From Candidatus Roizmanbacteria bacterium (lineage in GTDB: Bacteria > Patescibacteriota > Microgenomatia > UBA1406 > HO2-37-13b): DNA of 64,000 bases. Location of the stretch: the NCBI GenBank assembly GCA_038127095.1, contig JAYPGZ010000001.1, positions 72,205-136,204 on the forward strand, given 5' to 3'. Positions 1 through 64,000 of this stretch are shown piece after piece. The translations under genes were made by a program, and so were the position numbers. Numbering within the stretch: position 1 is the stretch's first letter; every line of letters starts with the position of its first letter. The notes below the pieces were generated by a model. That model was not told the origin of the DNA. It was given only the letters and a program-made list of their open reading frames with translations, and ran no database searches.

Positions 1-52
1 TTTGCATCTTTTCAGTATACCGTGCAATTTCTTATTATGATATAAATATCTT

Positions 53-736
53 ATGAAAAAGTCTGGTAGCGCGCGAAGATTTCGTATTAATGCACTTGGA
101 TTTTCATCACTATATATATTTACTTCAACGATAGGAGGATATGTGTTATTTTCTTGGCTTTTGGGAGTGTCATACCTATTACATAGTATTTCAGAAGGTT
201 TAACAAAGGATAGTTTGTTTCTTGGGTTGATTTATTTAGTAGGAATTCCAGTGCTTATTTATGTATTGCATGTGGTTTTACCAAAAATAAAATCGGTTAC
301 TTTTTTTGCTTGCATAACTTTTTTACTTACAATATGTGCAGAGTATTACGCACATACTAGTTTTTTTACCCAAGATCATCACTTGAACAATCCTGTTTTT
401 TATTTGGTGGTATTCCTATATATAGGTATAAAGACGTTTTTGCTAACATATATTTGGAAATTGCTTGTCCGAGATCACATTACTTCCGATTTGCCTTTAA
501 AAACATATCTCGTTTCTGCTCTTGTATTGGTAGTATTATTTATTCCTATATACTCAGCAATCGCCGAAGGTACATACGTACGTTTAGGAGGGTATTTATT
601 TGATAAGTATTTAGTTAATATTTTCTTTTTGGATCAGGGTGGATATATGTTGATAACATTATCTTTGTATGTTTTGATATTTGTGGCAATAGTAGGAAAG
701 ATTCTGAATGTACTTGGTTACGGTACGAATAAGTAA
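53..736 (+). CDS. hypothetical polytopic membrane protein
   Basis: 227-aa ORF dominated by hydrophobic helices; no recognisable catalytic motif. Confidence 0.45.
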   Translation: MKKSGSARRFRINALGFSSLYIFTSTIGGYVLFSWLLGVSYLLHSISEGLTKDSLFLGLIYLVGIPVLIYVLHVVLPKIKSVTFFACITFLLTICAEYYAHTSFFTQDHHLNNPVFYLVVFLYIGIKTFLLTYIWKLLVRDHITSDLPLKTYLVSALVLVVLFIPIYSAIAEGTYVRLGGYLFDKYLVNIFFLDQGGYMLITLSLYVLIFVAIVGKILNVLGYGTNK

Positions 737-803
737 ATTACATAACCACATCAATAAAGTGGTGGGCTTTATGGCTATATTCTGGTAAAATACTACCATG
801 TTT

Positions 804-875
804 GGGCCACTAGCTCAATGGTAGAGCACCTCCCTCTTAAGGAGTTGGTTCCCAGTTCGAGTCTGGGGTGGCTCA
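804..875 (+). tRNA. tRNA, probably tRNA-Lys(CTT); CCA not encoded
   Basis: Cloverleaf readable: acceptor GGGCCAC/GTGGCTC, D-arm GCTCAATGGTAGAGC, T-arm CCCAGTTCGAGTCTGGG, anticodon loop CTCTTAA with U33. Anticodon stem has one mismatch, so the isotype is less certain than the tRNA call. Confidence 0.6.
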
Positions 876-880
876 CAAAT

Positions 881-1297
881 ATGTTAATCAAAATTCTCGT
901 AATCGGCGTTGTTAAAAAAGATAATACTATTCTTCTTCGCAAAAAACCTGATGGTTCCCCACCCTACAAAGAAACATGGTATTTATTTGGCGGTGAATTG
1001 ACTGAGAACAACTCTCCAGAAGAGGCCATAATTAACCAAATAAAACAACAAACGGGAATAACTATTCGTGTTCTGCGGAAAATCGGATGGGACACTGAAG
1101 TTAAACATGATCTTGATGGTATTGAAAAACAGTTTGTTTATCTGAGTACTCTCTGTGAATATATAGAAGGAGATCTTGTCCCAGCTAAGGGAATTGAAAA
1201 GCTTGAGTGGGTTCCAATTGCTACATTGGGAGAATATGATCATGTTCCACCATCGCGAAAATTATTACGCGAATTAGGGTATATATCTGAACAATGA
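881..1297 (+). CDS. NUDIX hydrolase (MutT-like)
   Basis: Nudix box-like GGELTENNSPEEAIINQIKQQTGI. The ORF-track start at 818 lies inside the tRNA, so the start is moved to ATG 881. Confidence 0.65.
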   Translation: MLIKILVIGVVKKDNTILLRKKPDGSPPYKETWYLFGGELTENNSPEEAIINQIKQQTGITIRVLRKIGWDTEVKHDLDGIEKQFVYLSTLCEYIEGDLVPAKGIEKLEWVPIATLGEYDHVPPSRKLLRELGYISEQ

Positions 1298-1440
1298 CCA
1301 TTGCGCAAATCTACGATCAGCTCGGAATTACGCCAAATTTGCAGGCTCATATGCTGCGGGTTACATCGGTTGCGCTCTTTATTGCGCAATACTGGAAAGG
1401 AAATGAACTAGATCCAGATCTGCTCACATCATATTTTGAA
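1294..1440 (+). pseudogene. possible N-terminal fragment of an HD-domain phosphohydrolase (truncated)
   Basis: First ~45 aa (QIYDQLG...AHMLRVTSVALFIAQYW) resemble HD-domain N-termini, but no H-D dyad follows. Similarity stops where a convergent 281-aa ORF terminates at 1424. Confidence 0.25.
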
Positions 1441-2269
1441 ATTGATGTAGAATTTCTTCGTTTTCTGTGTGGCCAATCCACTCTTCAGTCGTGGTTGCAG
1501 GTTGTTGTCGTAAGTAATCAAGCGGGCTTAAATCGGCTGCAAGTATAAATCGTGCAGGTTGCTGTTTGCCATATGTGGATTCCATAAAAAAACCAATATT
1601 TACTATTGCGCTCGCATTACGCTCCACTTGTCTAAACTGGGACGGATCATTTCCGTCAAGTTCTTGCGCATAGTTTTGAGGAAATTCGTACGTACTGTAC
1701 AAAATTGGAATAATGCAAGGGGTGTGTATGTCAACGTGGTTTCCTGGATTACCTACAAGATGTAAAAGATTTCTTATCACGAGTACAGCATGTATGCCTC
1801 CTGAAAGTCGCGCATGCTGTTCATAATATTCCTGAAGTGCAGCTAAAGAATCAACAGAAGTTTCGGTAGCCAGACGGCTGCGCTCGGTTGCCTTATGTGA
1901 ATCTTGAGCTTGTTGTGCCCATGGCTCATGTTTTGAGGCAAGTGTAGAAAGATGACGTGAAAATGCACTAATTCCTGCTCCTGTAGCAGTTTGAACAGTT
2001 GCATGTTCGTCAAGTTTTATTGGTAGGTACCACACAGGACGCCTGGATTCGTCTAAATACATTCCTTGTAAACTAGCATCTTCCATTTGAGAAAATACCG
2101 ATTGTAATACGTCGGCACTATGCTGACGAGTGTCCAAGGCTAAACGACCCTTATTTTGAATACGAGTGTGTAAAGTGTCTGCTGTTAACTTATGTGCTGA
2201 TAATTCGCGCTGTTGAAAAGATTCTTTTGACGTTGTCATAAAAATTGCAGGTACTATAACACGAAACAA
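1424..2269 (-). CDS. hypothetical protein
   Basis: 281-aa ORF with protein-like composition, somewhat higher GC than neighbours, no recognised motif. Confidence 0.4.
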   Translation of the reverse strand: MFRVIVPAIFMTTSKESFQQRELSAHKLTADTLHTRIQNKGRLALDTRQHSADVLQSVFSQMEDASLQGMYLDESRRPVWYLPIKLDEHATVQTATGAGISAFSRHLSTLASKHEPWAQQAQDSHKATERSRLATETSVDSLAALQEYYEQHARLSGGIHAVLVIRNLLHLVGNPGNHVDIHTPCIIPILYSTYEFPQNYAQELDGNDPSQFRQVERNASAIVNIGFFMESTYGKQQPARFILAADLSPLDYLRQQPATTTEEWIGHTENEEILHQFQNMM

Positions 2270-2312
2270 TGAAATTCACAAGAATATCTCTAGATTTATA
2301 TCGGCCTGTAGT

Positions 2313-2675
2313 ATGATATACTATCTCATGGCAGAACGTAGCATTGTACAATTTGGATCTCTGGTAAGACTTAAAACGGCTCCTGAAGAACTGCAAGTAG
2401 TATTAGATGTTAAATATTATCAAAGAATGCTTCGTCTAGGGCGCTTAGTAGAACATGAAGATAGTTATGCATTAGTCGAATATTTATATCCGCATTTTAA
2501 GGCAGATGAAGTTGGTGCTGTACACAACGCCCATTTGAATGAGGTCGAAATTGTTGAAGCTCTGCGACGCGCAGCATTGGCAAATGGAAGAGAAATCGGT
2601 GCTGATGAAATCGACATGTTTATAAGCTCTTTTCCCGACCAGAAAGCAACTTCGATCATTATTACCTATGAATGA
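2313..2675 (+). CDS. hypothetical protein
   Basis: 120-aa ORF overlapping the next ORF by 8 nt, suggesting translational coupling. Confidence 0.4.
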   Translation: MIYYLMAERSIVQFGSLVRLKTAPEELQVVLDVKYYQRMLRLGRLVEHEDSYALVEYLYPHFKADEVGAVHNAHLNEVEIVEALRRAALANGREIGADEIDMFISSFPDQKATSIIITYE

Positions 2676-3045
2676 ACAATTTCTTACTGAAAAGGAACCA
2701 CGAAGAATTGAGGTTAGTGCTGGAACATTGTATTTAGATCACAATTCAATGACATATGTCGTTCTCGATCCGGCAGTCGGCTTTAGCAGACGACCCACAA
2801 AACAACTTAGGGTCACCCGATGGATGCTTGATAATATGACTAGTGAGTACTATTGGCTGTATGATCTGCAAGAACTTGTAAATCCTCGAACAGTACAAGA
2901 AGTTCTATATACACTCGACAAAAATGTTTTTAGACGTGCTGGGCGTAAAGGAGCCGAATTAGGTGGTGTGACTTTGTCGGCATTAGTAGAACAAGAGATT
3001 ACAGAAGCACTACACAAAGGAGTCGTTATTCACGAAATTCGTTAA
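2668..3045 (+). CDS. hypothetical protein
   Basis: 125-aa ORF, second member of an overlapping gene pair. Confidence 0.4.
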   Translation: MNEQFLTEKEPRRIEVSAGTLYLDHNSMTYVVLDPAVGFSRRPTKQLRVTRWMLDNMTSEYYWLYDLQELVNPRTVQEVLYTLDKNVFRRAGRKGAELGGVTLSALVEQEITEALHKGVVIHEIR

Positions 3046-4635
3046 TTAAATCTCTTCCCGCTTCCCTCGCACAAATTTCACCCATTCTTCAATAATATCT
3101 ATAATCATTTTAAATGGAGCCTCGATGAAAAAGTCAAAAATAAGCATGAGCACATTTAAACGTGCGACTTCATTACTCAGGAACTTACCTACCGATACGA
3201 TTGGTAAAAACATAAAATATAGGATCGGTGAAAATATTCCATCTGCCTCTTCAAGCGAATATTCCTTGGCAGTTTGACGAATGCGATATCCAAAAAATCC
3301 GACAACTGTTAAGAAGAATACAAAAATTGTTGTGCCAATAATGTTGAATCCCATACGCTCAAGCAGAATGAAAATTGTTCCAAATAGAATGCCAAAGAAA
3401 ATAAAGTAGATCAGTGTAAACCCAAGCACTAGCAATGGACGATTTGTTTGCTTTTCATGTGTTACTTTAATAGGTGCAGTTTCAAACGTTTCATCGTTAT
3501 TAATAATATTGACCAATCGATTATATATACGTTGTGTATTTTTTGCGTCAGGAACTCGGAAAAATGAAACGAGTAAGCCCATAAAGATAGGCGGCATAAT
3601 AACGTTCATAACGAGCGGTAAAATATCAAGTGCCCCGTAAAAAAATCGTGATAGCGGAATTTCCAAAAGGAGTACAAAAATAATTTTTGTTAAAAAAATA
3701 TACGTAATGCTGCGAATCATGGCAGTACGCAGTTTCATGTTGGTTTCCTTATATTTTTTGTCACACGACGCCTGCACTTTTTCCAATAACAAAGTCTCGT
3801 CTTGAAGAATTGTTGCGCTATCGGAATTGGCATTTTTTAAAATGTCGTCTAAGATTAGAAATGGAGGAACCTGTTTTTTTGCCTGCTTAATAAGTTTATC
3901 TTTGTATGGATTTTCAATGATTTTTTCAAAGTCTCGAACAATCGTTGGCCAATTTCGTACAAGGTCTGTTAATTTTTCTTCATTTAAAGCAGTAAATGTG
4001 CCGTAGTGTAAGGTAAAAAGATGGTATCGAGTATATGCGTTGTCATTCTTAGCAAAAGCTACTTCTGCAGCAGTATAAAAGTAAGCGTCTCGAAGCTCAT
4101 CCGATACATTTGCAAGCTGGAATTTTTTATGAAGAACTTGATAATAAAAATATAAGTTTGCATTGAATCGCTTTGTTTTTTCTAGTTCAATGTGTTCTTC
4201 TATTTCGCACGTAAGAATGTCGTATAAGTACTGTGTTTGTTTTGGTGAATTTTTTCCATGTACTTTGCTGAGGTTTTGCAAAAACCATACAAACTTATTT
4301 ATTCCATCTTGAATATTACTTACCTCTGACGTTTTAAGCGTTTCAGATGACATGTAGCGTGCCCACAATAATTCGCGAACAACATTTTCCCCTTCTCCTT
4401 TTCCGCTCGGGTTTATTGCAAGTCTTCTACGTAAAATTCTTTCTATTGCAGCACGTCGAACTAAGTGTTCTTCACGAAATTCAATTGAATTTCGTACTTT
4501 TTCGTACAGCAAGGCAAAAAACGACACAGTTTGCGATACCTGCAAATGTGTCATGTCGGTTGAAGGAGATTTTTTCTTTGCTTGATGAAGCGATTCCAGT
4601 AGTGCTTGCGTATATTTTGACAACGTAATGGCCAT
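3046..4635 (-). CDS. hypothetical membrane protein (soluble N-terminal region, multi-TM C-terminal region)
   Basis: 529-aa ORF; the C-terminal third is strongly hydrophobic (several predicted TM helices). Confidence 0.5.
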   Translation of the reverse strand: MAITLSKYTQALLESLHQAKKKSPSTDMTHLQVSQTVSFFALLYEKVRNSIEFREEHLVRRAAIERILRRRLAINPSGKGEGENVVRELLWARYMSSETLKTSEVSNIQDGINKFVWFLQNLSKVHGKNSPKQTQYLYDILTCEIEEHIELEKTKRFNANLYFYYQVLHKKFQLANVSDELRDAYFYTAAEVAFAKNDNAYTRYHLFTLHYGTFTALNEEKLTDLVRNWPTIVRDFEKIIENPYKDKLIKQAKKQVPPFLILDDILKNANSDSATILQDETLLLEKVQASCDKKYKETNMKLRTAMIRSITYIFLTKIIFVLLLEIPLSRFFYGALDILPLVMNVIMPPIFMGLLVSFFRVPDAKNTQRIYNRLVNIINNDETFETAPIKVTHEKQTNRPLLVLGFTLIYFIFFGILFGTIFILLERMGFNIIGTTIFVFFLTVVGFFGYRIRQTAKEYSLEEADGIFSPILYFMFLPIVSVGKFLSNEVARLNVLMLIFDFFIEAPFKMIIDIIEEWVKFVRGKREEI

Positions 4636-4679
4636 AGACTATCTATTATACGCTCATTTTGCTATACTGGAGGGGTTTC

Positions 4680-5150
4680 ATGAAAATTCTTAGTCTTGAT
4701 TCAGGAATTGAGCGGACCGGATATGCAATTTTTGAGAAAAACTCACAGGGTTATACGTATATAAACTGTGGCATTGTTGTAACCGATAAAAAATTACCGC
4801 TTGTAGAACGCTTACGTACCCTTGCTGTTGCGCTTCACACGCTTATAGAGCAATACAAGCCTGACACAATGGTAGTAGAGCAATTATTTTTCAACACCAA
4901 TGCTAAAACGGCGATTACCGTTGCACAAGCGCAGGGCGCCACACTCTTGGTTGCTTCTAAACACAATATTCCTGTGGAATTTCTTTCCCCATTAACCATT
5001 AAGCAAGTAGTCACCGGCGACGGACGGGCAGATAAAAAGCAAATGAAAAAAATGCTGGAATTTTCAATACAGTTTGTTCAAAAACCAGAAACAGATGACG
5101 TTTATGATGCCGTTGCGTGTGGAATGGCATATTGTATTTTAAATAGATGA
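4680..5150 (+). CDS. ruvC: Holliday junction resolvase RuvC
   Basis: MKILSLDSGIERTGYAIF... matches RuvC N-terminus and catalytic-acid spacing. RBS GGAGGGG lies 4 nt upstream of ATG 4680. Confidence 0.85.
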   Translation: MKILSLDSGIERTGYAIFEKNSQGYTYINCGIVVTDKKLPLVERLRTLAVALHTLIEQYKPDTMVVEQLFFNTNAKTAITVAQAQGATLLVASKHNIPVEFLSPLTIKQVVTGDGRADKKQMKKMLEFSIQFVQKPETDDVYDAVACGMAYCILNR

Positions 5151-5165
5151 TACAATTGAAAAACT

Positions 5166-5744
5166 ATGATTGGCAAATTGAAAGGAACTATTTCAGAAGT
5201 ACAAGGAACAGTTGTTTTACTTGAGACTTCAGGTGGCGTGTTTTATTCACTGTATTGTATGCCAGATTTAATTTCTGCGCACAAAATTGGTGATACGGTA
5301 GCAATGTACACGTATTTACAAGTTCGGGAAGATGCGCTTACGCTTTTTGGATTTTCTTCAAAAGAAGCTCATGATTTGTTTCAAATGTTGCTTTCTGTTG
5401 ATGGTGTTGGTCCAAAACTTGGATTTGCTATTATTTCATTTGCACAGCCAAAAAATATTACCGATGCTGTTCTACAACAAAATGTAAGTTTTTTTAATGG
5501 AATTCCTGGTGTCGGAAAAAAAACGGCGCAAAAGATACTATTGGAATTGTCGTCTAAGATGAATCAAGAATATACGATTAAAAATCAAATTCTTAGTTCC
5601 GATGAAAAAACTATAATAGATGCCCTTGTTGCTTTAGGATTTGATAAAAACGAAAGCAATTCAATTTTGTCAAAACTTGATAATTCACTTTCTTTGGAAG
5701 ATAAAATAAAACAAGCGATTCAATTATTAACAAATCATTCATGA
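5166..5744 (+). CDS. ruvA: Holliday junction branch-migration protein RuvA
   Basis: MIGKLKG...FGF...DGVGPK...IPGVGKKTA HhH motifs typical of RuvA. Confidence 0.85.
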   Translation: MIGKLKGTISEVQGTVVLLETSGGVFYSLYCMPDLISAHKIGDTVAMYTYLQVREDALTLFGFSSKEAHDLFQMLLSVDGVGPKLGFAIISFAQPKNITDAVLQQNVSFFNGIPGVGKKTAQKILLELSSKMNQEYTIKNQILSSDEKTIIDALVALGFDKNESNSILSKLDNSLSLEDKIKQAIQLLTNHS

Positions 5745-6742
5745 AAAAAGACGATACTATTGTTTTAGATATTAACCTTCGACCATCAACATTGCAGGAG
5801 TATATTGGTCAGGGAAAAGTAAAGCGATCATTACAACTCTTCGTAGACGCAGTTACTAAGCGAGGTGTTGTGGCAGAGCATTTGCTTTTTTATGGCCCTC
5901 CGGGCATGGGAAAAACGACGCTGTCGCACATTATTGCACGAGAGCTTAATGGAGAGCTCAAAACGACTTCAGGGCCAGCTATTGCTAAAACTGGAGATTT
6001 GGCAGCAATTCTCACCAACCTAAAAGATAATGACGTGTTGTTTATCGATGAAATTCATCGACTCCCTAAAGCTGTTGAAGAGGCGCTGTATCCGGTTATG
6101 GAAGATTTTTCGCTCGATATTATTATTGGAAAAGGACCTTCGGCTCGAACCATGCGATTACCAATTCCTAAAATTACTATTGTTGGCGCCACAACGCGTT
6201 TGGCGCTCCTTTCAGCTCCACTGCGAGATCGGTTTGGCATGACACTTCGATTAGATTACTATACCGATGAAGAAATGGCGCAAATTGTTTTAAGATCGGC
6301 AAAATTGTACGACATTCCCCTGTCGACTGAAATTGCCACACTTATTGCAAAACGTGCGCGACGAACTCCTCGATTGGCAAATCGAATACTCAAACGTGCG
6401 CGCGATCTGTATGAAGTAAAAAAGCTCAAAGAAATTACTCCGCAAGTTATTGATGATCTATTTTCGATTCTTGAGATTGATGAAATAGGTTTAACTGATG
6501 GGGATCGAAAATATTTGCTTGCAATAATTGAAAAATTTGATGGCGGTCCGGTAGGCGTGAGTACACTTGCGCATACGCTGTCTGAGGATATACAGACTAT
6601 TGAAGAATATATTGAACCGTACCTAATGCGCATAGGATTTCTAAAAAAAACTGGAAAAGGACGGGTGGTTACGCCTAAAGCATATTCTCATTTGCATATT
6701 TCTCCAAAAAAACAGCCAGTGGAACAGACGAGGCTGGCGTAG
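5741..6742 (+). CDS. ruvB: Holliday junction ATP-dependent helicase RuvB
   Basis: LLFYGPPGMGKTTL Walker A, VLFIDEIHRL Walker B, RuvB-like C-terminus; 4-nt overlap with ruvA. Confidence 0.9.
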   Translation: MKKDDTIVLDINLRPSTLQEYIGQGKVKRSLQLFVDAVTKRGVVAEHLLFYGPPGMGKTTLSHIIARELNGELKTTSGPAIAKTGDLAAILTNLKDNDVLFIDEIHRLPKAVEEALYPVMEDFSLDIIIGKGPSARTMRLPIPKITIVGATTRLALLSAPLRDRFGMTLRLDYYTDEEMAQIVLRSAKLYDIPLSTEIATLIAKRARRTPRLANRILKRARDLYEVKKLKEITPQVIDDLFSILEIDEIGLTDGDRKYLLAIIEKFDGGPVGVSTLAHTLSEDIQTIEEYIEPYLMRIGFLKKTGKGRVVTPKAYSHLHISPKKQPVEQTRLA

Positions 6743-8478
6743 TATAATAAGCTTTCAGATATTTGCCCGGGTGGTGAAATTGGTATACACGCAGTCTTGA
6801 GGAGGCTGTGCCGCAAGGCGTGGAGGTTCAAGTCCTCTCTCGGGCACCATACAGAACTTTTTAGATAATATTTTGCTTTAGCCCTTTGTAATGGGCTTCT
6901 TTTGGGTTCGAGCGGGCTTAATTTCTTCTTTGTTTTTTGACTACCCCTTTTATACCGAATAAACAGATATCGAAGCTGAAACTTCAAATTTTGATCTAGT
7001 AGGATTGGGTTCGAGCCGACAGTCTTAAATATTACTTTTTTATCATCAGATTCCCCATTTCCAAACCGTTCAGCTGCTCGCAACCCGAACTCAAAGCTAT
7101 CTTTTGCAATATCTGCCCATTCGTTCTTCCCTGGAGCTGTTTGTTCTAGTTGTTTTGTGATCTTTTCTTTCTCAAGAAGTAGTACTCTTTTTCTGTCCGC
7201 AAACTCCTGATCAGAAAGTAACGCTCCATCAGAGTTATCAGGTGAGATTTTGAGGGAGACAAGATTGTTAATTCGTTTCGTTACTCCCTCAAGAGCTTTT
7301 TGTAAGGCTTCGTGGCTTGTGGCAACAACAGTACTGTCCTGAGTTTTAACTTTCTCTAGTGCTTCTAGGGCAAGCTCGGCAAACTCCGGCATAAGTTCAA
7401 GTTCGGTCAATTCATCTTTAAATTGATCTTCTAACTTGCCCGATGACAGATAGGGCTGATTACATTTGTTTTCCTGGTTCTTCTTTGTACATCGATAGTA
7501 CGCAAAAACTTGGGAAGTACCATTTTTGTAATGTTTTGTGTGTGATTCGACGGTAATACAATATCCACATTCTCCACATTTAATAATCCCGTTTAATGCG
7601 GAATCGTGTTTATGTGGCTTTCCTTTTGCTCTACCATCGACAATATCTTGTAAAAGGTTAAACTCATCATCTGATAAAAGCGGAGGATGCTGTCCTTGAT
7701 ACATTCTTCCACAATAGATAAATTTGCCTGTATAGAATGGATCTCGGAGTAACCTATGCATTGCACTCTTGCAGATAGGTTTGCCACTTTTTGAGCTTCT
7801 GATGCCCAAATTTGCTGCTTCTTTAACAAGCCGTTCCACACTATAGTTACCAGTTAACGCAAGATCAAATAGCTTTCTCATTAACGTAAAATCAGTCGGA
7901 TGGGCAGAGATATCTCGCAGTCCTTGTGGCTTATCGTGGTTATTCATATATCCCGGACGTGCTTTACCAGGAAAAACGCCCCGTTCGGCTTTTAGCAATA
8001 ATGATTCTCTAACGTTTACGCTTTTATTATCATTCTCAAGCTTTGCCTGGGTGCATAAAAGATTAAGCATGAACTTATCATAGGGGTTATTCTTAAATAC
8101 TTGATATGGCGTAACAACTTCCAGAAGCTTGCCTTGATCCATAAGATATATGATTCTTCCGGTATCAATGGTATTTCGAGATAACCGAGAGGGATTAAGC
8201 AGAACAATTCCATTCACTTCTCCGTCCTCAATCATTTGAATGAGCTGATTAAAAACAGGACGTCCTGGAATTTTTGCGGATTTGGACTCTTGGAATGGGT
8301 CGCCTATAATATGTAAGCCTCTTGATGCTATATATGAAGTCAGAGTGTGTATTTGATCAGGAAGGGACTGAATTTGTCGCTCATCAGACTCACTGCTTTT
8401 TCTGCAATATATTGCATATTTGCTTATCAGTGGAAAATCTTGCTGATTGTTAGTAGTGTTGTATTCCGATAGTCTCAT
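6688..8478 (-). CDS. large serine recombinase (integrase); 3' end reads through the tRNA-Leu gene
   Basis: N-terminal resolvase-type catalytic region (YCRKSSESDERQ), recombinase domain and Cys-rich zinc-ribbon (CGECGYC...C..C). No in-frame stop before 6688, so the true C-terminus is ambiguous; the low-complexity tail (KRGSQKTKKK...) may be read-through. Confidence 0.75.
   Translation of the reverse strand: MRLSEYNTTNNQQDFPLISKYAIYCRKSSESDERQIQSLPDQIHTLTSYIASRGLHIIGDPFQESKSAKIPGRPVFNQLIQMIEDGEVNGIVLLNPSRLSRNTIDTGRIIYLMDQGKLLEVVTPYQVFKNNPYDKFMLNLLCTQAKLENDNKSVNVRESLLLKAERGVFPGKARPGYMNNHDKPQGLRDISAHPTDFTLMRKLFDLALTGNYSVERLVKEAANLGIRSSKSGKPICKSAMHRLLRDPFYTGKFIYCGRMYQGQHPPLLSDDEFNLLQDIVDGRAKGKPHKHDSALNGIIKCGECGYCITVESHTKHYKNGTSQVFAYYRCTKKNQENKCNQPYLSSGKLEDQFKDELTELELMPEFAELALEALEKVKTQDSTVVATSHEALQKALEGVTKRINNLVSLKISPDNSDGALLSDQEFADRKRVLLLEKEKITKQLEQTAPGKNEWADIAKDSFEFGLRAAERFGNGESDDKKVIFKTVGSNPILLDQNLKFQLRYLFIRYKRGSQKTKKKLSPLEPKRSPLQRAKAKYYLKSSVWCPREDLNLHALRHSLLKTACIPISPPGQISESLLYYASLVCSTGCFFGEICK
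6765..6849 (+). tRNA. tRNA-Leu(GAG), long variable arm, CCA encoded
   Basis: Acceptor GCCCGGG/CTCGGGC, anticodon loop TTGAGGA, variable arm TGCCGCAAGGCG, T-arm GGAGGTTCAAGTCCTCT, then ACCA. Confidence 0.8.
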
Positions 8479-8659
8479 GGTGCCTCCTTTCTTCGTGGGA
8501 AATTAAGACAGAATTTGTTTTGGATGTAGGCTTTAGAAGTACTTTCATAAGATTCACCAGATCAGTAGCCATTGCCGTTGCTTCCTCATCAGAAAGCGCA
8601 ATATTAAACTTTTCGTGATACAGCTTCTTAAACTTTTCTTGCAATTCTTTATCTATCAT
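8450..8659 (-). CDS. small hypothetical protein upstream of, and overlapping, the integrase start
   Basis: 69-aa ORF, 29-nt overlap with the recombinase N-terminus; divergent from an XRE regulator across a palindromic operator. Confidence 0.3.
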   Translation of the reverse strand: MIDKELQEKFKKLYHEKFNIALSDEEATAMATDLVNLMKVLLKPTSKTNSVLISHEERRHHETIGIQHY

Positions 8660-8667
8660 ACTTTAGT

Positions 8668-8707
8668 ACTACAACTATAGTTATAGTATAGTAACTATAG
8701 TTGTAGT
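8668..8707. promoter_or_regulatory. perfect 15-bp inverted repeat (ACTACAACTATAGTT / AACTATAGTTGTAGT) with 10-bp spacer; candidate operator
   Basis: Read directly in the intergenic region between the divergent small ORF/integrase and the XRE HTH gene. Confidence 0.55.
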
Positions 8708-8743
8708 TGTCAAGCGTAAATGAGTAAAAACTGAAGCTAAAAT

Positions 8744-9013
8744 ATGCCTATTGAATTAATTAACCAAAATATGAGCTATACTATTATTATGAATGCAATT
8801 GCAAACCAAAGGAGCCAGCTGGCATTTGGTAAAAACCTCAGAGAGGAACGGGATCGTAAAAACCTGTCACAAGAGGATGTAGCGCAGAAAGCAGGAATAT
8901 CCGTTACGTATTATGCTGGTATTGAGCGAGGAGAAGAAAATCCTACTTTTGCAGTGCTTGAGCAAATATGTAAGGCACTTAGAGTGAAATCTTCACAGGT
9001 GCTTCCTTTTTAA
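8744..9013 (+). CDS. XRE-family helix-turn-helix transcriptional regulator (Cro/CI-like)
   Basis: LSQEDVAQKAGISVTYYAGIERGEENPTFAVLEQICKAL is a canonical XRE HTH. Confidence 0.7.
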   Translation: MPIELINQNMSYTIIMNAIANQRSQLAFGKNLREERDRKNLSQEDVAQKAGISVTYYAGIERGEENPTFAVLEQICKALRVKSSQVLPF

Positions 9014-9018
9014 GACAT

Positions 9019-9240
9019 TCAATTAACCTTTTTTCTATTGGCTATATCAGTCTGAATTCGTTTAGCAGTAATTTGAAGTGCGGTCATCAATCTTTCAATG
9101 TGATCATCGCTTAAATCTTCTTGATTTAATGCCTTCATAATATCCATTACATCATTTTTATTTTCAATATCCAGGTGCTGTTCCACAGCATATTCATAGA
9201 TATCAAGAACCAATTTTGCCTCATCCTCTGCTGTTTTCAT
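9019..9240 (-). CDS. small hypothetical acidic protein
   Basis: 73-aa ORF, no motif. Confidence 0.35.
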   Translation of the reverse strand: MKTAEDEAKLVLDIYEYAVEQHLDIENKNDVMDIMKALNQEDLSDDHIERLMTALQITAKRIQTDIANRKKVN

Positions 9241-9364
9241 GTAAAGATTATAACATGAAATATTTTCGGCGTTCAGTCTGCATGGCTTCCTTTTTTTGAT
9301 CTTTTCTGATATACTTCGTGGTTACTTAGCCCTTTATAGCAATCTGTAATATTAATGTTCATTT

Positions 9365-11911
9365 ATGAGTAACGCTGAATTATCACAATTTCTCCCATCA
9401 TACCTCGTTCCTCTTTTTTCGCATAGCAATATTAATTATTTACAGATCATATTACCAGCATTTATTGTTGGAACAATAATACTAACGGTATTAATTAAAG
9501 TAATACGTTTGAGATTCGTTATTCATAAGCCTTATACGCTCCTTGAAGTAAAACCGGTATATAAAACATTGCAGAGTCCTTTGTCTACACAGCGCTTGTT
9601 TACTGTCCTACATTCACTTGAAAAACATGCTTCGCTTACAGAGAGTCTGTTTGGAGTAAAGCAGACTGTAAGTTTTGAACTGATTTCCGACAAGGAGAAA
9701 GGTATAAGGTATATTATTCGGGTTCCAGCAAATAAAATCTCACTTATCAAAAAAACCCTACTTTCCTATTTACCAGGAATTGAGGTGCAAGAGACTGAGG
9801 ATTTTTTACCGAATAGTTTCGTTCAACTGCTAGAAAATAAATATTTCGCTGTAAAGGAGCTAAAACTTCCCAAGCCCTATGTAATCCCGCTTCAGAAGCA
9901 AGATAAACTTGATCAGCATGACCCAATCGCATATTTGACCGGTCATATGACCAAGCTTAAAACAGGCGAATTGGCCGGTCTTCAGATTGTAAATACGCCT
10001 ATTCTGCAGAGAACACACAAATCAATACACAGTCATATATCGAGACTTAAAAATCTCATGATGTCAGGGATCGATTTAAGAAAAGAACTGTATAAGGGAC
10101 GATTCCACAAGCTTTATAGTGCATTGGAGTTTATGATTCAGGGTGAAAAGAAGGAAACAATCAGTCAATCAAGGAGAGAGTTATATGAAGCTATTGAGGA
10201 CAAAATAAACGAGCCTTTGTATGAATGTACAATCCGCTTATTCGTATTAGCAGACAGCAGATTATCAGGTATTAGTCGCATGAATGGATTGCAGTCATCA
10301 TTTGATACGTTTGCCTCAGCTCATCAGTCATTTACAGTAAAGCATATATTTCTCACAAAGATTAATGGTAATATTTTGAATAAGATCCGGTTTTATTTTA
10401 TTAGTAACAGACTGCTTTCATTTACGCAAAACCCTGTTCTATCGGCATCTGAGCTTTCATCGCTATATCATCTACCATACACCGCAACAACCAAAACAGA
10501 GGATTTGATTAATGTTAAGAGTCCAAAGCTGCCATCACCACTCCCTTTAAAAAGCTCGGTAAACAATCTAGATATGGTTTTTGCCCATAACACATATGGT
10601 GAAACAACTGTTCCCATAGGCCTTACACTCGAGGAGCGCAGACGACATATGTATATCATTGGAGCAACGGGTACAGGAAAAACAACGGCCTTGTTGCACA
10701 TGATTCATCACGACCTTTTAAAAGGGAGTGGTGTTGCCATCATTGATCCTCATGGTGATCTCACACAGCGACTGCTTGGAGTTATTCCAAAAGAGAGAAT
10801 ACAAGATGTTGTATATTTCAATCCGTACGATATTGAGCAGCCGGTCGGGTTAAACATCCTTGAACTTTCTGATAATCACAGTGAGGTTGAAACACAGCGC
10901 GAAAAAGACATGATTGCGTCGAGCATGATATCTATTTTCCATAAGCTCTATCCTCCCCGCTACACAGGCCCTCGTATGGAGCATATTTTAAGAAATACGG
11001 TCCTTACGGCGCTTGAACTTGAGAGTCCCACACTACTTACCGTGCACAAGTTGCTCACCGATAAAGATTTCAGAAAGAAAATTGTAGCAACACTTCCGAA
11101 AGGAGTCCTTAAGGATTTCTGGAATAATGAGTTTGGCAAGTTGGGTAGTTTTCAGAAAGCTGAACAGATAAGCCCTATCACAAATAAACTTGGCCGCTTT
11201 CTTACTACTTCAATTACCCGCAATATCCTTACACAACCTGAATCAAAACTGGACTTTACCGATATTATGAATAACAAAAAGATTCTGCTTTGTGACCTGT
11301 CAAAAGGAAAAATAGGCGAGGATACTTCGTCCTTCTTGGGAAGCCTTGTTGTTGCAAAGATCCAACTTGCTGCCCTTAAGCGGGTTGATATACCCGAGAA
11401 TAGGCGCACAGACTTCTTCTTATATATCGACGAGTTTCAGAATTTTGCCACACCAGCCTTTGCACAGATTTTGTCAGAGGCAAGAAAATATCGACTAAAT
11501 ACCATTCTTGCTCATCAGACAATTTCACAAATCGAGGATAAGGATCTGCTGAAGGTAATACTGGCAAACGTGGGGTCCATAATATCATTTAGGACAAGTA
11601 ATCCTGCTGATGAAGATATGATGCTTCCGTTATTTGCTCCAGAGGTTGAGAAGTATGAGATATCAAACCTTCCCTCGTATCACTTTTACATGAAAATTAA
11701 TGCAATTACTCCTCAGAATGCATTTACGGGAGAGATTGATAAGTTTATCGCCGATGATGGAAAGGATGCAAGAAAGTTAGTCATTAAAAACTCACAAGAA
11801 AAATACGGGGTAAAAATACAAGCTAGCAATGATAACAGAGTCTCAACCTTAACGGCAGATAAAATTACTCCAAATGAAAAGGAGCAGACCACTGCAAGAG
11901 CACTTTCCTGA
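9365..11911 (+). CDS. VirD4/TraG-like type IV coupling protein ATPase with long N-terminal extension
   Basis: N-terminal TM helix; Walker A IIGATGTGKTTALLHM followed by IIDPHGDL (the DPxGE-type motif shared by VirD4/VirB4 families); Walker B LYIDEFQNF; ...ILAHQTISQ. Confidence 0.6.
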   Translation: MSNAELSQFLPSYLVPLFSHSNINYLQIILPAFIVGTIILTVLIKVIRLRFVIHKPYTLLEVKPVYKTLQSPLSTQRLFTVLHSLEKHASLTESLFGVKQTVSFELISDKEKGIRYIIRVPANKISLIKKTLLSYLPGIEVQETEDFLPNSFVQLLENKYFAVKELKLPKPYVIPLQKQDKLDQHDPIAYLTGHMTKLKTGELAGLQIVNTPILQRTHKSIHSHISRLKNLMMSGIDLRKELYKGRFHKLYSALEFMIQGEKKETISQSRRELYEAIEDKINEPLYECTIRLFVLADSRLSGISRMNGLQSSFDTFASAHQSFTVKHIFLTKINGNILNKIRFYFISNRLLSFTQNPVLSASELSSLYHLPYTATTKTEDLINVKSPKLPSPLPLKSSVNNLDMVFAHNTYGETTVPIGLTLEERRRHMYIIGATGTGKTTALLHMIHHDLLKGSGVAIIDPHGDLTQRLLGVIPKERIQDVVYFNPYDIEQPVGLNILELSDNHSEVETQREKDMIASSMISIFHKLYPPRYTGPRMEHILRNTVLTALELESPTLLTVHKLLTDKDFRKKIVATLPKGVLKDFWNNEFGKLGSFQKAEQISPITNKLGRFLTTSITRNILTQPESKLDFTDIMNNKKILLCDLSKGKIGEDTSSFLGSLVVAKIQLAALKRVDIPENRRTDFFLYIDEFQNFATPAFAQILSEARKYRLNTILAHQTISQIEDKDLLKVILANVGSIISFRTSNPADEDMMLPLFAPEVEKYEISNLPSYHFYMKINAITPQNAFTGEIDKFIADDGKDARKLVIKNSQEKYGVKIQASNDNRVSTLTADKITPNEKEQTTARALS

Positions 11912-11942
11912 TACAATCACTTGCATTTTAACAGACAATTTG

Positions 11943-12770
11943 TTATTCCTCTGTCTTCTCAAGACGTCCGATAAGCATCTCCAGCTCATTAAGAAACGGA
12001 TGATCCCATTTTCGTTGAGCCATTTTGAGAACCTCTTTTTCAAACCACAACTTTTTATCTTTTCCGCGATTGAATTTTTTCCACAGAGCCGCCCCCTCTT
12101 TATCATATTGAGTAAAAAATGACCGTAGATTAACTATTTTGTCTGCAATGCATACAGCGATTGCTTTTTCTCCACCAGCCTCAACCGATCGGATATACTT
12201 CTCTTTTTTCTTTTCCCAGTCCCTTTTATCAGACAGCTGAGCATCGTTTGATACCGCTTTTACAATCCGAAGCACCTCACTGCCACAGGCTTTTTCAATC
12301 TCAGCCTCGGTGCAATCAGTGTCTTCGAGGAGATCATGGCATAAGCTTGCTGCTATAACTTCAACAGGAAACTTTTGCCGCCACCAGAGTAAATGACTGA
12401 TGTCAAGCAGGTGTTCCATATCCGGGTGATCATCGCCTTTTCGTCGAAGTGGGCCATGATAAATAAGTGTCAACTCAAGGGCTTTTTTTACCATCGGGTC
12501 CAATAAGACCATACTGGCACGAAATTGTCCGCGACTTTTTTTGGATAATATTTCGTAGTCATATCCACAATCCTCAGCAACATTAAACCATGCATTATAT
12601 GACTTCGGACTATCATTATCGCGCATGAATAACTCAATAGCACGTGTTACTAAATGTGCCAGATTATCGCTCTTTTCCACTACTGAGTACTTTTCATCAT
12701 CATATATATCAGCATTAGGTATGGAGTCGAGAAGATCAATTTTGATCAAAAAGTATTGCATATAATTCAC
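11943..12770 (-). CDS. HD-domain (p)ppGpp hydrolase of RelA/SpoT type (small alarmone hydrolase-like)
   Basis: HD motif LCHDLLEDTDCTEAEI plus downstream conserved block (...IADKIVNLR...) typical of the Rel/SpoT hydrolase domain; no synthetase domain. Start possibly at an internal Met (MVLLDPMVKK). Confidence 0.6.
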   Translation of the reverse strand: MNYMQYFLIKIDLLDSIPNADIYDDEKYSVVEKSDNLAHLVTRAIELFMRDNDSPKSYNAWFNVAEDCGYDYEILSKKSRGQFRASMVLLDPMVKKALELTLIYHGPLRRKGDDHPDMEHLLDISHLLWWRQKFPVEVIAASLCHDLLEDTDCTEAEIEKACGSEVLRIVKAVSNDAQLSDKRDWEKKKEKYIRSVEAGGEKAIAVCIADKIVNLRSFFTQYDKEGAALWKKFNRGKDKKLWFEKEVLKMAQRKWDHPFLNELEMLIGRLEKTEE

Positions 12771-12904
12771 CCCCTTTTTGTAAATAAACTTGGGGCTGCA
12801 ATGGACGCGGTTGAAAGTATGTCTTGGGTCGTGAAGTCAACCACCGCTAAAGCCAATATAAGTATAACAGGATGCATAGATTATAACAACAGCGTGTTAT
12901 AAAC

Positions 12905-13567
12905 CTATTTCGACCTGTATCTACTGATAATGCTACTTAAAATTTGCTTTCCCTGTTTGATACTTTTGGATAAATCACTCTCTCTCGTGCCAACTATCAC
13001 ATTGAGTTCATGGGGGTCTTTCCTAAATATTTCAGTGAAAACCCTGTATACAAACTCTGTAATTGCTTCATTGTCTCTGCCAAAATCCGCATTAAGTGTG
13101 TCAAATTCATCCGCCACTTTCGGTTTATGATGATAGTAACAATATTTTTTTATGGTGATTTCACCCTCAGTAAAGGTAAAACCCAAATCTTCAAGAAGTT
13201 TTCTCGTCTGTTTCATATATGGGAGGTGTCTGTTTCCGGGTAATATTGGAAAATCCATAATCATGCTATGTCGCTCTATAGCAAACTGAACAAACTCTCC
13301 TTCTTCATCTCCAACTTGGAATATGACATAGGTAACTCCTGTTAAAGGCTTTAGGATTTCAGTAAGTACAAAGCTAATATAGCCTCTTGGGTCATCGAAT
13401 TGTGATTGTTTTTCAATAAGACGATTTTGAAGCAGCTCTACGCGTTCATCCCGATCAAAGTACTTTGCAACCAGAATTTTATCTTTATATATTACATGAA
13501 AGTATTTACTAGGGTGCAAAGCGTTCAGGTACTGAGCAATTTTATCTTTCAATCTCTTATTATTCAT
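12905..13567 (-). CDS. hypothetical protein
   Basis: 220-aa ORF, 8-nt overlap with the upstream protease gene. Confidence 0.45.
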   Translation of the reverse strand: MNNKRLKDKIAQYLNALHPSKYFHVIYKDKILVAKYFDRDERVELLQNRLIEKQSQFDDPRGYISFVLTEILKPLTGVTYVIFQVGDEEGEFVQFAIERHSMIMDFPILPGNRHLPYMKQTRKLLEDLGFTFTEGEITIKKYCYYHHKPKVADEFDTLNADFGRDNEAITEFVYRVFTEIFRKDPHELNVIVGTRESDLSKSIKQGKQILSSIISRYRSK

Positions 13568-15083
13568 AAAACCAAAGCCAACTCGGATCCTCGACTTCTT
13601 TAATTCTTGGCTGCCATAGTTTTAGTTTACCGTCAATTTCTTTTACTTCCCACCAACCCTCAAAATATTTATATACAATCTCATCATCAATTAAGTCTTT
13701 TGTCGAAAGCTTTACATTTACTACATTTTCTCGATCTGGATCGTCTTTAATCTTAATAACTGTTGTGTCAAGTAATGATTCATATCCAATTTTCCAGTTT
13801 TCAATACTACCCCCTTTTAGGAAATTTTCAGATAATAATGCATATGCTTCTTCCATTTTCCTAATTTTAAGATAGTTATAAAACGAGGAAACGGCATCAA
13901 GCGGGCTCTTATTTGGTTCAAATACAATTCTTTTAACATCTTTCAAAGGATCATCGTTTGAAAGCATCTGAACCCACTTATTCTGAGCAGATTTGGCAGA
14001 TATTGCAAGTCCGAGTCCGGCTGTGCCGGCGGTATTTATTCCCACCACTTCGCCGCAAACATTAACTAAAGGTCCACCACTCACGCCTTGATTGAGAGTA
14101 CCATCTATCTGTATATATTCTATGCCGTCTGCTTTAGAATGACGTCTGGCAGCCATTTTGCCGGTATTAACACTAATGTCGCCGATTAGCGTACCTCCAA
14201 ATGGGTAACCTAGGGCGATAAGCTCTTCTGTAAGTTCAAGACTGTCTGAATCTCCCCAAATAATAGATTTCATGGGGCGCTTGATCGCAAGTATCGCTAA
14301 ATCAGCCTGCTTATCAGCATACTTAATCTCTGCAGTCTCAAATGAATTATCGGGAAATACAACTTTGGGACTTGGCTCAAATTCGATGACATGAAAATTA
14401 GTCATTATCAACCCATTCTCCTTAATTACAAAGCCAGAACCTTCAGCTTCCCCACCAACAATACGAACTATAGAATTTTTAAGCCGAGCGATAGATTCTT
14501 TTTCGTTACATGCTACTTTACTACTTCCACCAAATCTCATCTCAATTGTATCAAGGCGTCTGTTGATATTGTTTATTGACCATATGGTGTATATTCCTAC
14601 TGTACATATGAAGATAGCAAAGACTATTTTGCCGAATGTAGTAAAAAGGCTACTCTTATTCGAATATGATATATACCATTTATAAAAATCATGAATAAAG
14701 TCAACTATAACTATAAGTATGAGTAATAGCGAGATGACCGTGGTCAAATTAACAATGTCTGTTAGAACATTAAAAACAATATTTTTACTTCTAGCAAAAG
14801 AGTCATAATTGGAGCCAGCATAAAATGCTAAACCAAGAAATAGAAATCTTAAAAGAATATGAACTTTACGATACAAAAAAAGTCCTATTTTAATACCTAC
14901 AATAAACAAAAAGAATAAGTAAAGAACGGAAAGTGGTAAATATAAATAGCTATCTTCAAGCTTGAAAAAATATACAGAAAAGCTTATAAGAATAGCTCCG
15001 AGAATAGATACCATAAATACTGGTTTTTTAAAACGCTGAAAGCCTAGTTGTAAACCTCTTTGCGCACTTCGGAGTCTTGACAT
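13560..15083 (-). CDS. membrane-anchored trypsin-like (S1/DegP-type) serine protease with extra C-terminal domain
   Basis: About 6 N-terminal TM helices. Then GSGFVI...GLIMTNFHVI (catalytic His), ...DLAIL (catalytic Asp) and GVSGGPLV (GxSGG catalytic Ser), followed by a ~120-aa C-terminal domain. Confidence 0.6.
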   Translation of the reverse strand: MSRLRSAQRGLQLGFQRFKKPVFMVSILGAILISFSVYFFKLEDSYLYLPLSVLYLFFLFIVGIKIGLFLYRKVHILLRFLFLGLAFYAGSNYDSFARSKNIVFNVLTDIVNLTTVISLLLILIVIVDFIHDFYKWYISYSNKSSLFTTFGKIVFAIFICTVGIYTIWSINNINRRLDTIEMRFGGSSKVACNEKESIARLKNSIVRIVGGEAEGSGFVIKENGLIMTNFHVIEFEPSPKVVFPDNSFETAEIKYADKQADLAILAIKRPMKSIIWGDSDSLELTEELIALGYPFGGTLIGDISVNTGKMAARRHSKADGIEYIQIDGTLNQGVSGGPLVNVCGEVVGINTAGTAGLGLAISAKSAQNKWVQMLSNDDPLKDVKRIVFEPNKSPLDAVSSFYNYLKIRKMEEAYALLSENFLKGGSIENWKIGYESLLDTTVIKIKDDPDRENVVNVKLSTKDLIDDEIVYKYFEGWWEVKEIDGKLKLWQPRIKEVEDPSWLWFYE

Positions 15084-15123
15084 GATTGAAGTATACTACA
15101 AGAGAAGAGTCTTTTAGAAAATA

Positions 15124-15894
15124 CTATGTATCTAAATTAGACTTATGCCTTTGAACAGCAATACGGTAGTTGCAATAATCGCAATTCGGGCTGGAGGGAG
15201 GAAGATCATCTCGATCTAGGCAATCCTTAATATTCAGAATAATTTTATCAATCCATTTGGTTGATCCTTCATAGGGAATAAGGGTAATATCAAATTCCAA
15301 TTTTCCATCAAAAGCCTTCATGTCTGTTTTGCCATTACAGTAAACGAAATATCCAGTACTACTTACTTTAAATCCTTTTTGTCGAAGCAGCCATTGATAC
15401 ACTTCCATCTGTCTTTTGTATCCGTCCTGCCAATCTTTATCAAGCTCAGTTATCTCCTCATTCTTACTGGTTGATTTATAATCAACAACGATATATTCAT
15501 CTTTTGAATTAATCCATAAGTCATCAATTGCTCCGGTAATAATGAGGTTTGTTGGTTTATGATGAAATTGTATTCCTTTAAAGTTCTCTCTCCACTCATT
15601 GAGATCATCATGCGCAACTGGTCGTGCATCAACGCCATATTTGGTTATCAATGGGTGAGCGTCGCCATTCATTCGATGAATATCAAATTCAAGCTTGAGG
15701 AGGTGGTCAACGGCACTATTGAGAGCGAAGGGGAATCCAGGTGGTCTACCCGTACCAAGTCGGCGATCCATATAAAAACAAAATTGACATTCAAGAAAAA
15801 GATCGATTTTAGAACGGCTTATTTTAAATGGCTCTGACGAGCCTGGATTGTATAAGGAATTGTTACTTCTTTGTGGGTTGTAATATTGCGACAT
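15124..15894 (-). CDS. PD-(D/E)xK nuclease, Cas4/RecB-like with four cysteines
   Basis: CQFC near the N-terminus, ...IDDLW...IVVDYKS (D...D/E-x-K core), C-terminal CDYC; arrangement typical of Cas4-like Fe-S nucleases. Confidence 0.55.
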   Translation of the reverse strand: MSQYYNPQRSNNSLYNPGSSEPFKISRSKIDLFLECQFCFYMDRRLGTGRPPGFPFALNSAVDHLLKLEFDIHRMNGDAHPLITKYGVDARPVAHDDLNEWRENFKGIQFHHKPTNLIITGAIDDLWINSKDEYIVVDYKSTSKNEEITELDKDWQDGYKRQMEVYQWLLRQKGFKVSSTGYFVYCNGKTDMKAFDGKLEFDITLIPYEGSTKWIDKIILNIKDCLDRDDLPPSSPNCDYCNYRIAVQRHKSNLDT

Positions 15895-15937
15895 GATTTT
15901 ATCCTTAGTTTTTAGCTAAACGCAAATTTCAATTAAA

Positions 15938-18610
15938 TTATCGACTGCATAACTGCTTAAAACTCATATTTTGTAAAATAGCTGTATGTGGCAAAAGAAT
16001 ATATTTCCATGATTTTCCTCGATTAGCTAAATTATATTTAGTTGATGCTTCACAAAACTTTTTTCCGGCTTCAGATTTTTCATTTACATCATCATTGTTT
16101 ACATCTTTTTCTGCTTTAATTTCAACAAGATATATATCGTCTCTCGTTTCTACGACAAAATCAGGTATATACCGCTGTGAATTTCTTTTCCACCAAATTT
16201 GGAATTGTGATGAGGCAGGACGTAGCCATCGTATAACATCAGGATCCGCCTCAAGTACTGCTGCAAAGTCCTTCTCAGATTTTGAATCAAATTTATACAA
16301 GTTATGACAGGCTTTCTTAAAGCCACCAAAGACTTTTGATGGGATTGTGTTAGTGGGTGAAATAGTCTCTGTAAAATGGTGGATACTATCAGCTGTATAT
16401 TTGGAAAAATTATGTGGTTCAATTCTAGTAAATGGATATACTTCCGGCTCCTCGTAATTTCCTGTTTCCAAGAAGAAGTGTTGTTGTAGCTGAGCGTAAA
16501 TAAATTGACCTATTTCACGCTTATGATAAAGAACGATATTCTTTAAGTCCTCTTCATTCCGTCCAGTACCTAACTTGGAGATTGCTTGATGAACTATTTT
16601 ATATAATAATGGCGCTTCCCGATCATAATCTACTTCCGGGTAGTTGACAAGTTCATTCAATACGATATTACTCGGTGTGTCGCGCTCAAATCCACTCTCA
16701 TCGTTTTGAAGAATCTCGCTCTGATTAGTTCTCAATGTTCGTCTAACAATTTCTTCAGATACAGGCTGGTAATTTAATCCTTGTACGTCGAGCTCAAAAT
16801 CATTGAATCCTGAACGTACCTCATTGTTCTGTTGCACTAATATACGTGGAATTGGAATAGTTTTAAGTACTAATTCTTCTACTACGGCATCGTATTCTTT
16901 TTTCGCTGCTTCAACTATCTGATTCTTAAATAAACTTTGTTGTGGTGAGCGCTCAATTTGCTCAACCATCCTACTAATAGCTAATCTTTGCACTTCTTCA
17001 CTTTTTAGATCGTCTATGTTCTTAATTTGGCTTCCCAATGAGCTCACAGCGTCAACAATCATGCGCTGAGCGTCTAAATTGAATGTCGCAGATTGTCTGT
17101 CTTTTTCATCAGGAATAGATATGATTTGTTTACTTTTTTCATTAAACGAGGCTTCAAGTGTTGCATGAGAAGTAATAACTTCTTGATCTGCTGGTAGTGC
17201 GTCTGGATCAATCTCAATAATATTTTCCTTTCGAATGATTGAATTTGGATCATTAGCTGCATCAACGATTGCTTGAAAACGATCATGGGCAATAATGGTT
17301 AACTTGTCCACTTTATCAACACCTGTTCTTGCTCCATAAGGAAGTCTTAACCCACGACCAATAGTCTGTTCAGTAAGAATTTGGGAGTTGGCCGCTCGCA
17401 GTGGTATTATGGTGTAAAGATTAGTAACATCCCACCCCTCCTTAAGCATGTTAACATGCACTACGATTTCCACCGTATTATCAGCTTTCTCCAAAGCAAG
17501 AAGTTTTTGGACATTCTCTTCTTTCTCTTCTCCGCGCTGGTTTGAATGGATTTCAATAACCTTTCCTTTATATCTTCTTTCAAAGAATCGTTCGGATTCA
17601 ATCATTTCTCGTATCTCTTTTGCATGCTCTGTATCTTTTGCAACAACAAGTACGAATGGTCGCACTAGCGAATTTCCCGTATCGCGTGAATAAATATCAA
17701 GCGCAACTTTTGTGTCCTCATGTATTCGGACTCCATCTTCTAGCTTGATAAGGTCTAATTCCTTAGGATCATCACGATATTGATCGGGGTTAAAATTTCT
17801 TCGAGTAGCAATCGCTGGTTCTTTTACAAACCCATCCTGGAGTGCTTTTGCTAAGGGGTAGTCATACACAACATTTTTAAATACATTACCCTTATTATCA
17901 ATCGGTGTCGCTGTCAACTCTAAGCCTAAAATGGGTTTGAGTTCATTGATTGCTTTAAGTCCTGCATCTGCGCGATAATGGTGGGACTCATCCATGAGGA
18001 GAACGAGATCCGGTAATTCCGCAAGATAATTGAAGTATGATTCACCTAGATATTCTGATAATCTCTTTATTCGTGGTTCACGACCACCTCGTACTTCAGA
18101 ATTAATTTTCGAAATATTGAATATATTTATACGTATGGTTTCCTCAAGCGAAAGTTGCTGATGTTGTTCGTAAGTATCTCCTGTTACAATGCGCGGACCA
18201 AATACAGCGAGCTCAGAGATTCCTTTAAAAACATATTTTGGGCTCTGTGGATTAGAAAGATCATCAATGAGTTTATTGTAAATTGTCAAATTTGGAGCTA
18301 GTACAAAGAAATTCTTAATGCCCTTTGCAGTATAGAGATAGGCGATAAATGCACCCATTAACCGAGTTTTACCTACTCCAGTTGCCAGAGAAAAACACAC
18401 AGATGGAAATTCACGTTCAAAGTCAGAGCAAGTCGGATAAAGTTCGCGAATCTTAGCTATTTCACTGACAATGTCGGCACCGACTTTTAACTCTAAAGTG
18501 TCAGTAATTTTTTGCAATATTTCCAAGCTCTCTGCCTGAGGCTTACGCAAACTCAATCTATTTTTGATATTAAGTGCTTTATTGTTCATTTTGTTCATCT
18601 TCCAAATCAT
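15938..18610 (-). CDS. res: Type III restriction enzyme Res subunit (SF2 helicase plus C-terminal PD-(D/E)xK endonuclease)
   Basis: Motif I LATGVGKTR, motif II LLMDESHH, helicase C-terminal motifs (TIGRGLR), C-terminal PDFVVETRDD...YLVEIKAEKD nuclease motif; immediately downstream of mod. Confidence 0.75.
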   Translation of the reverse strand: MIWKMNKMNNKALNIKNRLSLRKPQAESLEILQKITDTLELKVGADIVSEIAKIRELYPTCSDFEREFPSVCFSLATGVGKTRLMGAFIAYLYTAKGIKNFFVLAPNLTIYNKLIDDLSNPQSPKYVFKGISELAVFGPRIVTGDTYEQHQQLSLEETIRINIFNISKINSEVRGGREPRIKRLSEYLGESYFNYLAELPDLVLLMDESHHYRADAGLKAINELKPILGLELTATPIDNKGNVFKNVVYDYPLAKALQDGFVKEPAIATRRNFNPDQYRDDPKELDLIKLEDGVRIHEDTKVALDIYSRDTGNSLVRPFVLVVAKDTEHAKEIREMIESERFFERRYKGKVIEIHSNQRGEEKEENVQKLLALEKADNTVEIVVHVNMLKEGWDVTNLYTIIPLRAANSQILTEQTIGRGLRLPYGARTGVDKVDKLTIIAHDRFQAIVDAANDPNSIIRKENIIEIDPDALPADQEVITSHATLEASFNEKSKQIISIPDEKDRQSATFNLDAQRMIVDAVSSLGSQIKNIDDLKSEEVQRLAISRMVEQIERSPQQSLFKNQIVEAAKKEYDAVVEELVLKTIPIPRILVQQNNEVRSGFNDFELDVQGLNYQPVSEEIVRRTLRTNQSEILQNDESGFERDTPSNIVLNELVNYPEVDYDREAPLLYKIVHQAISKLGTGRNEEDLKNIVLYHKREIGQFIYAQLQQHFFLETGNYEEPEVYPFTRIEPHNFSKYTADSIHHFTETISPTNTIPSKVFGGFKKACHNLYKFDSKSEKDFAAVLEADPDVIRWLRPASSQFQIWWKRNSQRYIPDFVVETRDDIYLVEIKAEKDVNNDDVNEKSEAGKKFCEASTKYNLANRGKSWKYILLPHTAILQNMSFKQLCSR

Positions 18611-20366
18611 CTGCCAGATCCTCGGTAAGCTTAATGATGTTTAAATCATAATTATCCTGTCCAAATTCACATCTACCTAAAATTGCTTGTGGGATTTTCT
18701 TAACTGTAATATTAGCGAACTTGTTTTCAATTCCTGGAGAGAAAGACTTAGCACAAATCAAAAGACTTTCATTTTCGAGCATTTTTGCATGGATTGATTC
18801 GAGCTGTTCCATGGTTACAAATGCTGTTGTAACAAAAATGTAGTCAGTTTCTGTAGACTTACCATGCTTCCAATAAACCGATTCATCAGGACTATATTTA
18901 AATGCCTCATGTTTACATACCGCAGCAGCCAACATATTGGAATTATAATTCTCATCAATCACGAAGTTACCAAATGAGTCTTTCCTAAGTAGGCTGGGGG
19001 CAAGGTTATAAAACTTAAATCCACCTCCGCCAGTCCAGTTAACAGATCTTGAGATACCACCTTGATCCTTACCATCTACAACACTTCTAAGACGTAGAAG
19101 GCAATGAGTATAAGCATGCTCACCAAGCTCTATACCAATCCACTTTCTATTCATTTTGTGAGCAACTGCTGAAGTTGTCCCTGAACCTAGAAATGAATCT
19201 AGTACATAATCACTTGGTTCTGTTGTCATCCTTATAATTTTTTCTATCAGTGCTTCAGGCTTTTTACCGTTAGGAAATTCTACTAACCCTTCTTTTGTCA
19301 AATTATTTAAATTTAATCCATCCCAGAAAGTACCCTGTAGATCCTTTTTGTACAGAATGCCATCTTTGATCTCAAGAACATCACTTAACCACGTTATCAA
19401 TCTTAGTTTTTCACCTTTATAAAATTGTTCATAGACCTTTCCTTTATTCTTGCCACTTCTAGGCACATACTCAATTGATATTAGATCTGTCTTATGCCCA
19501 ATTTCATTAACCTTATTAAGAACTCTAACGCGAATTGAGCTTTGAGGCATCGCAGTTGTGAAGATTCTATTGTTGTATTTATAATAAGCTTCTTTTTCAG
19601 ATATATTATTTTCCTTAGCAACTTGTGAAACAGACTTAAATATTGGATTAATCCTTTCATACATCCTAATTTCATTTCCATCACCGTCAGTAGTTGATGC
19701 TATATACTTCTTCTCACCGTCGCTTAATAGAACTGATGTATACTTCCAGCTAATATTATTTGTTTTATAAGATTGTACTAACTCATATATTTCTGTTAAA
19801 TCATATACTCCCTTAAATACACTGAGCATCTGATAGTCTTTTGCAAACAAATGAATAAATTCCACATTTTTTTTAAGTCTTTTGTCCTCTCCACCACCAC
19901 TTGCACCAGCAATATTTTTCATTTTCACCGTAATTGTATTAATAAAATTTGATCTACCAAACACCTCATCCATAAGTACTCTAAGATAAGCTTGTTCCTC
20001 ATCATCAATCTGCACAAATATGACTCCATCCGATGCTAATAGTTGCTTAAGTATCATGAGTCTTGGCTTCATTAAACTCAACCACGTAGAATGTTCTAGA
20101 TTATCATCGTAATGTTCGAAGGCACTGCCAGTATTATATGGTGGATCAATATAAATACACTTTATTTTTCCAGCAAAATCCTGCTCTAAAGCTTTAAGTG
20201 CAAGAAGATTATCACCGTGGATGAGCATATTCTCGGAGTTGGGTTCGCCATAAGATTTCTCAGGATCTTCGATTAGAATTCGTGGCTCTAGTTTTAGCTC
20301 CTCATTCTTACCTATCCATGTTAATTCTAGTTTTTGTTTTGTAGGTTTACTCATAATTATGACCAA
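18579..20366 (-). CDS. mod: Type III Mod subunit, N6-adenine (beta-class) DNA methyltransferase
   Basis: IYIDPPYNTG (motif IV) preceding DSFLGSGTTSAVA (motif I), the beta-class order used by Type III Mod; 32-nt overlap with res. Confidence 0.8.
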   Translation of the reverse strand: MVIIMSKPTKQKLELTWIGKNEELKLEPRILIEDPEKSYGEPNSENMLIHGDNLLALKALEQDFAGKIKCIYIDPPYNTGSAFEHYDDNLEHSTWLSLMKPRLMILKQLLASDGVIFVQIDDEEQAYLRVLMDEVFGRSNFINTITVKMKNIAGASGGGEDKRLKKNVEFIHLFAKDYQMLSVFKGVYDLTEIYELVQSYKTNNISWKYTSVLLSDGEKKYIASTTDGDGNEIRMYERINPIFKSVSQVAKENNISEKEAYYKYNNRIFTTAMPQSSIRVRVLNKVNEIGHKTDLISIEYVPRSGKNKGKVYEQFYKGEKLRLITWLSDVLEIKDGILYKKDLQGTFWDGLNLNNLTKEGLVEFPNGKKPEALIEKIIRMTTEPSDYVLDSFLGSGTTSAVAHKMNRKWIGIELGEHAYTHCLLRLRSVVDGKDQGGISRSVNWTGGGGFKFYNLAPSLLRKDSFGNFVIDENYNSNMLAAAVCKHEAFKYSPDESVYWKHGKSTETDYIFVTTAFVTMEQLESIHAKMLENESLLICAKSFSPGIENKFANITVKKIPQAILGRCEFGQDNYDLNIIKLTEDLADDLEDEQNEQ

Positions 20367-20827
20367 TTGTAAAGTTTTAGCCTATTCCTAGGAATAGTAT
20401 ATCCAAGCGTTGTACCGCGACATTTAACATGTAACCGAGTATTACTATTCCACGATACAATCACACTTGCCACTTCTTTATCGAATAGTAGGCGCATTAA
20501 ATCTATATCATGCCATTCCAATGTACAGACTTCCTGATCCGCACAGACTAAGCATATAAGTAAATTTTTATCGGTTTGAATTTCTCGTAGTTTTACGATA
20601 TCAGACTCAGTAAATGTAAAAGAAGAATAATGTCTTCCTTTTCTACCAATTCTTACACCTGAAGTTGATTTGACAAAGATTTTATGTGTTATGTGGTTAT
20701 CAGTTATTTCGTAGGCGCTCCACTCAAAATCATCGCTCTTCTCAAGCAGCTTTACGTTCACAAGTGTGCTTCGAATTATTTGACATAACACTGCTCCATG
20801 GTAAAGTTCAAATTTTGATATAGCCAT
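20357..20827 (-). CDS. hypothetical protein between SNF2 helicase and mod
   Basis: 156-aa ORF, 10-nt overlap with mod, 9-nt gap to the SNF2 gene; no recognisable motif. Confidence 0.5.
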   Translation of the reverse strand: MAISKFELYHGAVLCQIIRSTLVNVKLLEKSDDFEWSAYEITDNHITHKIFVKSTSGVRIGRKGRHYSSFTFTESDIVKLREIQTDKNLLICLVCADQEVCTLEWHDIDLMRLLFDKEVASVIVSWNSNTRLHVKCRGTTLGYTIPRNRLKLYNWS

Positions 20828-20836
20828 TTTAATTAA

Positions 20837-23797
20837 TTAAATGATCTGCCACCTTATAGTAAACAGCGGTTCTAGTTTAGATTGCTGGGTCAATCGAGAT
20901 TCAACTGTCTCAAGCAACTTCTCTTTCTTTAATTCTACATCATCCTGTGTTTCAAATAATCTCTTCCTCATCTCATTCCTCTTCTTCTCCCAATCTTTGA
21001 TTTCGCGTTGAGCAATCAATTTTTCATCAAGATTTAATATTTTTTTTGCATTTGTTTTTGCAGTTTTTATATCAATATCAAGTTTCCTTAAATCGAGTTC
21101 CAATGCCTTTTTAACATCCTCAGCCCAGTTGTCCAACTTATCTACTTCATGATCAAAAAAGCTACCATTACGTTCAGCAATCTGACTAGTTGTAATCTTT
21201 AGATATTTATTCTCCAGTTCATCGATTTCTGTTTTTAGTTTTGGTGAGATAGCATATTGTCCTCCGATTGTAGCTGACAATTGAAATATCTTCTTAATAA
21301 CCTCTGGTTCAAGTACATCACCATCATCAGTTATAGCTGAAAACAGAATATGATCTTCTGACTCAAATGACTCAACTGTCAAGTTTGAGATTTTCAGAAT
21401 GCCCCCTTTACCTATGAGTGGCTGTAATACAGTAATAATTGTTTGGTTGTTAGAGTAGTTAAAAGCTACTTCTGCTTCATCTGACGGTCGAGATTTAATG
21501 TCATTCAATATCCTTTGAGCTAATGAATGAGCGGGTCTATACACATGTGCGTCCTCAATATTTTTTCCAATCTTATATGGGCCCGGATCAATATTCTCGC
21601 CTTCAAAAGGGTTTCGTTTGAGAACAAAAGAATATTCATTGTCTGAAAAATCAGCATTGTCTCCCAAATAGAATTTAGTTGTATCCCACAACCATCTATT
21701 ATAAGTATCTAAATACATGGCGCTTTCTCTTAAGTTGATTTTAAGTTTTTCGTGAACTTCAGCATCGAAGTTTTCGAGAAGTGTCTGCCGTGTATCTGAA
21801 AGATTATTCTTAATACTCTCATCCATTTCCTCTTGAAGGGCATCAAACGCATTATTGATTTCTTCAGTTGTTCTACATTCTTGATATATGTTGGCTATGC
21901 GCTTTTCAAAATCTACTCCAGACTCAATTGTTCCCAATACCTCGTCACTTGCACCAAAAACCCCTTTGAAAAGTTTGAATTTTTGATCAAGCAGATCATA
22001 AACCCTGCTATCAGCAGCATTTTTTCGGTTTACAAAGTTTATAACCACAACATCATGTTTTTGACCATATCGATGGCATCTACCAATACGTTGCTCGATA
22101 CGTTGTGGATTCCACGGCAAGTCATAGTTAATAACTAAAGAGCAGAATTGTAGATTTACCCCTTCAGCCGCAGCTTCAGTTGCGATCATAATTTCAGCTT
22201 CATCTCGAAAATACTCAATGAGTGCGGATCGCATATCAGCAGTTTTTGAACCTGTAATTTTGTCTGTATCCTTATTTTCCTCTAACCATTTAGCGTAGAT
22301 CTCCTTTGATTTAGGATCATTATTTGAACCATTGAAAAGTACAATTTTGCCTTTATAGCCATTCTCCGGCAACAGTGTTTCAAATAGGTACTTCTGTGTA
22401 ATAGTTGACTCAGTGAAAATGATTGCTTTCTGTTTAGCTCCCAATTCATGAGTCATCTCAAACCCCTTTTTAAGCGCAATAAGTAGCGCATCGCCCTTTG
22501 AATTGTTGAAGATTGCCTTGGCGAGGTCTCTAAATTTTTTAAGATCAACTTTCTCCTTTTCCATCAATTGAATATCTTCTTTAGTAAATTCTTTAGTTTT
22601 CTTCCCTTTTTCTTCATTTTCATCCTCATCTTCCTCATCATCAATCCACTCATCCGATATTTCATCAAAACCTTCAAAGTTCTGAGCCAAATCTGTGGTA
22701 TCGAATTCATTTTGAGTACTTTTTAAGGATATTTTAGCTTCATCTATGAGATAGCCCAACTTGATAACAAGATTATTTAATGTGCTTGCAATAGCAAAGG
22801 ATGAAGAGGCTAACAACTTGCGCAGTATTAGTGTCATTAGTTGACGCTGGCTAGAAGGTAGCGCATAGAGCGTTGGCCTTTGTAGGTATTCGGACATCCC
22901 ATCGTATAGCTCTACTTCCTGTTTTGTAGGTGTGTAATCCTGAGTGATGGGGCGTCTCTCGGTGTAATTGATATATTCTAAAACTTGCCTACGCAGGGTT
23001 CGGATACATACTACTTCTAAACGTTTTCTAAGGTCTAAAAACATTTCCTGTTTTGGCTCAACAAGTCCGACTTCATTTTCGTAAATATCTTGTTCACGTG
23101 AAACTCGAGCGTAGTTTGCCTTAAAACTTCTAAGGTCCCCAAAAACATGATCATCAATAATGCTTACCAGACCATATAATTCCAATAAAGAGTTCTGCAG
23201 TGGGGTAGCAGTAAGTAATATTTTTGGGACACCAGCAAGAGATTCCTTAATATCTCTAGCAATCTTATTACTTGTTTTATAAACATTTCGAAGTCTGTGT
23301 GCCTCATCAATAACTGCTAGGTCCCATTTTGTTTGCTTAACATATGGCGCCTTAGTTCTGGCAAAGTGATATGAACAGATTACAATCTTATCGTCTTGAT
23401 TAAAGGGATTAAGATTGCCATCTTTAATACTTTGATTAAATGATTTTGTCTCAAGAATTAAGGATGGCAAAAAAAACTTTTCCTGCAACTCAGTATTCCA
23501 CTGTTTACGCAAAGCAGCTGGTACAATGAGTAATATATTTCTCTTTCTTTCAGCCCATTTTTGAGACAATACCAACCCAGCCTCGATTGTTTTGCCCAAA
23601 CCTACTTCATCAGCAAGTATGGCTCCCCTGGAAAGAGGCGATTTAAATGCAAATAGCGCAGCTTCTATTTGGTGAGGATTGAGATCAACTTGAGCATTTG
23701 ATAGTGTTGAAGAAAGCTTTTCTAGACTATCGGATGAACACCGTTTTGTCAGCTCATAGGCAAAATATTTTGCATGATATGGAGTAATTTTTGTCAT
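20837..23797 (-). CDS. SNF2-family (Rad54/Swi2-like) helicase with ~400-aa uncharacterised C-terminal region
   Basis: ILADEVGLGKTIEAG (motif I), VIDEAHRLRN (DEAH box), ...LLTATPLQN, QRIGRCHRYGQ (motif VI); an acidic E/D stretch separates the two RecA lobes. Confidence 0.8.
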   Translation of the reverse strand: MTKITPYHAKYFAYELTKRCSSDSLEKLSSTLSNAQVDLNPHQIEAALFAFKSPLSRGAILADEVGLGKTIEAGLVLSQKWAERKRNILLIVPAALRKQWNTELQEKFFLPSLILETKSFNQSIKDGNLNPFNQDDKIVICSYHFARTKAPYVKQTKWDLAVIDEAHRLRNVYKTSNKIARDIKESLAGVPKILLTATPLQNSLLELYGLVSIIDDHVFGDLRSFKANYARVSREQDIYENEVGLVEPKQEMFLDLRKRLEVVCIRTLRRQVLEYINYTERRPITQDYTPTKQEVELYDGMSEYLQRPTLYALPSSQRQLMTLILRKLLASSSFAIASTLNNLVIKLGYLIDEAKISLKSTQNEFDTTDLAQNFEGFDEISDEWIDDEEDEDENEEKGKKTKEFTKEDIQLMEKEKVDLKKFRDLAKAIFNNSKGDALLIALKKGFEMTHELGAKQKAIIFTESTITQKYLFETLLPENGYKGKIVLFNGSNNDPKSKEIYAKWLEENKDTDKITGSKTADMRSALIEYFRDEAEIMIATEAAAEGVNLQFCSLVINYDLPWNPQRIEQRIGRCHRYGQKHDVVVINFVNRKNAADSRVYDLLDQKFKLFKGVFGASDEVLGTIESGVDFEKRIANIYQECRTTEEINNAFDALQEEMDESIKNNLSDTRQTLLENFDAEVHEKLKINLRESAMYLDTYNRWLWDTTKFYLGDNADFSDNEYSFVLKRNPFEGENIDPGPYKIGKNIEDAHVYRPAHSLAQRILNDIKSRPSDEAEVAFNYSNNQTIITVLQPLIGKGGILKISNLTVESFESEDHILFSAITDDGDVLEPEVIKKIFQLSATIGGQYAISPKLKTEIDELENKYLKITTSQIAERNGSFFDHEVDKLDNWAEDVKKALELDLRKLDIDIKTAKTNAKKILNLDEKLIAQREIKDWEKKRNEMRKRLFETQDDVELKKEKLLETVESRLTQQSKLEPLFTIRWQII

Positions 23798-23882
23798 AAA
23801 TTTTTTGTACTTGTTATGCTTTTCACTTTGGCCTCATTTTATCAAAAATCGGCTCCTAATACAAAGGGCATAGAGGTTTGAA

Positions 23883-24542
23883 ATGTGCTATAGTATTTAT
23901 ATGACGCCAACTACATTGGTCATTGTGATATTTGCGATCGTAGCTATTTTTGTTTACCTCATATTAAAACTCATCGATGCACTTATCAGGATCTCCCAAC
24001 GAATTGAATCAACCAATACACATCTTGATGAGATACATATTGAAATGGCAGAGCTTGCACAAATCTTAAGTACAACATTGCTGGGGCTTAAGAGTAAAGA
24101 TGATGATCTTGATTCACGCGTTGAGGATCTTGAAAATATTGCTGACCCAACATACGATGAAGATGATTTAGATCCATTTTATGATCAGGCTGTAAAAATT
24201 GTAACTGAATCAGGAAGTGCTTCTGCATCATTGCTTCAACGTCGACTCGACATCGGCTATGCCCGAGCCGCACGATTAATCGATGTGCTTGAATCAAAAG
24301 GTATTGTGGGACCAGCTGAAGGCAGTAAGCCACGTCAGGTTTTCTCATCAGCAACGGAAGCTGAGCCCTTATTTGAACAAGCAATTAAACTTGGTCAAAA
24401 AGAAGGCAGAATTTCTCCAGCAATGTTACAAAGAAATCTACAGATTGGTTATGCCCGAGCTGCACGTATTATGGACTTACTTGAAATTGAAGGGTATATT
24501 GGGCCCGCAGATGGAGCAAAGCCACGACTAATTTTAAAGTAA
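23883..24542 (+). CDS. membrane-anchored protein with two tandem FtsK gamma (KOPS-binding winged-helix) domains
   Basis: N-terminal TM helix, coiled region, then LLQRRLDIGYARAARLIDVLESKGIVGPAEGSKPRQV and MLQRNLQIGYARAARIMDLLEIEGYIGPADGAKPRLI, each matching the FtsK gamma-domain consensus; no FtsK motor domain. Confidence 0.6.
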   Translation: MCYSIYMTPTTLVIVIFAIVAIFVYLILKLIDALIRISQRIESTNTHLDEIHIEMAELAQILSTTLLGLKSKDDDLDSRVEDLENIADPTYDEDDLDPFYDQAVKIVTESGSASASLLQRRLDIGYARAARLIDVLESKGIVGPAEGSKPRQVFSSATEAEPLFEQAIKLGQKEGRISPAMLQRNLQIGYARAARIMDLLEIEGYIGPADGAKPRLILK

Positions 24543-24543
24543 T

Positions 24544-24948
24544 ATGCAACTAAAGAGAGTTCTTATCCTTGAAGATGACCTCGAAACCGTTTCTGTGCTA
24601 TTGGGTAAACTTGCAAGCCTTGAAAATGAACTCATGAAATCTGATAGGAAAGTTGAGTTTTCTTTCATGGTGATGTCCGAATATACAGATGTTGATACGA
24701 TGATAAACGGGCTGGATGCTGAATCGTTTGATATTATTCTGCTTGACAGAGATTGTAAGGTTGCCGGCTCATTCCACATTTTAGATATCGAAAAATTTGG
24801 GGTAGATAAAGTGATCTCTATATCTTCAACACCTCCATATAATGAGGACGCAAAGCAACGAGGAGTTAAACGGGTAGCGCATAAGGACTATGCGAATCTC
24901 ACTACATTTGCAGATGCGGTAATGGATCACATTAAAGAGCTTATATAA
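24544..24948 (+). CDS. stand-alone CheY-like receiver domain protein
   Basis: VLILEDD...IILLDRD...(putative phospho-Asp)...ISISS...K pattern of response-regulator receivers; 2-nt gap from the upstream gene. Confidence 0.5.
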   Translation: MQLKRVLILEDDLETVSVLLGKLASLENELMKSDRKVEFSFMVMSEYTDVDTMINGLDAESFDIILLDRDCKVAGSFHILDIEKFGVDKVISISSTPPYNEDAKQRGVKRVAHKDYANLTTFADAVMDHIKELI

Positions 24949-24949
24949 C

Positions 24950-24985
24950 TACCATCGCCATCGATGGTAATTTATTCGATCTTTT
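24950..24985 (+). terminator. candidate rho-independent terminator
   Basis: Perfect 8-bp stem TACCATCG/CGATGGTA with loop CCAT, then T-rich tract ATTTATTCGATCTTTT, immediately after the stop codon. Confidence 0.5.
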
Positions 24986-25097
24986 AGCCACGAATCACTT
25001 GCATTTTGTTTCCTCTTTATCCTTATAAATAAGGAAAGGGAAACACTTTCCTCCCTTATCGTATATAATAGGGAGGATTAAGGTGGGCTAAACTACA

Positions 25098-25871
25098 ATG
25101 ATACATACAAACATAACTAACAAACAAAAAGAAATACTTCTTCTTCTCTACCGATTCCGGTTTCTCAACAGACAGCACATACAAACACTCCTTCGTCATA
25201 AAAACAAAAAGAATATAAACACGTGGCTCAAAGATCTCACAGAAAAAGGATACATAAACAGAATATTCAAACGATCATGGACAGAAAACTCAGTACCGGC
25301 AAAATACTACATCGCACTCAATGGCATACGATATCTTAAAACCAATCCAGACTGTAAAAAAGAATATCTTCGTAAGCTTTATCGTGAAAAGGACCGCTCA
25401 CAAAAATTTATCGATAAATGTCTCTTTATTGCAGACATTTACATTCGGTTTTTGAAAGACTCTGTGGAAAATATCACCCATTATCAATTTTCCACACAAT
25501 CTGACTACACGCCCGGCAGCATCGTAACCGACATCATGCCCGATTTTCTGGTCATTACAGGAAACAACAATGTAAAACAATACCATCTCTTCCAGCTATT
25601 TCCTGAGGGAACGCCCCGTTTTGCAGTTCGCAAGCGTATTGAGCAATATATGACATTTTTAACTGAGGAAGACGGCACGCACTTAAATGCTGTTCTTCAC
25701 CTTGTGGCACATACTGAGGCATTATATGTATATTTAACTCGCCACACTGAAAGAATCCTTGAGGATGAGAGTATATCGGTACCAATTCGAGTACTATCGT
25801 ATGATCAGATCGCACAGCACGGATTACAGCTTGAAGACCCGGAAACAACTGATGAGTCAGAACTCGAGTAG
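25098..25871 (+). CDS. replication-relaxation (Replic_Relax-like) winged-helix protein
   Basis: N-terminus LTNKQKEILLLLYRFRFLNRQHIQTLL... resembles Replic_Relax family proteins of conjugative/mobilisable elements; assignment by pattern only. Confidence 0.45.
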   Translation: MIHTNITNKQKEILLLLYRFRFLNRQHIQTLLRHKNKKNINTWLKDLTEKGYINRIFKRSWTENSVPAKYYIALNGIRYLKTNPDCKKEYLRKLYREKDRSQKFIDKCLFIADIYIRFLKDSVENITHYQFSTQSDYTPGSIVTDIMPDFLVITGNNNVKQYHLFQLFPEGTPRFAVRKRIEQYMTFLTEEDGTHLNAVLHLVAHTEALYVYLTRHTERILEDESISVPIRVLSYDQIAQHGLQLEDPETTDESELE

Positions 25872-25877
25872 CACATC

Positions 25878-26294
25878 CTACATCAGCCCTTTCTCCTTCA
25901 TGCTTATATATGTACCCTTCGCATAAATAATATGGTCGATAACCTTTATACCCAATATATTTCCGGCATCAATCATCCGTCTGGTTGAGGCAACGTCTTC
26001 TGAGGACGGATTAGGATCACCAGAGGGGTGATTGTGGGCGAGAATAATCTGCGATGTGCATTCTCTCACTGCTCGAACAAACACTTCCCGCGGATGAACC
26101 AGTGACGCATTGAGTATTCCTATACTTACCAGCTCAAACGTTGTAATATTACTCCGTGCATCAAGATGAATTACAAAAAAATGTTCTTTATGACGATCAA
26201 TACCGTCTTGTGTCTTAAAAAACCTATCAAGCAAATTATAGAGCCCTTTCGAATTACTTATTTTTTTCATTGACTCACTGACTTTTATTTTCAT
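25878..26294 (-). CDS. radC: RadC-like JAB/MPN domain protein
   Basis: ILAHNHPSGDPNPSSEDV is the RadC/JAMM signature (HxHPSG...PS..D). Confidence 0.7.
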   Translation of the reverse strand: MKIKVSESMKKISNSKGLYNLLDRFFKTQDGIDRHKEHFFVIHLDARSNITTFELVSIGILNASLVHPREVFVRAVRECTSQIILAHNHPSGDPNPSSEDVASTRRMIDAGNILGIKVIDHIIYAKGTYISMKEKGLM

Positions 26295-26367
26295 ACTAGT
26301 GGAATTAAAATTTTTAATAAAAAACCGCAGGCAACGGTTACGCCCGCTACCTGCGGCTTACAACACC

Positions 26368-26661
26368 TCATCTTTTGGGCAACTCAGACAACCGACATGG
26401 TGTAAAGTACCTATCTCGTTCAACCGGCAGTCCCAATGCGCCTCGTACTGTACTGATCTCTGAAAGCGAAAAATACCCAAGTTCCCGTTCAAACCCATCG
26501 ACCAGGCCGTAAAATGTGTCATTACCATCAAATTCAACGACATACCACGTCCAGCTTGAGTCTGGTGTAAAAAACTTACACCATACCATCGGATCTTCAG
26601 TATTCTCACTTGCATACAACTTCGGCAGCTTGCTGCGGATATCTGCAGTCAATAGCATCAT
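26368..26661 (-). CDS. DUF2958-like protein (common on conjugative elements)
   Basis: FFTPDSSWTWYVVEFDGNDTFYGLVDGFERELGYFSLSEI; strong RBS GGAGGTGGGG 3 nt before the Met-Met start, so the start is moved from the ORF-track 26724. Confidence 0.5.
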   Translation of the reverse strand: MMLLTADIRSKLPKLYASENTEDPMVWCKFFTPDSSWTWYVVEFDGNDTFYGLVDGFERELGYFSLSEISTVRGALGLPVERDRYFTPCRLSELPKR

Positions 26662-26909
26662 AAACCCCACCTCCTTTCGATATGAAAATTGATAAATCAG
26701 GTCAGGTATGCTCCTGTCCTTCAAAAAAGGGGCATGGGGTGAAGACGTAGGCTGTCAAAAGTTTCGCAAGAAAGGATTGTAATGCCTGTCAGAAAAATGA
26801 TGACATCAATAATGAACAGTCATTATTGTCATTTTTCTACAGGTTTACATACCCGCCTTTTGACAGATGCGGCAAACCCCATAAAATAGGAAAGAAAGGA
26901 CAGGAGAGA

Positions 26910-27326
26910 CTAGCTTTGTTTAGGTTTTTCAATCACCTGAAGATACATAGAATAGTCATAATCTGCATTACCTTTTTCAAGAACATATTTTCCGGTTGGT
27001 TCATTCCCAAGCACTATACATGGAACAGCTGACTGAGCAAGTTCAAGATAGGAATAATAGGTACGATAGTCATCACTCATAATAAATAGGTCATCCTTTT
27101 GATACACATGTAAGTATGGATATCTGCCAGCTTTGATATCCATAAGCACACTATGAGAAAAGGCAGACGATGGTTCCGGTTTATATTCTGAAAATGGTTT
27201 GATTCCTTCGATTTGTATGACCGCTTTATAGAAAGGAAGCTGCTTTTGCAGCACTTTCCTAAAAAGTTCTGAAAACATAGAATCCATTGGGATTTTATTG
27301 TCTATTTTTATATCTGAAATGTTCAT
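26910..27326 (-). CDS. hypothetical protein (possibly ParB-like nuclease domain)
   Basis: 138-aa ORF; weak resemblance to the ParB N-terminal domain (...IVLG...), not secure. Confidence 0.35.
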   Translation of the reverse strand: MNISDIKIDNKIPMDSMFSELFRKVLQKQLPFYKAVIQIEGIKPFSEYKPEPSSAFSHSVLMDIKAGRYPYLHVYQKDDLFIMSDDYRTYYSYLELAQSAVPCIVLGNEPTGKYVLEKGNADYDYSMYLQVIEKPKQS

Positions 27327-27555
27327 GGGTGATTAGATATGCTAAAAAGACCTTCAGCCGGTCACAAACTAGTAGTGCTGACTATTATAGCAGTATTTAT
27401 GCGATAACAGACAAAGGGATGGTAAGTATTAAGGTTTTTTAGAAATTTATTTTCTCGAATTTTTCTGATAAGAAAAATTAAAACGGCGAGGTAAAAAGCC
27501 TTGAAGTATCTGTTTCCGGAATCCGTTCACTATAATAGGGATTTTATTTATATAT

Positions 27556-28608
27556 ATGCCTATAACTGTGAACAATTCAACATATAAAACGCTTATCAGC
27601 ACTGATAATATATTTAAGGCATGGTATGCCTTTCGGAAAGGAAAGCGAAAAAAGCCCGATGTAATGTTCTTTGAGCGCCATCTTGAAGATAATTTGTTTG
27701 CACTGCAGGATGATCTGGAGAAGGGTCAGTACCGCCATTCGGGATATCTTGAATTTACGGTACAGGATCCTAAAAGTCGACTCATTCACAAACCACATGT
27801 CAGAGACAGGGTTGTTCACCAGCTTCTGTATGAATATCTCTATAAACTTTATGACAAAACTTTTATCTACGACTCATATTCATGCAGAATTGGTAAGGGA
27901 ACGCATAAGGGTGTCGGAAGGCTTATTCAGTTTAGTATAAAAGAATCGCAAAACTATTCACGTAGCTGCTGGAGTGTAAAATGCGATATAAAGAAGTTTT
28001 TTGCAAACATTGATCATAAAGTCCTTCATGATATTCTCGTACGTAAAGTACATGATCCACTTATACTTTTTCTGCTTGATATCGTTATTGACAGCTTCCA
28101 TACGAAAGATGCCCTTGGCAAAGGCCTCCCATTAGGAAACCTCACCAGTCAGATATTTGCAAATATTTACATGAATGAATTTGACCAGTTCATAAAACAT
28201 AAGCTTAAGGTTATATATTTCATTCATTATGCCGATGACTTTATCCTGGTTTCACATAACAGAGTATATCTTGAACAGCAAATTGAGCCAATGAGAACAT
28301 TTCTGAAAGATACCCTAAAATTAACTATGCACCCTGACAAAGTTATCTTTAGAAAACTCGACTGGGGTATTGATTTTTTAGGGTATATTGTGCTTCCCCG
28401 GTATGTTTTACCCAGAACTGCAACAAAGCATCGCATATTCAGAAAAATAAAGAAACGTGCAGATGAGTATCTCGATGGTGATATTTCCATGTATCAGCTG
28501 AGACAGTCGGTACAGTCATACCTTGGATATCTGTCACATACTGACGGATATAAGCTTTCACTGGAAATTAAAAATTACGTCTGGTTTCTGACGGGCGAAT
28601 CAGTATAA
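27556..28608 (+). CDS. diversity-generating retroelement (DGR) reverse transcriptase
   Basis: RT motifs 1-7 including FIHYADDFIL (YxDD) and the DGR-specific LGNLTSQ variant in motif 4 (LPLGNLTSQIFANIYM). Length (350 aa) and the adjacent Avd/TR/VR support the call. Confidence 0.85.
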   Translation: MPITVNNSTYKTLISTDNIFKAWYAFRKGKRKKPDVMFFERHLEDNLFALQDDLEKGQYRHSGYLEFTVQDPKSRLIHKPHVRDRVVHQLLYEYLYKLYDKTFIYDSYSCRIGKGTHKGVGRLIQFSIKESQNYSRSCWSVKCDIKKFFANIDHKVLHDILVRKVHDPLILFLLDIVIDSFHTKDALGKGLPLGNLTSQIFANIYMNEFDQFIKHKLKVIYFIHYADDFILVSHNRVYLEQQIEPMRTFLKDTLKLTMHPDKVIFRKLDWGIDFLGYIVLPRYVLPRTATKHRIFRKIKKRADEYLDGDISMYQLRQSVQSYLGYLSHTDGYKLSLEIKNYVWFLTGESV

Positions 28609-28967
28609 TGAATGGCACTATGTTTCAGCTTGATATTCCGCTTCTTGACAAATTATATGCGTTTTATAAAGAAATCACAGTTGTTATTGTTTCCTTCCCA
28701 AAATCACGTAAATATACACTCGGAGAGCATATTGAAAGACTGACCCTTGAGATTATTGAACTTGTCATATCTGCCGGATATAAACCAAAGGAGGAGAAGC
28801 TGGAGACCGTTTATGAGATCAGTGCAAAGCTTGATGTTTTGAAAATGCTGGTTCGCCTAGCTTATGAGACAAAATGTATGCAGAGCAAGGATTACCAGTG
28901 CCTGTCAGCTGATCTTTCAGAGACCGGCAAAATGACAGGCGGCTGGATCAAATCCTTAAAACAGTAA
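28608..28967 (+). CDS. avd: Avd-like four-helix-bundle accessory variability determinant
   Basis: 119 aa; FPKSRKYTLGEHIERLTLEIIELVISA matches the FPK..K..L..Q..R...SI pattern of Avd / four-helix-bundle (23S rRNA-IVS protein) family; start overlaps the RT stop by 1 nt. Confidence 0.7.
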   Translation: MNGTMFQLDIPLLDKLYAFYKEITVVIVSFPKSRKYTLGEHIERLTLEIIELVISAGYKPKEEKLETVYEISAKLDVLKMLVRLAYETKCMQSKDYQCLSADLSETGKMTGGWIKSLKQ

Positions 28968-28977
28968 TGGAACGCTC

Positions 28978-29089
28978 TCAGGGGACGGAAACCGGTATTG
29001 TCATTGTGATTGGACGCATTGTTCCAATTGACGTTCGACAAACCACCATTATCGGAATTACCACCGATGAGACGGCTATCGGAACCGAA
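28978..29089 (-). repeat. DGR template repeat (TR), sense on minus strand
   Basis: 112 nt identical to 29472..29583 except at 21 positions, all of which are T on the plus strand (A on the minus-sense TR). Non-coding: lies between avd and the target gene's 3' end. Confidence 0.85.
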
Positions 29090-29455
29090 CCAACGTGCTT
29101 CTCTCCTATTCCGACTCACTGTGCCCAGATTACTCCACAACACTGTATTTTATACGTTTTATCTTTTTATGAAATAAAACTAACAGAGAAGCACACACAG
29201 CTTTCCTTCCTGTTTATATTCCCGCCGGCATATTTACGCTTCTTTTCCCACATAAGAGAACAGAACTCTGAAAGTGATGCCGGGAGAAAGCAGAGCAGCC
29301 GGCAGGCGTACCTGACCGGATAGTGGCTTTGCTAAGGTCAATTGTAGCAGATAATATTCGGAAATCTCAAAAAATTTTTTGGCTTCGCCAAAATCCAAGA
29401 ATCCAATACACAAAACACCAATACAAGAACCAAGATAATCAAGAGTACAAGGATT

Positions 29456-32017
29456 TTAGGAAGAGAAAACTATCAGGGGACGGAAACCGGCATAGTCAAA
29501 GTGAGTGGACGCAAAGTTCCAATGGACGTTCGACAAACCACCATAAGCGGAAAAACCACCGATGAGACGGCCATCGGAACCGAATTGATCATGCATCCAT
29601 TCATATGTACTTGTTTCACCCCATTCCGGATGATCTCTATTGCCTAGTATGTTGAATTCGATCTCACGCATATTACGCGCCTGTACATGTTCCGGTAGTT
29701 CAAGTAAACGCTGGAGGGCAGGGTAGAAATGCTCATATTGTTCATTTGGGGATATCTTTGCACGGGAATTGGCAGCTGCGTTTGGGCCAATACCCTGAGC
29801 TCTCAGATCTTCGAGAATGGATGCCCATGGGTCATTGGCGTAAACCTGACTACCGTTGTAGTTTCCGTTACTATCTTGTGCGGCGTTTGGTTTTGCGGTT
29901 ATATCAACTACCGCCCAGAACCCGCCAAGTTTTGCTGCATCCTGAGCAAGTTTTTTATTCGGACCAATCTCATTCCAGAAGTATGTATCATTCGGCGTCT
30001 TTATCCATCCTGGATAATCATCATCTTTCTTAAATTCTCTTTGGGGAAAGTAAACAGGTTTAAGGTGATCTCTTATGCCAAGTTCCTCTGCTTTTGCAAG
30101 AGCATCAAGAAGTTCCTGTGGAGGAGGAGGTACTTCTATTTCCTGTCCCAGAAACTCCCTCCATTTGTATGATTCCGCTTCCCGAAGTTCATGTTCCTGT
30201 AATGAATCTGCTGTGCGTTCACTTCTTCCCTGCATTGGGTTTGAAGTAGCCTGCGTTTCGCCTGCAGCCATTTCTGACGGTAGGATATAGCCTTTTTCTT
30301 GTTCTTCAATCTCAACCTGTATTTGGGGAGATACAGCATCCCTTGTTAAACCAAATGAATGAAGCACTTCCAGCAATGTTTTTCGCTCCTCAGGAACACT
30401 GAGCGTTTTAGGGTCGTTAATGAATTCGCCTAGTTTTTTCTGCATGTACGTTGCAAAATCATCACCCCTCGCGCGGGATAATTTCCATTCACCAAAGAGT
30501 TTAAACAATGTTCCCGGATCAAGAAAATTTGTATTAAGTGTTGTTTCTGTATTGTTTTGAGGGTCAATTCCAAGTGATGTTTTCATCGCTGGAGTAAAAC
30601 CAGCGAAATCACGATTATGTATCTGCTGCATCATTTGAGCCGCTTCAGACAATCTTCTAATATAATCAGCTTCAGCTTTACTCAGCCCCAGTACTCCATT
30701 TTCTTCAATCAATGTGGCCTTGATAACATCAGCCATTTCTGCGGCCGGCATATAACTAACCTCTACTCCTGTAAGCTCCCGTAAAATCGCCGGATCCATA
30801 TCTTCCCGCTGTTTTGTTCGCTCATCTTTAGGATTACCAGTCAAGATTTCGACGAAATTATTTGTGACATCAAAAACCTGTCCATTAAATCCTGGGATTT
30901 GAATTCTATCCCCTGGCCGTGCCCCTTGCATAAATTTTGTAGCAAGCTGCGTTCTGGTTGATCCTCCCGTATATTCATCGTGTAATACTCCGACTCCTCT
31001 TTCCAAAGCCTTTGGTACAGGTCCGGTCTTCATGCCACTTTGAACTCCTCCTTCATCATCAGTCCAAAGCTCACGATATCCAAACACATCTCGAGGAGTG
31101 GTTCCTTCATGCCAATTGATAATCTCATACCCTCCCGTCAGTGAATTTAACACATACAGACCCAGCTTGGTTTTCCCTGTACCAGTTGAGCCGACAAGAA
31201 AAATTTTGTTTCCTGCAATTGCTTCACGCGACATGCGGTCAATTAATTCTAAACGGGAAGGAGTCAGCACAACACCGTTTTCTTCGAGTTGTTTTTTATA
31301 ATCTAGCATCCTTTGCGCTTCAAGATAACCCAAGGTTGAGGGAGAGGCAGTTTCAACAATGCCAGATCGCTTTGCTTTTAGTTCGTCCAGTTTTCCTTGG
31401 AAAAGACCAATTTGATCAGCAGCACTTTGTGTCAGCGTGCCATGTTGTTGAGTGCTGTCTAAATATCTTCTATAAATTGCAAGTCGTAGTTTCTCTGTTA
31501 CCCGGTCAATATCCCGTACCTCTCTCATAGGACGACGCGCTGCCTGAAAGTGGGCAAACTCCCTGTCAAATTCTGATTCAAAACGCTCGCGTACTTGCGG
31601 TTGAGATAGAAGATCAGACAACTTTAGTCCTATTACGTCCCTATGTAAAGCAGAACTCGGAGCTTCTTCGTTTGTTGCATCGGGCGTGCCATCATGCGCA
31701 TCCCATGATCTTACGTTATTAGGTAGTAATAAATTGTCAAGTTGTCTCTCCAAACTATTCAGATCATCTCCTTCCTCAAGCTGTATGTCTGGTACGACGT
31801 GATCCGGAGTACGATAATATTCCTCAAGATATCCTAACACTGAAAAGCATTTATCCTGAACATCTGCTGGAGATAATTCTGTTGAGGCAGTAGCACTTGC
31901 TTCGTTTGGTATAAACCTGCGAAAAGAAAGAGGTGCAAGACGATGGCGTGCATGTGTGATTTGTTGTACGGAAAATGCTTCTGTTCCTGTTGGTTCGGAC
32001 ATAATCGTATTATACAA
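29456..32017 (-). CDS. DGR target protein: MoxR-like AAA+ ATPase with C-terminal lectin-like (FGE/CLec-fold) variable domain
   Basis: Walker A FLVGSTGTGKTKLG, Walker B VGVLHDEYTG; C-terminal ...WxW...GFRPL containing the VR; no signal peptide or TM helices. Confidence 0.75.
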   Translation of the reverse strand: MYNTIMSEPTGTEAFSVQQITHARHRLAPLSFRRFIPNEASATASTELSPADVQDKCFSVLGYLEEYYRTPDHVVPDIQLEEGDDLNSLERQLDNLLLPNNVRSWDAHDGTPDATNEEAPSSALHRDVIGLKLSDLLSQPQVRERFESEFDREFAHFQAARRPMREVRDIDRVTEKLRLAIYRRYLDSTQQHGTLTQSAADQIGLFQGKLDELKAKRSGIVETASPSTLGYLEAQRMLDYKKQLEENGVVLTPSRLELIDRMSREAIAGNKIFLVGSTGTGKTKLGLYVLNSLTGGYEIINWHEGTTPRDVFGYRELWTDDEGGVQSGMKTGPVPKALERGVGVLHDEYTGGSTRTQLATKFMQGARPGDRIQIPGFNGQVFDVTNNFVEILTGNPKDERTKQREDMDPAILRELTGVEVSYMPAAEMADVIKATLIEENGVLGLSKAEADYIRRLSEAAQMMQQIHNRDFAGFTPAMKTSLGIDPQNNTETTLNTNFLDPGTLFKLFGEWKLSRARGDDFATYMQKKLGEFINDPKTLSVPEERKTLLEVLHSFGLTRDAVSPQIQVEIEEQEKGYILPSEMAAGETQATSNPMQGRSERTADSLQEHELREAESYKWREFLGQEIEVPPPPQELLDALAKAEELGIRDHLKPVYFPQREFKKDDDYPGWIKTPNDTYFWNEIGPNKKLAQDAAKLGGFWAVVDITAKPNAAQDSNGNYNGSQVYANDPWASILEDLRAQGIGPNAAANSRAKISPNEQYEHFYPALQRLLELPEHVQARNMREIEFNILGNRDHPEWGETSTYEWMHDQFGSDGRLIGGFSAYGGLSNVHWNFASTHFDYAGFRPLIVFSS
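29472..29583 (-). repeat. DGR variable repeat (VR) encoding the last ~37 aa of the target protein
   Basis: Direct alignment with TR; every mismatch corresponds to a TR adenine (minus sense), e.g. AAY(N) to TTY(F)/TAY(Y)/CAY(H)/ACY(T), GAY(D) to GCY(A). Confidence 0.85.
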
Positions 32018-32021
32018 AATT

Positions 32022-34676
32022 TTATAATTTCGATAAATGCTTCATTAGTAATTTATGTCGTACAAGCGTTGCCTGCCGAACGTCATCAATGACAACGGCA
32101 GCATCCGGATCGGCAGGGTCATGACAGACAACTTTAATATCTTGAGCAGCGCTTCCAAATCCAATACCCTGAACAATAATTCCTGCAGCTCGTAATTCTC
32201 CAATTAAAGCAACGCACTCCGCTTGGTTTGTTACATCTCCGTCTGAAACAATAGTCAAAACCTTAGAATGTCCGCCTGCCCTAATTTTCTGAACTGTCTG
32301 TGGATCAAGCGCGTCACGATATTGCTGTAATGATGCCTGTAGCCCTCGTGATGATTGGTTGTGAGCTTTTAATGTACCGTCAAGCTGTACAAGGCCTTTC
32401 TCGGATATTTCACCTGTTGATTCCTGAGCAACACTTGTCCAGTCACCAAATACAGCGACTCTTGAACGGACTGAAAGAGGGGTCGTCATATGTCTTTTAT
32501 ATCGTGAATGTCCTAACCGTTCGTTTAGATTTTTAATGTTGTATTCACTACTTAACACCATCTTTCGCTGTTCCTCAGCTGGCTGACCACTCATTGATCC
32601 CGAAATATCTAAGATAAAGTCATCTTCAAAAACAGAAACTTCAATTCGCTCTCTTTGTCTTTCATGTGATTTTTGGTACCCTGATGGATCATCCTCCTGT
32701 GAACGAACGTCAATATATGCAGTTACGGGATCGTCTAAAAATTCACCTTCACTTTGCCTGACGGGTCCTTTATATGCTGCATGGGGAATTTCTCTCCGCC
32801 TATAGAGAAGCTCAAATAAATCACGCCATTCCTGGTATAACGTACTTGGCCTATGACTAATACTTGCTTCGGCAGGAACTGGAGTCCGATTTACTCCATT
32901 TATCCATGATTCCAGTTGATTCCATTCACGCAATGACACACCTTTTTCCTGTTGGAATGCCTCAGCCGCACGTTGCTCCTGAGTTTGTGTAGGTAAAGCA
33001 GCTCCATCATCCTGCTTAGTTAGTTCTTCATACAGCAGTTCTATTTCTTCCTGACTTAATTCGGGTTGCTCAACCGTTGATTCTCCAAAATCACCATCAA
33101 GGGGTTGCGACTCCTCAGCTTGATCCGGTGATTCATCCTGCGCCTTTGGTGGAGTTGCATCCATACCACGATGAGTCCATTTTTTTGCATGAGGATCCCA
33201 TATCTCTCCCCATGCATGCTTATCCACACCTGGTGCTTCTACTACGGTAAACTCGAATCGAGGATCTTTACTATTAATATATGGCCCTGTTGCAATTCGA
33301 GAAGCAATTCCAAGTCTTTTACACAACTCGTCTCGGAAAATATTTGCCCAATAACAATGAGCAACACCTGTTTCAGCAATTTTTGTCCATATATCGTCTC
33401 CTGCGGACAAATATAACGAGTCTATCTGTCCTATTTCCGCTTCATCAGCCGGATAACGGAGTTTCTTACGAACATAGAGGACAACTTCCCGCGCTTTTTG
33501 AACATCATTCATCCAGTTTTGACCGGATAGTTCATCAAGAAATAATTGTGTTTCTGGATCTACATTTCCGCCTACTGGAGTCAAGTCATCTTCTGTGGGT
33601 GGCATGTCCAACTTATTTGATTGGGTTTTAGCTAAAACAAAGTCAAATGAAAATTGTCCTGTTGGTGCTGTTTGTACTTGTGTTTGTCTTGGGTCAAGAT
33701 ACACGATTCCTAAGTCATCACGCATAAGCTGGAATGCTCCTGGGGGATTAAGGGTTGAAGCAATAGGGAGTGTGCCATAGGGCAGTTTGATAAGAGTTTC
33801 ATCACCTGGCTGAATAGTTCCCTCATATGTCCTTCTTGTTTTCCAGATAGCTTCATCTTCGGGAACATCATCTATATCCCATGTTTGTTTGGTGCCAGCT
33901 TCTTTGACAATCTGGCGGGTAACAGGATCATAACGACAAACTTGCTCACGGTAATACCCTCCATAAAATGGCGTGACACGAACAGTGATATCCGATTCCT
34001 GCAGCGGTTCTTTGTCTCCGGCCACATCCTGTGTTTGAGATGGTCGATATTCAAATTGCTTTGATTGACCGGTCTGTCGGTCGGCAGCAGTAAGCTCATC
34101 AATAATTGGTTGAATATGAGTTGTAAAATTCTGACCGTCAAACCTTAAATATCGTCCTGAGGCAATATAATCAATTAAACTACGTCCCTTCGTGCGAGGG
34201 ATATCTGTTATTGCTTTGCGAACCGGATCTGAAACTGTATCGGGATATTTACCGGTTAGTATATATGTATCGAGTGCCCATTGGAATTCCTGAGCAAGTG
34301 TTTGATTTTGAGGAGTAATTGGCTTATCGCGAAGAATATCAGGATTACTTTCTCTCAGTCTTGCCAGTCCTTGCCATCTGAGGACTGGCTCACTTGCTTC
34401 TGGATACCTGCGGGCGGATTCTATTAAGAGGTTTGCATTAGTACGTAGAGCCTGTGTGAGTCCGATATGTCCGGCAACTTGTCGTACTATTGCAATGCGG
34501 GCCTGATCGATATTTGGAAACAATGCTGTATTAACAGAAAGTTCTGAACGATCATCAGACCAGGCAATTCGTATTCCAGTATCTCGAGTTTTTACCGCAA
34601 TACCGCCAAGTAATTCACTTGGTTCAGAAGGTGGAGCAGTAGTTTCTGTAATATCTGCAGTTGGTTGCTCTGCCAT
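32022..34676 (-). CDS. transglutaminase-like cysteine-protease-fold plus von Willebrand factor A (vWA) domain protein
   Basis: GVAHCYWANIFRDELCKRLGIASRIATGPY...HAWGEIW (transglutaminase-like Cys/His core) and C-terminal DISGSMSG (MIDAS DxSxS)...VLTIVSDGD; 4-nt gap to the downstream AAA gene. Confidence 0.7.
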   Translation of the reverse strand: MAEQPTADITETTAPPSEPSELLGGIAVKTRDTGIRIAWSDDRSELSVNTALFPNIDQARIAIVRQVAGHIGLTQALRTNANLLIESARRYPEASEPVLRWQGLARLRESNPDILRDKPITPQNQTLAQEFQWALDTYILTGKYPDTVSDPVRKAITDIPRTKGRSLIDYIASGRYLRFDGQNFTTHIQPIIDELTAADRQTGQSKQFEYRPSQTQDVAGDKEPLQESDITVRVTPFYGGYYREQVCRYDPVTRQIVKEAGTKQTWDIDDVPEDEAIWKTRRTYEGTIQPGDETLIKLPYGTLPIASTLNPPGAFQLMRDDLGIVYLDPRQTQVQTAPTGQFSFDFVLAKTQSNKLDMPPTEDDLTPVGGNVDPETQLFLDELSGQNWMNDVQKAREVVLYVRKKLRYPADEAEIGQIDSLYLSAGDDIWTKIAETGVAHCYWANIFRDELCKRLGIASRIATGPYINSKDPRFEFTVVEAPGVDKHAWGEIWDPHAKKWTHRGMDATPPKAQDESPDQAEESQPLDGDFGESTVEQPELSQEEIELLYEELTKQDDGAALPTQTQEQRAAEAFQQEKGVSLREWNQLESWINGVNRTPVPAEASISHRPSTLYQEWRDLFELLYRRREIPHAAYKGPVRQSEGEFLDDPVTAYIDVRSQEDDPSGYQKSHERQRERIEVSVFEDDFILDISGSMSGQPAEEQRKMVLSSEYNIKNLNERLGHSRYKRHMTTPLSVRSRVAVFGDWTSVAQESTGEISEKGLVQLDGTLKAHNQSSRGLQASLQQYRDALDPQTVQKIRAGGHSKVLTIVSDGDVTNQAECVALIGELRAAGIIVQGIGFGSAAQDIKVVCHDPADPDAAVVIDDVRQATLVRHKLLMKHLSKL

Positions 34677-34839
34677 ATGTTTATTATATATTGTTTAGTT
34701 CATCTTAAAAGTGTGTGATTTTTACCACCTTAAACTTAATTAATTATATTTATAGTATATAACCTTATAGTCAATGAAATTATTTGTCTTAACCTATCAC
34801 AACAATATATTATCGGATTATAACAAAACCTATATAATA

Positions 34840-34868
34840 TTGACAACGACATTTGAATAGTGTATACT
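34840..34868 (+). promoter_or_regulatory. near-consensus sigma70-type promoter (TTGACA, 17 nt spacer, TATACT)
   Basis: Read directly: ttgacaacgacatttgaatagtgtatact about 40 nt upstream of the pilin-like gene. Confidence 0.4.
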
Positions 34869-34908
34869 TCTGCATCACATTGTAAATTAGTGTGATTAAC
34901 TAAAAAAT

Positions 34909-35187
34909 ATGGGTCCAGACGGGTACAACAGCGCACAACCTCTCCAGTTTTCAAATCTCGATCAGTTACTATGGGGAATTGTTAAAACCCTTCAATACTA
35001 CTCACTTCCTGCTATGGCCATCGCAATTGCAACCTTAGGAGTATTTCTTGTCATGAGTGGCGATGACACAGACCGCAAATCAAAACTTCGTGGATGGATC
35101 ATTAACATTCTTGTTGGAGGACTTTTAGTTTTCGGAGCAGCAACCTTAGCACAGATTATTAAAACATTTGTTGGTGGAACAGCTTAA
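34909..35187 (+). CDS. TrbC/VirB2-like T4SS pilin
   Basis: 92 aa, two hydrophobic helices separated by a short charged loop (…LPAMAIAIATLGVFLVMSGDDTDRKSKLRGWIINILVGGLLVFGAA…), typical VirB2/TrbC architecture. Confidence 0.5.
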   Translation: MGPDGYNSAQPLQFSNLDQLLWGIVKTLQYYSLPAMAIAIATLGVFLVMSGDDTDRKSKLRGWIINILVGGLLVFGAATLAQIIKTFVGGTA

Positions 35188-35213
35188 CAAGCAATAAAAA
35201 ACAGCATATATGT

Positions 35214-36224
35214 ATGAAGTTTATCTATACACTTCTCATTCTTTCAATATTTCTTTTTAACACGTCTTCCGTTCTTGCCCAAAACTCTCCAACACCCACG
35301 TCAAAACCTCAAGTTCAATATACAAACGAATTTACCGTTGAAAATCAGCCCTCTGGGGTTGTGACATTGCTGCAGGATTTCATAAAAGGTTTTGATTCCT
35401 TTGTCGGAGGATTTGTCTTTTATACCCCAAATCCCCTTGATAAAACGATTACCTTACAAGATAAATCAGAAATACCCGGAGTTACTAAATACCGCGATAT
35501 GTTCTATCAGATTGCCATACCCGTACTTGCTATTATTATTGCGGCTATTGCCGTTTCAAAGCTTGGATCGGATAATACCCAAGAGCTCAAAAACTTTGCC
35601 GTACGGTTTGTCATAACCATCGTCTTATTCATCACCGTACCCCACGCCCTCTCATACAGCATACAAGCAAATAACTTACTCGTTGAGAAAATATCAACGA
35701 CACAAAAGTTCACGGGCTTTTTAGATGACTACTTTACCAAAACCCAAGAAAAGATTAATCAAGGTGAAAGCGCAGAGCAATATGGTATTCCGTCATTTGA
35801 TATATCGCTTATCGGAGGCATTTTCAAATCCTTTGGTAAATTCATCGTTCAGATATTTCTTTTTATCTTAACCTTCTTGTTTCTTCTTATGGGTTTCTTG
35901 TACTTAGGTTTCCAATTTGTTATCCGTTTTGCTGCACTTTTGTTTCTAGGTGTATTGTATCCAATCATCATTCCCTTTATGTTGTCTGAGAAAACACAGC
36001 CGATTGTACAAACATTTTTCAAATCGTGGCTCACGTTCCTGATCCAACAACCAGCCTTTGTTCTGGGCTTTGCGATTGCTACTGATATCTTTACGAGCAT
36101 TCTCCAGTCAAAAGGCCCGAGTGTAGGCATGCTTTTCTTCTATACCGGCTTCTTATTTTTCCTCGGCGGCGTGAATATCTTGGTCTCCCGCATCTTCGGG
36201 GGGCTGGACGGGCGAGACTCTTGA
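35214..36224 (+). CDS. VirB6/TrbL-like polytopic membrane protein
   Basis: Signal peptide (…SSVLAQNSP), soluble region, then ≥5 TM helices in the C-terminal half; position next to the pilin gene. Confidence 0.4.
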   Translation: MKFIYTLLILSIFLFNTSSVLAQNSPTPTSKPQVQYTNEFTVENQPSGVVTLLQDFIKGFDSFVGGFVFYTPNPLDKTITLQDKSEIPGVTKYRDMFYQIAIPVLAIIIAAIAVSKLGSDNTQELKNFAVRFVITIVLFITVPHALSYSIQANNLLVEKISTTQKFTGFLDDYFTKTQEKINQGESAEQYGIPSFDISLIGGIFKSFGKFIVQIFLFILTFLFLLMGFLYLGFQFVIRFAALLFLGVLYPIIIPFMLSEKTQPIVQTFFKSWLTFLIQQPAFVLGFAIATDIFTSILQSKGPSVGMLFFYTGFLFFLGGVNILVSRIFGGLDGRDS

Positions 36225-36462
36225 TGCAGCTCTTGCCGCAGCTATCTTCATACGCACATCTGCAACTTTAGCTGCATGCTTCGCATGCACAGCCGCGAGT
36301 TCATCGTGTTGGATAGGGCCTTGAACATCCTCGTCTTGTAATTGTGGTATTGCACCTGGCTTTTCTTCCACCATAAACTGGGAAATGAAACTATTAAGTG
36401 CATATATTCTCTCACAATCGGAATCTCATGTCAATAGCCTTCGAGCGACAACATAGTGCCTA

Positions 36463-37017
36463 TTAACCTATCTTCGAAATCAACCGCTCAACAAGTGTTC
36501 TGAACTCTGTGCCTAGTTTCCTGAATTGACTATCGTTCTTGGCAAACGATTCCCATTGCCCGCGAGTCTCTTTGGTATAAGCCGCCGGATCGTTTTTTAA
36601 ATCCTCGTTTCCTGAAACAATTGTACTGAGCTTTTCCATTCGAATTTGTATTACACCGAACAACTCGATTGACTGCTGAACTAGTTGCCGCAAGTCATTT
36701 GCTAGTGCCTCAATTCTCGCTTTGCCAACAATGGCCTCCCTTCGATGGAAATATGCTCCAAACAGCATTTCTAAGTCTGATACAAATCGCCGGCGGATCG
36801 AGATGGACTCAGACTCCCGAGATAACAGGTCCTTCAGTTCAAAAGCAGGCAATGCCTCAAACAGCTGATTGTTAGGCTCCCATTCCAATTGTCTCGGTAG
36901 TGATTGAAGATGTTGCCGCACAAAATTATCCAAATCGTGATCAGCAATGAGATTCCAATCAGACGGCACCAGGTCGCGAATAGCCATTTGAGTAGACTTC
37001 GACTTGGCCTGTAGCAT
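36463..37017 (-). CDS. hypothetical protein
   Basis: 184-aa ORF, no motif. Confidence 0.4.
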   Translation of the reverse strand: MLQAKSKSTQMAIRDLVPSDWNLIADHDLDNFVRQHLQSLPRQLEWEPNNQLFEALPAFELKDLLSRESESISIRRRFVSDLEMLFGAYFHRREAIVGKARIEALANDLRQLVQQSIELFGVIQIRMEKLSTIVSGNEDLKNDPAAYTKETRGQWESFAKNDSQFRKLGTEFRTLVERLISKIG

Positions 37018-37076
37018 CCCAGTATGACGATAGTAAGAATGGTCTTACCTCATACTATTCAACACGCTCTGATGCG

Positions 37077-37400
37077 TTGCGAGATGGGGCTAGAGAAGAT
37101 GAAATTAACAAAGTCATGTTCAATGGCGACCGATTTATTGATCTTTCCACCTTTTCCAAAGACACGCCTAATCCCCATAACTTCAATGCCATGCAGGAAG
37201 CCAAGCGACAGGGAAAAGATATTGATTATGCATATGTGACCCAATCAAGCCCTCCTCAAAAGGTAAAGCAATTTTTGGCGATGTCAGGAAAGCGCAATGA
37301 TGCCTATGGCATAAAGGGTGTAGTGGTATCCCGTCAAGGAAAAGACAGTAGCGACCATATTATTCGTTTATATTCCCCCGGTCAAGGGAAGAAAAAATAA
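37077..37400 (+). CDS. hypothetical protein (start uncertain)
   Basis: 107-aa ORF just upstream of a membrane protein gene. Confidence 0.3.
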   Translation: MRDGAREDEINKVMFNGDRFIDLSTFSKDTPNPHNFNAMQEAKRQGKDIDYAYVTQSSPPQKVKQFLAMSGKRNDAYGIKGVVVSRQGKDSSDHIIRLYSPGQGKKK

Positions 37401-37403
37401 CCT

Positions 37404-38213
37404 ATGAAAAGTGTGCGGATATATAAAGACAATATTCGAGAACATGTATTGCGAAGTCTATTTTTTACCGATACCGCAATTGCTATCGGCGGAGCGATTG
37501 TGATTGCTGCCGTCGTATTTGTCATATTCAAATATTTCCTGCATTTCTTTGATTGGGGATATTATGGATTGACGGTTCTTACCTGCGAAGTGTTTTTCAT
37601 TGGACTGGTTACGCAAAAGCTTGATAATCAGCCTATCTACAAGATTGTGCCACGGGGATTGAAACATTCGGTAAGCAAAAAGAATTTACGCCATGCTGAT
37701 ATTGATTCATACTTCACTGACTTTGCAATTCAAGACAATCTGATTGTCCGCAAAAACAGTATTATCTCGATGCTTGCGGTTGAGCCGTATGACATTGCAC
37801 TCCTTAATGATCAAGACCGAGAACATTTCTTTGTCAAAATCAAGCAAATGATCCATGTCTTGCCCTCAGGAGTCCAGTTTATTATCAGAAAAGAAAGAGC
37901 AACGATGGAAGAATATTCAAAGCATGTGTCTTCCTTATACAAAGATGCCAACACTAAACGAGAACCACTGATTCACAATTACTTAAAAGATCTATCAGAT
38001 CTCATCAGTAACCACTCATTTGTCACCATGCGCCACTACGCGGTGTTTTCCGTCAGTTGTGACAGCAAAAAGGCCAATGAAAAGGTAAAAGCAATCAAGA
38101 AGTTATCAGATATGAGTATTCGATTTGCCTCGGCATTGTCTGCCTGCAATATTACGGCTACACCACTTACAAACAATGAACTGTTACACGTTGCAACCAC
38201 CACCCTACGATGA
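37404..38213 (+). CDS. membrane protein, possibly VirB3-like / VirB4 N-terminal-like partner
   Basis: Two N-terminal TM helices; 4-nt overlap with the VirB4-like ATPase gene. Confidence 0.4.
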   Translation: MKSVRIYKDNIREHVLRSLFFTDTAIAIGGAIVIAAVVFVIFKYFLHFFDWGYYGLTVLTCEVFFIGLVTQKLDNQPIYKIVPRGLKHSVSKKNLRHADIDSYFTDFAIQDNLIVRKNSIISMLAVEPYDIALLNDQDREHFFVKIKQMIHVLPSGVQFIIRKERATMEEYSKHVSSLYKDANTKREPLIHNYLKDLSDLISNHSFVTMRHYAVFSVSCDSKKANEKVKAIKKLSDMSIRFASALSACNITATPLTNNELLHVATTTLR

Positions 38214-40366
38214 GAAAAACAACCAAAAAACAAACCAATGGGAAACATCCGAACAAGGTACTTATTACGCTGGATCGCTTTAATGTGAGTCGAAAGCTAA
38301 AAGAAGAAGTAGAGCTTTTAAGTATTGAAAAGGCAAAGAAGGTATATGAACTTAACAAAGTCCTGAAGGAATACAAACTTTATGAAAAGAAAAATACGGG
38401 ACTGCAAAAAATTGAGGAACATTTCTTTAATGGAGAACCAAAACTGCACCAAAATGCACTCACCCTGGCACTTCGGGAAGAAATTGGGCGACTCATGGAT
38501 ATTATCAAGTCACAACAGGAGATGATTGCCAAAGAATCATTTGTGCAGAATGAATTACCACAAATACGCAAGCCTGAGTTTGTTGCAAGCAACAATCCGA
38601 TCAAGCTACTTCGCAATTACCGAGCATATAAAAAAGAATTGCAAGAATATCATCAGGCTATCCATGAATCAAATATAACTGATTTTCATTTTGTCCTTGA
38701 AAAAGATGAAAAAGGATTAGTCATTGAGCGAGATGGAACCAAGAAATACAAAGCAGACTATTTACAGGAAAAAAGTTCTCATTTGCAAGTCGGTGAAAAA
38801 GTCAGGCGATTCTACTATTTAGCTGATATTCCCGCTTACTTAAGTCCCTATGTGTTTTTTAGACTGCTAACTTCCAGTTTACCGTTTACCTTAAGCGTCT
38901 TTGTACAACCAACACCGAGTGGTGAACTTTTGAAAAAAGCCAGACAAAGACTCTCTGTCTTGGAAATGCAGCAAAACGATCGGTTGAAAGCTGGAAAACT
39001 CAGAGATCAACAGATTGATAAAAATATCGAGGAGGTTATGTCCTTTATTGATGAACTTGTGCATGAAGCCGAGAAAGGGATTGTGTATTCATTGTATTTA
39101 CAGCTTGAAGCTGACAGTGAAAAAAAACTCGCTGCGCTTCATAAGCAACTCCAAAACGTAACAAGTGCGATGGATATTACATTTAATCAATATACCTTCG
39201 GTCACAAGAGAGCATTCAAGAATTTCTTACCCTTTAATCAAGATCATGTCAAAGAAAATAGGATTTTGCAGTCAACGGCAGCTTCATACTTGATGCCGTT
39301 TGTGTCAAAACAGTTAAATGATCACAATGGTATTTTTATGGGTGTGAATGCATACAATAATAGCTTGGTGTTTATTGATCCATTTACCTCCCGAAACAAT
39401 AATATCAACATCTTTGGTGTCTCGGGGTCTGGTAAAAGTGTGACAGCTAAAACCTTGATGAACCGCCTCTATATGCGTGGTGTGCAAATCATTGTCATTG
39501 ATCCTGAAGGAGAATATATTGATCTTGCCAGATCTTTAGGAGGAGAAGTTATTCAATTTTCGAGAGAGAATGGGATTAACCCTTTTTATATCAATAGCTC
39601 TAATGAAAATGATATTTTAGATCATATCTCAACGCTTAAAACCTTCTTCAAATTCTTTATCCCCGAACACCACTACGATGGCGCACTTTTAGATGAAAAG
39701 CTCATTAAGCTCTATGACAGCTCATCGCCGTCATTTGAGAACTTACTGGAGCTTCTAGGTGATAGTCCCATGACACGAGATTTGAGTGTGTTATCAGATG
39801 GAAGTTTGCGGGGTGTATTTAACTCAACTCGACGACTTGAGCTCAATAACGACATCATTGTCCTTGATTTGCATGACCTGAAAAAAGATGAGAAACGAGA
39901 TCCTGCCATCTATCTTTTGACGTCGCTTATTTGGAACTTGGTTAATAAGGCAAATGGTAAGAAACGCATGCTCTTTATTGATGAAGCGCACAAGTTACTG
40001 GTTGATCCAGAGGTCGCTGTATTCTACCGAGAATTGGTCAAGCAGGCTCGTAAGCGCAATGTGGGAGTCGTGTCGATTACGCAGGATGTCGAAGACTTTT
40101 TGCATAATGAATATGGCAAAGCGATTATTACGAACTCTGAAACAAAAATTTTACTCAAGCAATCATATGCCACGCTTGATCAGATTGGCACGATTTACCC
40201 CATGACGGATGAGGAAAAACAGCAATTGGGACATTTGGAGATTGGAGAAGTAGTACTTTTCAGAGAAGGAGAACATATTCGACTCAATATCTTAGTATTA
40301 CAACATGAGCAAAACTTAGTATTTACCTCATTTAGTACTTCGCATGAGTCTGATCAGCAAAGTTAA
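38210..40366 (+). CDS. VirB4/TraC/TrbE-like conjugative ATPase
   Basis: Walker [27 protein letters not shown], Walker B KRMLFIDEAHKLL, C-terminal ...VSITQ. Confidence 0.75.
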   Translation: MRKTTKKQTNGKHPNKVLITLDRFNVSRKLKEEVELLSIEKAKKVYELNKVLKEYKLYEKKNTGLQKIEEHFFNGEPKLHQNALTLALREEIGRLMDIIKSQQEMIAKESFVQNELPQIRKPEFVASNNPIKLLRNYRAYKKELQEYHQAIHESNITDFHFVLEKDEKGLVIERDGTKKYKADYLQEKSSHLQVGEKVRRFYYLADIPAYLSPYVFFRLLTSSLPFTLSVFVQPTPSGELLKKARQRLSVLEMQQNDRLKAGKLRDQQIDKNIEEVMSFIDELVHEAEKGIVYSLYLQLEADSEKKLAALHKQLQNVTSAMDITFNQYTFGHKRAFKNFLPFNQDHVKENRILQSTAASYLMPFVSKQLNDHNGIFMGVNAYNNSLVFIDPFTSRNNNINIFGVSGSGKSVTAKTLMNRLYMRGVQIIVIDPEGEYIDLARSLGGEVIQFSRENGINPFYINSSNENDILDHISTLKTFFKFFIPEHHYDGALLDEKLIKLYDSSSPSFENLLELLGDSPMTRDLSVLSDGSLRGVFNSTRRLELNNDIIVLDLHDLKKDEKRDPAIYLLTSLIWNLVNKANGKKRMLFIDEAHKLLVDPEVAVFYRELVKQARKRNVGVVSITQDVEDFLHNEYGKAIITNSETKILLKQSYATLDQIGTIYPMTDEEKQQLGHLEIGEVVLFREGEHIRLNILVLQHEQNLVFTSFSTSHESDQQS

Positions 40367-41111
40367 GACGGCTCATGCGTTTAAAAATGATCCGTTTGGC
40401 TTTATAGCTGATCTGGTCATTACCGTTATTGCCAACCTCGTTATTCCCATTCCTTTAGCTGGAGAAGCCCTGAAAGCATTTAAAGGTCCCATCTTGTGGC
40501 TCCTTGGCTCATTCATCCTCCTTGGGATATTTATGCTGATTGTCATCGGAACCGTTGTCTTTTCTCCCGTGATTGTCAGTACTACCTTTTTTGATCGTAT
40601 TGCTACACTTGGAACTCCAGGTTCGCTTAATGTTTCATATGATGGCACATTTGCCGAGACCTCTATCCCATATCAAAATCCACTTGGTGGAACTGGCATG
40701 ACCTATACCTCAGTTACTGCATACTTTCATGACCCTGCCTACTTTCTGCAATTTGGCAGGATTCATAACGGAATAGATTTAGTTCCAACCGACACATATT
40801 ACAAAAATAGCAAAACATATCAGGAAGTACATCAAGTGATCGCGTTTTCAACTATTAATGGCAACGCACGATCATATATTGATGAGTTTGGATCACAAAC
40901 GGTGGAAGTTACGAATGATGATAGTACCTTACAAGCTGTCTTTATGCATTTTAAGCAGATATTAGTAAATGATGGAGAAATCAAGGCAGGAACACCACTA
41001 GGCGTTATGGGGAAAACAGGGCTCGCGACTGGAGAACACGTACATTATGAAATACGAGTTAAAAGTGGTTCAAACTGGACACCGGTTAACGCATTAAGTT
41101 ATATACAATAA
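40344..41111 (+). CDS. M23-family peptidase (peptidoglycan hydrolase, VirB1-analogous) with N-terminal TM anchor
   Basis: HNGIDL...FMHF...GEHVHYEIR signature of LytM/M23 metallopeptidases. Confidence 0.7.
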   Translation: MSLISKVKTAHAFKNDPFGFIADLVITVIANLVIPIPLAGEALKAFKGPILWLLGSFILLGIFMLIVIGTVVFSPVIVSTTFFDRIATLGTPGSLNVSYDGTFAETSIPYQNPLGGTGMTYTSVTAYFHDPAYFLQFGRIHNGIDLVPTDTYYKNSKTYQEVHQVIAFSTINGNARSYIDEFGSQTVEVTNDDSTLQAVFMHFKQILVNDGEIKAGTPLGVMGKTGLATGEHVHYEIRVKSGSNWTPVNALSYIQ

Positions 41112-41115
41112 CAGT

Positions 41116-41868
41116 ATGAAAGATATTGCAGTTAATCCATTAACACAAGGACAACGAAGAATACTTCAATTAGGAGTAGTATTTTTACTGTGTATCTTTC
41201 TCATTGGATACTTTTTTATGATGAGTCGGACCAAAAATACCACGGTGTATTTGCAAAATGAAACTCTACAAGTATTTGATGAAACTATACCGTTTGCCTA
41301 TCCGGACAAATTGGAGCTGCACTTTCCCTACTTACTTGTTGTTAAGCCAGAAGAGCACAAGACACTTGTATATGATCTACAAGAGAAACAAAAAAAAGAA
41401 GAGGTTCAACATGTAATCTTAGACTACGCACAGGAACAGTCCTTATATAACGAAGGGGCCAGTTCATTTCTTAAGGGAGTGAGTTTAAAGGCTTTATGTG
41501 TAGAAGGAATTATTAAATCAAAGAGTGAGATTTTATGTGTCTCAGACAACAAGCTTTTAAGTGTTGATCCTATTTCTAAAAGACAAAGAATACTATATAT
41601 ATCGAGATATATCATTACTGACTTGAATTTGATTGGTGGCAAATATTACTTAGGAGAAATCGATCCTGGAACAAAGAAGAGTTACATTGTTACTGGGGGA
41701 AAACAAATAACCGTACCAAATGTTGTGAGTGTGATCTATGAACTCAATGGGAAACCATACTTTGTATCGCTAAAAGGCGCATTGAATCCTAACAAGGAAG
41801 AGTTTTATGAAATAGAACAGAACAATGCTGTATTGCGAGGAGAAAATAAAATCATGCTTTACGAATAA
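41116..41868 (+). CDS. hypothetical membrane-anchored protein
   Basis: 250-aa ORF, single N-terminal TM helix. Confidence 0.4.
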   Translation: MKDIAVNPLTQGQRRILQLGVVFLLCIFLIGYFFMMSRTKNTTVYLQNETLQVFDETIPFAYPDKLELHFPYLLVVKPEEHKTLVYDLQEKQKKEEVQHVILDYAQEQSLYNEGASSFLKGVSLKALCVEGIIKSKSEILCVSDNKLLSVDPISKRQRILYISRYIITDLNLIGGKYYLGEIDPGTKKSYIVTGGKQITVPNVVSVIYELNGKPYFVSLKGALNPNKEEFYEIEQNNAVLRGENKIMLYE

Positions 41869-41997
41869 TATGATTGCTAAACTGGTAGATAAAATTAAGG
41901 GAATCTTGAGGACTATTTTTCCTCGAAAGGGAGATATTGAGTGGAAGGAAATTAGTGGAATGGTGCGAGAGAAGAAATCAAAGAACTAAAATTATAT

Positions 41998-43446
41998 TTA
42001 TTCCACTACTCTAAATAAAGAGTTTATTTTACTAAATGAGAGCCCTGGATAATTCCATTTGAATCCATACGGGAAAAGGAAGCTTATCAAATCTTTCTTT
42101 TGACTAACTTCGCTATTTCTATATGTATTTTCAAGCTCCGTCATAGATTTTGTAATATATTCACTGGCGCGTTCTATAGTATATCGTTGTAAACGATCAT
42201 TGTTTGTAATTACCTTAATAGCTTTAATATTGTCATCAAGTTGCTCACATTGTTCCCTGAATATTTCATCAGAATAGATACCTGATAAATGTTTTTGAAT
42301 AAGGCTTCTTTTTAACTCGTGAAGCTTTTCAAGATGTCGCTTACTATTCATTCTTTTCTTGTCGATAATTGAAAATCTTTTCATATATTCATTTTTTACA
42401 AGTTGCAAAAAGATTTCCTTTCCATAAGAAGTAATAGTGATTGTCTCTAAAAGGTCTAGGAGCGCTTGATGAATGTGTTTTATTGGTATGTTAGCAGATC
42501 GACATATTTTAGCTTGACGACAGAAATAATAAGCATATCGGCTATTTCTTCCACTGCTCCAAGCACCCGTAAAGAGAGTTTCACATTTACCACACGTAAG
42601 TAACCTTCTTAAAGGAAAGTCTGGATTCAGTTGATTCCTGCGAAATAAAAATGGGTGTTTTGGTCTTCTATTATCAAGAATTACCTGAACCTTATTAAAT
42701 TGCTCCCTTGTAATCATAGGTACGTGTTGGCCTTGGACTTCCTCTTGATATGTCGGAGAATAGAGAACGCCCATATAAAACTTCGAATGAAATATTCTAC
42801 TTATGGTTTGTGGTCGTGTTGGTATTCCCCAGTCATTCATAATAGAAGTAATTTCTCGAAGAGATTTTGTTCCTGTTGACATCAAATCCCAAATTTTCTT
42901 CACCTTTTCAAAGGTTTTCTCATCTTTGAGCACAACTCCATCAAGACTTAGATAGCCAATAGGCGGATGCCCACTATACAGTCCCAATTTAAAACGTGCC
43001 CGCATTCCATTTCGCGCACGCTCACTACGAACATCATTATCAAGCTGAGCAATTTGAGCAAAGAAATTTCCAAGAAACTTACCCATTGGGGTATCATCCG
43101 TGGGTTCTGTAGCTGATATAAGTTTTATGCCAAGATTGCTAAGTTTTTGTTGAATCACTAAATAATCAAAAATCTGCCGTGATAAACGATCAGTTTTATA
43201 GATAATAACTGCCCCAACTTCTTTCTTGTTTTTTTGACAATATCCTAAAAGCTCAATAAGAATAGATCTTCCCGTAATAGTTTTAGCCGATCTCCCTTCT
43301 TCACGAAATACTTTATCTACAACATACCCTCGATATTGTGCTTCTCTCATGCAAATTTCTTCCTGAGTTTTTAGAGAAAAGTTTTCTACTTGTTCTTCTG
43401 TTGAAACTCGTAGATATAAAATGGCTTTTTTTAACGGTTCATTCAT
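41998..43446 (-). CDS. large serine recombinase (second copy type)
   Basis: AILYLRVSTEEQ catalytic motif, ...IYKTDRLSR..., recombinase domain and C-terminal Cys cluster (CGKCETLF...C..C). Confidence 0.8.
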   Translation of the reverse strand: MNEPLKKAILYLRVSTEEQVENFSLKTQEEICMREAQYRGYVVDKVFREEGRSAKTITGRSILIELLGYCQKNKKEVGAVIIYKTDRLSRQIFDYLVIQQKLSNLGIKLISATEPTDDTPMGKFLGNFFAQIAQLDNDVRSERARNGMRARFKLGLYSGHPPIGYLSLDGVVLKDEKTFEKVKKIWDLMSTGTKSLREITSIMNDWGIPTRPQTISRIFHSKFYMGVLYSPTYQEEVQGQHVPMITREQFNKVQVILDNRRPKHPFLFRRNQLNPDFPLRRLLTCGKCETLFTGAWSSGRNSRYAYYFCRQAKICRSANIPIKHIHQALLDLLETITITSYGKEIFLQLVKNEYMKRFSIIDKKRMNSKRHLEKLHELKRSLIQKHLSGIYSDEIFREQCEQLDDNIKAIKVITNNDRLQRYTIERASEYITKSMTELENTYRNSEVSQKKDLISFLFPYGFKWNYPGLSFSKINSLFRVVE

Positions 43447-43625
43447 AATAAATCGCTTTGTAATAGCTCATCTAATGTCTTCCCATCAAAGATGCTTCTT
43501 TCAAATGAATCGAGCCACTGCGTAATTAACTGCTCGATCTTAATTTGAATATCTTCTTGATCTTCATTATTTAGGTGAGTATCGAGTTTGCTGGTTATTG
43601 TTTTAGTCTCTTCTAGCCTGTTCAT
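43443..43625 (-). CDS. small hypothetical protein overlapping recombinase start (candidate directionality factor)
   Basis: 60-aa ORF, 4-nt overlap. Confidence 0.3.
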   Translation of the reverse strand: MNRLEETKTITSKLDTHLNNEDQEDIQIKIEQLITQWLDSFERSIFDGKTLDELLQSDLL

Positions 43626-43634
43626 ATATATAGG

Positions 43635-44105
43635 TTACTTTTTAAAGCTTAAGAAGCGTAGTATTTCATGGCTCATTTTTTTACTTTCAATTCTCCTCAT
43701 AATTTCTCTGCTACTATTTTGAGAAAGTATATTCAGACTGCCTTCCCAAATAATTTTTCTATCAATAATAGCAAGTTTTCGGTGAAAATTGCCCTTAAGC
43801 ATTGTTATTTTAACTCCAAGTTCATAGCAGGCAAGTATTTCATTAGTTGCTTGGTATTTAAGAAATTCATCATGCTCGGCAGGATCTCTAGTAATAATAT
43901 GAATTTTTACCTTTCTATCTAATAGGCCTTTAAATATAGGGATTAACATCTCCACTCTTGAGCTTGTTATGAAAGGACATTCGATAATAACCTCGGTCTT
44001 ACTTCTTTTCAGGTCATGAATAAACGCTTGATAGAAGGTATGCTCATCGTGTAAAATAGAGGTGGCCAAATCGGGTTGTGGTGTCAACCATTTTAACCAG
44101 TTCAT
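43635..44105 (-). CDS. PLD-family (HKD) Nuc-like endonuclease
   Basis: HRKLAIIDRKIIWEGSLNIL is an HxK(x4)D(x6)GSxN motif; ~155 aa like plasmid Nuc. Confidence 0.7.
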   Translation of the reverse strand: MNWLKWLTPQPDLATSILHDEHTFYQAFIHDLKRSKTEVIIECPFITSSRVEMLIPIFKGLLDRKVKIHIITRDPAEHDEFLKYQATNEILACYELGVKITMLKGNFHRKLAIIDRKIIWEGSLNILSQNSSREIMRRIESKKMSHEILRFLSFKK

Positions 44106-44215
44106 TGTTCCACCTCCTTTTTAAAGTGTTTGATGGCAATAAGGAGAGAAGCTTTTTCTTTTGGGTCAATTTGAGAGGTTAAATAGGTACGAACATCGTC
44201 CCAGATGGTGCACCA

Positions 44216-45934
44216 TTGTTTGCTTTCTATAATCCTATAGGGTATAATTTCACTCTTATGTTATCCAAAGAAAATATCAGTTGTCATCCTGCTGTGGCTA
44301 GAAGACTTTTAAAGGCAACAATGCTTTCGACATCCATTTTTACCTCTATGCTTTCAGACGGATCGGCTCGTGGGCAGGAGCCGTTGCCCCAGACGCCTAA
44401 GCGACCATTGTATGTGGTTGGCGATGATACTGCTTCATTTGAATCTACTGGATGCGATCGACTTGTGGCTCGTAGGGCAGGAGATACCCCACCCGATCAG
44501 ACCATTGACGTACAAGGACAATTTTTTGTTTCGGGCGGACATACTGATTTAATAAGAGTTGCTCAAACATCTGAAGAAAATGCGTTTCTTGGTGTGCAGG
44601 GAGTTGCAAATGCACGTCGTAATGTGCTTCCTTTGTTCGAACTGACAGAATCACAAAATCAAGCAGGTGAACAAGTTGATTTACAACAATATTTTATCGA
44701 TCTTGAAGATCACCGATTACCATATGGTGGAGGAGCGGCAGTAATAAAAGGAAATGAAACTGCTGAAGGAAGCGTTTTTCTTCTGGCCACTGTTAGAAAA
44801 GAATCATTTGAAGGACATTTACCTAAAAATGAGCCCGTCGATAATGTATGTGATGCACCTGTGTATGAATTAACATTCTTCCAGAAAGTAACAAGTCCAG
44901 ATACTGGGAAACCTGAATTGCTTGAAGTTGGACGCATGCCAACCGAATTTGGATTACTTGGCAAAATGCAATATGATCCTGATACCAAACAACTCGTCGG
45001 GTTATCGCATAAACGACGAAGTGGAAATGGCACAACATGTGATGATGGAATGTTATTTGTACAGTATCAAATTACTGAGAATAATGGGCAGTATGCACTG
45101 AATGAGCGGCTTTCGGTTCAACTTAATTTAGACGCAGATGCATATACAGGGGTTTCTGATGTTCGTGTGACCGCACTTAATCAAGTCGCACACGACCGAT
45201 TCATTGTTGCAAATGGAACTGCTAAAGCGGTACTGATTAATAGTCAATCGGGCGAACAAAAGATACTGACGTTATCGAATGGATCTAATATACGTGCTAT
45301 TGTGTATGATCCAAGCACAAAAATATATATAGTTTCGGGTGACACTTCCGTAGCAACAGCAAGACTAAACGGAACAGTACTTGAAAAAATTGATGAAGTT
45401 TCAACAAGTCCAACAGCTCCACAAACTGAAATAGTCGGAACAGGTGCACTTGCAGTGGTAGACGAAAAAACAATTGTAGCACCAGCCTCGGTTGGATTTG
45501 CAGATTTTGTTGAAGCTCGGTACGATGAGAACGGTAAATTTATCAGCTCTACATTTCAAATAGTTTGTAATAAAACAGTTGGTGATAATCCTGGGCTAAG
45601 TTTGCCAGCTTATGTGGCTTCAACGTACCAACGCGAATTTATTGGAGCAACACCTACCCCAGTAGCTACTGAAACTGGGACTGCAACACGCACTGATACA
45701 CCTGAACCGACACGGACAGCTACCCCAACGGCAACAGCAACAGTTACCCCCAGACCAACAGCTACTCGTTGGCCGCCTGCTACCAGGTTTCCGGAAGATA
45801 CTCCAACCAGACCAGCTCGTAGTGCCACACCTACGCGTACTGTGCGTTCTGATGCTACCCGAACTCCACACAGTCCATTTATAAAAAATTATATTCCAAT
45901 TGCGGTGCGATCTGCTCGAAATGGCCGACGATAA
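44216..45934 (+). CDS. hypothetical secreted/surface protein with Pro/Thr-rich C-terminal low-complexity tail (start uncertain)
   Basis: C-terminus TPTPVATETGTATRTDTPEPTRTATPTATATVTPRPTATR...; GC visibly higher than surrounding DNA. Confidence 0.45.
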   Translation: MFAFYNPIGYNFTLMLSKENISCHPAVARRLLKATMLSTSIFTSMLSDGSARGQEPLPQTPKRPLYVVGDDTASFESTGCDRLVARRAGDTPPDQTIDVQGQFFVSGGHTDLIRVAQTSEENAFLGVQGVANARRNVLPLFELTESQNQAGEQVDLQQYFIDLEDHRLPYGGGAAVIKGNETAEGSVFLLATVRKESFEGHLPKNEPVDNVCDAPVYELTFFQKVTSPDTGKPELLEVGRMPTEFGLLGKMQYDPDTKQLVGLSHKRRSGNGTTCDDGMLFVQYQITENNGQYALNERLSVQLNLDADAYTGVSDVRVTALNQVAHDRFIVANGTAKAVLINSQSGEQKILTLSNGSNIRAIVYDPSTKIYIVSGDTSVATARLNGTVLEKIDEVSTSPTAPQTEIVGTGALAVVDEKTIVAPASVGFADFVEARYDENGKFISSTFQIVCNKTVGDNPGLSLPAYVASTYQREFIGATPTPVATETGTATRTDTPEPTRTATPTATATVTPRPTATRWPPATRFPEDTPTRPARSATPTRTVRSDATRTPHSPFIKNYIPIAVRSARNGRR

Positions 45935-45951
45935 TGCTATAATATAGTATT

Positions 45952-46025
45952 GGTCGCTTAGCTCAGTTGGTTAGAGCACTGCGTTTACATCGCAGGTGTC
46001 AGGGGTTCGAGTCCCTTAGCGACCA
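45952..46025 (+). tRNA. tRNA-Val(TAC)
   Basis: Acceptor GGTCGCT/AGCGACC, anticodon loop TTTACAT, T-arm AGGGGTTCGAGTCCCTT. Confidence 0.8.
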
Positions 46026-46026
46026 C

Positions 46027-46470
46027 ATGAAGCAAAAGATTGTAGTAATTTCTCTTGTTATACTTCTTTTAGGTTCGATTTATACTCATCGTTCGCCCCA
46101 ACAGTTTGCAGATTATCCTCGTAAACAAGCCTGGTTGCAATTACAACCGCTAACTCTTATAGTAGCCAATACAGAACAACGTAAGATAACTGGATTATCA
46201 GGTAGCAAACCACTCAAAGATACCGAAGGAATGTTATTCCAGTTCACTGCCCCGGGTCGCTATGGATTTTGGATGAAAGATATGTATTACTCTCTCGACA
46301 TGATTTATCTGCGTAATAATGTTGTTGTAGAGGTTAAAAAAAATGTTTCACCAGAAACTTTTCCCGACGTAATTGTGCCAGCAAATGAATTTAATGCGGT
46401 TATTGAAGTTGTTGCTGGAATGGTGGATAAAAATAACATTCGCATTGGCGATAAATTAGTATATAATTAA
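46027..46470 (+). CDS. DUF192 family protein
   Basis: ...GLSGSKPLKDTEGMLFQF...GFWMKDMYYSLDMIYL pattern of DUF192; the ORF-track start lies inside the tRNA, so the start is moved to ATG 46027. Confidence 0.55.
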   Translation: MKQKIVVISLVILLLGSIYTHRSPQQFADYPRKQAWLQLQPLTLIVANTEQRKITGLSGSKPLKDTEGMLFQFTAPGRYGFWMKDMYYSLDMIYLRNNVVVEVKKNVSPETFPDVIVPANEFNAVIEVVAGMVDKNNIRIGDKLVYN

Positions 46471-46493
46471 TTGTTCTTACAAAGAACATACCT

Positions 46494-47117
46494 ATGCATT
46501 TTGATTTACAAGCAATTTTGCCAACAATTGGCTATATAGGAATATTTGCAATTATATTTGCTGAATCAGGTTTATTTTTTGGATTCTTCTTGCCAGGTGA
46601 TAGCTTGCTTTTTACCGCAGGATTCTTAGCTTCCCAAGGAATATTTGATATTCATATTTTAGCAGTAGTATGTTTCATAGCAGCGGTTCTAGGTGATAGT
46701 ATTGGATACGCATTTGGTACCCGAGTTGGAAGGAAATTGTTTTACAAAACCGATTCTTTTTTCTTTCACAAAGATAATTTAGAGCGAGCAAATATTTTTT
46801 ATAAAAAACATGGTAAAAAAACCATTATTTTAGCTCGTTTTATGCCTATTATTCGTACTTTTGCACCAATTGTTGCAGGCATCGGTGAAATGGATTACAG
46901 AACGTTTATTAGCTACAACATTATTGGAGGAGTTTTATGGGCAATGGGTCTTACATACGGAGGCTATTTCCTTGGAAGTCTTATTCCTAATGTAGATAAG
47001 TACCTGCTTCCAATTATTATTGCGATTGTATTTCTTTCAATTTCCCCTGGAATATATCATGTTCTCAAAGACCCAGATAGTAGAAAAAAAATTCTTTCAT
47101 TTCTTCTTAGGAAATAA
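46494..47117 (+). CDS. DedA/VTT-family membrane protein
   Basis: ...ILARFMPIIRTFAPIVAGIGEMDYRTF... DedA signature. Confidence 0.7.
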   Translation: MHFDLQAILPTIGYIGIFAIIFAESGLFFGFFLPGDSLLFTAGFLASQGIFDIHILAVVCFIAAVLGDSIGYAFGTRVGRKLFYKTDSFFFHKDNLERANIFYKKHGKKTIILARFMPIIRTFAPIVAGIGEMDYRTFISYNIIGGVLWAMGLTYGGYFLGSLIPNVDKYLLPIIIAIVFLSISPGIYHVLKDPDSRKKILSFLLRK

Positions 47118-47131
47118 TACTTGCAGATTTA

Positions 47132-47545
47132 GTGGCGAAAGTTTATAATGCCGACATGTTAAAAGAATTAGGTATGACTGCTCTTCTAGCGGTAAGCACT
47201 GCTGGATGTACCCCAGTTCAAGGGCCGCCTTCACCTTATAATCCCCGTCCCGATTATACAATTGGTTGTGATCAGCAATTAAGCTTTGAACTTGATCCGT
47301 ATGAACATGGAACAGTCGTGAAGTTTAATGGAAATCCACGATTTGTGGAAATAGGTGAGTTAGATATGGGGGAGGTGCCCGCGGATGTATATGCAGGAGG
47401 ACATGATCCACAAGTTACGATTGTTTTTGATAGCGACCATAAAACTGAAGAACTTAAAGTTGGAACTGGTGATAAGGTAATTATTGATGTGGAAACGAGA
47501 TTATATAGTGCAACAAAAATTCAACTTGTTCGATTTTGTGAATAA
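47132..47545 (+). CDS. hypothetical lipoprotein
   Basis: Lipobox-like LLAVSTAGC near the N-terminus. Confidence 0.4.
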   Translation: MAKVYNADMLKELGMTALLAVSTAGCTPVQGPPSPYNPRPDYTIGCDQQLSFELDPYEHGTVVKFNGNPRFVEIGELDMGEVPADVYAGGHDPQVTIVFDSDHKTEELKVGTGDKVIIDVETRLYSATKIQLVRFCE

Positions 47546-47614
47546 TGAACTTCTTCTGAACGTATTCACACCTTCCCTGCCGTAGTTTTTGCTATAATAC
47601 ATAGGTAATTGTAT

Positions 47615-47701
47615 GCCGGGGTGGTGGAATGGTAGACACGCAGGACTTAAAATCCTGTGACCTCAACAGTCGTGAGGGTTCGATCCCCTCCCCCGGCACC
47701 A
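47615..47701 (+). tRNA. tRNA-Leu(TAA), CCA encoded
   Basis: Acceptor GCCGGGG/CCCCGGC, anticodon loop CTTAAAA, long variable arm, T-arm GAGGGTTCGATCCCCTC. Confidence 0.8.
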
Positions 47702-47710
47702 ATCTGTTTT

Positions 47711-47785
47711 GCCGACTTAGCTCAGTGGTAGAGCAATGCTTTTGTAAAGCATGGGTCCGGGGTTCAAATCCCCGAGTCGGCTCCA
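47711..47785 (+). tRNA. tRNA-Thr(TGT), CCA encoded
   Basis: Acceptor GCCGACT/AGTCGGC, anticodon loop TTTGTAA, T-arm CCGGGGTTCAAATCCCCG. Confidence 0.8.
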
Positions 47786-47820
47786 CTTCTGAGGAGGGTA
47801 AGCCCTTATAAGCACACCAT

Positions 47821-47894
47821 GTCGATGTAGCTCAGTTGGATAGAGCAACTCCCTTCTAAGGAGTAGGTCGGGGGTTCAAGTCCTCCCATCGACG
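47821..47894 (+). tRNA. tRNA-Arg(TCT)
   Basis: Acceptor GTCGATG/CATCGAC, anticodon stem ACTCC/GGAGT, loop CTTCTAA, T-arm GGGGGTTCAAGTCCTCC. Confidence 0.75.
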
Positions 47895-47897
47895 CAG

Positions 47898-49241
47898 TTA
47901 CTTTCGCTTCACTTCGTATTGATATGGATAGTACAAAAAGTTTGCAGGGGCTTCGTCTACGAGCGTTTTCTGAAATTGTTGATACACAGCTTTCCGTTGA
48001 GCGACTTTAATAAATTTGCGGCCGTCTTCTAATTCTTTATCGATCTTAACATTGTTAAGTCTTGTAATGTTGCCTTCTGTTTGCGTTGAATGCCAGTAAA
48101 AGTACTGATCAGGGTCTTGCGGAGGACTCCACGCTGTTAGTAACATTTCAAAGTCGGAAGGAATGTATGAAAGTATTTTTAGATTCACTTTTACTCCTAC
48201 CGCCTCAAAGTTTTTTTTAAGTTCTTCTGCAACCGAAATATACTCATAAAACGTTGTAAGCGAAAGTGTGGCAGATTCTGATGCGGATTTCTTTTCAATA
48301 ATTCCCTGTGCTTTTTCTGGGTCATATGCGTAGCGTTTCAAGTTGGAATAATATGCCCATGATGTTGGTGGAATTGGTCCACTTGCAGGCTGTCCATTCA
48401 CCTTTTCAGGGGGCGTGGCATAATTGAGTGCTCTTCTAAAATCATTATCTTCTAACACGCCGGCTTTAGTATTGTAAAAAAGTGTCATAATTTGGCTATA
48501 ATCGACCGATTTGGTAACGACAGAATTTTTCCATGACGAAAATGAATCGGCAACTGACTTACTCGACGTTTTAAATGTTCTAATTTCGCCACGTTTATAC
48601 GCATTAACTAATGCATCGTCATTTGCATACATCTTATAGGTAATAGCAGGCAAGTCTTTTTTATTAGGAATAAGATGTATCTCTGTAATTTTCCCCTTTG
48701 ATGCTTTATAGTTCTGACGGTCATAAACCCCAGCAATGCCGATTAATGGATATTTTATTAAAGGTCGAGTTAAATAAATTGGAAAGGTTGCGAGTTTTTG
48801 TGAAAGGTGAAATTCAATAGTGGAATCATCAATAACCTTCATGGTAATTCCTGTAAATTTGTAGGAAATATCACGAGCGGTAAAAGGTTTCTTATCACTC
48901 CAGTATAGGTTCTTTTTTAAATTAAACCGATATGTTTTTTCATCTTTACTAATTGTCCATGAATCTATGAGTAGAGGCACAATTTGACCTTTTTCATTGA
49001 TCTCTATGAGTGGATTAGATATTTGTGAAGCAATTTCTGCAGGTGGCGATTGTACTTCAAATTCCCCTTCAAGTCCAATAATTTCCTGCTTTGTAAATAG
49101 TGTTGCGTCGATAACTGGGTAGAAGTTTATTATAGAAAAAATCAAAAAAAAACTAGCGATGCAGCTTATTATCATAAAGCGTGCATTTTTACTGAAGAAC
49201 GCTCTTATGAGCCAATAGTAGTATCGAATCTTTTTATTCAC
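47898..49241 (-). CDS. ABC transporter substrate-binding protein, family 5 (oligopeptide/nickel type), N-terminally membrane anchored
   Basis: ...IDSWTISKDEKTYRFNLKKNLYWSDKKPFTARDI... typical of SBP_bac_5; N-terminal hydrophobic anchor. Confidence 0.65.
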   Translation of the reverse strand: MNKKIRYYYWLIRAFFSKNARFMIISCIASFFLIFSIINFYPVIDATLFTKQEIIGLEGEFEVQSPPAEIASQISNPLIEINEKGQIVPLLIDSWTISKDEKTYRFNLKKNLYWSDKKPFTARDISYKFTGITMKVIDDSTIEFHLSQKLATFPIYLTRPLIKYPLIGIAGVYDRQNYKASKGKITEIHLIPNKKDLPAITYKMYANDDALVNAYKRGEIRTFKTSSKSVADSFSSWKNSVVTKSVDYSQIMTLFYNTKAGVLEDNDFRRALNYATPPEKVNGQPASGPIPPTSWAYYSNLKRYAYDPEKAQGIIEKKSASESATLSLTTFYEYISVAEELKKNFEAVGVKVNLKILSYIPSDFEMLLTAWSPPQDPDQYFYWHSTQTEGNITRLNNVKIDKELEDGRKFIKVAQRKAVYQQFQKTLVDEAPANFLYYPYQYEVKRK

Positions 49242-49245
49242 AAGC

Positions 49246-49452
49246 TTACGAAACCAAGTTAATCACTGAAACAATAAAGAAGAGCGTAATTAAAACAACC
49301 GTTGCTTGTAGAGTAACTTTTTCAATTCCGCGACGGGTTTGAAAAAACTCTCCTCCACCACCCCACGCACTTCCCAATCCAGCTCCGCGACCCTGCATGA
49401 GTATTAGTACCGTTATAAGTACGCTTAATATGATTGTTGCGATAAGTAACAT
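49246..49452 (-). CDS. secG: preprotein translocase subunit SecG
   Basis: 68 aa from internal Met: MLLIATIILSVLITVLILMQGRGAGLGSAWGGGGE...; the longer ORF-track start is unlikely because it would overlap uvrC. Confidence 0.6.
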   Translation of the reverse strand: MLLIATIILSVLITVLILMQGRGAGLGSAWGGGGEFFQTRRGIEKVTLQATVVLITLFFIVSVINLVS

Positions 49453-49456
49453 ATGT

Positions 49457-50752
49457 TTAATTATACACCATTTTTTTGCTGCGAAGCAATAAGTGGTACT
49501 TTTTTGCGAAACGATGCGATTCATCACGTATTTCTTGGATAATTTTAAAGAATGTTGAATTTCGTTTGTAATGAGCTGGGCTAATACGTTCTCCAACGGT
49601 AAAAAGCCTATCAGGATGCTTTGCAATACCAATCATAGGAATAGTTACTTGTAATTCATGTAAAATTTTTCGAGTTGCACGAAGTTGAGGGGGTCCCCCG
49701 TCGATAACAAGTAGGTCGGGTTGCTGCCAGCTTTTTTGTCTAAAACGACGTGTAAGTACTTCTTGAAGCATCGCAAAATCTGAAATACCCTGAACTGTCT
49801 TGATTTTGAAACGGCGGTATTCCTTTTTTTCCATCCCGCTGTCTTGAAACACTACCATCGATGCCGTGGCATCTTTCCCAAATAAATTACTTATGTCGTA
49901 ACATTCAATTCTAAAATCATCATTAGTTTTACTTTTTCCAAAATTTGCTTGCATAAATTCTGCAATTGCGTCATGCATATTAGCTTTGCTAGTAACTCGT
50001 ATATCATCCCATGAAGAAAACGATCGTGCATGTAGTAAATTTTCAAGTAACAGTAGTTTATCGCGAATAATCAGCGCATCTTCGTAAGCCTCCTTTTTTG
50101 TAGCAACTACCAAATCTTTTTCTAGGTGTTTTAATACAAATGACGAATTACCATTAAGGATTTTGACAATTAATTTAATATTGTGTAAGTACGTTTTTTG
50201 AAGATCTTTTCTTTCAGACGCATGTTGTTTTTCTATTTCAGCAGGGCATGGGTTACAAAGTCCAATTTTTGAATAAAAACAAGCTGCTTTCCCAATTGTT
50301 TTTTGCGTGCAAAATGGAATTATTTTTCTGATATGTAATACTAGCGATCGAGTAAGGCGATTTGATTGAAATGGTCCAAAGTAGATAGACTTATTATCGT
50401 TTTCGCGACGTACTAAGGTAATTTTCGGATATTGATCATGTATAGATATTTTAATGTATAAATAGCTTTTGTCATCTTTTAGTTGTATGTTGTATTGTGG
50501 CCTGTATTTTCGAACCAAATTTGCTTCTAAAATAATTGCTTCAAAATCAGAAAGAGTTTGCGTAAAATCAACTCGATCAGCCTGTTCTATAATTGCCCGC
50601 TCTTTTCTATCGAGCTTTGCATTTTGTATGTGTGATGCAAGTCGAGCTTTCAGATTAACTGCCTTTCCAATATAAATGGGGACATCGTTTTTATAAAAAA
50701 AATATACCCCAGTGGTCGAAGGTATCGACACTATGTTTTTAGAAGTTATCAT
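49457..50752 (-). CDS. uvrC: excinuclease ABC subunit C (compact form lacking C-terminal HhH region)
   Basis: GIY-YIG N-terminus (GVYFFY...IYIGKA...), UVR-like helix, ...SMVVFQDSGMEKKEYRRFKIK..., LLVIDGGPPQL, ...IRDESHRFA; ends at 431 aa. Confidence 0.75.
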   Translation of the reverse strand: MITSKNIVSIPSTTGVYFFYKNDVPIYIGKAVNLKARLASHIQNAKLDRKERAIIEQADRVDFTQTLSDFEAIILEANLVRKYRPQYNIQLKDDKSYLYIKISIHDQYPKITLVRRENDNKSIYFGPFQSNRLTRSLVLHIRKIIPFCTQKTIGKAACFYSKIGLCNPCPAEIEKQHASERKDLQKTYLHNIKLIVKILNGNSSFVLKHLEKDLVVATKKEAYEDALIIRDKLLLLENLLHARSFSSWDDIRVTSKANMHDAIAEFMQANFGKSKTNDDFRIECYDISNLFGKDATASMVVFQDSGMEKKEYRRFKIKTVQGISDFAMLQEVLTRRFRQKSWQQPDLLVIDGGPPQLRATRKILHELQVTIPMIGIAKHPDRLFTVGERISPAHYKRNSTFFKIIQEIRDESHRFAKKYHLLLRSKKMVYN

Positions 50753-52584
50753 GAAATTCTTTGTTTAATATAACGAAAGAAAAGAAATATAAGAATTACA
50801 ATAGCGATACCAATACCCAATAGATAGTTAATAATCGATTCAATAGAAGATTGAACGGTTAGTTTATGTGACGCAATTTCGATATTATTTTGAAGTAAGC
50901 TAATACTAGCATTGTTATTTTGTGAAGCATTCTTTGAGACAGCAAAACTAAATGGTATTTCACGTTTTTCATGTGGAGCAACAAGTGCTGCCGAAAGTAC
51001 AGCGGGCTTAAAGGTGAGCGATGTACTTTTAATGTGAATAAGCTGGTCGTGGAGAAACACATTGCTGTTATTTTCAATAACAACTGTTCCGTGTCCGGTT
51101 GCGAGTGGCGCGATGGTATCTTTCATATTAATAGTAGTCGTGACGGATTTGTTTTCTTTAGGTAAAGATGCAATGGGTTTAATATCGATGTCTTTTTGAT
51201 CGCGAACTTTATACATTCCGGCTGGTAAAGGATATACCGGATCTTTTCCATGAATAGCGAGCGTTATGTGATTAAAGTCGAAAGAATTAAAGTAATCGAT
51301 ATTTGACGTATCTGTCCACGTAGGATCGGTCGGAATCCATATGTTTTGTGTTTCGTCGTAATATTCAGGCCACGAATGTAGCATATCACCTGAAAATGAC
51401 TGCGGACGGAGCGTGTTATCGTCGCTGTATGCATAGCCCTCTATTTCACGTGCAGGAATGCCTGCGTTACGAGCTAATGCTACAAATAAATCGGTATATT
51501 CGGTACATACAGCCTGTGTTGGATTATTAAGTGCAAACTGGGCACCCTTTCGAGAACCAGAAGACTTAATTTGGCTACTATCATATTGAAGATGGCTTAC
51601 TACTCGATCAAATACTTCTTGAATATTGGTTATTTTTGAAGAAAATGAGTAATTTTTGGGAATGTTCCAATAGGACACATTATTATAAATATATTTCTCC
51701 TGCTCTTTAAACGCCTTTTCGTTAAAAGATTTCATATGTAATTTAGGGCGCGCAAAAACTTCTACTACAGCGGAATAGTGCACGGTCATTTCTTGCTTTG
51801 GTTTGAGCATATATTCCGCTAGGTAATTTCCATCGGAATCAATATATGTGCGAGCAGGTTTTGGATCAATAAAATTTTCATGTATTTTCTGATATGCTGT
51901 CTGAGGTGGTAGTGCAATTGCTGTTTTTTTAGTTAGTAAATCGGGGTTTTTGATTGTGTATGTTAAATTAGTTTGATATCGTTGTGAAGTTCCAAACGCC
52001 ACATATATTACAGGAGTTTTTACATTATCCCACCGTATAGTTGTACCATTCACCTGAGAAGGTTCCGGTTTAATTACTCCAACATGACGATCGACTCCTG
52101 GTGGAACATGGAGTAAGGCAGAAAATTGCGAATCATTGTCGCTAGAAACAGTAGGTAAAATAATTTCCCATATTGACCCAACATGTTTTATGCCGTTTTT
52201 CTGAACATAGGTGAATTCTAAATTCGTTTGATTATTTTTTGTAGCAGAGCTTTCAGGTAGTGTAAAAAGTATTTGCGTACTGTTTTTTTGGGATTTAATT
52301 TGTGCTTGAACTGCCTCATTCTCAATTTTTGTTTGGGGATTACTAATTGCAAAATGCGGAGGAAGACTAATGCTAAATTCTCGGACATATATATCTGATC
52401 GTAAATTTTGTAGAGATATTTGTAAAGTTACTCCTAAATCAGTTTCATTAAGGGGTGTATATTCGGCATTATAAACAACCTTATAAGGTGTAGCTGTAGC
52501 ATACGCACGCTGGGGTGTGAAAAGAGTAATAAACAATAAAAAAAGAGCTGAAAGAAAATGTAAGCGTCGATCAAAAACAGTCAT
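50749..52584 (-). CDS. secreted transglutaminase-like domain protein with C-terminal TM anchor
   Basis: Signal peptide; ...QAVCTEYTDLFVALARNAGIPAREIEGYA...HSWPEYY...PTDPTW (Cys-His-Asp core); C-terminal hydrophobic helix. Confidence 0.6.
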   Translation of the reverse strand: MTVFDRRLHFLSALFLLFITLFTPQRAYATATPYKVVYNAEYTPLNETDLGVTLQISLQNLRSDIYVREFSISLPPHFAISNPQTKIENEAVQAQIKSQKNSTQILFTLPESSATKNNQTNLEFTYVQKNGIKHVGSIWEIILPTVSSDNDSQFSALLHVPPGVDRHVGVIKPEPSQVNGTTIRWDNVKTPVIYVAFGTSQRYQTNLTYTIKNPDLLTKKTAIALPPQTAYQKIHENFIDPKPARTYIDSDGNYLAEYMLKPKQEMTVHYSAVVEVFARPKLHMKSFNEKAFKEQEKYIYNNVSYWNIPKNYSFSSKITNIQEVFDRVVSHLQYDSSQIKSSGSRKGAQFALNNPTQAVCTEYTDLFVALARNAGIPAREIEGYAYSDDNTLRPQSFSGDMLHSWPEYYDETQNIWIPTDPTWTDTSNIDYFNSFDFNHITLAIHGKDPVYPLPAGMYKVRDQKDIDIKPIASLPKENKSVTTTINMKDTIAPLATGHGTVVIENNSNVFLHDQLIHIKSTSLTFKPAVLSAALVAPHEKREIPFSFAVSKNASQNNNASISLLQNNIEIASHKLTVQSSIESIINYLLGIGIAIVILIFLFFRYIKQRIS

Positions 52585-52593
52585 GCTTATATT

Positions 52594-55470
52594 TTACCTT
52601 AAATATTCGGATAAGTACTTACCGGTAAATGAATCTTTATTTTCAAGTAATCCTCCCAAAGGACCTTGATACAATAATTGACCGCCTCCTTGTCCACCGA
52701 GTGGACCCATATCAATAACATATTGACTATTTTTTATAACTTCAAGATTATGTTCAATAACAATGACCGTATTTCCCTTTTCCACCAGTTTGTATAAAGT
52801 CGCAAGCAACTTCTCTACATCATACAAGTGAAGACCGGTTGTTGGTTCATCAAGTATATATAAGGTTCGGCCTGTTTCTTTTTTCGCTAGTTCATTTGCG
52901 AGTTTTATTCGTTGTGCTTCTCCGCCCGAAAGGGTTGGGGCGCTTTGCCCTAGTTCCATGTATCCGACGCCTACATCTTGCAATGTTTTAAGTTTAGGGG
53001 CTAACTGTGGAATACTTTTAAAAAATTCAGCAGCTTCATCGATTGGCATGTCTAGCACATCTTTAATACTCTTTCCTTTGTAAAGTACTTCTAGTGTTTG
53101 GCTGTTATATCGGGCGCCTTTACAAACATCGCATTTAACATAAACATCGGGTAAAAATTGCATTTCTATTTTAATTGTTCCTGCGCCTTGACATTTTTCG
53201 CATCGACCACCTTTGACATTGAATGAGAAACGTCCTTTTGCAAAACCACGTATTTTGGCATCTGGAGTTTGTGCAAAAATATCGCGTATGTGATCAAAGA
53301 TTCCCATGTAAGTAGCAGGGTTTGAACGAGGAGTTTTCCCTATGCTTGATTGATCTACAAGATACACTTTGTCAAGATATTGATATCCCAATAACTGATC
53401 GAAAGTACCCTGGGAAAGTTTAAATGACCCTTCTAAATAATATCGCAAGGCTTTGTAAAGAGTTTCAACGATAAGTGTTGATTTTCCTGAACCCGATACG
53501 CCCGTTACACTTATTAAATTGCCCAATGGAAATTTTGCAGAAACATTTTTTAAGTTAAATTGTTTGCAGCCTGTTATTTCAATATATCCATAATTTTTAG
53601 GTGAAAGGGTATGCTCGTGAGCAATATTTTTTTTGAACATGTATTTTGCTGTCAGTGAATTTTTGCTTTTTTTCAATTCTTCCAAACTTCCTTGAAAGAT
53701 TACTTTTCCACCGTGTTTTCCTGCTTTTGGACCAAAATCTACAATATGGTCAGCTGCTAGAATTGTTTCGGTATCATGTTCTACAACAATGAGTGTATTT
53801 CCCAGATTGCATAAGTTTCGCAAAGAATCTACCAGAGCAGCTACGTCTTTTGAATGGAGTCCAATTGAAGGTTCATCGAGAACATATATAACGCCGGTAA
53901 GTCCACTTCCTATTTGAGAAGCGAGTCGTATACGTTGTGATTCTCCACCTGAAAGACTTGCCGCTGTGCGTCCTAATGTAAGATATGTTAATCCGACATT
54001 TTCAAGAAATGTTAATCGCGCAATGATTTCTGTAATAATATTTTCCGATACCTCTCTGTTGTATCCTGATAAACCTTTATGAATATTTTTTGTAAAGGTA
54101 AGGAGTGTTTCTATTGAAAAACTAGCTAAATCTATAATATTTTTTTCATCAATTTTAATACTCAGTACTTCAGGTTTTAAGCGCATTCCATGGCATGCGG
54201 TGCATTCTTCATCAGTCATATATTTTTCGATTTCGTGCGACATAAATTCCGAAGAACTTTCGCCATATCGGCGATACAATTCCGGAATTATTCCTATAAA
54301 TGTTTCTTTTATAACCGTGTCATTGCCAAAGCGATTTTGACCATGTACTTTATATGTCTTATTGTTTCCATGAAGTAGTATTTGTAATTTATCTTCGTCT
54401 ACGTAGCTTAAATTTACCGATGTATCAATATTTAGGTCATCCAATACTGTTTTAAGGGTTCGCGCATACCAGGTATTGAACGAAAGTACTTTGCCAAAGG
54501 GTACAATAGCTCCCTGCTCAATTGAAAGTCTTCTATTAAGTACTAGTTCAGGTGCAATTCGAACAATGTATCCTAAACCCTTACACGTTTCACACGCTCC
54601 CACTGGTGAATTAAACGAAAACATGCGTGGTTCAATTTCAGCAAGTGCAAAATCACATTGTGGACATGCAAACTTTTCGGAAAATAAGTGGCTACTTTCA
54701 GGAGCTTGTAAAAGTATTTTTCCGTCCGACAATTTCACTCCTTGTTCAACCGTTTCTGCGATGCGTTTTTTAAGACTTTTGACCAGATCTTTATTTTTTG
54801 TATCAGCATGCGAAAGAGAAAAACTCATAATTACTGCAGAAATAGTGTGCTTATTATTTTTTTCAAGCGCAGGTAGTTTATCGCCGGTAACCCTGGTGCC
54901 ATCAACAATCAAATCTGTATATCCTTTCGATCGTAAGTTTCCAAAAAGTGGGGTGAATTCTCCTTTTCTTTCAGTAACTATTGGCGAAAGTAGCAGAAAT
55001 TGCTGTGGTGCAAGCTTATATTTTTTTGTGTACTCAACGGAATATTCAACAATTTTTTCTGTAATTTCATCAATAGAAAGTCGACTAATGAGTGTTCCAT
55101 CGTTGGGACAATACGGAACTCCGATTCGAGCATACAGTAAACGTAAATAGTCATAAATTTCGGTAATTGTACCCACTGTAGATCGAGGATTTTTTCCAAC
55201 TGACTTTTGATCAATTGAAATCGATGGTGATAAACCTTCGATAAAATCGACATCTGGTTTATCCATGACACCTAAAAATTGCCGAGCATATGAAGAGAGT
55301 GATTCTACATAACGGCGTTGACCTTCTGCATAAATCGTATCAAATGCCAATGATGATTTTCCCGATCCAGAGACGCCTGTAAAAACAACCATTTTATTCT
55401 TGGGGATTGTTAAATCGACATTTTTAAGATTGTGCTCGCGAGCACCTTTAATTACTATTGAGTCATTCAT
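52594..55470 (-). CDS. uvrA: excinuclease ABC subunit A
   Basis: Two ABC ATPase modules ([34 protein letters not shown]; second [10 protein letters not shown]), zinc-finger cysteines, LSGGE signatures. Confidence 0.9.
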
Positions 55471-55473
55471 AAT

Positions 55474-57489
55474 TTATGATTTTTCAATTTCAATAATTTT
55501 ATTTCTAATTGCTATTGCGGCTTCAAAATGTAGTTCACGAGCTTGTTTTTTCATTTCCTTGCGCAAGCTATCGATCAAGTTTTTTTTGTCTTGAGGAGTA
55601 AGTGAACTTATATTTATTGATTCGATTGCTTCATATGCTGCCAAAAGCGACATATCGTCTTGTCGTTTTTGTTCCTGTTTAATAATGTCTTTTTTGATTG
55701 CCTTAATAATTGTAGTCGGTGTAATATTGTGCGTCTTATTATACTGTAATTGATATTCCCGACGTCGAGTAACCTCTTCTACTGCCTCTTTAATAGACTT
55801 AGTCATTTTGTCGGCGTAGATAATGACTTCTCCGCCAATATTTCGAGCAGCCCGTCCCATTGTTTGAATAAGTGCTGTTTTACTTCGTAAGAAACCTTCG
55901 TTATCTGCATCTAAAATTGCAACAAGTGTTACTTCGGGTATATCAATTCCTTCGCGAAGCAAATTAATTCCAACTAATACATCAAAATCAGCCATTCGAA
56001 GTTTATTGAGAATTTCTGATCGGTCAAGCGTGTGAATATCGGAATGCAAATATTCTGCCTTTATGCCAGCCTCTTTTAAATATGTAGTTAAATCTTCCGC
56101 AATCCGCTTTGTAAGTGATGCAACAAGTACTCGCTCCTTTTTTGCAACACGTTTCTTAATTTCTTCAATTAAATCTGGAATTTCTGTACTACTTTTACGA
56201 ATGCTAATTGGAGGATCAACAATACCGGTTGGACGTACTAATTGTTCAACTACTTTATTTTCTGCAAGTTCTACTTCATACTCATTTGGTGTTGCCGAAA
56301 CGTAAATTGCGCGGTGTAGCGTGTTATAAAACTCATTAAATTTCATGGGGCGATTATCCAAACTTGATTCTAGTCGGAAACCGTAATCAATGAGTGTTCG
56401 CTTTCGTGCCTGATCTCCGTTATACATTCCTCGAATTTGTGGTAATGTCATGTGTGATTCGTCTACGAACACAAGCCAATCTTTACCGAATCGATGATTA
56501 AAATATCCAAGCAGTGAATTGGGAGGATCTCCGGGGTTTCGACCGTCAAAATATCGAGAATAATTTTCGATCCCATTTACATACCCCATTTCCTTAAGCA
56601 TTTCCAAGTCGTAATTTACTTTTTTAAGTAAACGACGTGCTTCAAATTCTTTGCCTTTTTTGAGAAGTTGTTTATATTCTTTCTCTAGATCAGCTCGTAT
56701 CTGGCTTTCAGCATCTTCAAGAGCATCCATGCTGGTCATGTATTGTTTAGCCGGATATAAAATAATTGACTCATCGGCATTCGTTTTTTTTTCAATAGTT
56801 TCACCTGTTAGCGGGTCCATTTTAGTAATTTGTACAACTTTGTTGTTTTGTAATTCAACTCGATACCCAAAGTCGTCAGATGCAGGATACATGTCGATAT
56901 GATCTCCGCGAACTCTAAAGGTTCCCCGTTTGAAATCGTATTCTGAGCGTTCATATTGCAGTTCAATAAGCCGCTTCATAATGTCTTTCTGATCATACAT
57001 CTGCCCAACTTTAAGCTCAAGAATAAACTTTCCAAACTCTATTGGAGAGCCGATGTTATAAATACAAGAAACAGAAGCAACGACTATTGGATCAGGGCGA
57101 GTGAGAATGTTGCTGGTAGAGGCTAATCGGAGTTTGTCGATTGTTTCATTAATCTGTGCCTCTTTTTCGATGTATGTATCGGTGGAAGGAATATATGCTT
57201 CAGGCTGGTAATAATCGTAGTAGGAAACAAAGTATGAAACTGCGTTTTCTGGAAAAAAATCACGCATTTCTTGATACAGTTGACCAGCAAGAGTCTTATT
57301 GTGTGAGATTATAAGTGCAGGCATTTGCGATTGTTCAATAACCTGCGCCATAGTGAACGTTTTTCCAGAACCGGTTACTCCCAACAGTACTTGATTTTTT
57401 TTACCCGCATGAATGCCTTCCACTAACTGGTTTGTTGCTTTAATCTGTTCATCAATTGGGGGGAATTGGGAATGGATTTTGAATTTCAT
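55474..57489 (-). CDS. uvrB: excinuclease ABC subunit B
   Basis: [14 protein letters not shown] Walker A, DESH box, helicase C-terminal motifs, C-terminal UVR domain (...[18 protein letters not shown]). Confidence 0.9.
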
Positions 57490-57568
57490 GCTGACCTATA
57501 ATTGTACCACAGACATGGTAAAACCGTACAATGAGTGGAGCCGATTTTCGAAGGTAAAGAAATTTATA

Positions 57569-57892
57569 TCAGGACAACTCAGAAACAGTCATTGTTGGTA
57601 AGATTTCACCGACTAACTGAACGGTTCTTGATCGTACAACGCGTTTATTTCCATCTGGAATACCCAGTGTCCTTGAATTTCCAGATATTATAACTTGCTC
57701 TGGGTATATACCCATAAACCCTGCATCTTTATCGTCGGAAGTCAAATCTAAATTATCTTCATCGACAAGATTTCTATGCGTGGCATCTAAATTATCGGGA
57801 GGTGGTACGCTGATAAAATCACCCACCCGTACATATTTTACAAATATACCAGCCTGGGTAATTGGGTTATATGAACCGCCTTCTAATTTCAT
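57569..57892 (-). CDS. hypothetical protein
   Basis: 107-aa ORF, no motif. Confidence 0.35.
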   Translation of the reverse strand: MKLEGGSYNPITQAGIFVKYVRVGDFISVPPPDNLDATHRNLVDEDNLDLTSDDKDAGFMGIYPEQVIISGNSRTLGIPDGNKRVVRSRTVQLVGEILPTMTVSELS

Positions 57893-57938
57893 GCACGTAG
57901 TATATCATGATTTTAAACTTATAGTGTACAATAAGTGT

Positions 57939-58628
57939 ATGTTATTCATAATTGGTACTCCGCTTGGAAATGCAAGCGATATCTCCTTACGCGCAGTTCA
58001 GACGCTTATTAATGCCGATGTTATTTTGGCTGAAGATACTCGCTCATTCGCAACGTTTTACCCTATTATCCAGGATTTGTATAAATTAGCCCCTACTAAA
58101 GAGCAAAAAATACTCTCGTTTTATAAAGACAATGAGTTCGAAAAACTCCCTTCTGTACTTGAGTGGCTAAACGATGGACTTGAAATTGCACTTGTTTCGG
58201 AATCTGGAATGCCACTTGTCTCTGATCCTGGCTCGCCTTTGATACAACACTTAACAGCCAATCATATTGCATTTACTGTGATTCCTGGTCCAACAGCATT
58301 TGTGAATGCGGCAGTGCTTTCTGGATTTAAATTTAAATCGATTATACATAGTGGCTTTTTGCCAAAAAAGAACTCTGAAGTTCTTAAAGCAATTGATACC
58401 ATGCTTACTACGGCTCAAAACATGGAACAACCTATTTTTACTTTCTACGAATCCCCCTTTAGAATTAACGAAACGCTTGAATTACTTAGTCAAAAAGCTC
58501 CAAAAGCCCAAGTGGCAATTTGTCGAGAAATGACAAAGAAGTTCGAAGAGATCGTAAGGGGAACTGCACAAGAACTCTTAAAAAACTCCTATAAAGGAGA
58601 ATTGACTGTTGTGATAAGCTGCCTGTGA
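57939..58628 (+). CDS. rsmI: 16S rRNA (cytidine1402-2'-O)-methyltransferase RsmI (tetrapyrrole-methylase fold)
   Basis: MLFIIGTPLGNASDISLRAVQTLINADVILAEDTR... matches RsmI N-terminus; start set at internal Met 57939. Confidence 0.7.
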   Translation: MLFIIGTPLGNASDISLRAVQTLINADVILAEDTRSFATFYPIIQDLYKLAPTKEQKILSFYKDNEFEKLPSVLEWLNDGLEIALVSESGMPLVSDPGSPLIQHLTANHIAFTVIPGPTAFVNAAVLSGFKFKSIIHSGFLPKKNSEVLKAIDTMLTTAQNMEQPIFTFYESPFRINETLELLSQKAPKAQVAICREMTKKFEEIVRGTAQELLKNSYKGELTVVISCL

Positions 58629-58643
58629 TATAATGATTCCTTC

Positions 58644-59129
58644 ATGAAAGAAAAGGCTGGATTTCACCAAACTACTTTAGTCGATCATTTAGCTCCTCTT
58701 CAAACGGGTATTGCACGCGATGATGTTCCATTTTATGTTCGACTGCTTGATAATGTATACGCTGGTGAACCTGAGCCCAAACAACAGCATGTAGGAGTTT
58801 CTCCTCATGTTCTTGCCGCACAGAGGGTTATAACCGATCATTCATCGGGAATCACCTATTTTGCAAACCTTTTTACTGAATCTGTGAAAAAAAACCCCTT
58901 TGATGTAAGATTGAAAGATTGGCAATTTGGCACAGAAGACCTTATCGGAATACGAAGAAAAATTGTGGAAGTATTGCGTACATATGTTACATATTTAATT
59001 TCGCAACAGGCTACTCGAAAAGAGAATAATCTGGAGCCAGATGAATATTTTCATGAAGAAATATTACGTAATTCAAAATTAATTGATGTACTATCGGCAG
59101 GACTGGAAGAATCAGACCAAGAGCAATAG
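58644..59129 (+). CDS. hypothetical protein
   Basis: 161-aa ORF, no motif. Confidence 0.4.
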   Translation: MKEKAGFHQTTLVDHLAPLQTGIARDDVPFYVRLLDNVYAGEPEPKQQHVGVSPHVLAAQRVITDHSSGITYFANLFTESVKKNPFDVRLKDWQFGTEDLIGIRRKIVEVLRTYVTYLISQQATRKENNLEPDEYFHEEILRNSKLIDVLSAGLEESDQEQ

Positions 59130-59230
59130 CAAATGTTTTAGTTCGCATGACACAAGGTTATTTGACTGAGTCAAATAACTCGAGTTTGTGCTACGGGTAC
59201 TAGTGAATGAGTTGAGAACAAATAATATAT

Positions 59231-61012
59231 TTAATATTCCTCAAGCGTAGAAGTATCCCCAATTGGCAACCCTAGTTCTTTTGCACGCAATACTCGTCGC
59301 ATAATTTTGCCTGAGCGAGTTTTGGGAAGTTTGTCTATAAATTCAATTTCTTTCGGATATGCGTGGCCGGCAAGATTCTTTTTCACAAATTCCGATAACT
59401 CCTCTTTTAGATGTTCTGAAGGCTTAACGTCTTTTTGAAGAACTACAAATGCTTTAATAATAGATCCTCGAATTGGGTCAGGTTTACCAATAACACCTGC
59501 TTCAACTACGGCGCCATGTTCAATAAGCGCAGATTCAACTTCAAATGGTCCAACACGTTCTCCTGACGTCTTGATTACATCATCAGCACGTCCGACAAAC
59601 CAGTAATATCCATCTTCATCTTTCATGGCTAGATCGCCCGTATAATAAAGTCGCTTATTTGCCAATCCTTTAACGCGCTCAAAATACGATTCGAATTTAA
59701 CCGGTCTTCTCCAGAGTTTTTTCATAATCGATGGCCAGTTAGGTTCAAATGCCAAATTCCCTGTTTGTCCTGTTTTGAGAATTTCTCCGTCGTCTGAAAC
59801 AATATGGGGAATAATTCCAGGGAAAGGTTTTCCCATGCTTCCAGGTTTTATGGGAAGTGTTGGAAAATTTGACATTAAAATCCCTCCTGTTTCAGTTTGC
59901 CAATATGTATCATGAAATGGTAATCCAAAGACTTTTTCTCCCCAGACAACAAGTTCCGGATTGAGTGGTTCTCCTACACTTGCAATGTGGCGAAGCGATG
60001 ATAGATCATGACGTTCAACTACAGCATCACCTGCTGCAGCAAGCATTCGAATAGCGGTTGGAGCCGTGTACCATACATTTACTCGATACTTTTGAATTAT
60101 TTCGTACCATGTGTCTGGATCAAATCGTCCTGCGTGAACAACAGTAGATGCTCCACAAGCCCATGTGCCTAAAATTTCATATACAATGCCGGTAACCCAG
60201 CCCGGATCGGCAGTGCACCAATAAACATCGTCTTCTCGGATATCAAGAACCCATTTTGATGTTAAATATTCATGTACGATTGCCTTATGAGCATGTACTA
60301 CGCCTTTGGGTTTGCCTGTAGTTCCCGATGTATAAAGCATAAAGGCATCATCATCTTGATCGGTATGCATTACGTGTAAGTTTTTAGATTGCATGCTTAT
60401 TTCATGTGAAAATCCTTTGTCGACAAGTAACACTCTTTTAAGGTGGTGTAGGTCTTTACGGACACTTTCCAAGCGTTTGGAAAGGTCGCTGGTGGTAATG
60501 AGCACTTTTGCTTGTGATTGATCAAGTCGATCAAATAGCGCCTGAGGTCCAAAAGCACTAAACATTGTGCCAGCAACAGCGCCGATTTTGAGCGTTGCTA
60601 TAAACGCGCAATACAATTCCGGAATTCGAGGTAAAAACAAAAATACACGATCTCCTTTTGTTACCCCAAGACTTTTGAGATAATTTGCGATTTGATTTGA
60701 AATTTCCTCAATTTCAAGAAATGTATATTTCTTACTTTCTCCGTTATCACCTTCCCAGTACAATGCAATTTTATTTTTTCTATCTCCGAGCGCATTTTTT
60801 GTAATCGCGTTGTATGCAGCGTTAATTTTATTGTGTTCAAACCAAACAAGCTCTTGAGTGTATTGGTCATAATTAAAGTACTTACACGCTTCATCGTAAT
60901 TTTCTAAGTTTGGGTTTTTTTTGAATTTCTCTTTGTGAATAATTTTAGGAATATGCATATATTCATGGTAGTTAACTGCGCGCGTTTTGTCAATTGAAAT
61001 ACACAGGTGCAA
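59231..61012 (-). CDS. acs: AMP-forming acetyl-/acyl-CoA synthetase
   Basis: YTSGTTGKPKGV AMP-binding motif, ...YGQTE..., C-terminal ...RSGKIMRR; alternative start at Met 60958. Confidence 0.75.
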   Translation of the reverse strand: MHLCISIDKTRAVNYHEYMHIPKIIHKEKFKKNPNLENYDEACKYFNYDQYTQELVWFEHNKINAAYNAITKNALGDRKNKIALYWEGDNGESKKYTFLEIEEISNQIANYLKSLGVTKGDRVFLFLPRIPELYCAFIATLKIGAVAGTMFSAFGPQALFDRLDQSQAKVLITTSDLSKRLESVRKDLHHLKRVLLVDKGFSHEISMQSKNLHVMHTDQDDDAFMLYTSGTTGKPKGVVHAHKAIVHEYLTSKWVLDIREDDVYWCTADPGWVTGIVYEILGTWACGASTVVHAGRFDPDTWYEIIQKYRVNVWYTAPTAIRMLAAAGDAVVERHDLSSLRHIASVGEPLNPELVVWGEKVFGLPFHDTYWQTETGGILMSNFPTLPIKPGSMGKPFPGIIPHIVSDDGEILKTGQTGNLAFEPNWPSIMKKLWRRPVKFESYFERVKGLANKRLYYTGDLAMKDEDGYYWFVGRADDVIKTSGERVGPFEVESALIEHGAVVEAGVIGKPDPIRGSIIKAFVVLQKDVKPSEHLKEELSEFVKKNLAGHAYPKEIEFIDKLPKTRSGKIMRRVLRAKELGLPIGDTSTLEEY

Positions 61013-61030
61013 TTCTTATACTTATTATGT

Positions 61031-61933
61031 ATGTACGACCTTATTACCATAGGAAATGTTGTAATGGATTTGTATTTCAAGGGTACTTCTTTACCCTCAA
61101 AAGATGGTCATTTCAATTTGTCTATCGGTGGGAAATATCCCGTTGATTACTTTCATGAAAGTGTAGGTGGAAGTGGCGCAAATGTTGCAATTGGCGCAAG
61201 TAACCAAGGCTTGAGTACTGCTGTTCTAGCGAAAATTGGCGCAAACAGTTTTAAACAAATTATTTTGCAGAAATTGTTAAAGAAAATGGTTTCTACCGAA
61301 TTCTTACTTGATGATACCGATTATATGAATGTCTCATCGATCCTTTTATCGGAAACGGGTGAAAAGACAGTTATTCATTATGCCACTCCACACGAAACAC
61401 TGGAAATATCGGACACCATGAAAAAAAATTTGCTCAATACTAAGGCGGTTTTTATGGGTAGTTTGCCGGGAATTACTGTATCGGAACGAGTGCAATTACT
61501 TTCGTACTTTGCTGATGCTCAAAAAAAAGTGATGCTGGGAATTGGTGCCATGGAAATTAAAGATGGACTTGATAAGCTGACTCCATTATTGAATTGTGCC
61601 CAGATTTTGATTTTAAATGGGCACGAATATGCAGATTTGATACATAAGGAATACGAGAAGGTCGCATTTGACGCTGACTGTTCAAAAGCCATAGGTTTTG
61701 GAAAGAAAACACTTATTGTTACTGATGGTTCCAATGGTAGTTATGTGTACGATGCTGGAAAAGTACATCATCAACCTGCGATGAAGGCTAACGTCGTAGA
61801 TACCACGGGTGCAGGAGATGCATTCTGTGCTGGATTTATTGCTGCTTATGTAAAAGATGAATCTCTTGAGGAATCTATGAAAGCTGCAAGCTTATATGCA
61901 AGTAAGATTGTTGAACGAGTTGGGGCAAATTAA
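61031..61933 (+). CDS. PfkB-family carbohydrate/ribokinase-like kinase
   Basis: DTTGAGDAFCAGFIAAY signature 2; start set at Met (MYDLITIGNVV). Confidence 0.65.
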   Translation: MYDLITIGNVVMDLYFKGTSLPSKDGHFNLSIGGKYPVDYFHESVGGSGANVAIGASNQGLSTAVLAKIGANSFKQIILQKLLKKMVSTEFLLDDTDYMNVSSILLSETGEKTVIHYATPHETLEISDTMKKNLLNTKAVFMGSLPGITVSERVQLLSYFADAQKKVMLGIGAMEIKDGLDKLTPLLNCAQILILNGHEYADLIHKEYEKVAFDADCSKAIGFGKKTLIVTDGSNGSYVYDAGKVHHQPAMKANVVDTTGAGDAFCAGFIAAYVKDESLEESMKAASLYASKIVERVGAN

Positions 61934-61976
61934 TAATGTTTGTTTGGTAACCTACGATAAGAACAGCAAAATTATA

Positions 61977-63608
61977 TTAAACTTCTTCGAGTAAGTTTCT
62001 ACCAATCATATCACGAGGAACTGATACACCCATCAAATGGAGGACTGTGGGAGCAACATCTGCCAAAATTCCTGATTGTAATCGAACAGGCTTGCCTTTA
62101 AGTTCATTACTGATTGCAATAAACGGCACAGGGTTACTGGTATGTTCAGTCGACATTGCACCAGTGGCTTTATTCAATTTTTCTTCAACATTACCATGAT
62201 CTGCAGTAATTAATACTGCATAATCTTGTTGCAAAGCTGCAGTTACCACCTGATCTAAACACGTATCGAGTGTGCTGACAGCTTTAATACAGGCATTAAT
62301 ATCGCCCGTATGGCCGACCATGTCGGCATTGGCATAATTGACAAGGATAAATTGATACTTTTTTTCCTGAATTTTCTTAATAAGTACATTCGTAATTTCA
62401 TTTGCCGACATTTCGGGTTTTTGGTTATACATTGGGACTTTTGGCGATGGAACAATGAGGTGATCTTCTAGGGGAAATGCACCTTCGCGTAGCCCATTAA
62501 AATAGAATGTTACAAAACGTTCTTTTTCACTCTCTGATACCCTCAATTGAGGAATATTATGGTCTGATAAAATTCTTCCAAGAGGCATTGCTACTCCATG
62601 TGGTGGAAACGCAACCTGCACAGGTACGTCACGTTCATATTCAGTCATTGTAATAAAAGTTAAGTTTCGAATTCGTGGACCGCGCTTAAATGGAGGCTGG
62701 ATAATTTGTTCATTGATATCTACATGTTTTTTAAAATACTTAGTAGCGTACGGATCATACGATGTAATTTTATTGGCATCTTGTTCAAAATGTTCCAGTG
62801 TAAATGCACGGGTAAGTTCGCGCGGACGGTCAATACGATAGTTAAAGAAAATTACGGTATCCCCTTCTCCTACAAGCGCAACGGGCTTGTCGTTTTCAAC
62901 AATATTTGTTGGTAATATAAATTCATCTGTTGCTTTGTTGTCATATGATTTTTTTATCGCATCCGACCAATTTGCAGCCTTTTCACCGATTCCTTGTGTA
63001 TAGCATACATATGCCTTTTCCACACGATCCCAGCGCTTATCTCGATCCATTGCATAGTACCTTCCCGTAATTGATGCAATTTTACCTCGACCATACTGTT
63101 TACATTTTTGATCAATCTGTTCAAGGAATGTTTGTGCTGACTGAGGAGGAGAATCACGTCCATCGGTAATTGCATGAATAAATACATTTTGAACATCTTG
63201 CTTTTGGCATAATTCAAGCAGTGCATATAAATGATCAATACTGGCGTGTACTGTTCCTGCGCCGACTAATCCTAGGATATGTAGGTTTTTACCTGTTTTC
63301 TTGACGTTGTTTAATGCATTTAAAAACACTTCGTTTTTATTAAATGAACCATCGGCAATAGCAAGGTTTATACGTGGTAGACTTTGGTATATTATTCTTC
63401 CTGCACCCATGTTTAAATGACCAACTTCGGTATTTCCAGGTTCAGTTGCAGGAAGACCCACCGCTTCCCCAGATGCTTTAAGTTGAGTGGTTGGATATAA
63501 GTGTAAAAATGAGTCGATATGAGAAATGGATGCTGCAGAAATTGGATTGCCCGGACCTGCGGGTGCAACTCCGAACCCATCTAGTACAATTAAGATTACC
63601 GGTGTCAT
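61977..63608 (-). CDS. gpmI: 2,3-bisphosphoglycerate-independent phosphoglycerate mutase
   Basis: MTPVILIVLDGFGVAP... and overall iPGM architecture (DHGN, HTG motifs). Confidence 0.85.
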   Translation of the reverse strand: MTPVILIVLDGFGVAPAGPGNPISAASISHIDSFLHLYPTTQLKASGEAVGLPATEPGNTEVGHLNMGAGRIIYQSLPRINLAIADGSFNKNEVFLNALNNVKKTGKNLHILGLVGAGTVHASIDHLYALLELCQKQDVQNVFIHAITDGRDSPPQSAQTFLEQIDQKCKQYGRGKIASITGRYYAMDRDKRWDRVEKAYVCYTQGIGEKAANWSDAIKKSYDNKATDEFILPTNIVENDKPVALVGEGDTVIFFNYRIDRPRELTRAFTLEHFEQDANKITSYDPYATKYFKKHVDINEQIIQPPFKRGPRIRNLTFITMTEYERDVPVQVAFPPHGVAMPLGRILSDHNIPQLRVSESEKERFVTFYFNGLREGAFPLEDHLIVPSPKVPMYNQKPEMSANEITNVLIKKIQEKKYQFILVNYANADMVGHTGDINACIKAVSTLDTCLDQVVTAALQQDYAVLITADHGNVEEKLNKATGAMSTEHTSNPVPFIAISNELKGKPVRLQSGILADVAPTVLHLMGVSVPRDMIGRNLLEEV

Positions 63609-63622
63609 AGAAACAATTCATT

Positions 63623-64000
63623 CTACTTGTTTGCAAGCTCTTTTTCAATCGCAAGAAGGCGGTTGTATTTGGCAACTCGCTCGCCTCGTACTGGGGCACC
63701 GAACTTAACGAAGTCGGCCTGTATCGCGACAGCCATGTCTGCAATAATCGTGTCGGTAGTTTCTCCGAGTCGATGCGAAAAAATTACTTTGTGCCCGGCT
63801 TTTTTAATAGTGTTTACGTATGTAAGGATATCGCTTACAGTTGGAACCTGATTAAATTTAACCAAGATGCTATTACATGCTTTTTCTTTAATTGCTTTCT
63901 CAAGTCGTGACTGATTTCCTGCAACAAAGTCATCGCCTACAACATATGTTTTTTCTCCTGTCTTTTCCATTATTTTTTTCCAGCCGTCATAGTCTTCTTC
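63623..64000 (-). CDS. eno: enolase, C-terminal part (gene continues beyond window end)
   Basis: ...NSILVKFNQVPTVSDILTYVNTIKKAGHKVIFSHRLGETTDTIIADMAVA...RGERVAKYNRLLAIEKEL matches the enolase C-terminus; the reading frame stays open to 64000. Confidence 0.8.
   Translation of the reverse strand, partial: EEDYDGWKKIMEKTGEKTYVVGDDFVAGNQSRLEKAIKEKACNSILVKFNQVPTVSDILTYVNTIKKAGHKVIFSHRLGETTDTIIADMAVAIQADFVKFGAPVRGERVAKYNRLLAIEKELANK

Follow-up and report, generated by a model that had tools for sequence, protein, structure and literature searches.

We consider it probable that the 64-kb stretch of DNA analysed here (the window) carries a functional-looking diversity-generating retroelement (DGR) of the CPR type, laid out in two convergent transcription units. 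The minus-strand unit would comprise the target gene with its variable repeat (VR), a terminator-like hairpin, a promoter-like site and then a non-coding RNA gene of ~360 nt or more, made up of a ~245-nt structured leader (~29334 to 29090), a 112-nt template repeat (TR) and a 3′ tail running antisense into the end of avd. The plus-strand unit would consist of the reverse transcriptase (RT) gene and avd, which appear to be translationally coupled. We infer that RT-Avd is expressed from the plus strand and acts in trans, binding the minus-strand TR RNA by its conserved leader; the TR would then be copied with adenine-specific errors, and the resulting cDNA would take the place of the VR. Compared with the arrangement usual in its clade, the RT gene alone appears to have been flipped, which would uncouple RT expression from the template RNA.

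This layout is rare and already known, and the leader RNA is apparently undescribed. The flipped orientation adds little beyond a further natural case, in a different lineage, of a DGR RT that is not made from the RNA it copies. Of more consequence is that in CPR-type DGRs the template is preceded by a strongly covarying RNA, absent from Rfam and with a likely promoter of its own; the window breaks the link between RT and template RNA, yet the block of leader, TR and avd is kept intact.

Repeat pair and genes of the element

Read on the minus strand, the TR (28978–29089) and the VR (29473–29584, at the 3′ end of the target gene) share 112 nt of uninterrupted homology with neither indels nor non-adenine differences. 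They form an adenine-confined template/variable pair: 14 of the 14 mismatches are A in the TR and G, T or C in the VR, and they sit, in frame, in AAT/AAC codons. The first-pass annotation had taken the minus strand as the template, and every mismatch does fall at a minus-strand A; its end coordinate of 29583 was one base short, the VR ending at 29584. A repeat search returned one family (28963–29089 and 29458–29584, spaced by 495 nt), the 30-nt core of which occurs exactly twice in the 64-kb window, against zero expected. After the last A-site difference, both copies carry the same 18-nt G+C-rich stretch, CCGGTTTCCGTCCCCTGA, beyond which the TR and VR sequences diverge. Judged by its sequence context, this stretch occupies the position usual for IMH/IMH*: the VR closes an intact target reading frame and leads into the G+C-rich putative IMH, and an IMH*-like counterpart lies at the 3′ end of the TR.

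The RT gene (27556–28608, plus strand) encodes 350 aa with an RVT_1 domain (E 6.7e-21). The protein contains LGNLTSQ and YADD—conforming to the motif-4 signature [ILV]GxxxSQ and to YxDD—and P-L-G-N-L-T-S-Q is invariant among 31 aligned homologues. Its nearest homologues, at 55–59% identity, are DGR RTs of CPR/Patescibacteria, the host genome belongs to the Microgenomates/CPR and at least 110 homologous RTs adjoin adenine-biased TR/VR pairs of their own. By sequence similarity, the window RT is placed within the CPR (Patescibacteria) DGR clade.

The stop codon of RT and the start codon of avd overlap in the sequence TAATG. The avd accessory gene (28608–28967, plus strand; bAvd PF22296, E 3e-20) encodes 119 aa, or 115 aa from an alternative start at 28620, and is supported by gene calls on a matching contig (L081, described below). 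An exact look-up of the 119-aa Avd found no match, and public gene calls probably start at 28620; homologues of Avd adjoin the RT in relatives. The RVT_1 and bAvd matches confirm that RT and avd both lie on the plus strand, as had been annotated; the template strand of the TR therefore runs antisense to the two genes. The RNA of the TR cannot here share a transcript with RT, the two being on opposite strands, and this earlier argument holds.

The target gene (29456–32017, minus strand) encodes an 853-aa MoxR-like AAA+ protein (AAA_5, E 5e-6) with a C-terminal variable region ending in ...GFRPLIVFSS; the VR falls within the last 43 codons. Its C-terminal 299 aa found no match in Pfam or PDB sequence searches, and PADLOC gave no match for the target gene or its neighbour. 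The C-terminus resembles a C-type lectin/FGS-type fold in sequence features only, namely an N-rich template and the ...GFRP ending.

L081, an independent Logan contig of 2780 nt, is 100% identical to positions 26825–29604, with the same order of genes and repeats. It is the sole other copy that we found and has an identical VR, so it is silent on VR variation. It does bear on whether the inverted RT could be an assembly artefact, a concern raised by the origin of the sequence in a metagenome-assembled genome and by an imperfect inverted repeat of 14 nt whose arms lie close to the two ends of the RT gene (27583–27596 and 28655–28668). We regard such an artefact as very improbable: the separate contig spans the whole arrangement, and an inversion between these repeats would cut RT and avd, both of which are intact and overlap by one base.

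Gene order and orientation across the clade

Our survey covered 161 related loci, 115 of which (counting the window) had a detectable TR/VR pair. The arrangement VR+ TR+ avd− RT+, in the order VR>TR> <avd RT>, was found at 110 of the 115. Two loci showed TR− avd− RT+ VR−, two TR+ avd− RT+ VR−, and the window alone showed RT+ avd+ TR− VR−, a layout seen at no other surveyed locus. A TR that is antisense to avd and sits ~340 nt behind the target is the norm of the clade, and only the orientation of RT is unusual. The length of the VR–TR spacer is likewise conserved, with a median of 338 nt in the relatives and 368 nt in the window. A survey of cassette architectures had been proposed in the first-pass annotation, which singled out the opposite-strand layout as a departure from most described DGRs. 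The rarity of the RT orientation survives this survey, the flipped RT being unique to the window among the 115 loci, but antisense placement of the TR relative to avd proves to be the rule (110/115), and opposite-strand layouts have precedents in the ‘inverted’ DGRs described in 2012 and 2017.

In the relatives, RT and avd stand head-to-head on opposite strands with their starts ~5 nt apart (median), which suggests that RT is there normally read from the template RNA itself. The gap between the avd stop codon and the TR is 10 nt in the window, compared with a median of 35 nt in the relatives, and is thus too short for the hairpin found at this place in them; because there is no room for that hairpin, the plus-strand RT-avd transcript may extend antisense over the TR. 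L017 and L026, two further ‘inverted’ loci, have the RT gene placed between the VR and the block of leader and TR, which are ~1.7 kb apart.

The leader RNA and the source of the template transcript

Between the target stop codon (29456) and the 5′ end of the TR (29089) there are 366–367 nt, in agreement with the 367 nt reported earlier. The part of this spacer that abuts the TR (29089–29207, minus strand) forms the 3′ domain of a conserved structured RNA, recognised by covariance modelling and covariation. It has a 12-bp closing stem (P1), a hairpin (P2), the joining sequence AUAAAAUACAG and a second hairpin (P3), followed by CAGUG...GGA, all in TR sense and directly against the 5′ end of the TR. 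A covariance model (R2) built from 70 relatives, with the window left out, was searched against both strands of the 64 kb and gave a single match, at 29207–29089 on the minus strand (42.2 bits, E 8.5e-8). In an unfitted MAFFT alignment, 89% of the proposed pairs were formed, against 61% after shuffling, and the covariation score was 0.665 against 0.227, a value equalled by 0 of 500 shuffles; in the model-fitted alignment, 95% were paired. G-U pairs are plentiful in TR sense (one P1 pair, for instance, is UG in 58 of 69 sequences), which indicates RNA of the TR strand. Even at L017 and L026, the element remains on the 5′ side of the TR and in TR sense.

Rfam 15 gave no match over 27300–29700 at E values up to 1, and we found no description of this leader RNA in the literature. 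As blastn of the window spacer against the relatives detected no similarity, conservation of the spacer is structural, without conservation at the sequence level. Spacers of the relatives fold far more stably than their shuffled counterparts (mean z −3.79 in TR sense, −2.84 antisense); whole-spacer folding of the window alone gave modest and unconvincing values (z −1.45 for the minus strand, −2.35 for the plus strand).

Upstream lies a putative 5′ domain of the leader (29215–29334, minus strand), comprising a hairpin at 29299–29319 (a 4+4-bp stem with one bulged base and a UACG tetraloop) and a second stem-loop region at ~29215–29290. The corresponding domain of the relatives contains two covarying hairpins with YANG tetraloops, 92% paired compared with 42–52% when the partners are slid, and the window row in this alignment is compatible with 17 of the 20 pairs and carries UACG in the loop. 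A covariance model of the 5′ half of the leader (R3), which captured one 9-bp hairpin only, did not recover the window leader; its best match, at 48653–48762 (E 0.019), was discarded as an A+T-rich chance match. From the alignment, it is plausible that the hairpin at 29299–29319 is homologous to the conserved covarying hairpin of the 5′ domain. This is the hairpin that the first-pass annotation had put forward as a DGR RNA element: the spacer does hold DGR RNA structure, but its best-supported part is 29089–29207 rather than the hairpin then quoted. Two plus-strand ORFs that cover the TR and spacer, at 28967–29323 (118 aa, and annotated as a gene in L081) and 29323–29565 (80 aa), were dismissed as spurious because tblastn against the 161 loci matched the TR antisense part only.

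Retention of the 3′-domain RNA element (29089–29207) at 42 bits also argues against the view that the window holds a relic, in which inversion of RT broke the link with the template RNA and the TR/VR differences predate the rearrangement. Such a relic, which we think quite unlikely, would be in keeping with a layout unique among 115 loci, with a TR–avd interval of 10 nt (median 35 nt), which has lost the space for a hairpin, and with the identical VR of the sole other copy. It sits poorly with the intact reading frames of RT, avd and target, the invariant clade motifs retained by the RT, the neat TAATG overlap, which suggests an evolved operon, and a TR/VR pair free of non-adenine differences and indels over 112 nt. 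The literature, moreover, treats DGRs with RT and TR on opposite strands as normal DGRs (PMC3521204, PMC5758913).

Two signals on the minus strand precede the leader. The first, 63 nt past the target stop codon, is a terminator-like hairpin followed by a U-run (UUUUGGCGAAGCCAAAAAAUUUUUU, 29367–29393, with the hairpin at 29393–29377), found by computed scan; at 7 bp with 3 G-C pairs, it is weak. Terminator-like hairpins occur within the first 170 nt of 52 of 108 relatives’ spacers, compared with 10.9 in shuffled spacers and 3 in antisense, and end at a median of 78 nt after the VR in the relatives and at 81 nt in the window. The second signal is a promoter-like site at 29341–29370 (TTGAGA, 18 nt, TACAAT), in which an extended −10, TGCTACAAT, at 29349–29341 predicts a transcription start near 29334. 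It is the best match in 27300–30000, with 10 of 12 consensus positions plus the TG. A strict extended −10 was found in 47 of 108 relatives’ spacers (7.1 shuffled, 2 antisense), and 42 of these 47 lie 220–260 nt upstream of the TR; that of the window lies at 260 nt. Neither signal goes beyond a match to consensus, and only about half of the relatives have the strict motifs.

With a terminator-like hairpin and then an extended −10 between the target stop codon and the TR, and both enriched at the same positions in the relatives, a dedicated minus-strand promoter for the TR appears better supported than read-through of the target mRNA. The first-pass annotation had located the TR in the 3′ UTR of the target gene: the TR is indeed collinear behind the target, but read-through becomes the weaker option once promoter-like and terminator-like signals are seen to precede the TR. 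On that account the TR RNA would be the 3′ UTR of the target mRNA, possibly processed later, and the separate promoter would go unused. We judge this unlikely, while noting that VR, spacer and TR follow one another on a single strand both in 110 of the 115 loci and in the window, that the terminator-like hairpin has just 7 bp and 3 G-C pairs, that about half of the relatives are without a strict terminator or extended −10 match and that most DGRs have no terminator behind the target gene (Wu et al., 2017; PMC5758913). Against it stand the 6–7-fold enrichment of the extended −10 over shuffles, almost confined to the TR strand and to 220–260 nt upstream of the TR; the position of this cluster just upstream of the onset of conserved RNA structure; and the ~5-fold enrichment of terminator-like hairpins just ahead of the promoter position. 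At L017 and L026, with the TR and leader ~1.7 kb from the VR past the RT gene, the TR can be no simple target 3′ UTR.

On the other side of the TR, minimum free energy folds gave a weak candidate stem-loop at 28885–28958 (minus strand), inside the antisense of the 3′ coding region of avd, possibly equivalent to the element found behind the TR of the Bordetella phage DGR. Across the relatives, the first 130 nt past the TR fold moderately better than shuffles (mean z −2.2), about equally on both strands, and RNAalifold on this flank (antisense avd) of the relatives returned no consensus structure; for these reasons, we make no case for an Sp-like element in this flank.

Comparison with known DGRs

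In most DGRs a single strand carries both TR and RT, as had been stated in the earlier annotation, and the two are sometimes on different strands (Wu et al., 2017; PMC5758913). ‘Inverted’ DGRs were described from Shewanella baltica OS155, Vibrio sp. RC586 and Photobacterium angustum S14 (Schillinger et al., 2012; PMC3521204). As in the window, they have RT on one strand with TR, VR and target on the other, with repeats and adenine mutagenesis otherwise standard, and they carry the same implication that RT mRNA and template RNA may be separate transcripts; the window conforms to the strand definition of this class (group 4 of Schillinger et al., 2012). The three RTs of those DGRs form one gammaproteobacterial cluster, whereas that of the window is of CPR type. 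Because its closest relatives found are CPR RTs, nearly all of them not inverted, the inversion in the window is likely, on sequence, to be of independent origin. The window also has a coupled RT-avd pair, tail-to-tail against the TR; the 2012 examples were compared by the strands of RT, TR, VR and target only.

CPR-type DGRs form an RT clade of their own, almost exclusive to Patescibacteria, in the global survey of Roux et al. Their prevailing architecture, B3 or TR-(avd)-RT, makes up ~90% of the CPR DGR set of Wu et al. (2017; PMC5758913). The window shares with B3 the RT/Avd lineage, the order target-VR, spacer, TR and avd, the conserved leader RNA 5′ of the TR and an avd that lies antisense and tail-to-tail to the TR. 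Followed along the TR strand, the TR comes first, then avd (reverse) and then RT, so that avd is opposite to the TR and between TR and RT. The window departs from B3 in its RT, encoded on the plus strand and thus opposite to the minus-strand TR template. In B3, RT shares the strand of the TR and stands head-to-head with avd (median gap ~5 nt); the RT of the window shares the strand of avd, which it precedes and overlaps. The TR–avd gap differs as well, at 10 nt against a B3 median of 35 nt.

In the DGR of Bordetella phage BPP-1, RT-Avd requires non-coding RNA around the TR, and the stretch immediately 5′ of the TR is folded into a duplex (Handa et al., 2018, PMC6182149; Handa et al., preprint, 10.1101/2023.10.23.563531). 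The BPP-1 RNA also has stem-loops of ~9 bp with a base flipped out and a tetraloop at the tip, similar to the UACG-capped hairpins of the leader described here. BPP-1, however, has a large structured Sp (~140 nt) 3′ of the TR, which bears the priming site and the stem-loop bound by Avd, and all its genes on the same strand, whereas in the window the conserved covarying RNA is 5′ of the TR and, unlike the Sp of BPP-1, the sequence behind the TR codes for avd in antisense. We offer a proposal to which we would give somewhat less than an even chance: in CPR DGRs, the ~240-nt leader 5′ of the TR, with its own promoter, would be the scaffold by which RT-Avd is recruited and cDNA synthesis set up, and not a 3′ spacer as in the Bordetella phage. 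Leader and TR would then make up a free-standing RNA gene served in trans, as the flipped RT and L017/L026 would illustrate, and would represent an undescribed RNA family and a permuted design of DGR RNA. This gives a testable hypothesis about which parts of the RNA RT-Avd needs in the CPR lineage and about action in trans, of use both in explaining how DGRs work outside the single Bordetella model and in building compact tools for DGR mutagenesis.

A separately made TR RNA, which in the window is predicted only, also invites comparison with Trichodesmium erythraeum, where the TR is an abundant separate non-coding RNA, transcribed from a mapped start site of its own (Pfreundt et al., 2014; PMC4143802). 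That DGR differs in being cyanobacterial, in serving 12 remote targets and in having its TR downstream of the RT gene.

Components of the retroelement

A repeat search of the 64-kb window recovered a 112-nt direct repeat with only two copies, at 28978-29089 and 29473-29584. On the minus strand, each of the 14 differing positions is an A in the former and one of G, T or C in the latter; these positions lie in in-frame AAT/AAC codons and no non-adenine differences were found across the 112 nt. The copy holding every A is the template repeat (TR), while the other is the variable repeat (VR), lying within the final 43 codons of a minus-strand target gene of 853 amino acids (29456-32017; AAA_5, E 5e-6). 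On the plus strand lie the reverse transcriptase gene RT (27556-28608; RVT_1, E 6.7e-21) and avd (28608-28967; bAvd family, E 3e-20), with RT stop and avd start overlapping as TAATG and the avd stop 10 nt from the TR. Both repeats close with an identical G+C-rich CCGGTTTCCGTCCCCTGA, at the expected position of IMH/IMH*, and diverge thereafter. The repeat pair (28978-29584), RT and avd thus make up a diversity-generating retroelement (DGR). The first-pass annotation had read the minus strand as template, antisense to RT and avd, and this is borne out by the 14 differences; its distance from target stop codon to TR 5′ end is confirmed too (366-367 nt here).

The RT, avd and target ORFs are all intact, the RT retains clade-invariant residues and the leader RNA described below still matches its family model (42.2 bits). 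A contig from an independent Logan assembly (L081) matches the window without a difference over 26825-29604, VR included, which disfavours misassembly. A 14-nt imperfect inverted repeat (27583-27596/28655-28668) lies with one copy near the start of RT and the other near the start of avd, both within the genes; this is probably chance, as recombination across its copies would disrupt both genes. Beside the RT promoter region, a 138-aa ORF (26910-27326, minus strand) shows a weak match to DUF4263 (Shedu SduA; E 4e-6).

Cassette architecture among related loci

The nearest RT homologues came from Patescibacteria (CPR) genomes, at 55-59% identity. To compare cassette architectures, 80 genomic and 80 metagenomic loci with related RTs were scanned by script for adenine-biased repeat pairs and Avd homologues, yielding a TR/VR pair in 115 loci, the window included. 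The standard layout, VR(+) TR(+) avd(-) RT(+), was found in 110 of these and corresponds to the ‘B3’ TR-(avd)-RT architecture seen in ~90% of CPR DGRs (Wu et al., 2017, PMC5758913). The window’s layout, RT(+) avd(+) TR(-) VR(-), occurred nowhere but in the window itself. Along the TR strand, its order (target-VR > TR > < avd < RT) is that of B3, with avd likewise antisense to the TR; only RT is turned round, so that the cassette is a CPR-type B3 architecture with its RT inverted.

VR-TR spacers in the relatives have a median length of 338 nt (5th-95th percentile 278-419), compared to 368 nt in the window. This conserved length, together with the prevalence of the standard layout, makes a TR antisense to avd and a few hundred nucleotides behind the target ordinary in this lineage. 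The antisense arrangement noted in the first pass is real, with the avd component and target spacing commonplace and the rarity confined to a TR antisense to RT, found in three of the 115 loci through two different rearrangements.

The second inverted kind, TR(-) avd(-) RT(+) VR(-), was seen in two loci (L017:191-2087 and L026:7248-12260), where avd is followed on its own strand by leader and TR, RT points away from avd, and the VR, again on the avd strand, is found beyond RT; L026 has two VRs ~3 kb apart. Two others (L104 and L108), laid out as TR(+) avd(-) RT(+) VR(-), keep the usual TR-avd-RT order, with the matching VR downstream of RT on the opposite strand. A 9-kb contig (L056) carries two separate adenine-biased TR/VR pairs (1380-1941 and 5009-5933), which may represent two DGR cassettes or one RT with two templates. 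Earlier work had already pointed out that the template RNA and the RT mRNA can be different transcripts (Schillinger et al., 2012, PMC3521204; Wu et al., 2017, PMC5758913), and a TR and RT on opposite strands is a rare, documented kind, seen here in another RT lineage with a layout unique within our survey.

Leader RNA and predicted transcription signals upstream of the template repeat

In TR sense, the relatives’ spacers folded markedly better than dinucleotide shuffles, with a mean z of −3.79 (81% below −2; opposite strand −2.84), and their MFE folds shared a recurring design immediately 5′ of the TR. Covariation was assessed with an RNAalifold consensus on an unfitted alignment (MAFFT, 108 loci): standard pairs filled 89.0% of cells (61.1% in shuffles), 596 cells were changed on both sides (165 in shuffles) and the covariation score was 0.665, compared to 0.227 in shuffles (0/500 as high) and 0.11-0.14 with partners slid. 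The resulting leader domain comprises P1, a closing stem of 12 bp with its 3′ arm stopping a few nucleotides short of the TR; P2, a hairpin; a near-invariant AUAAAAUACAG at the junction between P2 and P3; and P3, a hairpin followed by CAGUG...AGAUGG.

A first covariance model found one match each in 70 of the 80 genomic loci, abutting the TR 5′ end in TR sense wherever the TR was located; this holds too for L017 and L026, whose TR runs antisense to RT and keeps the leader attached. A second model, built solely from the 70 relatives’ matches, had a single hit in the 64-kb window, the minus-strand segment 29207-29089 (E 8.5e-8, 42.2 bits). In the model-fitted alignment 95% of cells were paired, with abundant G-U pairs in TR sense that point to an RNA of the TR strand. 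The leader had no match in Rfam 15 and no description in the literature searched, although several key papers fell outside that search and an earlier description is possible; the comparison of Avd-containing DGRs by Handa et al. reached no further than 40 nt on the upstream and 100 nt on the downstream side of the TR.

On the 5′ side of this domain, two more covarying hairpins of similar build recur in the relatives (stem ~8-9 bp, one unpaired base, YANG tetraloop, most commonly UACG), 92% paired compared to 42-52% with partners slid. A spacer hairpin suggested earlier as the DGR RNA element (29299-29319, minus strand; CCGG-U-CAGG, loop UACG, CCUG-CCGG) aligns with the first of these, the window’s row fitting 17 of 20 pairs. 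Homology is plausible only, as a third, poor covariance model failed to recover the 5′ half of the window’s leader. The two hairpins recall the ‘Avd-binding stem-loop’ that, in other DGRs, Handa et al. place on the 3′ side of the TR.

Between target stop and TR, the minus strand carries a terminator-like hairpin with U-run (29393-29377), directly followed by the region’s best promoter-like match (TTGAGA, 18 nt, TACAAT; extended −10 TGCTACAAT at 29349-29341). Alone, these predicted signals are consensus matches only; their weight comes from the relatives. Of 108 spacers, 47 carry an extended −10 in its strict form (TGnTA[ACT]A[AC]T) on the TR strand (shuffles 7.1; opposite strand 2), with 42 of the 47 sites 220-260 nt upstream of the TR and the window’s at 260 nt; a relaxed −10 motif within that interval occurs in 62 of 101 spacers, compared to 3 antisense. 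Terminator-like hairpins with a T-run occupy the first 170 nt of 52/108 spacers (shuffles 10.9; antisense 3), ending a median of 78 nt after the VR (81 nt in the window). Because these signals are enriched in a strand- and position-specific manner, a distinct TR RNA gene under a promoter of its own is favoured; in Trichodesmium, separate transcription of a TR RNA has been demonstrated experimentally (Pfreundt et al., 2014, PMC4143802). Of the two sources entertained in the first pass, this minus-strand promoter is thus preferred; read-through from the target gene, compatible with a TR lying on the same strand behind it, is the less likely of the two. Overall, that earlier interpretation is partly supported.

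Inverted RT, target and genomic setting

In the relatives, avd and RT run in opposite directions from predicted start codons separated by ~5 nt (5th-95th percentile −18 to +37), leaving no intergenic promoter space. Most simply, their RT would probably be translated from an RNA starting upstream and running through leader, TR and antisense avd, the enzyme being made from its own template RNA. Such coupling is impossible in the window, because RT is encoded with avd on the strand opposite the TR; the leader, TR and (avd) block is untouched, and RT-Avd would find the TR RNA in trans. The most useful outcome is a conserved leader RNA 5′ of the TR with a likely promoter of its own, and the flipped RT provides natural evidence that this RNA would work with RT-Avd supplied in trans.

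Beyond its 3′ end the TR is followed by avd coding sequence in antisense, with a candidate stem-loop predicted at 28958-28885; consensus folding across relatives found no conserved structure there. In many standard loci the TR-avd gap (median 35 nt) contains a perfect G+C-rich hairpin, a possible terminator for both directions or Avd-binding stem-loop. As the window’s 10-nt gap lacks hairpin-sized room and a terminator scan found no plus-strand terminator-like site after avd, its RT-avd transcript may extend antisense over the TR.

Conjugation/type IV secretion genes surround the DGR (9365-11911, 25098-26724, 35214-36224 and 38210-40366), encoding a TraD/VirD4-like coupling protein, Replic_Relax, RadC, DUF2958, TrbL/VirB6-like and VirB4-like ATPase proteins, with chromosomal uvrA and uvrB at 52594-57489. 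The window’s UvrB shares a 90% cluster with a MAG protein of the Microgenomates group, and the DGR may be carried by a conjugative element integrated into a genome of that group. A defence-like cluster (15938-23797, minus strand) encodes a DISARM DrmD-like SNF2 helicase (E 3e-207, below the curated cut-off) and adenine methyltransferase-like and restriction-helicase-like proteins.

The target gene encodes a MoxR-like AAA+ protein with a C-terminal variable region; the gene upstream of it (32022-34676, minus strand) encodes transglutaminase-like and vWA domains. This pair (29456-34676) resembles the vWA-MoxR ‘ternary’ conflict systems that are DGR-linked in cyanobacteria and gammaproteobacteria, in which the vWA component is usually the one with the variable FGS domain fused to it (Kaur et al., 2020); here, the genome belongs to the CPR, and the ATPase instead of the vWA protein carries the variable domain.

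Follow-up and report, generated by a model that had tools for sequence, protein, structure and literature searches.

A mobile cassette of Candidatus Roizmanbacteria in which a DGR rewrites the C-terminal tip of a MoxR-class ATPase encoded beside a transglutaminase-like/vWA protein

A Candidatus Roizmanbacteria bacterium, an ultra-small member of the Patescibacteria/CPR, carries a DGR by which 16 codons for the C-terminal tip of a soluble AAA+ ATPase of the MoxR class are rewritten. The ATPase gene adjoins another encoding a protein with transglutaminase-like (TGase) and vWA domains. The whole stretch of DNA analysed (the window) comprises 64,000 nt of contig JAYPGZ010000001.1 of assembly GCA_038127095.1 (positions 72,205-136,204, forward strand), and all coordinates given here are window positions. 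The cassette consists of the TGase-vWA gene, the AAA-variable-domain gene ending in a variable repeat (VR), a template repeat (TR), plus avd and the gene of a reverse transcriptase (RT). The anatomical reading of the original prediction (a cytoplasmic MoxR ATPase-vWA/TGase pair with a variable tail) is supported. Its novelty had been overstated, as AAA-CLec targets in CPR bacteria and DGR-diversified MoxR-vWA conflict systems have already been published.

The DGR and the layout of the cassette

Both ORFs of the original prediction were recovered at their predicted positions on the minus strand. The TGase-vWA protein (32022..34676; 884 aa) begins with a beta/helical region, followed by a beta-sandwich, the transglutaminase-like core (aa 389-502) and a helical linker, and ends with the vWA domain (aa ~680-884). 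In the DGR target (29456..32002; 848 aa), a helical N-terminus (aa 1-245) precedes the MoxR-class AAA+ module (aa ~248-560), and the variable-domain region (aa ~600-848) forms the C-terminus. The ATG at 32002 is the likely start of the target, giving a protein of 848 aa identical to database protein P0001; the intergenic gap is therefore 19 nt, and not the 4 nt originally proposed. A TTG at 32017 constitutes an alternative start.

The VR (29473..29584, minus strand) spans codons 807-844 of the target, and the TR (28978..29089), read on the target's strand, contains 26 adenines, including 9 AAY codons. The two repeats differ at 13 of 112 nt, and all 13 mismatches fall on TR adenines (chance probability ~(26/112)^13, roughly 6e-9), with no decay at other bases. 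Each of the 26 TR adenines occupies codon position 1 or 2, so that stop codons cannot arise, and ~6e14 protein variants are possible. Adenine-biased TR/VR differences were also observed in 9 related loci; a search of the window for a second VR or a remote target gave nothing. The Avd accessory protein (119 aa; 28608..28967, plus strand) was recognized by Pfam bAvd (E 3e-20), by NCBIfam DivGenRetAVD (E 4e-25; 88 bits, cut-off 80) and by a PHROG match designated "Avd protein of DGR". The RT (350 aa; 27556..28608, plus strand), whose gene end overlaps the avd start by 1 nt, matches RVT_1 (E 7e-21) and phrog_1423 (E 4e-108) and carries the motifs LGNLTSQ (aa 193) and YADD (aa 225). The predicted DGR is thus real, given the adenine-restricted TR/VR differences and the presence of both RT and Avd. 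The orientation of the RT gene, opposite to that of the TR and the target, is a point absent from the original prediction.

The best sigma-70-like site (TTGTCA-18-TATAAT; 34817..34846, minus strand), with 11 of 12 matches and a TG extension, lies upstream of the TGase-vWA gene and is a candidate operon promoter. A consensus-matching hairpin (TTTTGGC-GAA-GCCAAAA, then a T-run; 29377..29393, minus strand), located 63 nt past the target stop, may represent a terminator or a hairpin associated with the DGR, and is followed by a promoter-like consensus match (29370-29341, minus strand). The number of sites detected by the promoter/terminator scan of the region was not greater than expected by chance, and statements on transcription units are therefore tentative.

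The ATPase, its variable domain and the TGase-vWA protein

The AAA+ module of the DGR target (30323..31261, minus strand) matches Pfam AAA_5 (E 5e-6), as do 43 of the 44 family members. It contains a Walker A motif, GSTGTGKT (G271-T278; 31169-31192, minus strand), Walker B residues D342/E343, sensor-1 N390 and R399/R408. In the 44 homologues, Walker A, the Walker B motif (V)LHDE (including H341/E343), N390 and R399/R408 are near-invariant. The AF2 model predicts two hairpins, namely a helix-2 beta-hairpin insert (aa 308-326), whose strands 308-314 and 320-326 are flanked by the helix segments 303-307 and 328-335, and one preceding sensor 1 (aa 366-378; strands 366-368 and 376-378 ahead of the sensor-1 strand). 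The closest structures are those of CbbQ and NorQ, i.e. the MoxR-family maturation ATPases of Rubisco and NOR, and a BFVD fold search returned AAA+ matches only, headed by phage MoxR/CobS ATPases; full-length profile searches against PDB sequences gave matches solely at the P-loop level. The originally proposed MoxR-type AAA+ ATPase with Walker A and B motifs agrees with the intact residues, the AAA_5 match and the two modelled hairpins, and the concern that its structure might prove not to be MoxR-like did not materialize, the nearest structures belonging to the MoxR family.

Sequence comparisons of the C-terminal domain were far less informative. The isolated domain had no Pfam match even at E<=10, the Pfam FGE-sulfatase family matched 0 of the 44 homologues, and the domain profile found no match among PDB sequences. 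Its alignment with BPP-1 Mtd by hhalign was not significant (probability 0.3%), and a search of a 5.8-billion-protein set yielded only 12 short relatives, without annotation. In the AF2 model of aa 752-846, the predicted order is helix, strand, helix and four strands, with a terminal GFR motif, and this order together with the motif is compatible with the CLec fold. The "hypervariable lectin-like tail" initially postulated does carry the VR, and its lectin-like fold gained no support from any sequence method.

The transglutaminase-like catalytic core of the second protein (33171..33512, minus strand; Pfam Transglut_core, aa 389-502, E 4e-7), with the residues Cys441/His487/Asp506, is accompanied by a vWA domain (32025..32618, minus strand) carrying the MIDAS motif DISGS (aa 690-694; 32595-32609, minus strand), T732 and D812. 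Pfam VWA matched the protein with E 6e-5, the score on the isolated domain (23.7 bits) being practically at the 23.8-bit cut-off. C441, H487 and D506, as well as the MIDAS residues (D690-x-S692-x-S694, T732 and D812), are invariant or nearly so in 38 homologues, which, with the Pfam matches, bears out the Cys-His core and the C-terminal vWA domain with an intact MIDAS described originally. The closest structure to the TGase domain is TgpA, and structural matches of the vWA part comprise the midasin-MIDAS, NorD and BchD vWA domains. Members of the TGase-vWA family are few (346 representatives in 1.84 billion proteins).

According to a hydropathy heuristic (not SignalP/TMHMM), neither a signal peptide nor a TM segment is present in the window proteins or in their 44 and 38 homologues, and no anchoring domain was found in these 82 homologues, in line with the predicted cytoplasmic location.

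Related loci and genomic context

The TGase-vWA and ATPase genes are adjacent and co-oriented in 12/12 loci of the first set, and also in L015, L017, L018 and L019, so that the predicted co-occurrence holds in every related locus examined. It is this adjacency that argues for an ATPase-vWA partnership. RT and Avd are encoded beside the pair in about ten related loci, and no third conserved gene was found near the pair across loci. A gene for a 120-aa response regulator lies upstream in L001, L004 and L005 only (3 of ~14 loci); since the window and most loci lack it, we do not count it as a core component. A histidine kinase gene also adjoins the pair in L001. The named homologues originate from Patescibacteria, Pacebacteria or Paceibacterota, including a Pacebacteria MAG from Rifle groundwater. 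DGR-less relatives occur in L012, among housekeeping genes, and in L019, where a distant TGase-vWA and AAA pair is accompanied by three diverged standalone paralogues of the C-terminal domain; we count these paralogues in favour of reading this domain as a specificity module.

The cassette is horizontally mobile and occurs on conjugative elements, prophages and chromosomes. In the window it is located inside an ICE-like element encoding a T4CP, VirB4, VirB6, a Replic_Relax protein and two serine recombinases, and anti-restriction-type cargo (RadC, DUF2958) adjoins it. Carriage on a conjugative element had been overlooked in the original prediction. Elsewhere, the cassette was found in prophage structural modules, on one IMG/VR contig and in terminase-integrase elements: directly after the tail module and past lysis-like genes (L015), between the portal/minor capsid genes and MCP (L004), or after the terminase gene (L003 and L017). 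Since these phage positions are not syntenic, an inserted accessory ("moron") cassette fits better than a structural gene, and a virion structural protein was judged unlikely. Housekeeping clusters can also harbour the cassette, which in one locus separates ftsZ from ftsA. Its neighbours often include restriction, Thoeris-like, Abi, Fic or HicAB genes; about half of the loci have an ordinary chromosomal context, with no recognisable mobile or defence genes.

The higher GC content noted originally for the operon was confirmed (0.436 for the gene pair vs. 0.384 for the window), no other 5.2-kb stretch of the window being as rich in GC. A comparison of 13 related loci gave a GC content of 0.40-0.46 for the pair in 12 of them (0.345 in L018), vs. 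0.35-0.52 for the flanking DNA.

Possible function and comparison with known systems

A role in inter-element conflict appears most likely, because the cassette is carried by a conjugative element and prophages, often beside defence-type genes. By analogy with CbbQ and NorQ, the ATPase may form a hexameric ring showing six copies of the variable ligand-binding domain. The partner would dock on this ring through its vWA/MIDAS domain, as do CbbO, NorD and the MIDAS domain of midasin, and contribute a TGase-like Cys-His-Asp domain predicted to be catalytically intact; the hexamer, the AAA-vWA interaction and the TGase activity are all presumed from such analogies. The variable domain would catch a rapidly changing protein ligand in the cytoplasm, and ATP-driven remodelling would either activate the TGase-like domain or hand the ligand over for cleavage or cross-linking. 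The conflict would consist in defence or superinfection exclusion, with the DGR supplying an anticipatory repertoire of recognition specificities. We give this explanation as a whole (mobile cassette, diversified ATPase ring with a TGase-vWA partner, and conflict role) an even chance of being correct. The original suggestion that the pair may act as an intracellular sensor, for anti-phage purposes or for recognizing a host, is plausible and consistent with the mobile-element and defence-gene neighbourhoods; neither protein was matched by the PADLOC defence models. A further reading, which we consider a tentative possibility, is a self-contained mobile machine of ultra-small bacteria and their mobile elements for "adaptive recognition" at the protein level, whose six ring tips would be continuously reprogrammed by the DGR. 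Captured proteins, whether from rival phages and plasmids or from the defences of the host, would be passed to a tethered TGase-like protease or cross-linker, L019 using a germ-line paralogue array instead of hypermutation.

The cassette is carried by phages and by conjugative elements, both of which require variable recognition of surfaces, receptor-binding proteins make up most of the characterised DGR targets, and in L015 the cassette directly follows a tail module. The variable domain might thus bind host or recipient receptors (in epibiont attachment, phage adsorption or mating-pair formation), the AAA-vWA pair being virion-, pilus- or surface-associated and freed by lysis or non-classical export. 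A virion-associated MoxR ATPase with a vWA partner, as cited in PMC7159879, occurs in Acidianus two-tailed virus, and ATV ORF618 is among the BFVD structural matches. This is nevertheless quite unlikely in view of the 82 homologues devoid of a signal peptide, TM segment or anchoring domain, the requirement of an ATPase for cytoplasmic ATP, the non-syntenic phage positions (L015, L004, L003 and L017) and the many chromosomal loci without phage or T4SS genes. We also regard as very unlikely an offensive tool of the mobile element, in which the diversifiable binder would capture fast-evolving host defence or restriction proteins and inactivate them by ATP-driven unfolding and TGase-like cleavage or cross-linking. 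Its architecture would equal that of the conflict cassette proposed above, and carriage by the ICE, prophages and terminase/integrase elements, as well as the adjoining RadC and DUF2958 cargo, speaks for it; against it, several copies lie in chromosomes without a surrounding element, and this architecture is found in no known anti-defence protein. Sequence alone cannot tell offence from defence.

The similarity of the ATPase to CbbQ and NorQ, and of the TGase domain to TgpA, whose family occurs in conserved MoxR-DUF58-TGase clusters (PMC12067865, PMC8430577), would suit a housekeeping MoxR chaperone that matures or remodels an endogenous complex (cf. CbbQO, NorQD, RavA-ViaA and MoxR-DUF58-TgpA), the DGR then adjusting substrate or regulatory specificity ("regulatory pathway tuning") instead of recognizing invaders. 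The DGR-less relative in L012 lies among housekeeping genes, and the single-domain response regulator (L001, L004, L005) and the histidine kinase (L001) point in the same direction. The MoxR-DUF58-TgpA/PFNA gene set is, moreover, generally seen as envelope- or chaperone-related and not as defence (PMC12067865, PMC8430577), which counts against a conflict role. A fixed endogenous substrate, however, needs no repertoire on the order of 1e14 variants, the cassette is patchy, foreign in composition to its flanks and frequently on mobile elements, the response regulator accompanies only 3 of ~14 pairs, and the TGase-vWA family is rare; we therefore consider such a function unlikely.

AAA-CLec DGR targets in CPR bacteria were reported by Paul et al. 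(2017), as cited by Dore et al. (2024; PMC10907252), and Wu et al. [quoted passage not shown] The target described here shares with them the CPR phylum and an AAA_5/midasin-type ATPase N-terminal to a C-terminal VR, and with those of Wu et al. also the B3 layout (in related loci) and a VR domain not assignable to CLec by sequence. It differs in the inverted RT of the window (TR-(avd)-(RT)), in ICE or prophage carriage and in the conserved upstream TGase-vWA partner, of which no mention was found in the accessible papers.

Kaur et al. (2020; PMC7159879) described MoxR-vWA conflict systems diversified by DGRs, for which diversified CLec sensors have been proposed (PMC7159879, PMC10907252). These MoxR-vWA-VMAP systems likewise combine a MoxR ATPase, a vWA protein, a peptidase-type effector and a DGR-diversified ligand-binding domain, there of the FGS/CLec kind, are mostly cytoplasmic and follow the same proposed sensor/ATPase/effector logic. 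The present cassette, in contrast, has two proteins, neither of which has a Pfam VMAP match, and no third gene is conserved with them. [quoted passage not shown] Their hosts are a multicellular cyanobacterium, a gammaproteobacterium or an actinobacterium, while ours is a CPR bacterium with an RT of CPR lineage.

The MoxR(MRP)-DUF58-TgpA/TGM clusters (bifidobacterial PFNA and mycobacterial moxR operons; PMC8430577, PMC12067865) also join a MoxR ATPase with a co-factor of the vWA type and a Cys protease fold similar to TGase. They consist, however, of three separate genes instead of two fusion proteins, encode DUF58 (unmatched here) in place of a canonical MIDAS vWA domain fused to TGase, have a membrane-embedded TGase with an extracytoplasmic domain, whereas no TM segment is present here, and possess neither a DGR nor a variable domain. 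The two-component design of a ring and a MIDAS adaptor, inferred here by analogy, is that of CbbQ-CbbO and NorQ-NorD, which act on a single fixed metabolic enzyme (Rubisco or NO reductase) and lack the long N-terminal helical region, the C-terminal variable domain, the TGase domain and a DGR. Like the BPP-1 DGR (mtd-avd-TR-brt), the cassette encodes Avd and a DGR-type RT, shows adenine-specific TR-to-VR mutagenesis and has at the very C-terminus a VR that ends with a GFR/GAR-type motif; the two differ in the order and strand of their genes, and the BPP-1 target is a tail-fibre receptor-binding protein and not a cytoplasmic ATPase. In the literature that could be searched, we found no report of an obligate TGase-vWA partner in a two-protein layout without VMAP and with the variable domain on the ATPase, of its carriage on conjugative elements and prophages, or of a DGR-less relative with three standalone variable-domain paralogues.

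DGRs are very abundant in CPR bacteria, and an AAA-variable-domain protein is their commonest target. In all loci examined, this target has a fixed partner with predicted catalytic (TGase-like) and adaptor (vWA/MIDAS) domains, which turns a "variable ATPase" into a defined two-protein machine and predicts that the adaptor binds the ring, that TGase activity depends on the ligand and that susceptibility to phages or plasmids is affected. With L019, nature provides a counterpart in which the specificity modules form a paralogue array instead of being hypermutated. The idea of MoxR-vWA "conflict systems", derived from multicellular bacteria, would thereby be extended to minimal genomes and mobile elements.

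The gene pair and its protein products

Two long ORFs were distinguished on the minus strand at positions 29456-34676. The upstream one (32022-34676) encodes a protein of 884 aa, with a Transglut_core domain (aa 389-502; Pfam, E 4e-7) and a VWA match (aa 687-844; Pfam), for which the whole-protein score is below the gathering score and the isolated domain lies practically at the threshold (23.7 bits vs. a cut-off of 23.8 bits). Alignment of 38 homologues showed that the triad Cys441/His487/Asp506 is invariant and that the MIDAS residues (D690-x-S692-x-S694, T732 and D812) are nearly invariant; the transglutaminase-like Cys-His core and intact MIDAS of the original prediction are thus upheld. 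The predicted model of this protein has a pLDDT of 81.3. Its 38 relatives in a set of 5.8 billion proteins share 40-78% identity with it, and the family is rare, as among 1.84 billion proteins its profile recovered no more than 346 representatives. Another transglutaminase-like protein (611 aa; Transglut_core, E 2e-16), unrelated to this one, is encoded at 50749-52584, adjoining uvrA and uvrB, outside the mobile element.

The downstream ORF encodes the AAA ATPase, the target of the diversity-generating retroelement (DGR). Its most likely start is ATG 32002, which gives a protein of 848 aa identical to database protein P0001 and leaves a gap of 19 nt to the partner gene. This start is preferred to the originally proposed TTG 32017 (4-nt gap), because its spacing is closer to the 26-34 nt of homologous loci. 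The ATPase contains an AAA_5 domain (Pfam, E 5e-6), present in 43 of 44 family members, with conserved Walker A (G271-T278), Walker B (H341/E343), sensor-1 (N390) and arginines (R399/R408). Although sequence similarity to solved structures reaches the P-loop only, the AlphaFold2 model (input of 44 homologues; mean pLDDT 81.8) has phage MoxR-like and CobS ATPases as its best viral neighbours, and carries both a helix-2 beta-hairpin insert and a pre-sensor-1 hairpin, the hallmarks defining this AAA+ clade (PMC7159879). The protein is therefore MoxR-like in predicted structure, as had been claimed. In the 5.8-billion-protein set it has 44 relatives (33-62% identity), and all named sources of relatives are Patescibacteria (CPR). 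A hydropathy heuristic (not SignalP) detected no hydrophobic segment or signal-like N-terminus in the pair or in the 44 + 38 homologues, with one marginal exception, in agreement with the predicted lack of a signal peptide and TM segment.

Every recovered locus has the two genes side by side in one orientation, which bears out their proposed co-occurrence in other genomes, and shows that the ATPase is strictly coupled genetically to a transglutaminase-vWA protein whose catalytic and MIDAS residues are intact. No third conserved gene was found across the loci compared. Avd and RT genes are present in ten independent loci (the window included), and in nine related loci whose sequence continues beyond the target, a TR with adenine-biased mismatches lies about 500 nt past the VR. 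One cassette of Patescibacteria type (L006, equivalent to the L001 contig CAZSWA010000002.1; partner 73% identical) comes from a MAG labelled "uncultured Gammaproteobacteria", probably through a binning or labelling error, or transfer. The original observation as a whole is confirmed and its anatomical reading is supported; the anatomy is near-certain.

The retroelement and the variable domain

Two copies of a 112-nt repeat are located at 28978-29089 and 29473-29584. Read on the minus strand, they differ at 13 positions, all 13 of them adenines of the 28978-29089 copy, which is therefore the TR; the other copy is the VR (minus strand), spanning codons 807-844 of the ATPase gene. The TR contains 26 adenines, all in codon position 1 or 2, and nine AAY codons; adenine substitutions cannot create stop codons, and about 6e14 protein variants are accessible. 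Sixteen codons at the C-terminal tip of the soluble, MoxR-class ATPase are shown to be rewritten in an adenine-directed manner. The lack of non-adenine TR/VR differences suggests recent activity of the DGR. No second VR was found within the window.

The RT (27556-28608; DGR motifs LGNLTSQ and YADD) and Avd (28608-28967; above the NCBIfam DivGenRetAVD cut-off) genes form a tight plus-strand operon (1-nt overlap), opposite in strand to the TR and target, and convergent on the target. The related loci all have the order TR-(avd)-RT, i.e., layout B3, typical of CPR (Wu et al., 2018; PMC5758913), whereas the RT of the window is inverted, so that a TR transcript would run antisense into avd. The minus strand within 29341-29393 carries a 7-bp hairpin (GAA loop, T-run), 63 nt past the target stop codon, directly followed, some 250 nt before the TR, by a promoter-like site (TTGAGA-18-TACAAT with TG). 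These elements, whose site counts in this region are not above chance, may mark a transcription unit of the TR's own or a hairpin for DGR target recognition. Related locus L003 has an additional short target gene (10607-11584; 319 aa) with a VR, placed after the ATPase gene and before the TR, so that a single TR serves two targets there.

No fold was assignable to the variable domain by sequence methods, an assignment equally difficult for the VR domains of CPR "UVR4" targets (Wu et al., 2018; PMC5758913). This domain (29459-30205) shares only 26-31% identity with that of other full-length family members, but 40-44% with short standalone proteins (P0087-P0092), while the N-terminal and AAA parts of the ATPase reach about 60% identity with family members. 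This pattern indicates swapping of the VR-bearing domain. A distant pair in L019 (45-7936; transglutaminase-vWA protein of 884 aa, AAA protein of 744 aa) has no RT; on its flanks, the C-terminal domain of the window ATPase recurs as three diverged standalone paralogues (322, 309 and 333 aa), whose mutual differences are not adenine-specific. L019 is thus a paralogue-array version of the system, which suggests that this C-terminal domain serves as a modular subunit for specificity, diversified by hypermutation or gene duplication. Another distant, DGR-less pair (L012) is placed amid housekeeping genes; the C-terminal domain of its ATPase differs from that of the window and lacks the GFR motif.

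Genomic settings of the cassette

The window cassette (the pair, TR, avd and RT) is carried as cargo by an ICE-like element about 37 kb long (6688-43446) in a Patescibacteria-type genome. The element is bounded by minus-strand genes for large serine recombinases (6688-8478 and 41998-43446), and encodes a type IV coupling protein (9365-11911), VirB6/TrbL (35214-36224), a VirB4/TraG-type ATPase (38210-40366), an M23 peptidase (40344-41111), a Replic_Relax protein (25098-25871), RadC (25878-26294) and DUF2958 (26368-26724). A tRNA-Leu predicted at 6765-6849, in overlap with the 3' end of recombinase ORF 6688-8478, could mark the attachment site. A further cargo block (13560-23797) resembles a restriction-modification or defence module; its products are a trypsin-like peptidase (13560-15083), a ResIII helicase (15938-18610) that includes a TnsA-like endonuclease domain, an N6/N4 DNA methylase (18579-20366) and an SNF2 helicase of 986 aa (20837-23797).

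Related cassettes were found (i) in a prophage, between portal/minor-capsid and major-capsid genes (L004), (ii) after phage tail and lysis-like genes, beside GmrSD and Thoeris-like genes (L015), with a similar phage setting in IMG/VR contig L013, (iii) between a terminase and a serine integrase (L003 and L017), (iv) within a polysaccharide cluster (L007), (v) at a heat-shock locus, next to HicAB (L018) and (vi) as a whole between ftsZ and ftsA of a division/cell-wall cluster (L008; 8393-19366). The last is possibly a decaying copy, as its RT frame appears split (241 + 103 aa). Directly downstream of the L015 cassette (17329-22697) are genes for an XRE-type HTH protein, an EcoRI-type methylase, GmrSD/HNH, a PD-(D/E)XK nuclease and ThsB-TIR/ThsA-Macro (Thoeris-like), and a small HTH gene recurs after the RT in L001, L003, L008, L013 and L017. 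The GC content of the pair is 0.345-0.46 over 13 related loci (0.40-0.46 in 12 of them; 0.345 in L018), with flanks of 0.35 to 0.52. In the window it is 0.436, the highest of any 5.2-kb stretch, in keeping with the raised GC first noted for this operon. The varied settings and the GC of the pair relative to its flanks indicate that the cassette is autonomous and horizontally transferred.

Relation to known systems and possible function

The main ingredients of the system are already published. MoxR-vWA-VMAP ternary conflict systems carry DGR-diversified FGS/CLec domains on the vWA component and, rarely, a transglutaminase peptidase, on the VMAP protein only (Kaur et al., 2020; PMC7159879). The window system differs from them in lacking VMAP (their third component) and in bearing the variable domain on the ATPase, which places it outside this group. 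It fits the published class of CPR targets with Midasin-type AAA matches (Wu et al., 2018; PMC5758913), and Dore et al. (2024; PMC10907252), who cite Paul et al., speculate that signals from the C-terminal region are transduced by the ATPase. In full text, DGR, transglutaminase and AAA were found together in the Kaur papers and an unrelated genome report only; no description of an obligate transglutaminase-vWA partner or of ICE/prophage carriage was found in this literature, which does not include Paul et al. (2017).

By analogy with CbbQ-CbbO, NorQ-NorD and midasin, the ATPase would assemble as a hexamer, on which the vWA/MIDAS domain of the partner would dock, coupling ATP-driven movement to a bound polypeptide. 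The variable tips would capture a fast-evolving cytoplasmic ligand, and the ring would activate the transglutaminase-like domain or pass the ligand into it. The genomic context points to a possible role in conflict between mobile elements and cells. An intracellular-sensor-type function, as originally read, is plausible, and the chances of the overall picture, from ring to conflict role, seem evenly balanced. A use of the cassette as an offensive anti-defence tool of the mobile element is an alternative that we consider improbable.

An endogenous chaperone or regulatory role, which has its model in the widespread MoxR-DUF58-transglutaminase clusters (PMC12067865; PMC8430577), we regard as unlikely, if the least so of the alternatives. 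The window system has neither DUF58 nor the membrane segments of the MoxR-DUF58-TgpA cluster and falls outside that type. Recognition of a surface, virion or host has a precedent in ATV p618/p892, but no export signal was detected and the position of the cassette is not syntenic within phages, which leaves this explanation rather unlikely as well. The question of the role of the dominant CPR DGR target is narrowed by these results to a defined machine of two proteins, carried by a mobile cassette and amenable to testing.

What the first reader, a model, noticed from the sequence alone, without database searches (positions are those of the whole stretch)
34840..41868. Compact T4SS-like module (pilin, VirB6-like, VirB3/4-like, VirB4, M23 hydrolase) with a near-consensus promoter
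Seven co-directional genes begin 40 nt after a TTGACA-17-TATACT promoter. Pilin, channel, ATPase and cell-wall hydrolase are the minimal Gram-positive-type conjugation or secretion set. Together with the distant VirD4-like gene, this suggests a functional DNA or protein export apparatus.
Basis: partly seen in the sequence, partly recalled or inferred. Interest (0 to 1): 0.55.

Follow-up and report, generated by a model that had tools for sequence, protein, structure and literature searches.

The report
Patescibacterial T4SS module with broken virB6
This is a real copy of the pilus-bearing type IV secretion gene set already described in ultra-small (CPR/Patescibacteria) bacteria, sitting in what looks like an integrated conjugative element, but its channel gene virB6 has been cut in two by foreign DNA, so the machine may no longer work.

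Summary
The T4SS call is right, but the gene count and the inference of function need correcting. Window 34909-41868 holds the six-gene module conserved in Microgenomatia/WWE3 Patescibacteria:
- VirB2/TrbC-like pilin
- VirB6-like channel protein
- TrsD-like protein, homologous to the VirB4 N-terminus
- VirB4 ATPase
- membrane-anchored M23 peptidase
- a conserved bitopic 250-aa protein

The TTGACA-17-TATACT promoter is real. Its hexamers and spacing are invariant in 12 of 12 relatives.

About 0.82 kb of higher-GC DNA (~36200-37020) replaces the gene's middle. That DNA carries an antisense 184-codon ORF with no homologue in any database searched.

Synteny with relatives ties the module to a T4CP (the "distant VirD4"), a Replic_Relax candidate relaxase, FtsK-gamma, RadC, DUF2958, a PLD nuclease and large serine recombinases. 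This is an ICE-like island that also carries defence and DGR cargo.

This T4SS type was described in 2025 (PMC12102498), so this is a new and probably decaying member of a known kind. Interest is modest.

The parts
34840..34868 (+). sigma-70-type promoter, TTGACA-17-TATACT, 40 nt upstream of the pilin ATG
   Evidence: 11 of 12 consensus match. TTGAC and TAnAnT with the same spacing are invariant in 12 of 12 aligned relatives although the flanks diverge.
34909..35187 (+). VirB2/TrbC-like pilin, 92 aa, with two hydrophobic helices separated by a charged loop
   Evidence: Pfam TrbC 30.6 bits, above the 27.9 cut-off; T4SS_pilin is weak. It is 65-95% identical to the pilins of 6 relatives.
35214..36224 (+). 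5' fragment of the virB6-like gene (336 aa): signal peptide plus the whole polytopic helical domain. Homology ends at about nt 36199; the last residues and the stop codon come from the foreign segment.
   Evidence: 72-75% identical to residues 1-~330 of the 580-587-aa orthologues. DNA homology ends at 36179-36199. TrbL hit 21.9 bits. The orthologue model's top 5 PDB fold matches are TrwI/VirB6 of R388.
36200..37020 (.). Foreign segment of about 0.82 kb replacing about 410-425 nt of virB6 (the disordered linker and the start of the C-terminal domain)
   Evidence: blastn breakpoints against six orthologues. GC is 45.5% against about 40% in the flanks. No terminal repeats, no Rfam family, no copy elsewhere in the window. 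An identical arrangement is present in an independent Logan assembly of SRR26337526.
36463..37017 (-). 184-codon ORFan, antisense to the module; its ATG lies within about 10 nt of the right junction
   Evidence: Longer than chance: 7 of 3000 dinucleotide shuffles reach 184 codons. GC1 > GC3 > GC2, as in coding sequence. No homologue found. No Pfam, NCBIfam or PADLOC hit.
37021..37400 (+). 3' remnant of virB6: the last ~125 codons of the C-terminal alpha/beta domain remain in frame. The listed 107-aa ORF (37077-37400) starts at an internal TTG.
   Evidence: In-frame translation upstream of the TTG continues the homology (YDDSKNGLTSYY...). 71-74% identical to the six closest relatives and a median of 57% across 35 loci. 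The first helix and two strands of the domain are missing.
37404..38213 (+). TrsD-like protein, 269 aa: an N-terminal pair of transmembrane helices plus a domain homologous to the N-terminus of VirB4
   Evidence: NCBIfam Mycoplasma-ICE VirB4 positions 15-259 (E 2e-11) and TrsD/TraD (E 1.4e-5). Of 10 family members, 3 hit TraC_F_IV and 2 hit PrgI faintly. Present as a separate 269-270-aa gene in all relatives.
38210..40366 (+). VirB4 ATPase, 718 aa
   Evidence: There are 532 homologues, and the best 120 are 70-82% identical; those that carry a name are Roizmanbacteria or Shapirobacteria. Further relatives come from Levyibacteria, Daviesbacteria and WWE3.
40344..41111 (+). Membrane-anchored M23 peptidoglycan endopeptidase, 255 aa; plays the VirB1 role
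   Evidence: Pfam Peptidase_M23 39 bits. HNGID and HVH motifs present. Conserved immediately after virB4 in 43 of 49 loci.
41116..41868 (+). Conserved sixth gene, 250 aa: one N-terminal transmembrane helix plus a beta-rich outer domain; fold unresolved
   Evidence: Found in 42 of 49 loci, median 41% identity; aligned. No Pfam hit and no PDB profile hit. The single-sequence AF2 model is unusable apart from the TM helix (pLDDT 40).
41998..43446 (-). Large serine recombinase, 482 aa; candidate integrase of the element
   Evidence: Pfam Resolvase, Recombinase and Zn_ribbon_recom. Homologues 47-49% identical lie directly beside the T4SS module in L034, L045 and L046.
43635..44105 (-). PLD-family (Nuc-like) nuclease, 156 aa
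   Evidence: Pfam PLDc_2 49.6 bits. Found within a few kb downstream of the module in 24 of 49 loci.
9365..11911 (+). VirD4-type coupling protein (T4CP), 848 aa
   Evidence: Pfam TrwB_AAD_bind 50.6 bits, T4SS-DNA_transf 31 bits and TraG-D_C 27.2 bits, all above their cut-offs. Walker A GATGTGKT. Syntenic with the module in L003/L015, L019 and L044.
23883..27326 (.). Backbone block of the element: FtsK-gamma x2 DNA-binding protein (23883-24542), a 134-aa ORF, Replic_Relax candidate relaxase (25098-25871), RadC (25878-26294, minus), DUF2958 (26368-26724, minus) and a 138-aa ORF (26910-27326, minus)
   Evidence: Pfam hits. About 73% DNA colinearity of 23828-26907 with L020 and of 25303-27326 with L013, both of which have the same T4SS module downstream.
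6688..8478 (-). Second large serine recombinase, 596 aa, at the left edge of the island. Its 3' end overlaps tRNA-Leu(gag) at 6765-6849.
   Evidence: Pfam hits and tRNA prediction. It is 25% identical to the 482-aa recombinase.

Best explanation
Window 34840-41868 is the mating-pore/pilus module of the Patescibacteria-clade type IV secretion system, which is related to the monoderm MPF-FATA class.

How it is built (inferred from the known roles of these families):
- A conserved sigma-70-type promoter drives one operon.
- The operon encodes a VirB2-like pilin; a VirB6-like polytopic channel protein; a membrane-anchored TrsD-like protein, homologous to the VirB4 N-terminus, that probably tethers the ATPase; the VirB4 ATPase that powers assembly and transport; an M23 endopeptidase that opens the peptidoglycan; and a conserved bitopic protein of unknown fold.

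Where it sits (shown by synteny): the module is the distal part of an integrated ICE-like element. The element also carries a VirD4-type coupling protein, a Replic_Relax candidate relaxase, FtsK-gamma, RadC, DUF2958 and PLD-nuclease genes, and large serine recombinases. Later cargo includes a Type III restriction-modification system, a DrmD-like helicase and a DGR.

What is special about this copy (shown): virB6 has been broken. About 0.82 kb of foreign DNA carrying an antisense ORFan replaces the linker and the start of the C-terminal domain. What remains is a 336-aa membrane-domain-only VirB6 and an untethered 3' remnant.

Consequence (inferred): this copy is most likely impaired or in early decay. 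The other five genes are still intact, so the event is recent.
For: Family assignments.

Conserved module: the six-gene order appears in 7 fetched contigs and in 35-47 of 49 loci per gene.

Promoter: the hexamers are invariant in 12 of 12 relatives.

virB6 break:
- Protein alignment.
- In-frame upstream translation of the 3' remnant.
- DNA breakpoints at 36179-36199 and 37010-37047 against six orthologues.
- 164 homologues, nearly all 570-590 aa. The two short ones on longer contigs that were looked up end at contig ends.
- The orthologue model shows a TM domain at 45-335, a disordered stretch at 341-423 and a confident alpha/beta domain at 425-580.
- The same junctions appear in a separate Logan assembly.

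ICE context:
- T4CP and Replic_Relax are syntenic with the module in L003/L015, L019 and L044.
- The FtsK-gamma/Replic_Relax/RadC/DUF2958 block is colinear in L020 and L013.
- Serine recombinases abut the module in L008, L034, L045 and L046.

Decay happens in this lineage: L034 is a second copy in one genome that lacks pilin, virB6 and trsD and has a split virB4.

Literature: this T4SS clade and its components are described in PMC12102498.
Against: - The truncated VirB6 keeps the entire region homologous to canonical VirB6/TrbL, which is itself only about 300 aa in minimal systems (my own knowledge). The machine could therefore still assemble.
- No + strand terminator-like site lies in the inserted segment, so downstream genes may still be expressed.
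- The virB6 fragments are only marginally more diverged than expected. The B6C/VirB4 identity ratio is 0.89-0.94, against 0.92-1.03 in intact pairs.
- ICE borders were not found; there is no att repeat.
- Most relatives' loci show no T4CP or relaxase within the 10-kb flanks.
- The literature argues that most Patescibacteria T4SSs are not conjugative.
- Both assemblies showing the junctions may derive from one read set.
Confidence: 0.72

Rival explanations
1. The module still works. A membrane-domain-only VirB6 of 336 aa, close in size to canonical VirB6, suffices for the channel. The lineage-specific C-terminal domain is dispensable, or is supplied separately from the 3' remnant or by a second copy elsewhere in the genome. 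The T4SS would then still build a pilus and move DNA or other molecules.
For: - The Pfam TrbL homology (residues 106-303) and the R388 TrwI fold match fall within the retained part.
- The other five genes are intact, with catalytic motifs present.
- The promoter is intact.
- No terminator-like site lies in the insert on the + strand.
- The 3' remnant keeps an open frame of about 125 codons.
Against: - About 160 homologues keep the full-length form with a highly conserved C-terminal domain, which implies selection for it.
- The remnant lacks the first helix and two strands of that domain. It has only an internal TTG or ATG as a possible start.
- Other decayed copies exist in this lineage, such as L034.
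Confidence: 0.3
2. The module is not a conjugation device at all. It is the chromosomal, host-interaction or uptake T4SS proposed for Patescibacteria, which is essential for epibiotic growth in Saccharibacteria. Its neighbourhood of mobile-element genes here would be coincidental.
For: - PMC12102498 finds relaxases in only 103 genomes, T4CPs rarely near virB4, and proposes repurposing, possibly for import.
- Upstream flanks in several relatives are ordinary metabolic or transporter genes.
- 43 of 49 loci have no T4CP or Replic_Relax hit within the fetched flanks.
Against: - T4CP, Replic_Relax and the T4SS recur in the same order in several relatives. Serine recombinases directly abut the module in others.
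- Some genomes have two diverged copies on one contig: CALRDH010000002.1 (L022 and L030) and CAZTFB010000001.1 (L014 and L034).
- VirB4 is 70-82% and the pilin 65-95% identical across named lineages as far apart as Roizmanbacteria, Shapirobacteria, Levyibacteria and WWE3.
- An essential host-interaction machine would not be expected to tolerate a broken virB6 unless another copy exists.
Confidence: 0.3
3. The interruption of virB6 is an assembly artefact: a chimeric join in a strain mixture, not a real genomic state.
For: - Several public contigs end inside virB6 (P0167 and P0222). This shows that assemblers often break in the variable linker.
- The ORFan has no relatives anywhere.
Against: - The Logan assembly contig L001 (7440 nt) is 100% identical to the window across both junctions and on both sides.
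- Both junctions would have to be chimeric in the same way in two assemblers.
- The inserted piece has a significant long ORF and coding-like GC periodicity.
Confidence: 0.08

Closest known systems
Patescibacteria-clade T4SS (Quinonero-Coronel et al. 2025, Microb Genom, PMC12102498; functional data from Southlakia epibionticum in Wang et al. 2023, Cell, PMC10633639, as cited in the two papers read; PMC10633639 itself was not read)
   Same: - VirB4 whose nearest homologues are all Patescibacteria.
- A separate TrsD-like gene just upstream of virB4.
- A VirB2-like pilin next to a monoderm-type system.
- A VirB6-like protein.
- An M23 peptidase downstream of virB4 instead of a classical VirB1.
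- No outer-membrane core components.
   Different: - A single, highly conserved pilin rather than a divergent pilin array.
- The paper reports VirB6 as 'scarce' in Microgenomatia. Here the Microgenomatia VirB6-like protein is identified (about 580 aa, with a confident C-terminal alpha/beta domain).
- This copy has virB6 broken.
- The module lies in an island with a T4CP, a Replic_Relax protein and serine recombinases, which the paper found only in a minority of genomes.
- No dnaA or dnaN is in view in this window.
MPF-FATA conjugation systems of Firmicutes and Tenericutes (pGO1/pSK41 Trs, pCF10 Prg, CTn2 CD1110 family, Mycoplasma ICE Mbov_0396/0397)
   Same: - The best NCBIfam hits of the ATPase are the CD1110 and Mycoplasma-ICE VirB4 families.
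- The 269-aa protein hits TrsD/TraD.
- The VirB6-like protein faintly hits the Mycoplasma ICE TM protein Mbov_0396.
- A cell-wall hydrolase sits in the operon, and the envelope logic is monoderm.
   Different: - All hits are far below the families' curated cut-offs (243 against 325; 238 against 590).
- MPF-FATA systems lack VirB2 pilins.
- No PrgL/VirB8-like or adhesin gene is recognisable.
- The hydrolase is M23 only, not the lytic transglycosylase plus CHAP arrangement.
Integrative and conjugative elements with large serine recombinases (e.g. Tn5397/CTn-type ICEs)
   Same: - Large serine recombinases, a T4CP, a VirB4-based pore module, a candidate relaxase and cargo defence genes.
- Insertion next to tRNA genes.
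   Different: - The relaxase assignment rests only on Pfam Replic_Relax.
- The borders and att sites are undefined.
- The pore module is damaged.
- The host is a CPR bacterium, for which conjugation has never been shown.
Archaeal Ced DNA-import system (CedA, CedA1, CedB)
   Same: A minimal set of a VirB2-like pilin, a VirB6-like membrane protein and a VirB4/HerA-like ATPase in a monoderm envelope (my own knowledge). Weak CedB and CedD hits of the ATPase.
   Different: The CedB and CedD hits (40-49 bits) are far below cut-off (600-700) and much weaker than the VirB4 hits. This locus also has TrsD, M23 and T4CP partners. It is not a member.

Membership tests
Type IV secretion system (VirB4-based) | VirB4-family ATPase with intact Walker A and B motifs, distinct from FtsK/HerA/T4CP | tested here: met
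   The VirB4 families are the top NCBIfam hits (243, 238, 168 and 107 bits), while FtsK_SpoIIIE and HerA_C fall below their Pfam thresholds. PDB 4AG5 VirB4 matches at E 2e-33. Motifs are present.
Type IV secretion system (VirB4-based) | VirB6/TrbL-type polytopic channel subunit, complete | tested here: not met
   The homology is real: TrbL in the window fragment and in 6 of 6 orthologues, and a TrwI fold match. But the gene is interrupted and only residues 1-~330 of about 580 remain joined.
Patescibacteria-clade T4SS (PMC12102498) | VirB2-like pilin encoded near virB4 | tested here: met
   Pfam TrbC at 30.6 bits, above the 27.9 cut-off. The gene lies 3 kb upstream of virB4 in the same operon.
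Patescibacteria-clade T4SS (PMC12102498) | TrsD-like protein (remote homologue of the VirB4 N-terminus) associated with virB4 | tested here: met
   NF041427 TrsD at E 1.4e-5 and NF045975 positions 15-259 at E 2e-11, both below the curated cut-offs. The gene overlaps the virB4 start by 4 nt.
Patescibacteria-clade T4SS (PMC12102498) | VirB4 falls in the monophyletic Patescibacteria clade, sister to MPF-FATA | not tested
   No tree was built and the reference MPF VirB4 sets are not at hand. Indirect support only: the best 120 of 532 homologues are 70-82% identical, and every named record among them and among the genome loci that is not an evident placeholder label is CPR: Roizman-, Shapiro-, Levyi- and Daviesbacteria, WWE3 and Saccharibacteria.
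Patescibacteria-clade T4SS (PMC12102498) | Separate VirB3/PrgI-like small membrane protein | tested here: inconclusive
   There is no separate gene. The 269-aa protein has an N-terminal pair of transmembrane helices, and 2 of 10 family members hit PrgI only faintly (E 0.048).
MPF-FATA class | Hits to the CONJscan MPF-FATA profiles above threshold | not testable with these tools
   The CONJscan and TXSScan profiles are not available. The NCBIfam surrogates (CD1110, TrsD, Mbov_0396/0397) hit but fall below their curated cut-offs.
Integrative and conjugative element (ICE) | Type IV coupling protein | tested here: met
   The 848-aa protein passes the Pfam cut-offs for TrwB_AAD_bind, T4SS-DNA_transf and TraG-D_C. 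It is syntenic with the module in relatives.
Integrative and conjugative element (ICE) | Relaxase of a recognised MOB class | tested here: inconclusive
   The 257-aa protein passes Pfam Replic_Relax (39.7 bits against a 25.3 cut-off) and travels with the T4CP in relatives. The equivalence of Replic_Relax with MOBC is from my memory only, and MOBscan was not available. There is no NCBIfam hit.
Integrative and conjugative element (ICE) | Integrase and defined ends (att sites) | tested here: inconclusive
   Two large serine recombinases are present. No repeat marks the ends, though serine recombinases need only very short core sites. tRNA-Leu lies at the left edge.
Ced-type DNA import system | CedB/CedA family membership | tested here: not met
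   CedB scores 40.5 bits and CedD 49.2 bits against cut-offs of 700 and 600.

The most novel reading that the evidence does not exclude
The highly conserved six-gene pilus/T4SS module of Microgenomatia and WWE3 could be the transfer apparatus of a family of genuine ICEs. These would carry a T4CP, a Replic_Relax-type relaxase and a serine recombinase, and would move between deeply divergent CPR lineages. That would make conjugation among CPR bacteria directly testable and would qualify the current view that their T4SS has been repurposed. In this copy, the module has been knocked out by capture of a gene-sized ORFan fragment of unknown origin inside virB6.
Probability: 0.3. Interest if true: 0.55.

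Novelty: new member of a known kind. Interest (0 to 1): 0.3.

Why it matters
T4SSs with VirB2-like pilins in monoderm CPR bacteria are a recent discovery. They are essential for epibiotic growth in the one system tested, and what they transport is still unknown.

This locus adds three modest points:
- In the Microgenomatia-type module the VirB6-like subunit, reported as scarce in that class, is clearly present. It carries a conserved extra C-terminal domain.
- The module is repeatedly syntenic with a coupling protein, a candidate relaxase and serine recombinases. This keeps conjugation on the table for at least this subclade.
- Such modules can decay. Here virB6 is interrupted, and in L034 half the module is lost. 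That argues these copies are accessory rather than essential.

None of this overturns current knowledge. It refines the annotation of a known system.

Tried and rejected
1. Insertion sequence, MITE or intron as the nature of the 0.82-kb segment: rejected. There are no terminal direct or inverted repeats at the junctions, no transposase, no Rfam family in the window other than tRNAs, and no second copy in the window.

2. Invertible (shufflon-like) segment that would fuse the 184-aa ORF to the VirB6 membrane domain: considered because the ORF's ATG abuts the right junction. Rejected because no inverted repeats flank the segment and the native C-terminal domain is truncated in either orientation.

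3. Inversion of virB6's own middle part: rejected. The ORFan has no similarity to any VirB6 homologue.

4. Identity of the 184-aa ORF: nothing found.
   - Pfam, NCBIfam and PADLOC gave no hits.
   - The word-indexed search of 5.8 billion proteins returned only itself.
   - The exhaustive phmmer search of 1.84 billion representatives returned itself plus a spurious 30-residue match to a Q-rich 1703-aa protein.
   - A tblastn-confirmed scan of JGI metagenome contigs found nothing.

5. VirB8-like nature of the 250-aa protein: could not be decided.
   - The profile search against PDB gave only a chance-level DPP4 hit.
   - Pfam on 7 members found nothing.
   - The single-sequence AF2 model had pLDDT 40.

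6. att sites from the tRNA-Leu region: none found.

7. Test of horizontal against vertical spread by comparing housekeeping genes with T4SS genes in the same genomes: not possible. The fetched loci share no housekeeping gene with the window.

8. Naming the source organism: the exact-sequence look-up gave no names or accessions, and the genome is not among the GTDB representatives scanned.

Full report
**1. What is in the sequence**

Between 34909 and 41868 the + strand carries ORFs of 92, 336, 107, 269, 718, 255 and 250 aa. There is also a 184-codon ORF on the minus strand at 36463-37017, in an 850-nt gap between the 336-aa and 107-aa ORFs.

A TTGACA-17-TATACT site lies at 34840-34868, 40 nt before the first ATG. 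The number of promoter-like matches in the 10-kb region is what shuffles give (29 found, 29.3 expected), so the match alone proves little. However, in an alignment of the region upstream of the pilin gene from 12 loci, TTGAC, TAnAnT and their spacing are invariant while the surrounding sequence diverges strongly. That is a phylogenetic footprint of a real promoter.

**2. Family assignments**

- *92 aa.* Pfam TrbC/VirB2 pilin at 30.6 bits, above the curated 27.9. It is 65-95% identical among relatives.
- *336 aa.* TrbL/VirB6 at 21.9 bits, below the 25.9 cut-off. All six full-length orthologues scanned also hit TrbL, best E 6e-7.
- *VirB6 orthologue model.* An AlphaFold model was built for orthologue P0125 with 54 sequences (mean pLDDT 76). 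It has a helical membrane domain, and its five best PDB fold matches are all TrwI/VirB6 chains of the R388 T4SS. Probability reaches 0.99, but E-values are weak (0.02-0.1) and TM-score is 0.42 on the target.
- *718 aa.* This is a VirB4. NCBIfam gives VirB4-like CD1110 243 bits, Mycoplasma-ICE VirB4 238 bits, TraC-F 168 bits and VirB4_CagE 107 bits. All are below the equivalog cut-offs, so it is a divergent member. PDB 4AG5 (Thermoanaerobacter VirB4) matches at E 2e-33 and TrwK at 3e-4. Walker A and B motifs are present.
- *269 aa.* It matches positions 15-259 of the 894-residue Mycoplasma-ICE VirB4 model, and the 718-aa protein continues from position 261. It also hits TrsD/TraD. It is therefore a TrsD-like protein, meaning the N-terminal part of VirB4 encoded separately, with an N-terminal pair of transmembrane helices. 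Support for a VirB3/PrgI-like nature of that hairpin is faint.
- *255 aa.* A membrane-anchored M23 peptidase with HxxxD and HxH motifs.
- *250 aa.* No recognisable family. Its single-sequence model is unusable apart from one N-terminal TM helix.

Neither is met.

**3. The comparison that changes the picture**

VirB4 has 532 homologues, and the best 120 are 70-82% identical. Every informative source name points to CPR/Patescibacteria of the Microgenomatia and WWE3 type: Roizman-, Shapiro-, Levyi- and Daviesbacteria and WWE3. Many MAG titles are obvious placeholders.

In seven contigs fetched around these homologues the module has six genes in fixed order:

| Position | Gene | Size |
|---|---|---|
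| 1 | pilin | 92-94 aa |
| 2 | VirB6-like | 580-616 aa |
| 3 | TrsD-like | 269-270 aa (204 aa as called in L002) |
| 4 | VirB4 | 702-719 aa |
| 5 | M23 peptidase | 251-256 aa |
| 6 | conserved unknown | 256-264 aa |

A tblastn survey of 49 loci finds each gene in 35-47 of them.

Alignment shows that the window's 336-aa ORF equals residues 1-~330 of the 580-aa protein (72-75% identity). The 107-aa ORF equals its last ~100 residues. Homology continues in frame upstream of the ORF's TTG to about nt 37021.

At the DNA level, homology to six orthologues stops at 36179-36199 and resumes at 37010-37047. About 410-425 nt of virB6 are replaced by about 0.82 kb. The replacing DNA has 45.5% GC against about 40% on either side.

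In the orthologue model, the lost part is the disordered linker (341-423) plus the first helix and two strands of a confidently predicted C-terminal alpha/beta domain (425-580, pLDDT above 90).

Of 164 VirB6-like homologues, nearly all are 570-590 aa. The two short ones on longer contigs that were looked up simply end at contig ends. The break is therefore exceptional.

It is not peculiar to one assembly. A Logan contig from SRR26337526 is 100% identical over 35808-43247, which covers both junctions. It may, however, come from the same reads.

**4. The inserted segment**

- Its 184-codon ORF is longer than chance: 7 of 3000 dinucleotide-preserving shuffles reach that length.
- It has coding-like GC periodicity.
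- It has no homologue in the 5.8-billion-protein collection, in an exhaustive scan of 1.84 billion representatives (the single extra hit is a 30-residue match to a Q-rich repeat protein), or in JGI metagenome contigs.
- It has no Pfam, NCBIfam or PADLOC family.
- Its ATG lies within about 10 nt of the right junction. It therefore has no promoter of its own inside the segment and may be a 5'-truncated captured gene.
- There are no terminal repeats, no Rfam family and no other copy in the window.

Its origin is unexplained.

**5. Context**

The module lies in a roughly 37-kb island between tRNA-Leu/RuvB on the left and PLD nuclease/tRNA-Val on the right. The island holds:

- two large serine recombinases (6688-8478 and 41998-43446);
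- a VirD4-type coupling protein (9365-11911; three Pfam T4CP domains above cut-off);
- a Type III restriction-modification system, a DrmD-like SNF2 helicase and a Cas4-like nuclease;
- an FtsK-gamma DNA-binding protein;
- a Replic_Relax protein (25098-25871);
- RadC and DUF2958;
- a DGR with its target genes;
- the T4SS module and a PLD nuclease.

Synteny shows which of these belong together:

- L020 and L013 share the FtsK-gamma / 134-aa / Replic_Relax / RadC / DUF2958 (/138-aa) block. It is about 70-78% identical at the DNA level and is followed after different cargo by the same T4SS module.
- L003/L015, L019 and L044 have the T4CP and Replic_Relax 5-8 kb upstream of the pilin gene.
- L008, L034, L045 and L046 have serine recombinases abutting the module.
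- The PLD nuclease follows the module in 24 of 49 loci.
- Some genomes carry two diverged copies on one contig. One of these, L034, is itself degenerate: it has no pilin, virB6 or trsD, and virB4 is split into 109-aa and 506-aa ORFs.

This is the pattern of a conjugative-element backbone with swappable cargo. The element's ends were not found, and a relaxase function for Replic_Relax was not tested here.

**6. Mechanism**

Shown:
- gene identities, order and conservation;
- the promoter footprint;
- the virB6 break;
- the synteny with the T4CP, Replic_Relax and recombinases.

Inferred from established knowledge of T4SSs:
- VirB4, tethered through the TrsD-like membrane protein, energises assembly of the VirB2-like pilin and transport through a VirB6-lined membrane channel.
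- The M23 enzyme opens the wall.
- The T4CP would deliver a relaxase-bound DNA strand.

Inferred for this copy: loss of the covalent link between the VirB6 membrane domain and its conserved C-terminal domain most likely impairs the machine. The event is recent, because the other five genes and both virB6 fragments remain open. The fragments are only slightly more diverged than expected, with a B6C/VirB4 identity ratio of 0.89-0.94 against 0.92-1.03 in intact pairs.

A working machine with a minimal VirB6 cannot be excluded. I put it at about 0.3.

**7. Comparison with what is known**

This T4SS type has been described. Quinonero-Coronel et al. 2025 (PMC12102498) report the following:
- a Patescibacteria VirB4 clade sister to MPF-FATA;
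- abundant TrsD, VirB3/PrgI and VirB6 components and VirB2-like pilins;
- M23 and other hydrolases in place of VirB1;
- few relaxases (MOBC the commonest), which more often lie close to a T4CP gene (39) than to virB4 (15);
- T4CPs seldom near virB4.

A 2025 review (PMC12857230) summarises the Tn-seq evidence that the system is essential in Southlakia epibionticum.

The locus is therefore a new member of a known kind. Its differences are these:
- the Microgenomatia VirB6-like protein, called scarce in that paper, is clearly identified with an extra C-terminal domain;
- there is a single, highly conserved pilin;
- the context is ICE-like;
- virB6 is interrupted.

**8. Verdict**

- Observation: partly confirmed.
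- Interpretation: partly supported. The T4SS call is right; function is doubtful.
- Novelty: low to moderate.
- Interest: 0.3.

Noticed in passing
window 27556-32017: A complete diversity-generating retroelement (DGR).
- Reverse transcriptase at 27556-28608.
- bAvd-like accessory protein at 28608-28967 (Pfam bAvd, 73 bits).
- Template repeat at about 28975-29089.
- Variable repeat at 29470-29584, forming the 3' end of the minus-strand 853-aa gene (AAA_5 domain plus a C-terminal 'GGLSNVxWN...GFRPL' region).
- Template and variable repeats are 101/115 identical. 13 of the 14 differences fall at adenines of the coding strand.
- The target gene is followed by an 884-aa transglutaminase-core + vWA protein (32022-34676) that is divergent from the T4SS promoter.
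   Followed up: partly
window 11943-23797 (minus strand): A defence/cargo block lies between the coupling-protein gene and the backbone genes. It holds a Type III restriction-modification system (Mod 18579-20366 at 543 bits; Res 15938-18610 at 605 bits, with a TnsA-like C-terminus), a DrmD-like SNF2 helicase (20837-23797, 689 bits), a Cas4-like PD-(D/E)XK nuclease, a trypsin-like protease and an HD-domain protein. Type III-like MTase/helicase genes also sit next to the T4SS module in L002, L012, L014 and L022.
   Followed up: partly
L034 (CAZTFB010000001.1, 427409-449010): A second, degenerate T4SS copy in a genome that also has a complete one (L014). It has no pilin, virB6 or trsD, and virB4 is split into 109-aa and 506-aa ORFs. 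Its VirB4 is 90% identical to the window's over the 537 aligned residues (query residues 177-713), the highest identity found. It is flanked by serine recombinase genes and a T4CP fragment.
   Followed up: partly
L022 and L030 (CALRDH010000002.1, WWE3): Two full T4SS modules lie about 40 kb apart on one contig. Their VirB4s are 75% and 71% identical to the window's. This suggests paralogous or independently acquired elements.
   Followed up: no
window 6688-6849: The 3' end of the 596-aa serine recombinase ORF (minus strand) overlaps tRNA-Leu(gag) at 6765-6849 and the end of ruvB (5741-6742). This may mark the island's left attachment site. No matching repeat was found at the right side.
   Followed up: partly
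window 34871-34897 and alignment A6: Just downstream of the -10 box there is a palindrome, ATCACA-N11-TGTGAT. The left half (ATCACATTG/A) is conserved in the six closest relatives, some of which have ATCAC-N4-GTGAT. It could be an operator. Relatives encode an XRE-type HTH protein right after the module, but the window has no such gene there.
   Followed up: no
L011, L012 and homologue list: Several public contigs end inside the virB6-like gene, at about codons 275-413. This suggests that the low-complexity linker region is strain-variable and breaks assemblies.
   Followed up: no
loci L013-L053: Many GTDB-representative MAG records carrying this CPR-type module are titled 'uncultured Gammaproteobacteria', 'Pseudomonadales', 'Flavobacteriales', 'Planctomycetota' or 'Limnocylindrales'. 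For the TPA_asm records these look like placeholder or wrong labels rather than evidence of the module outside CPR. This was not verified.
   Followed up: no
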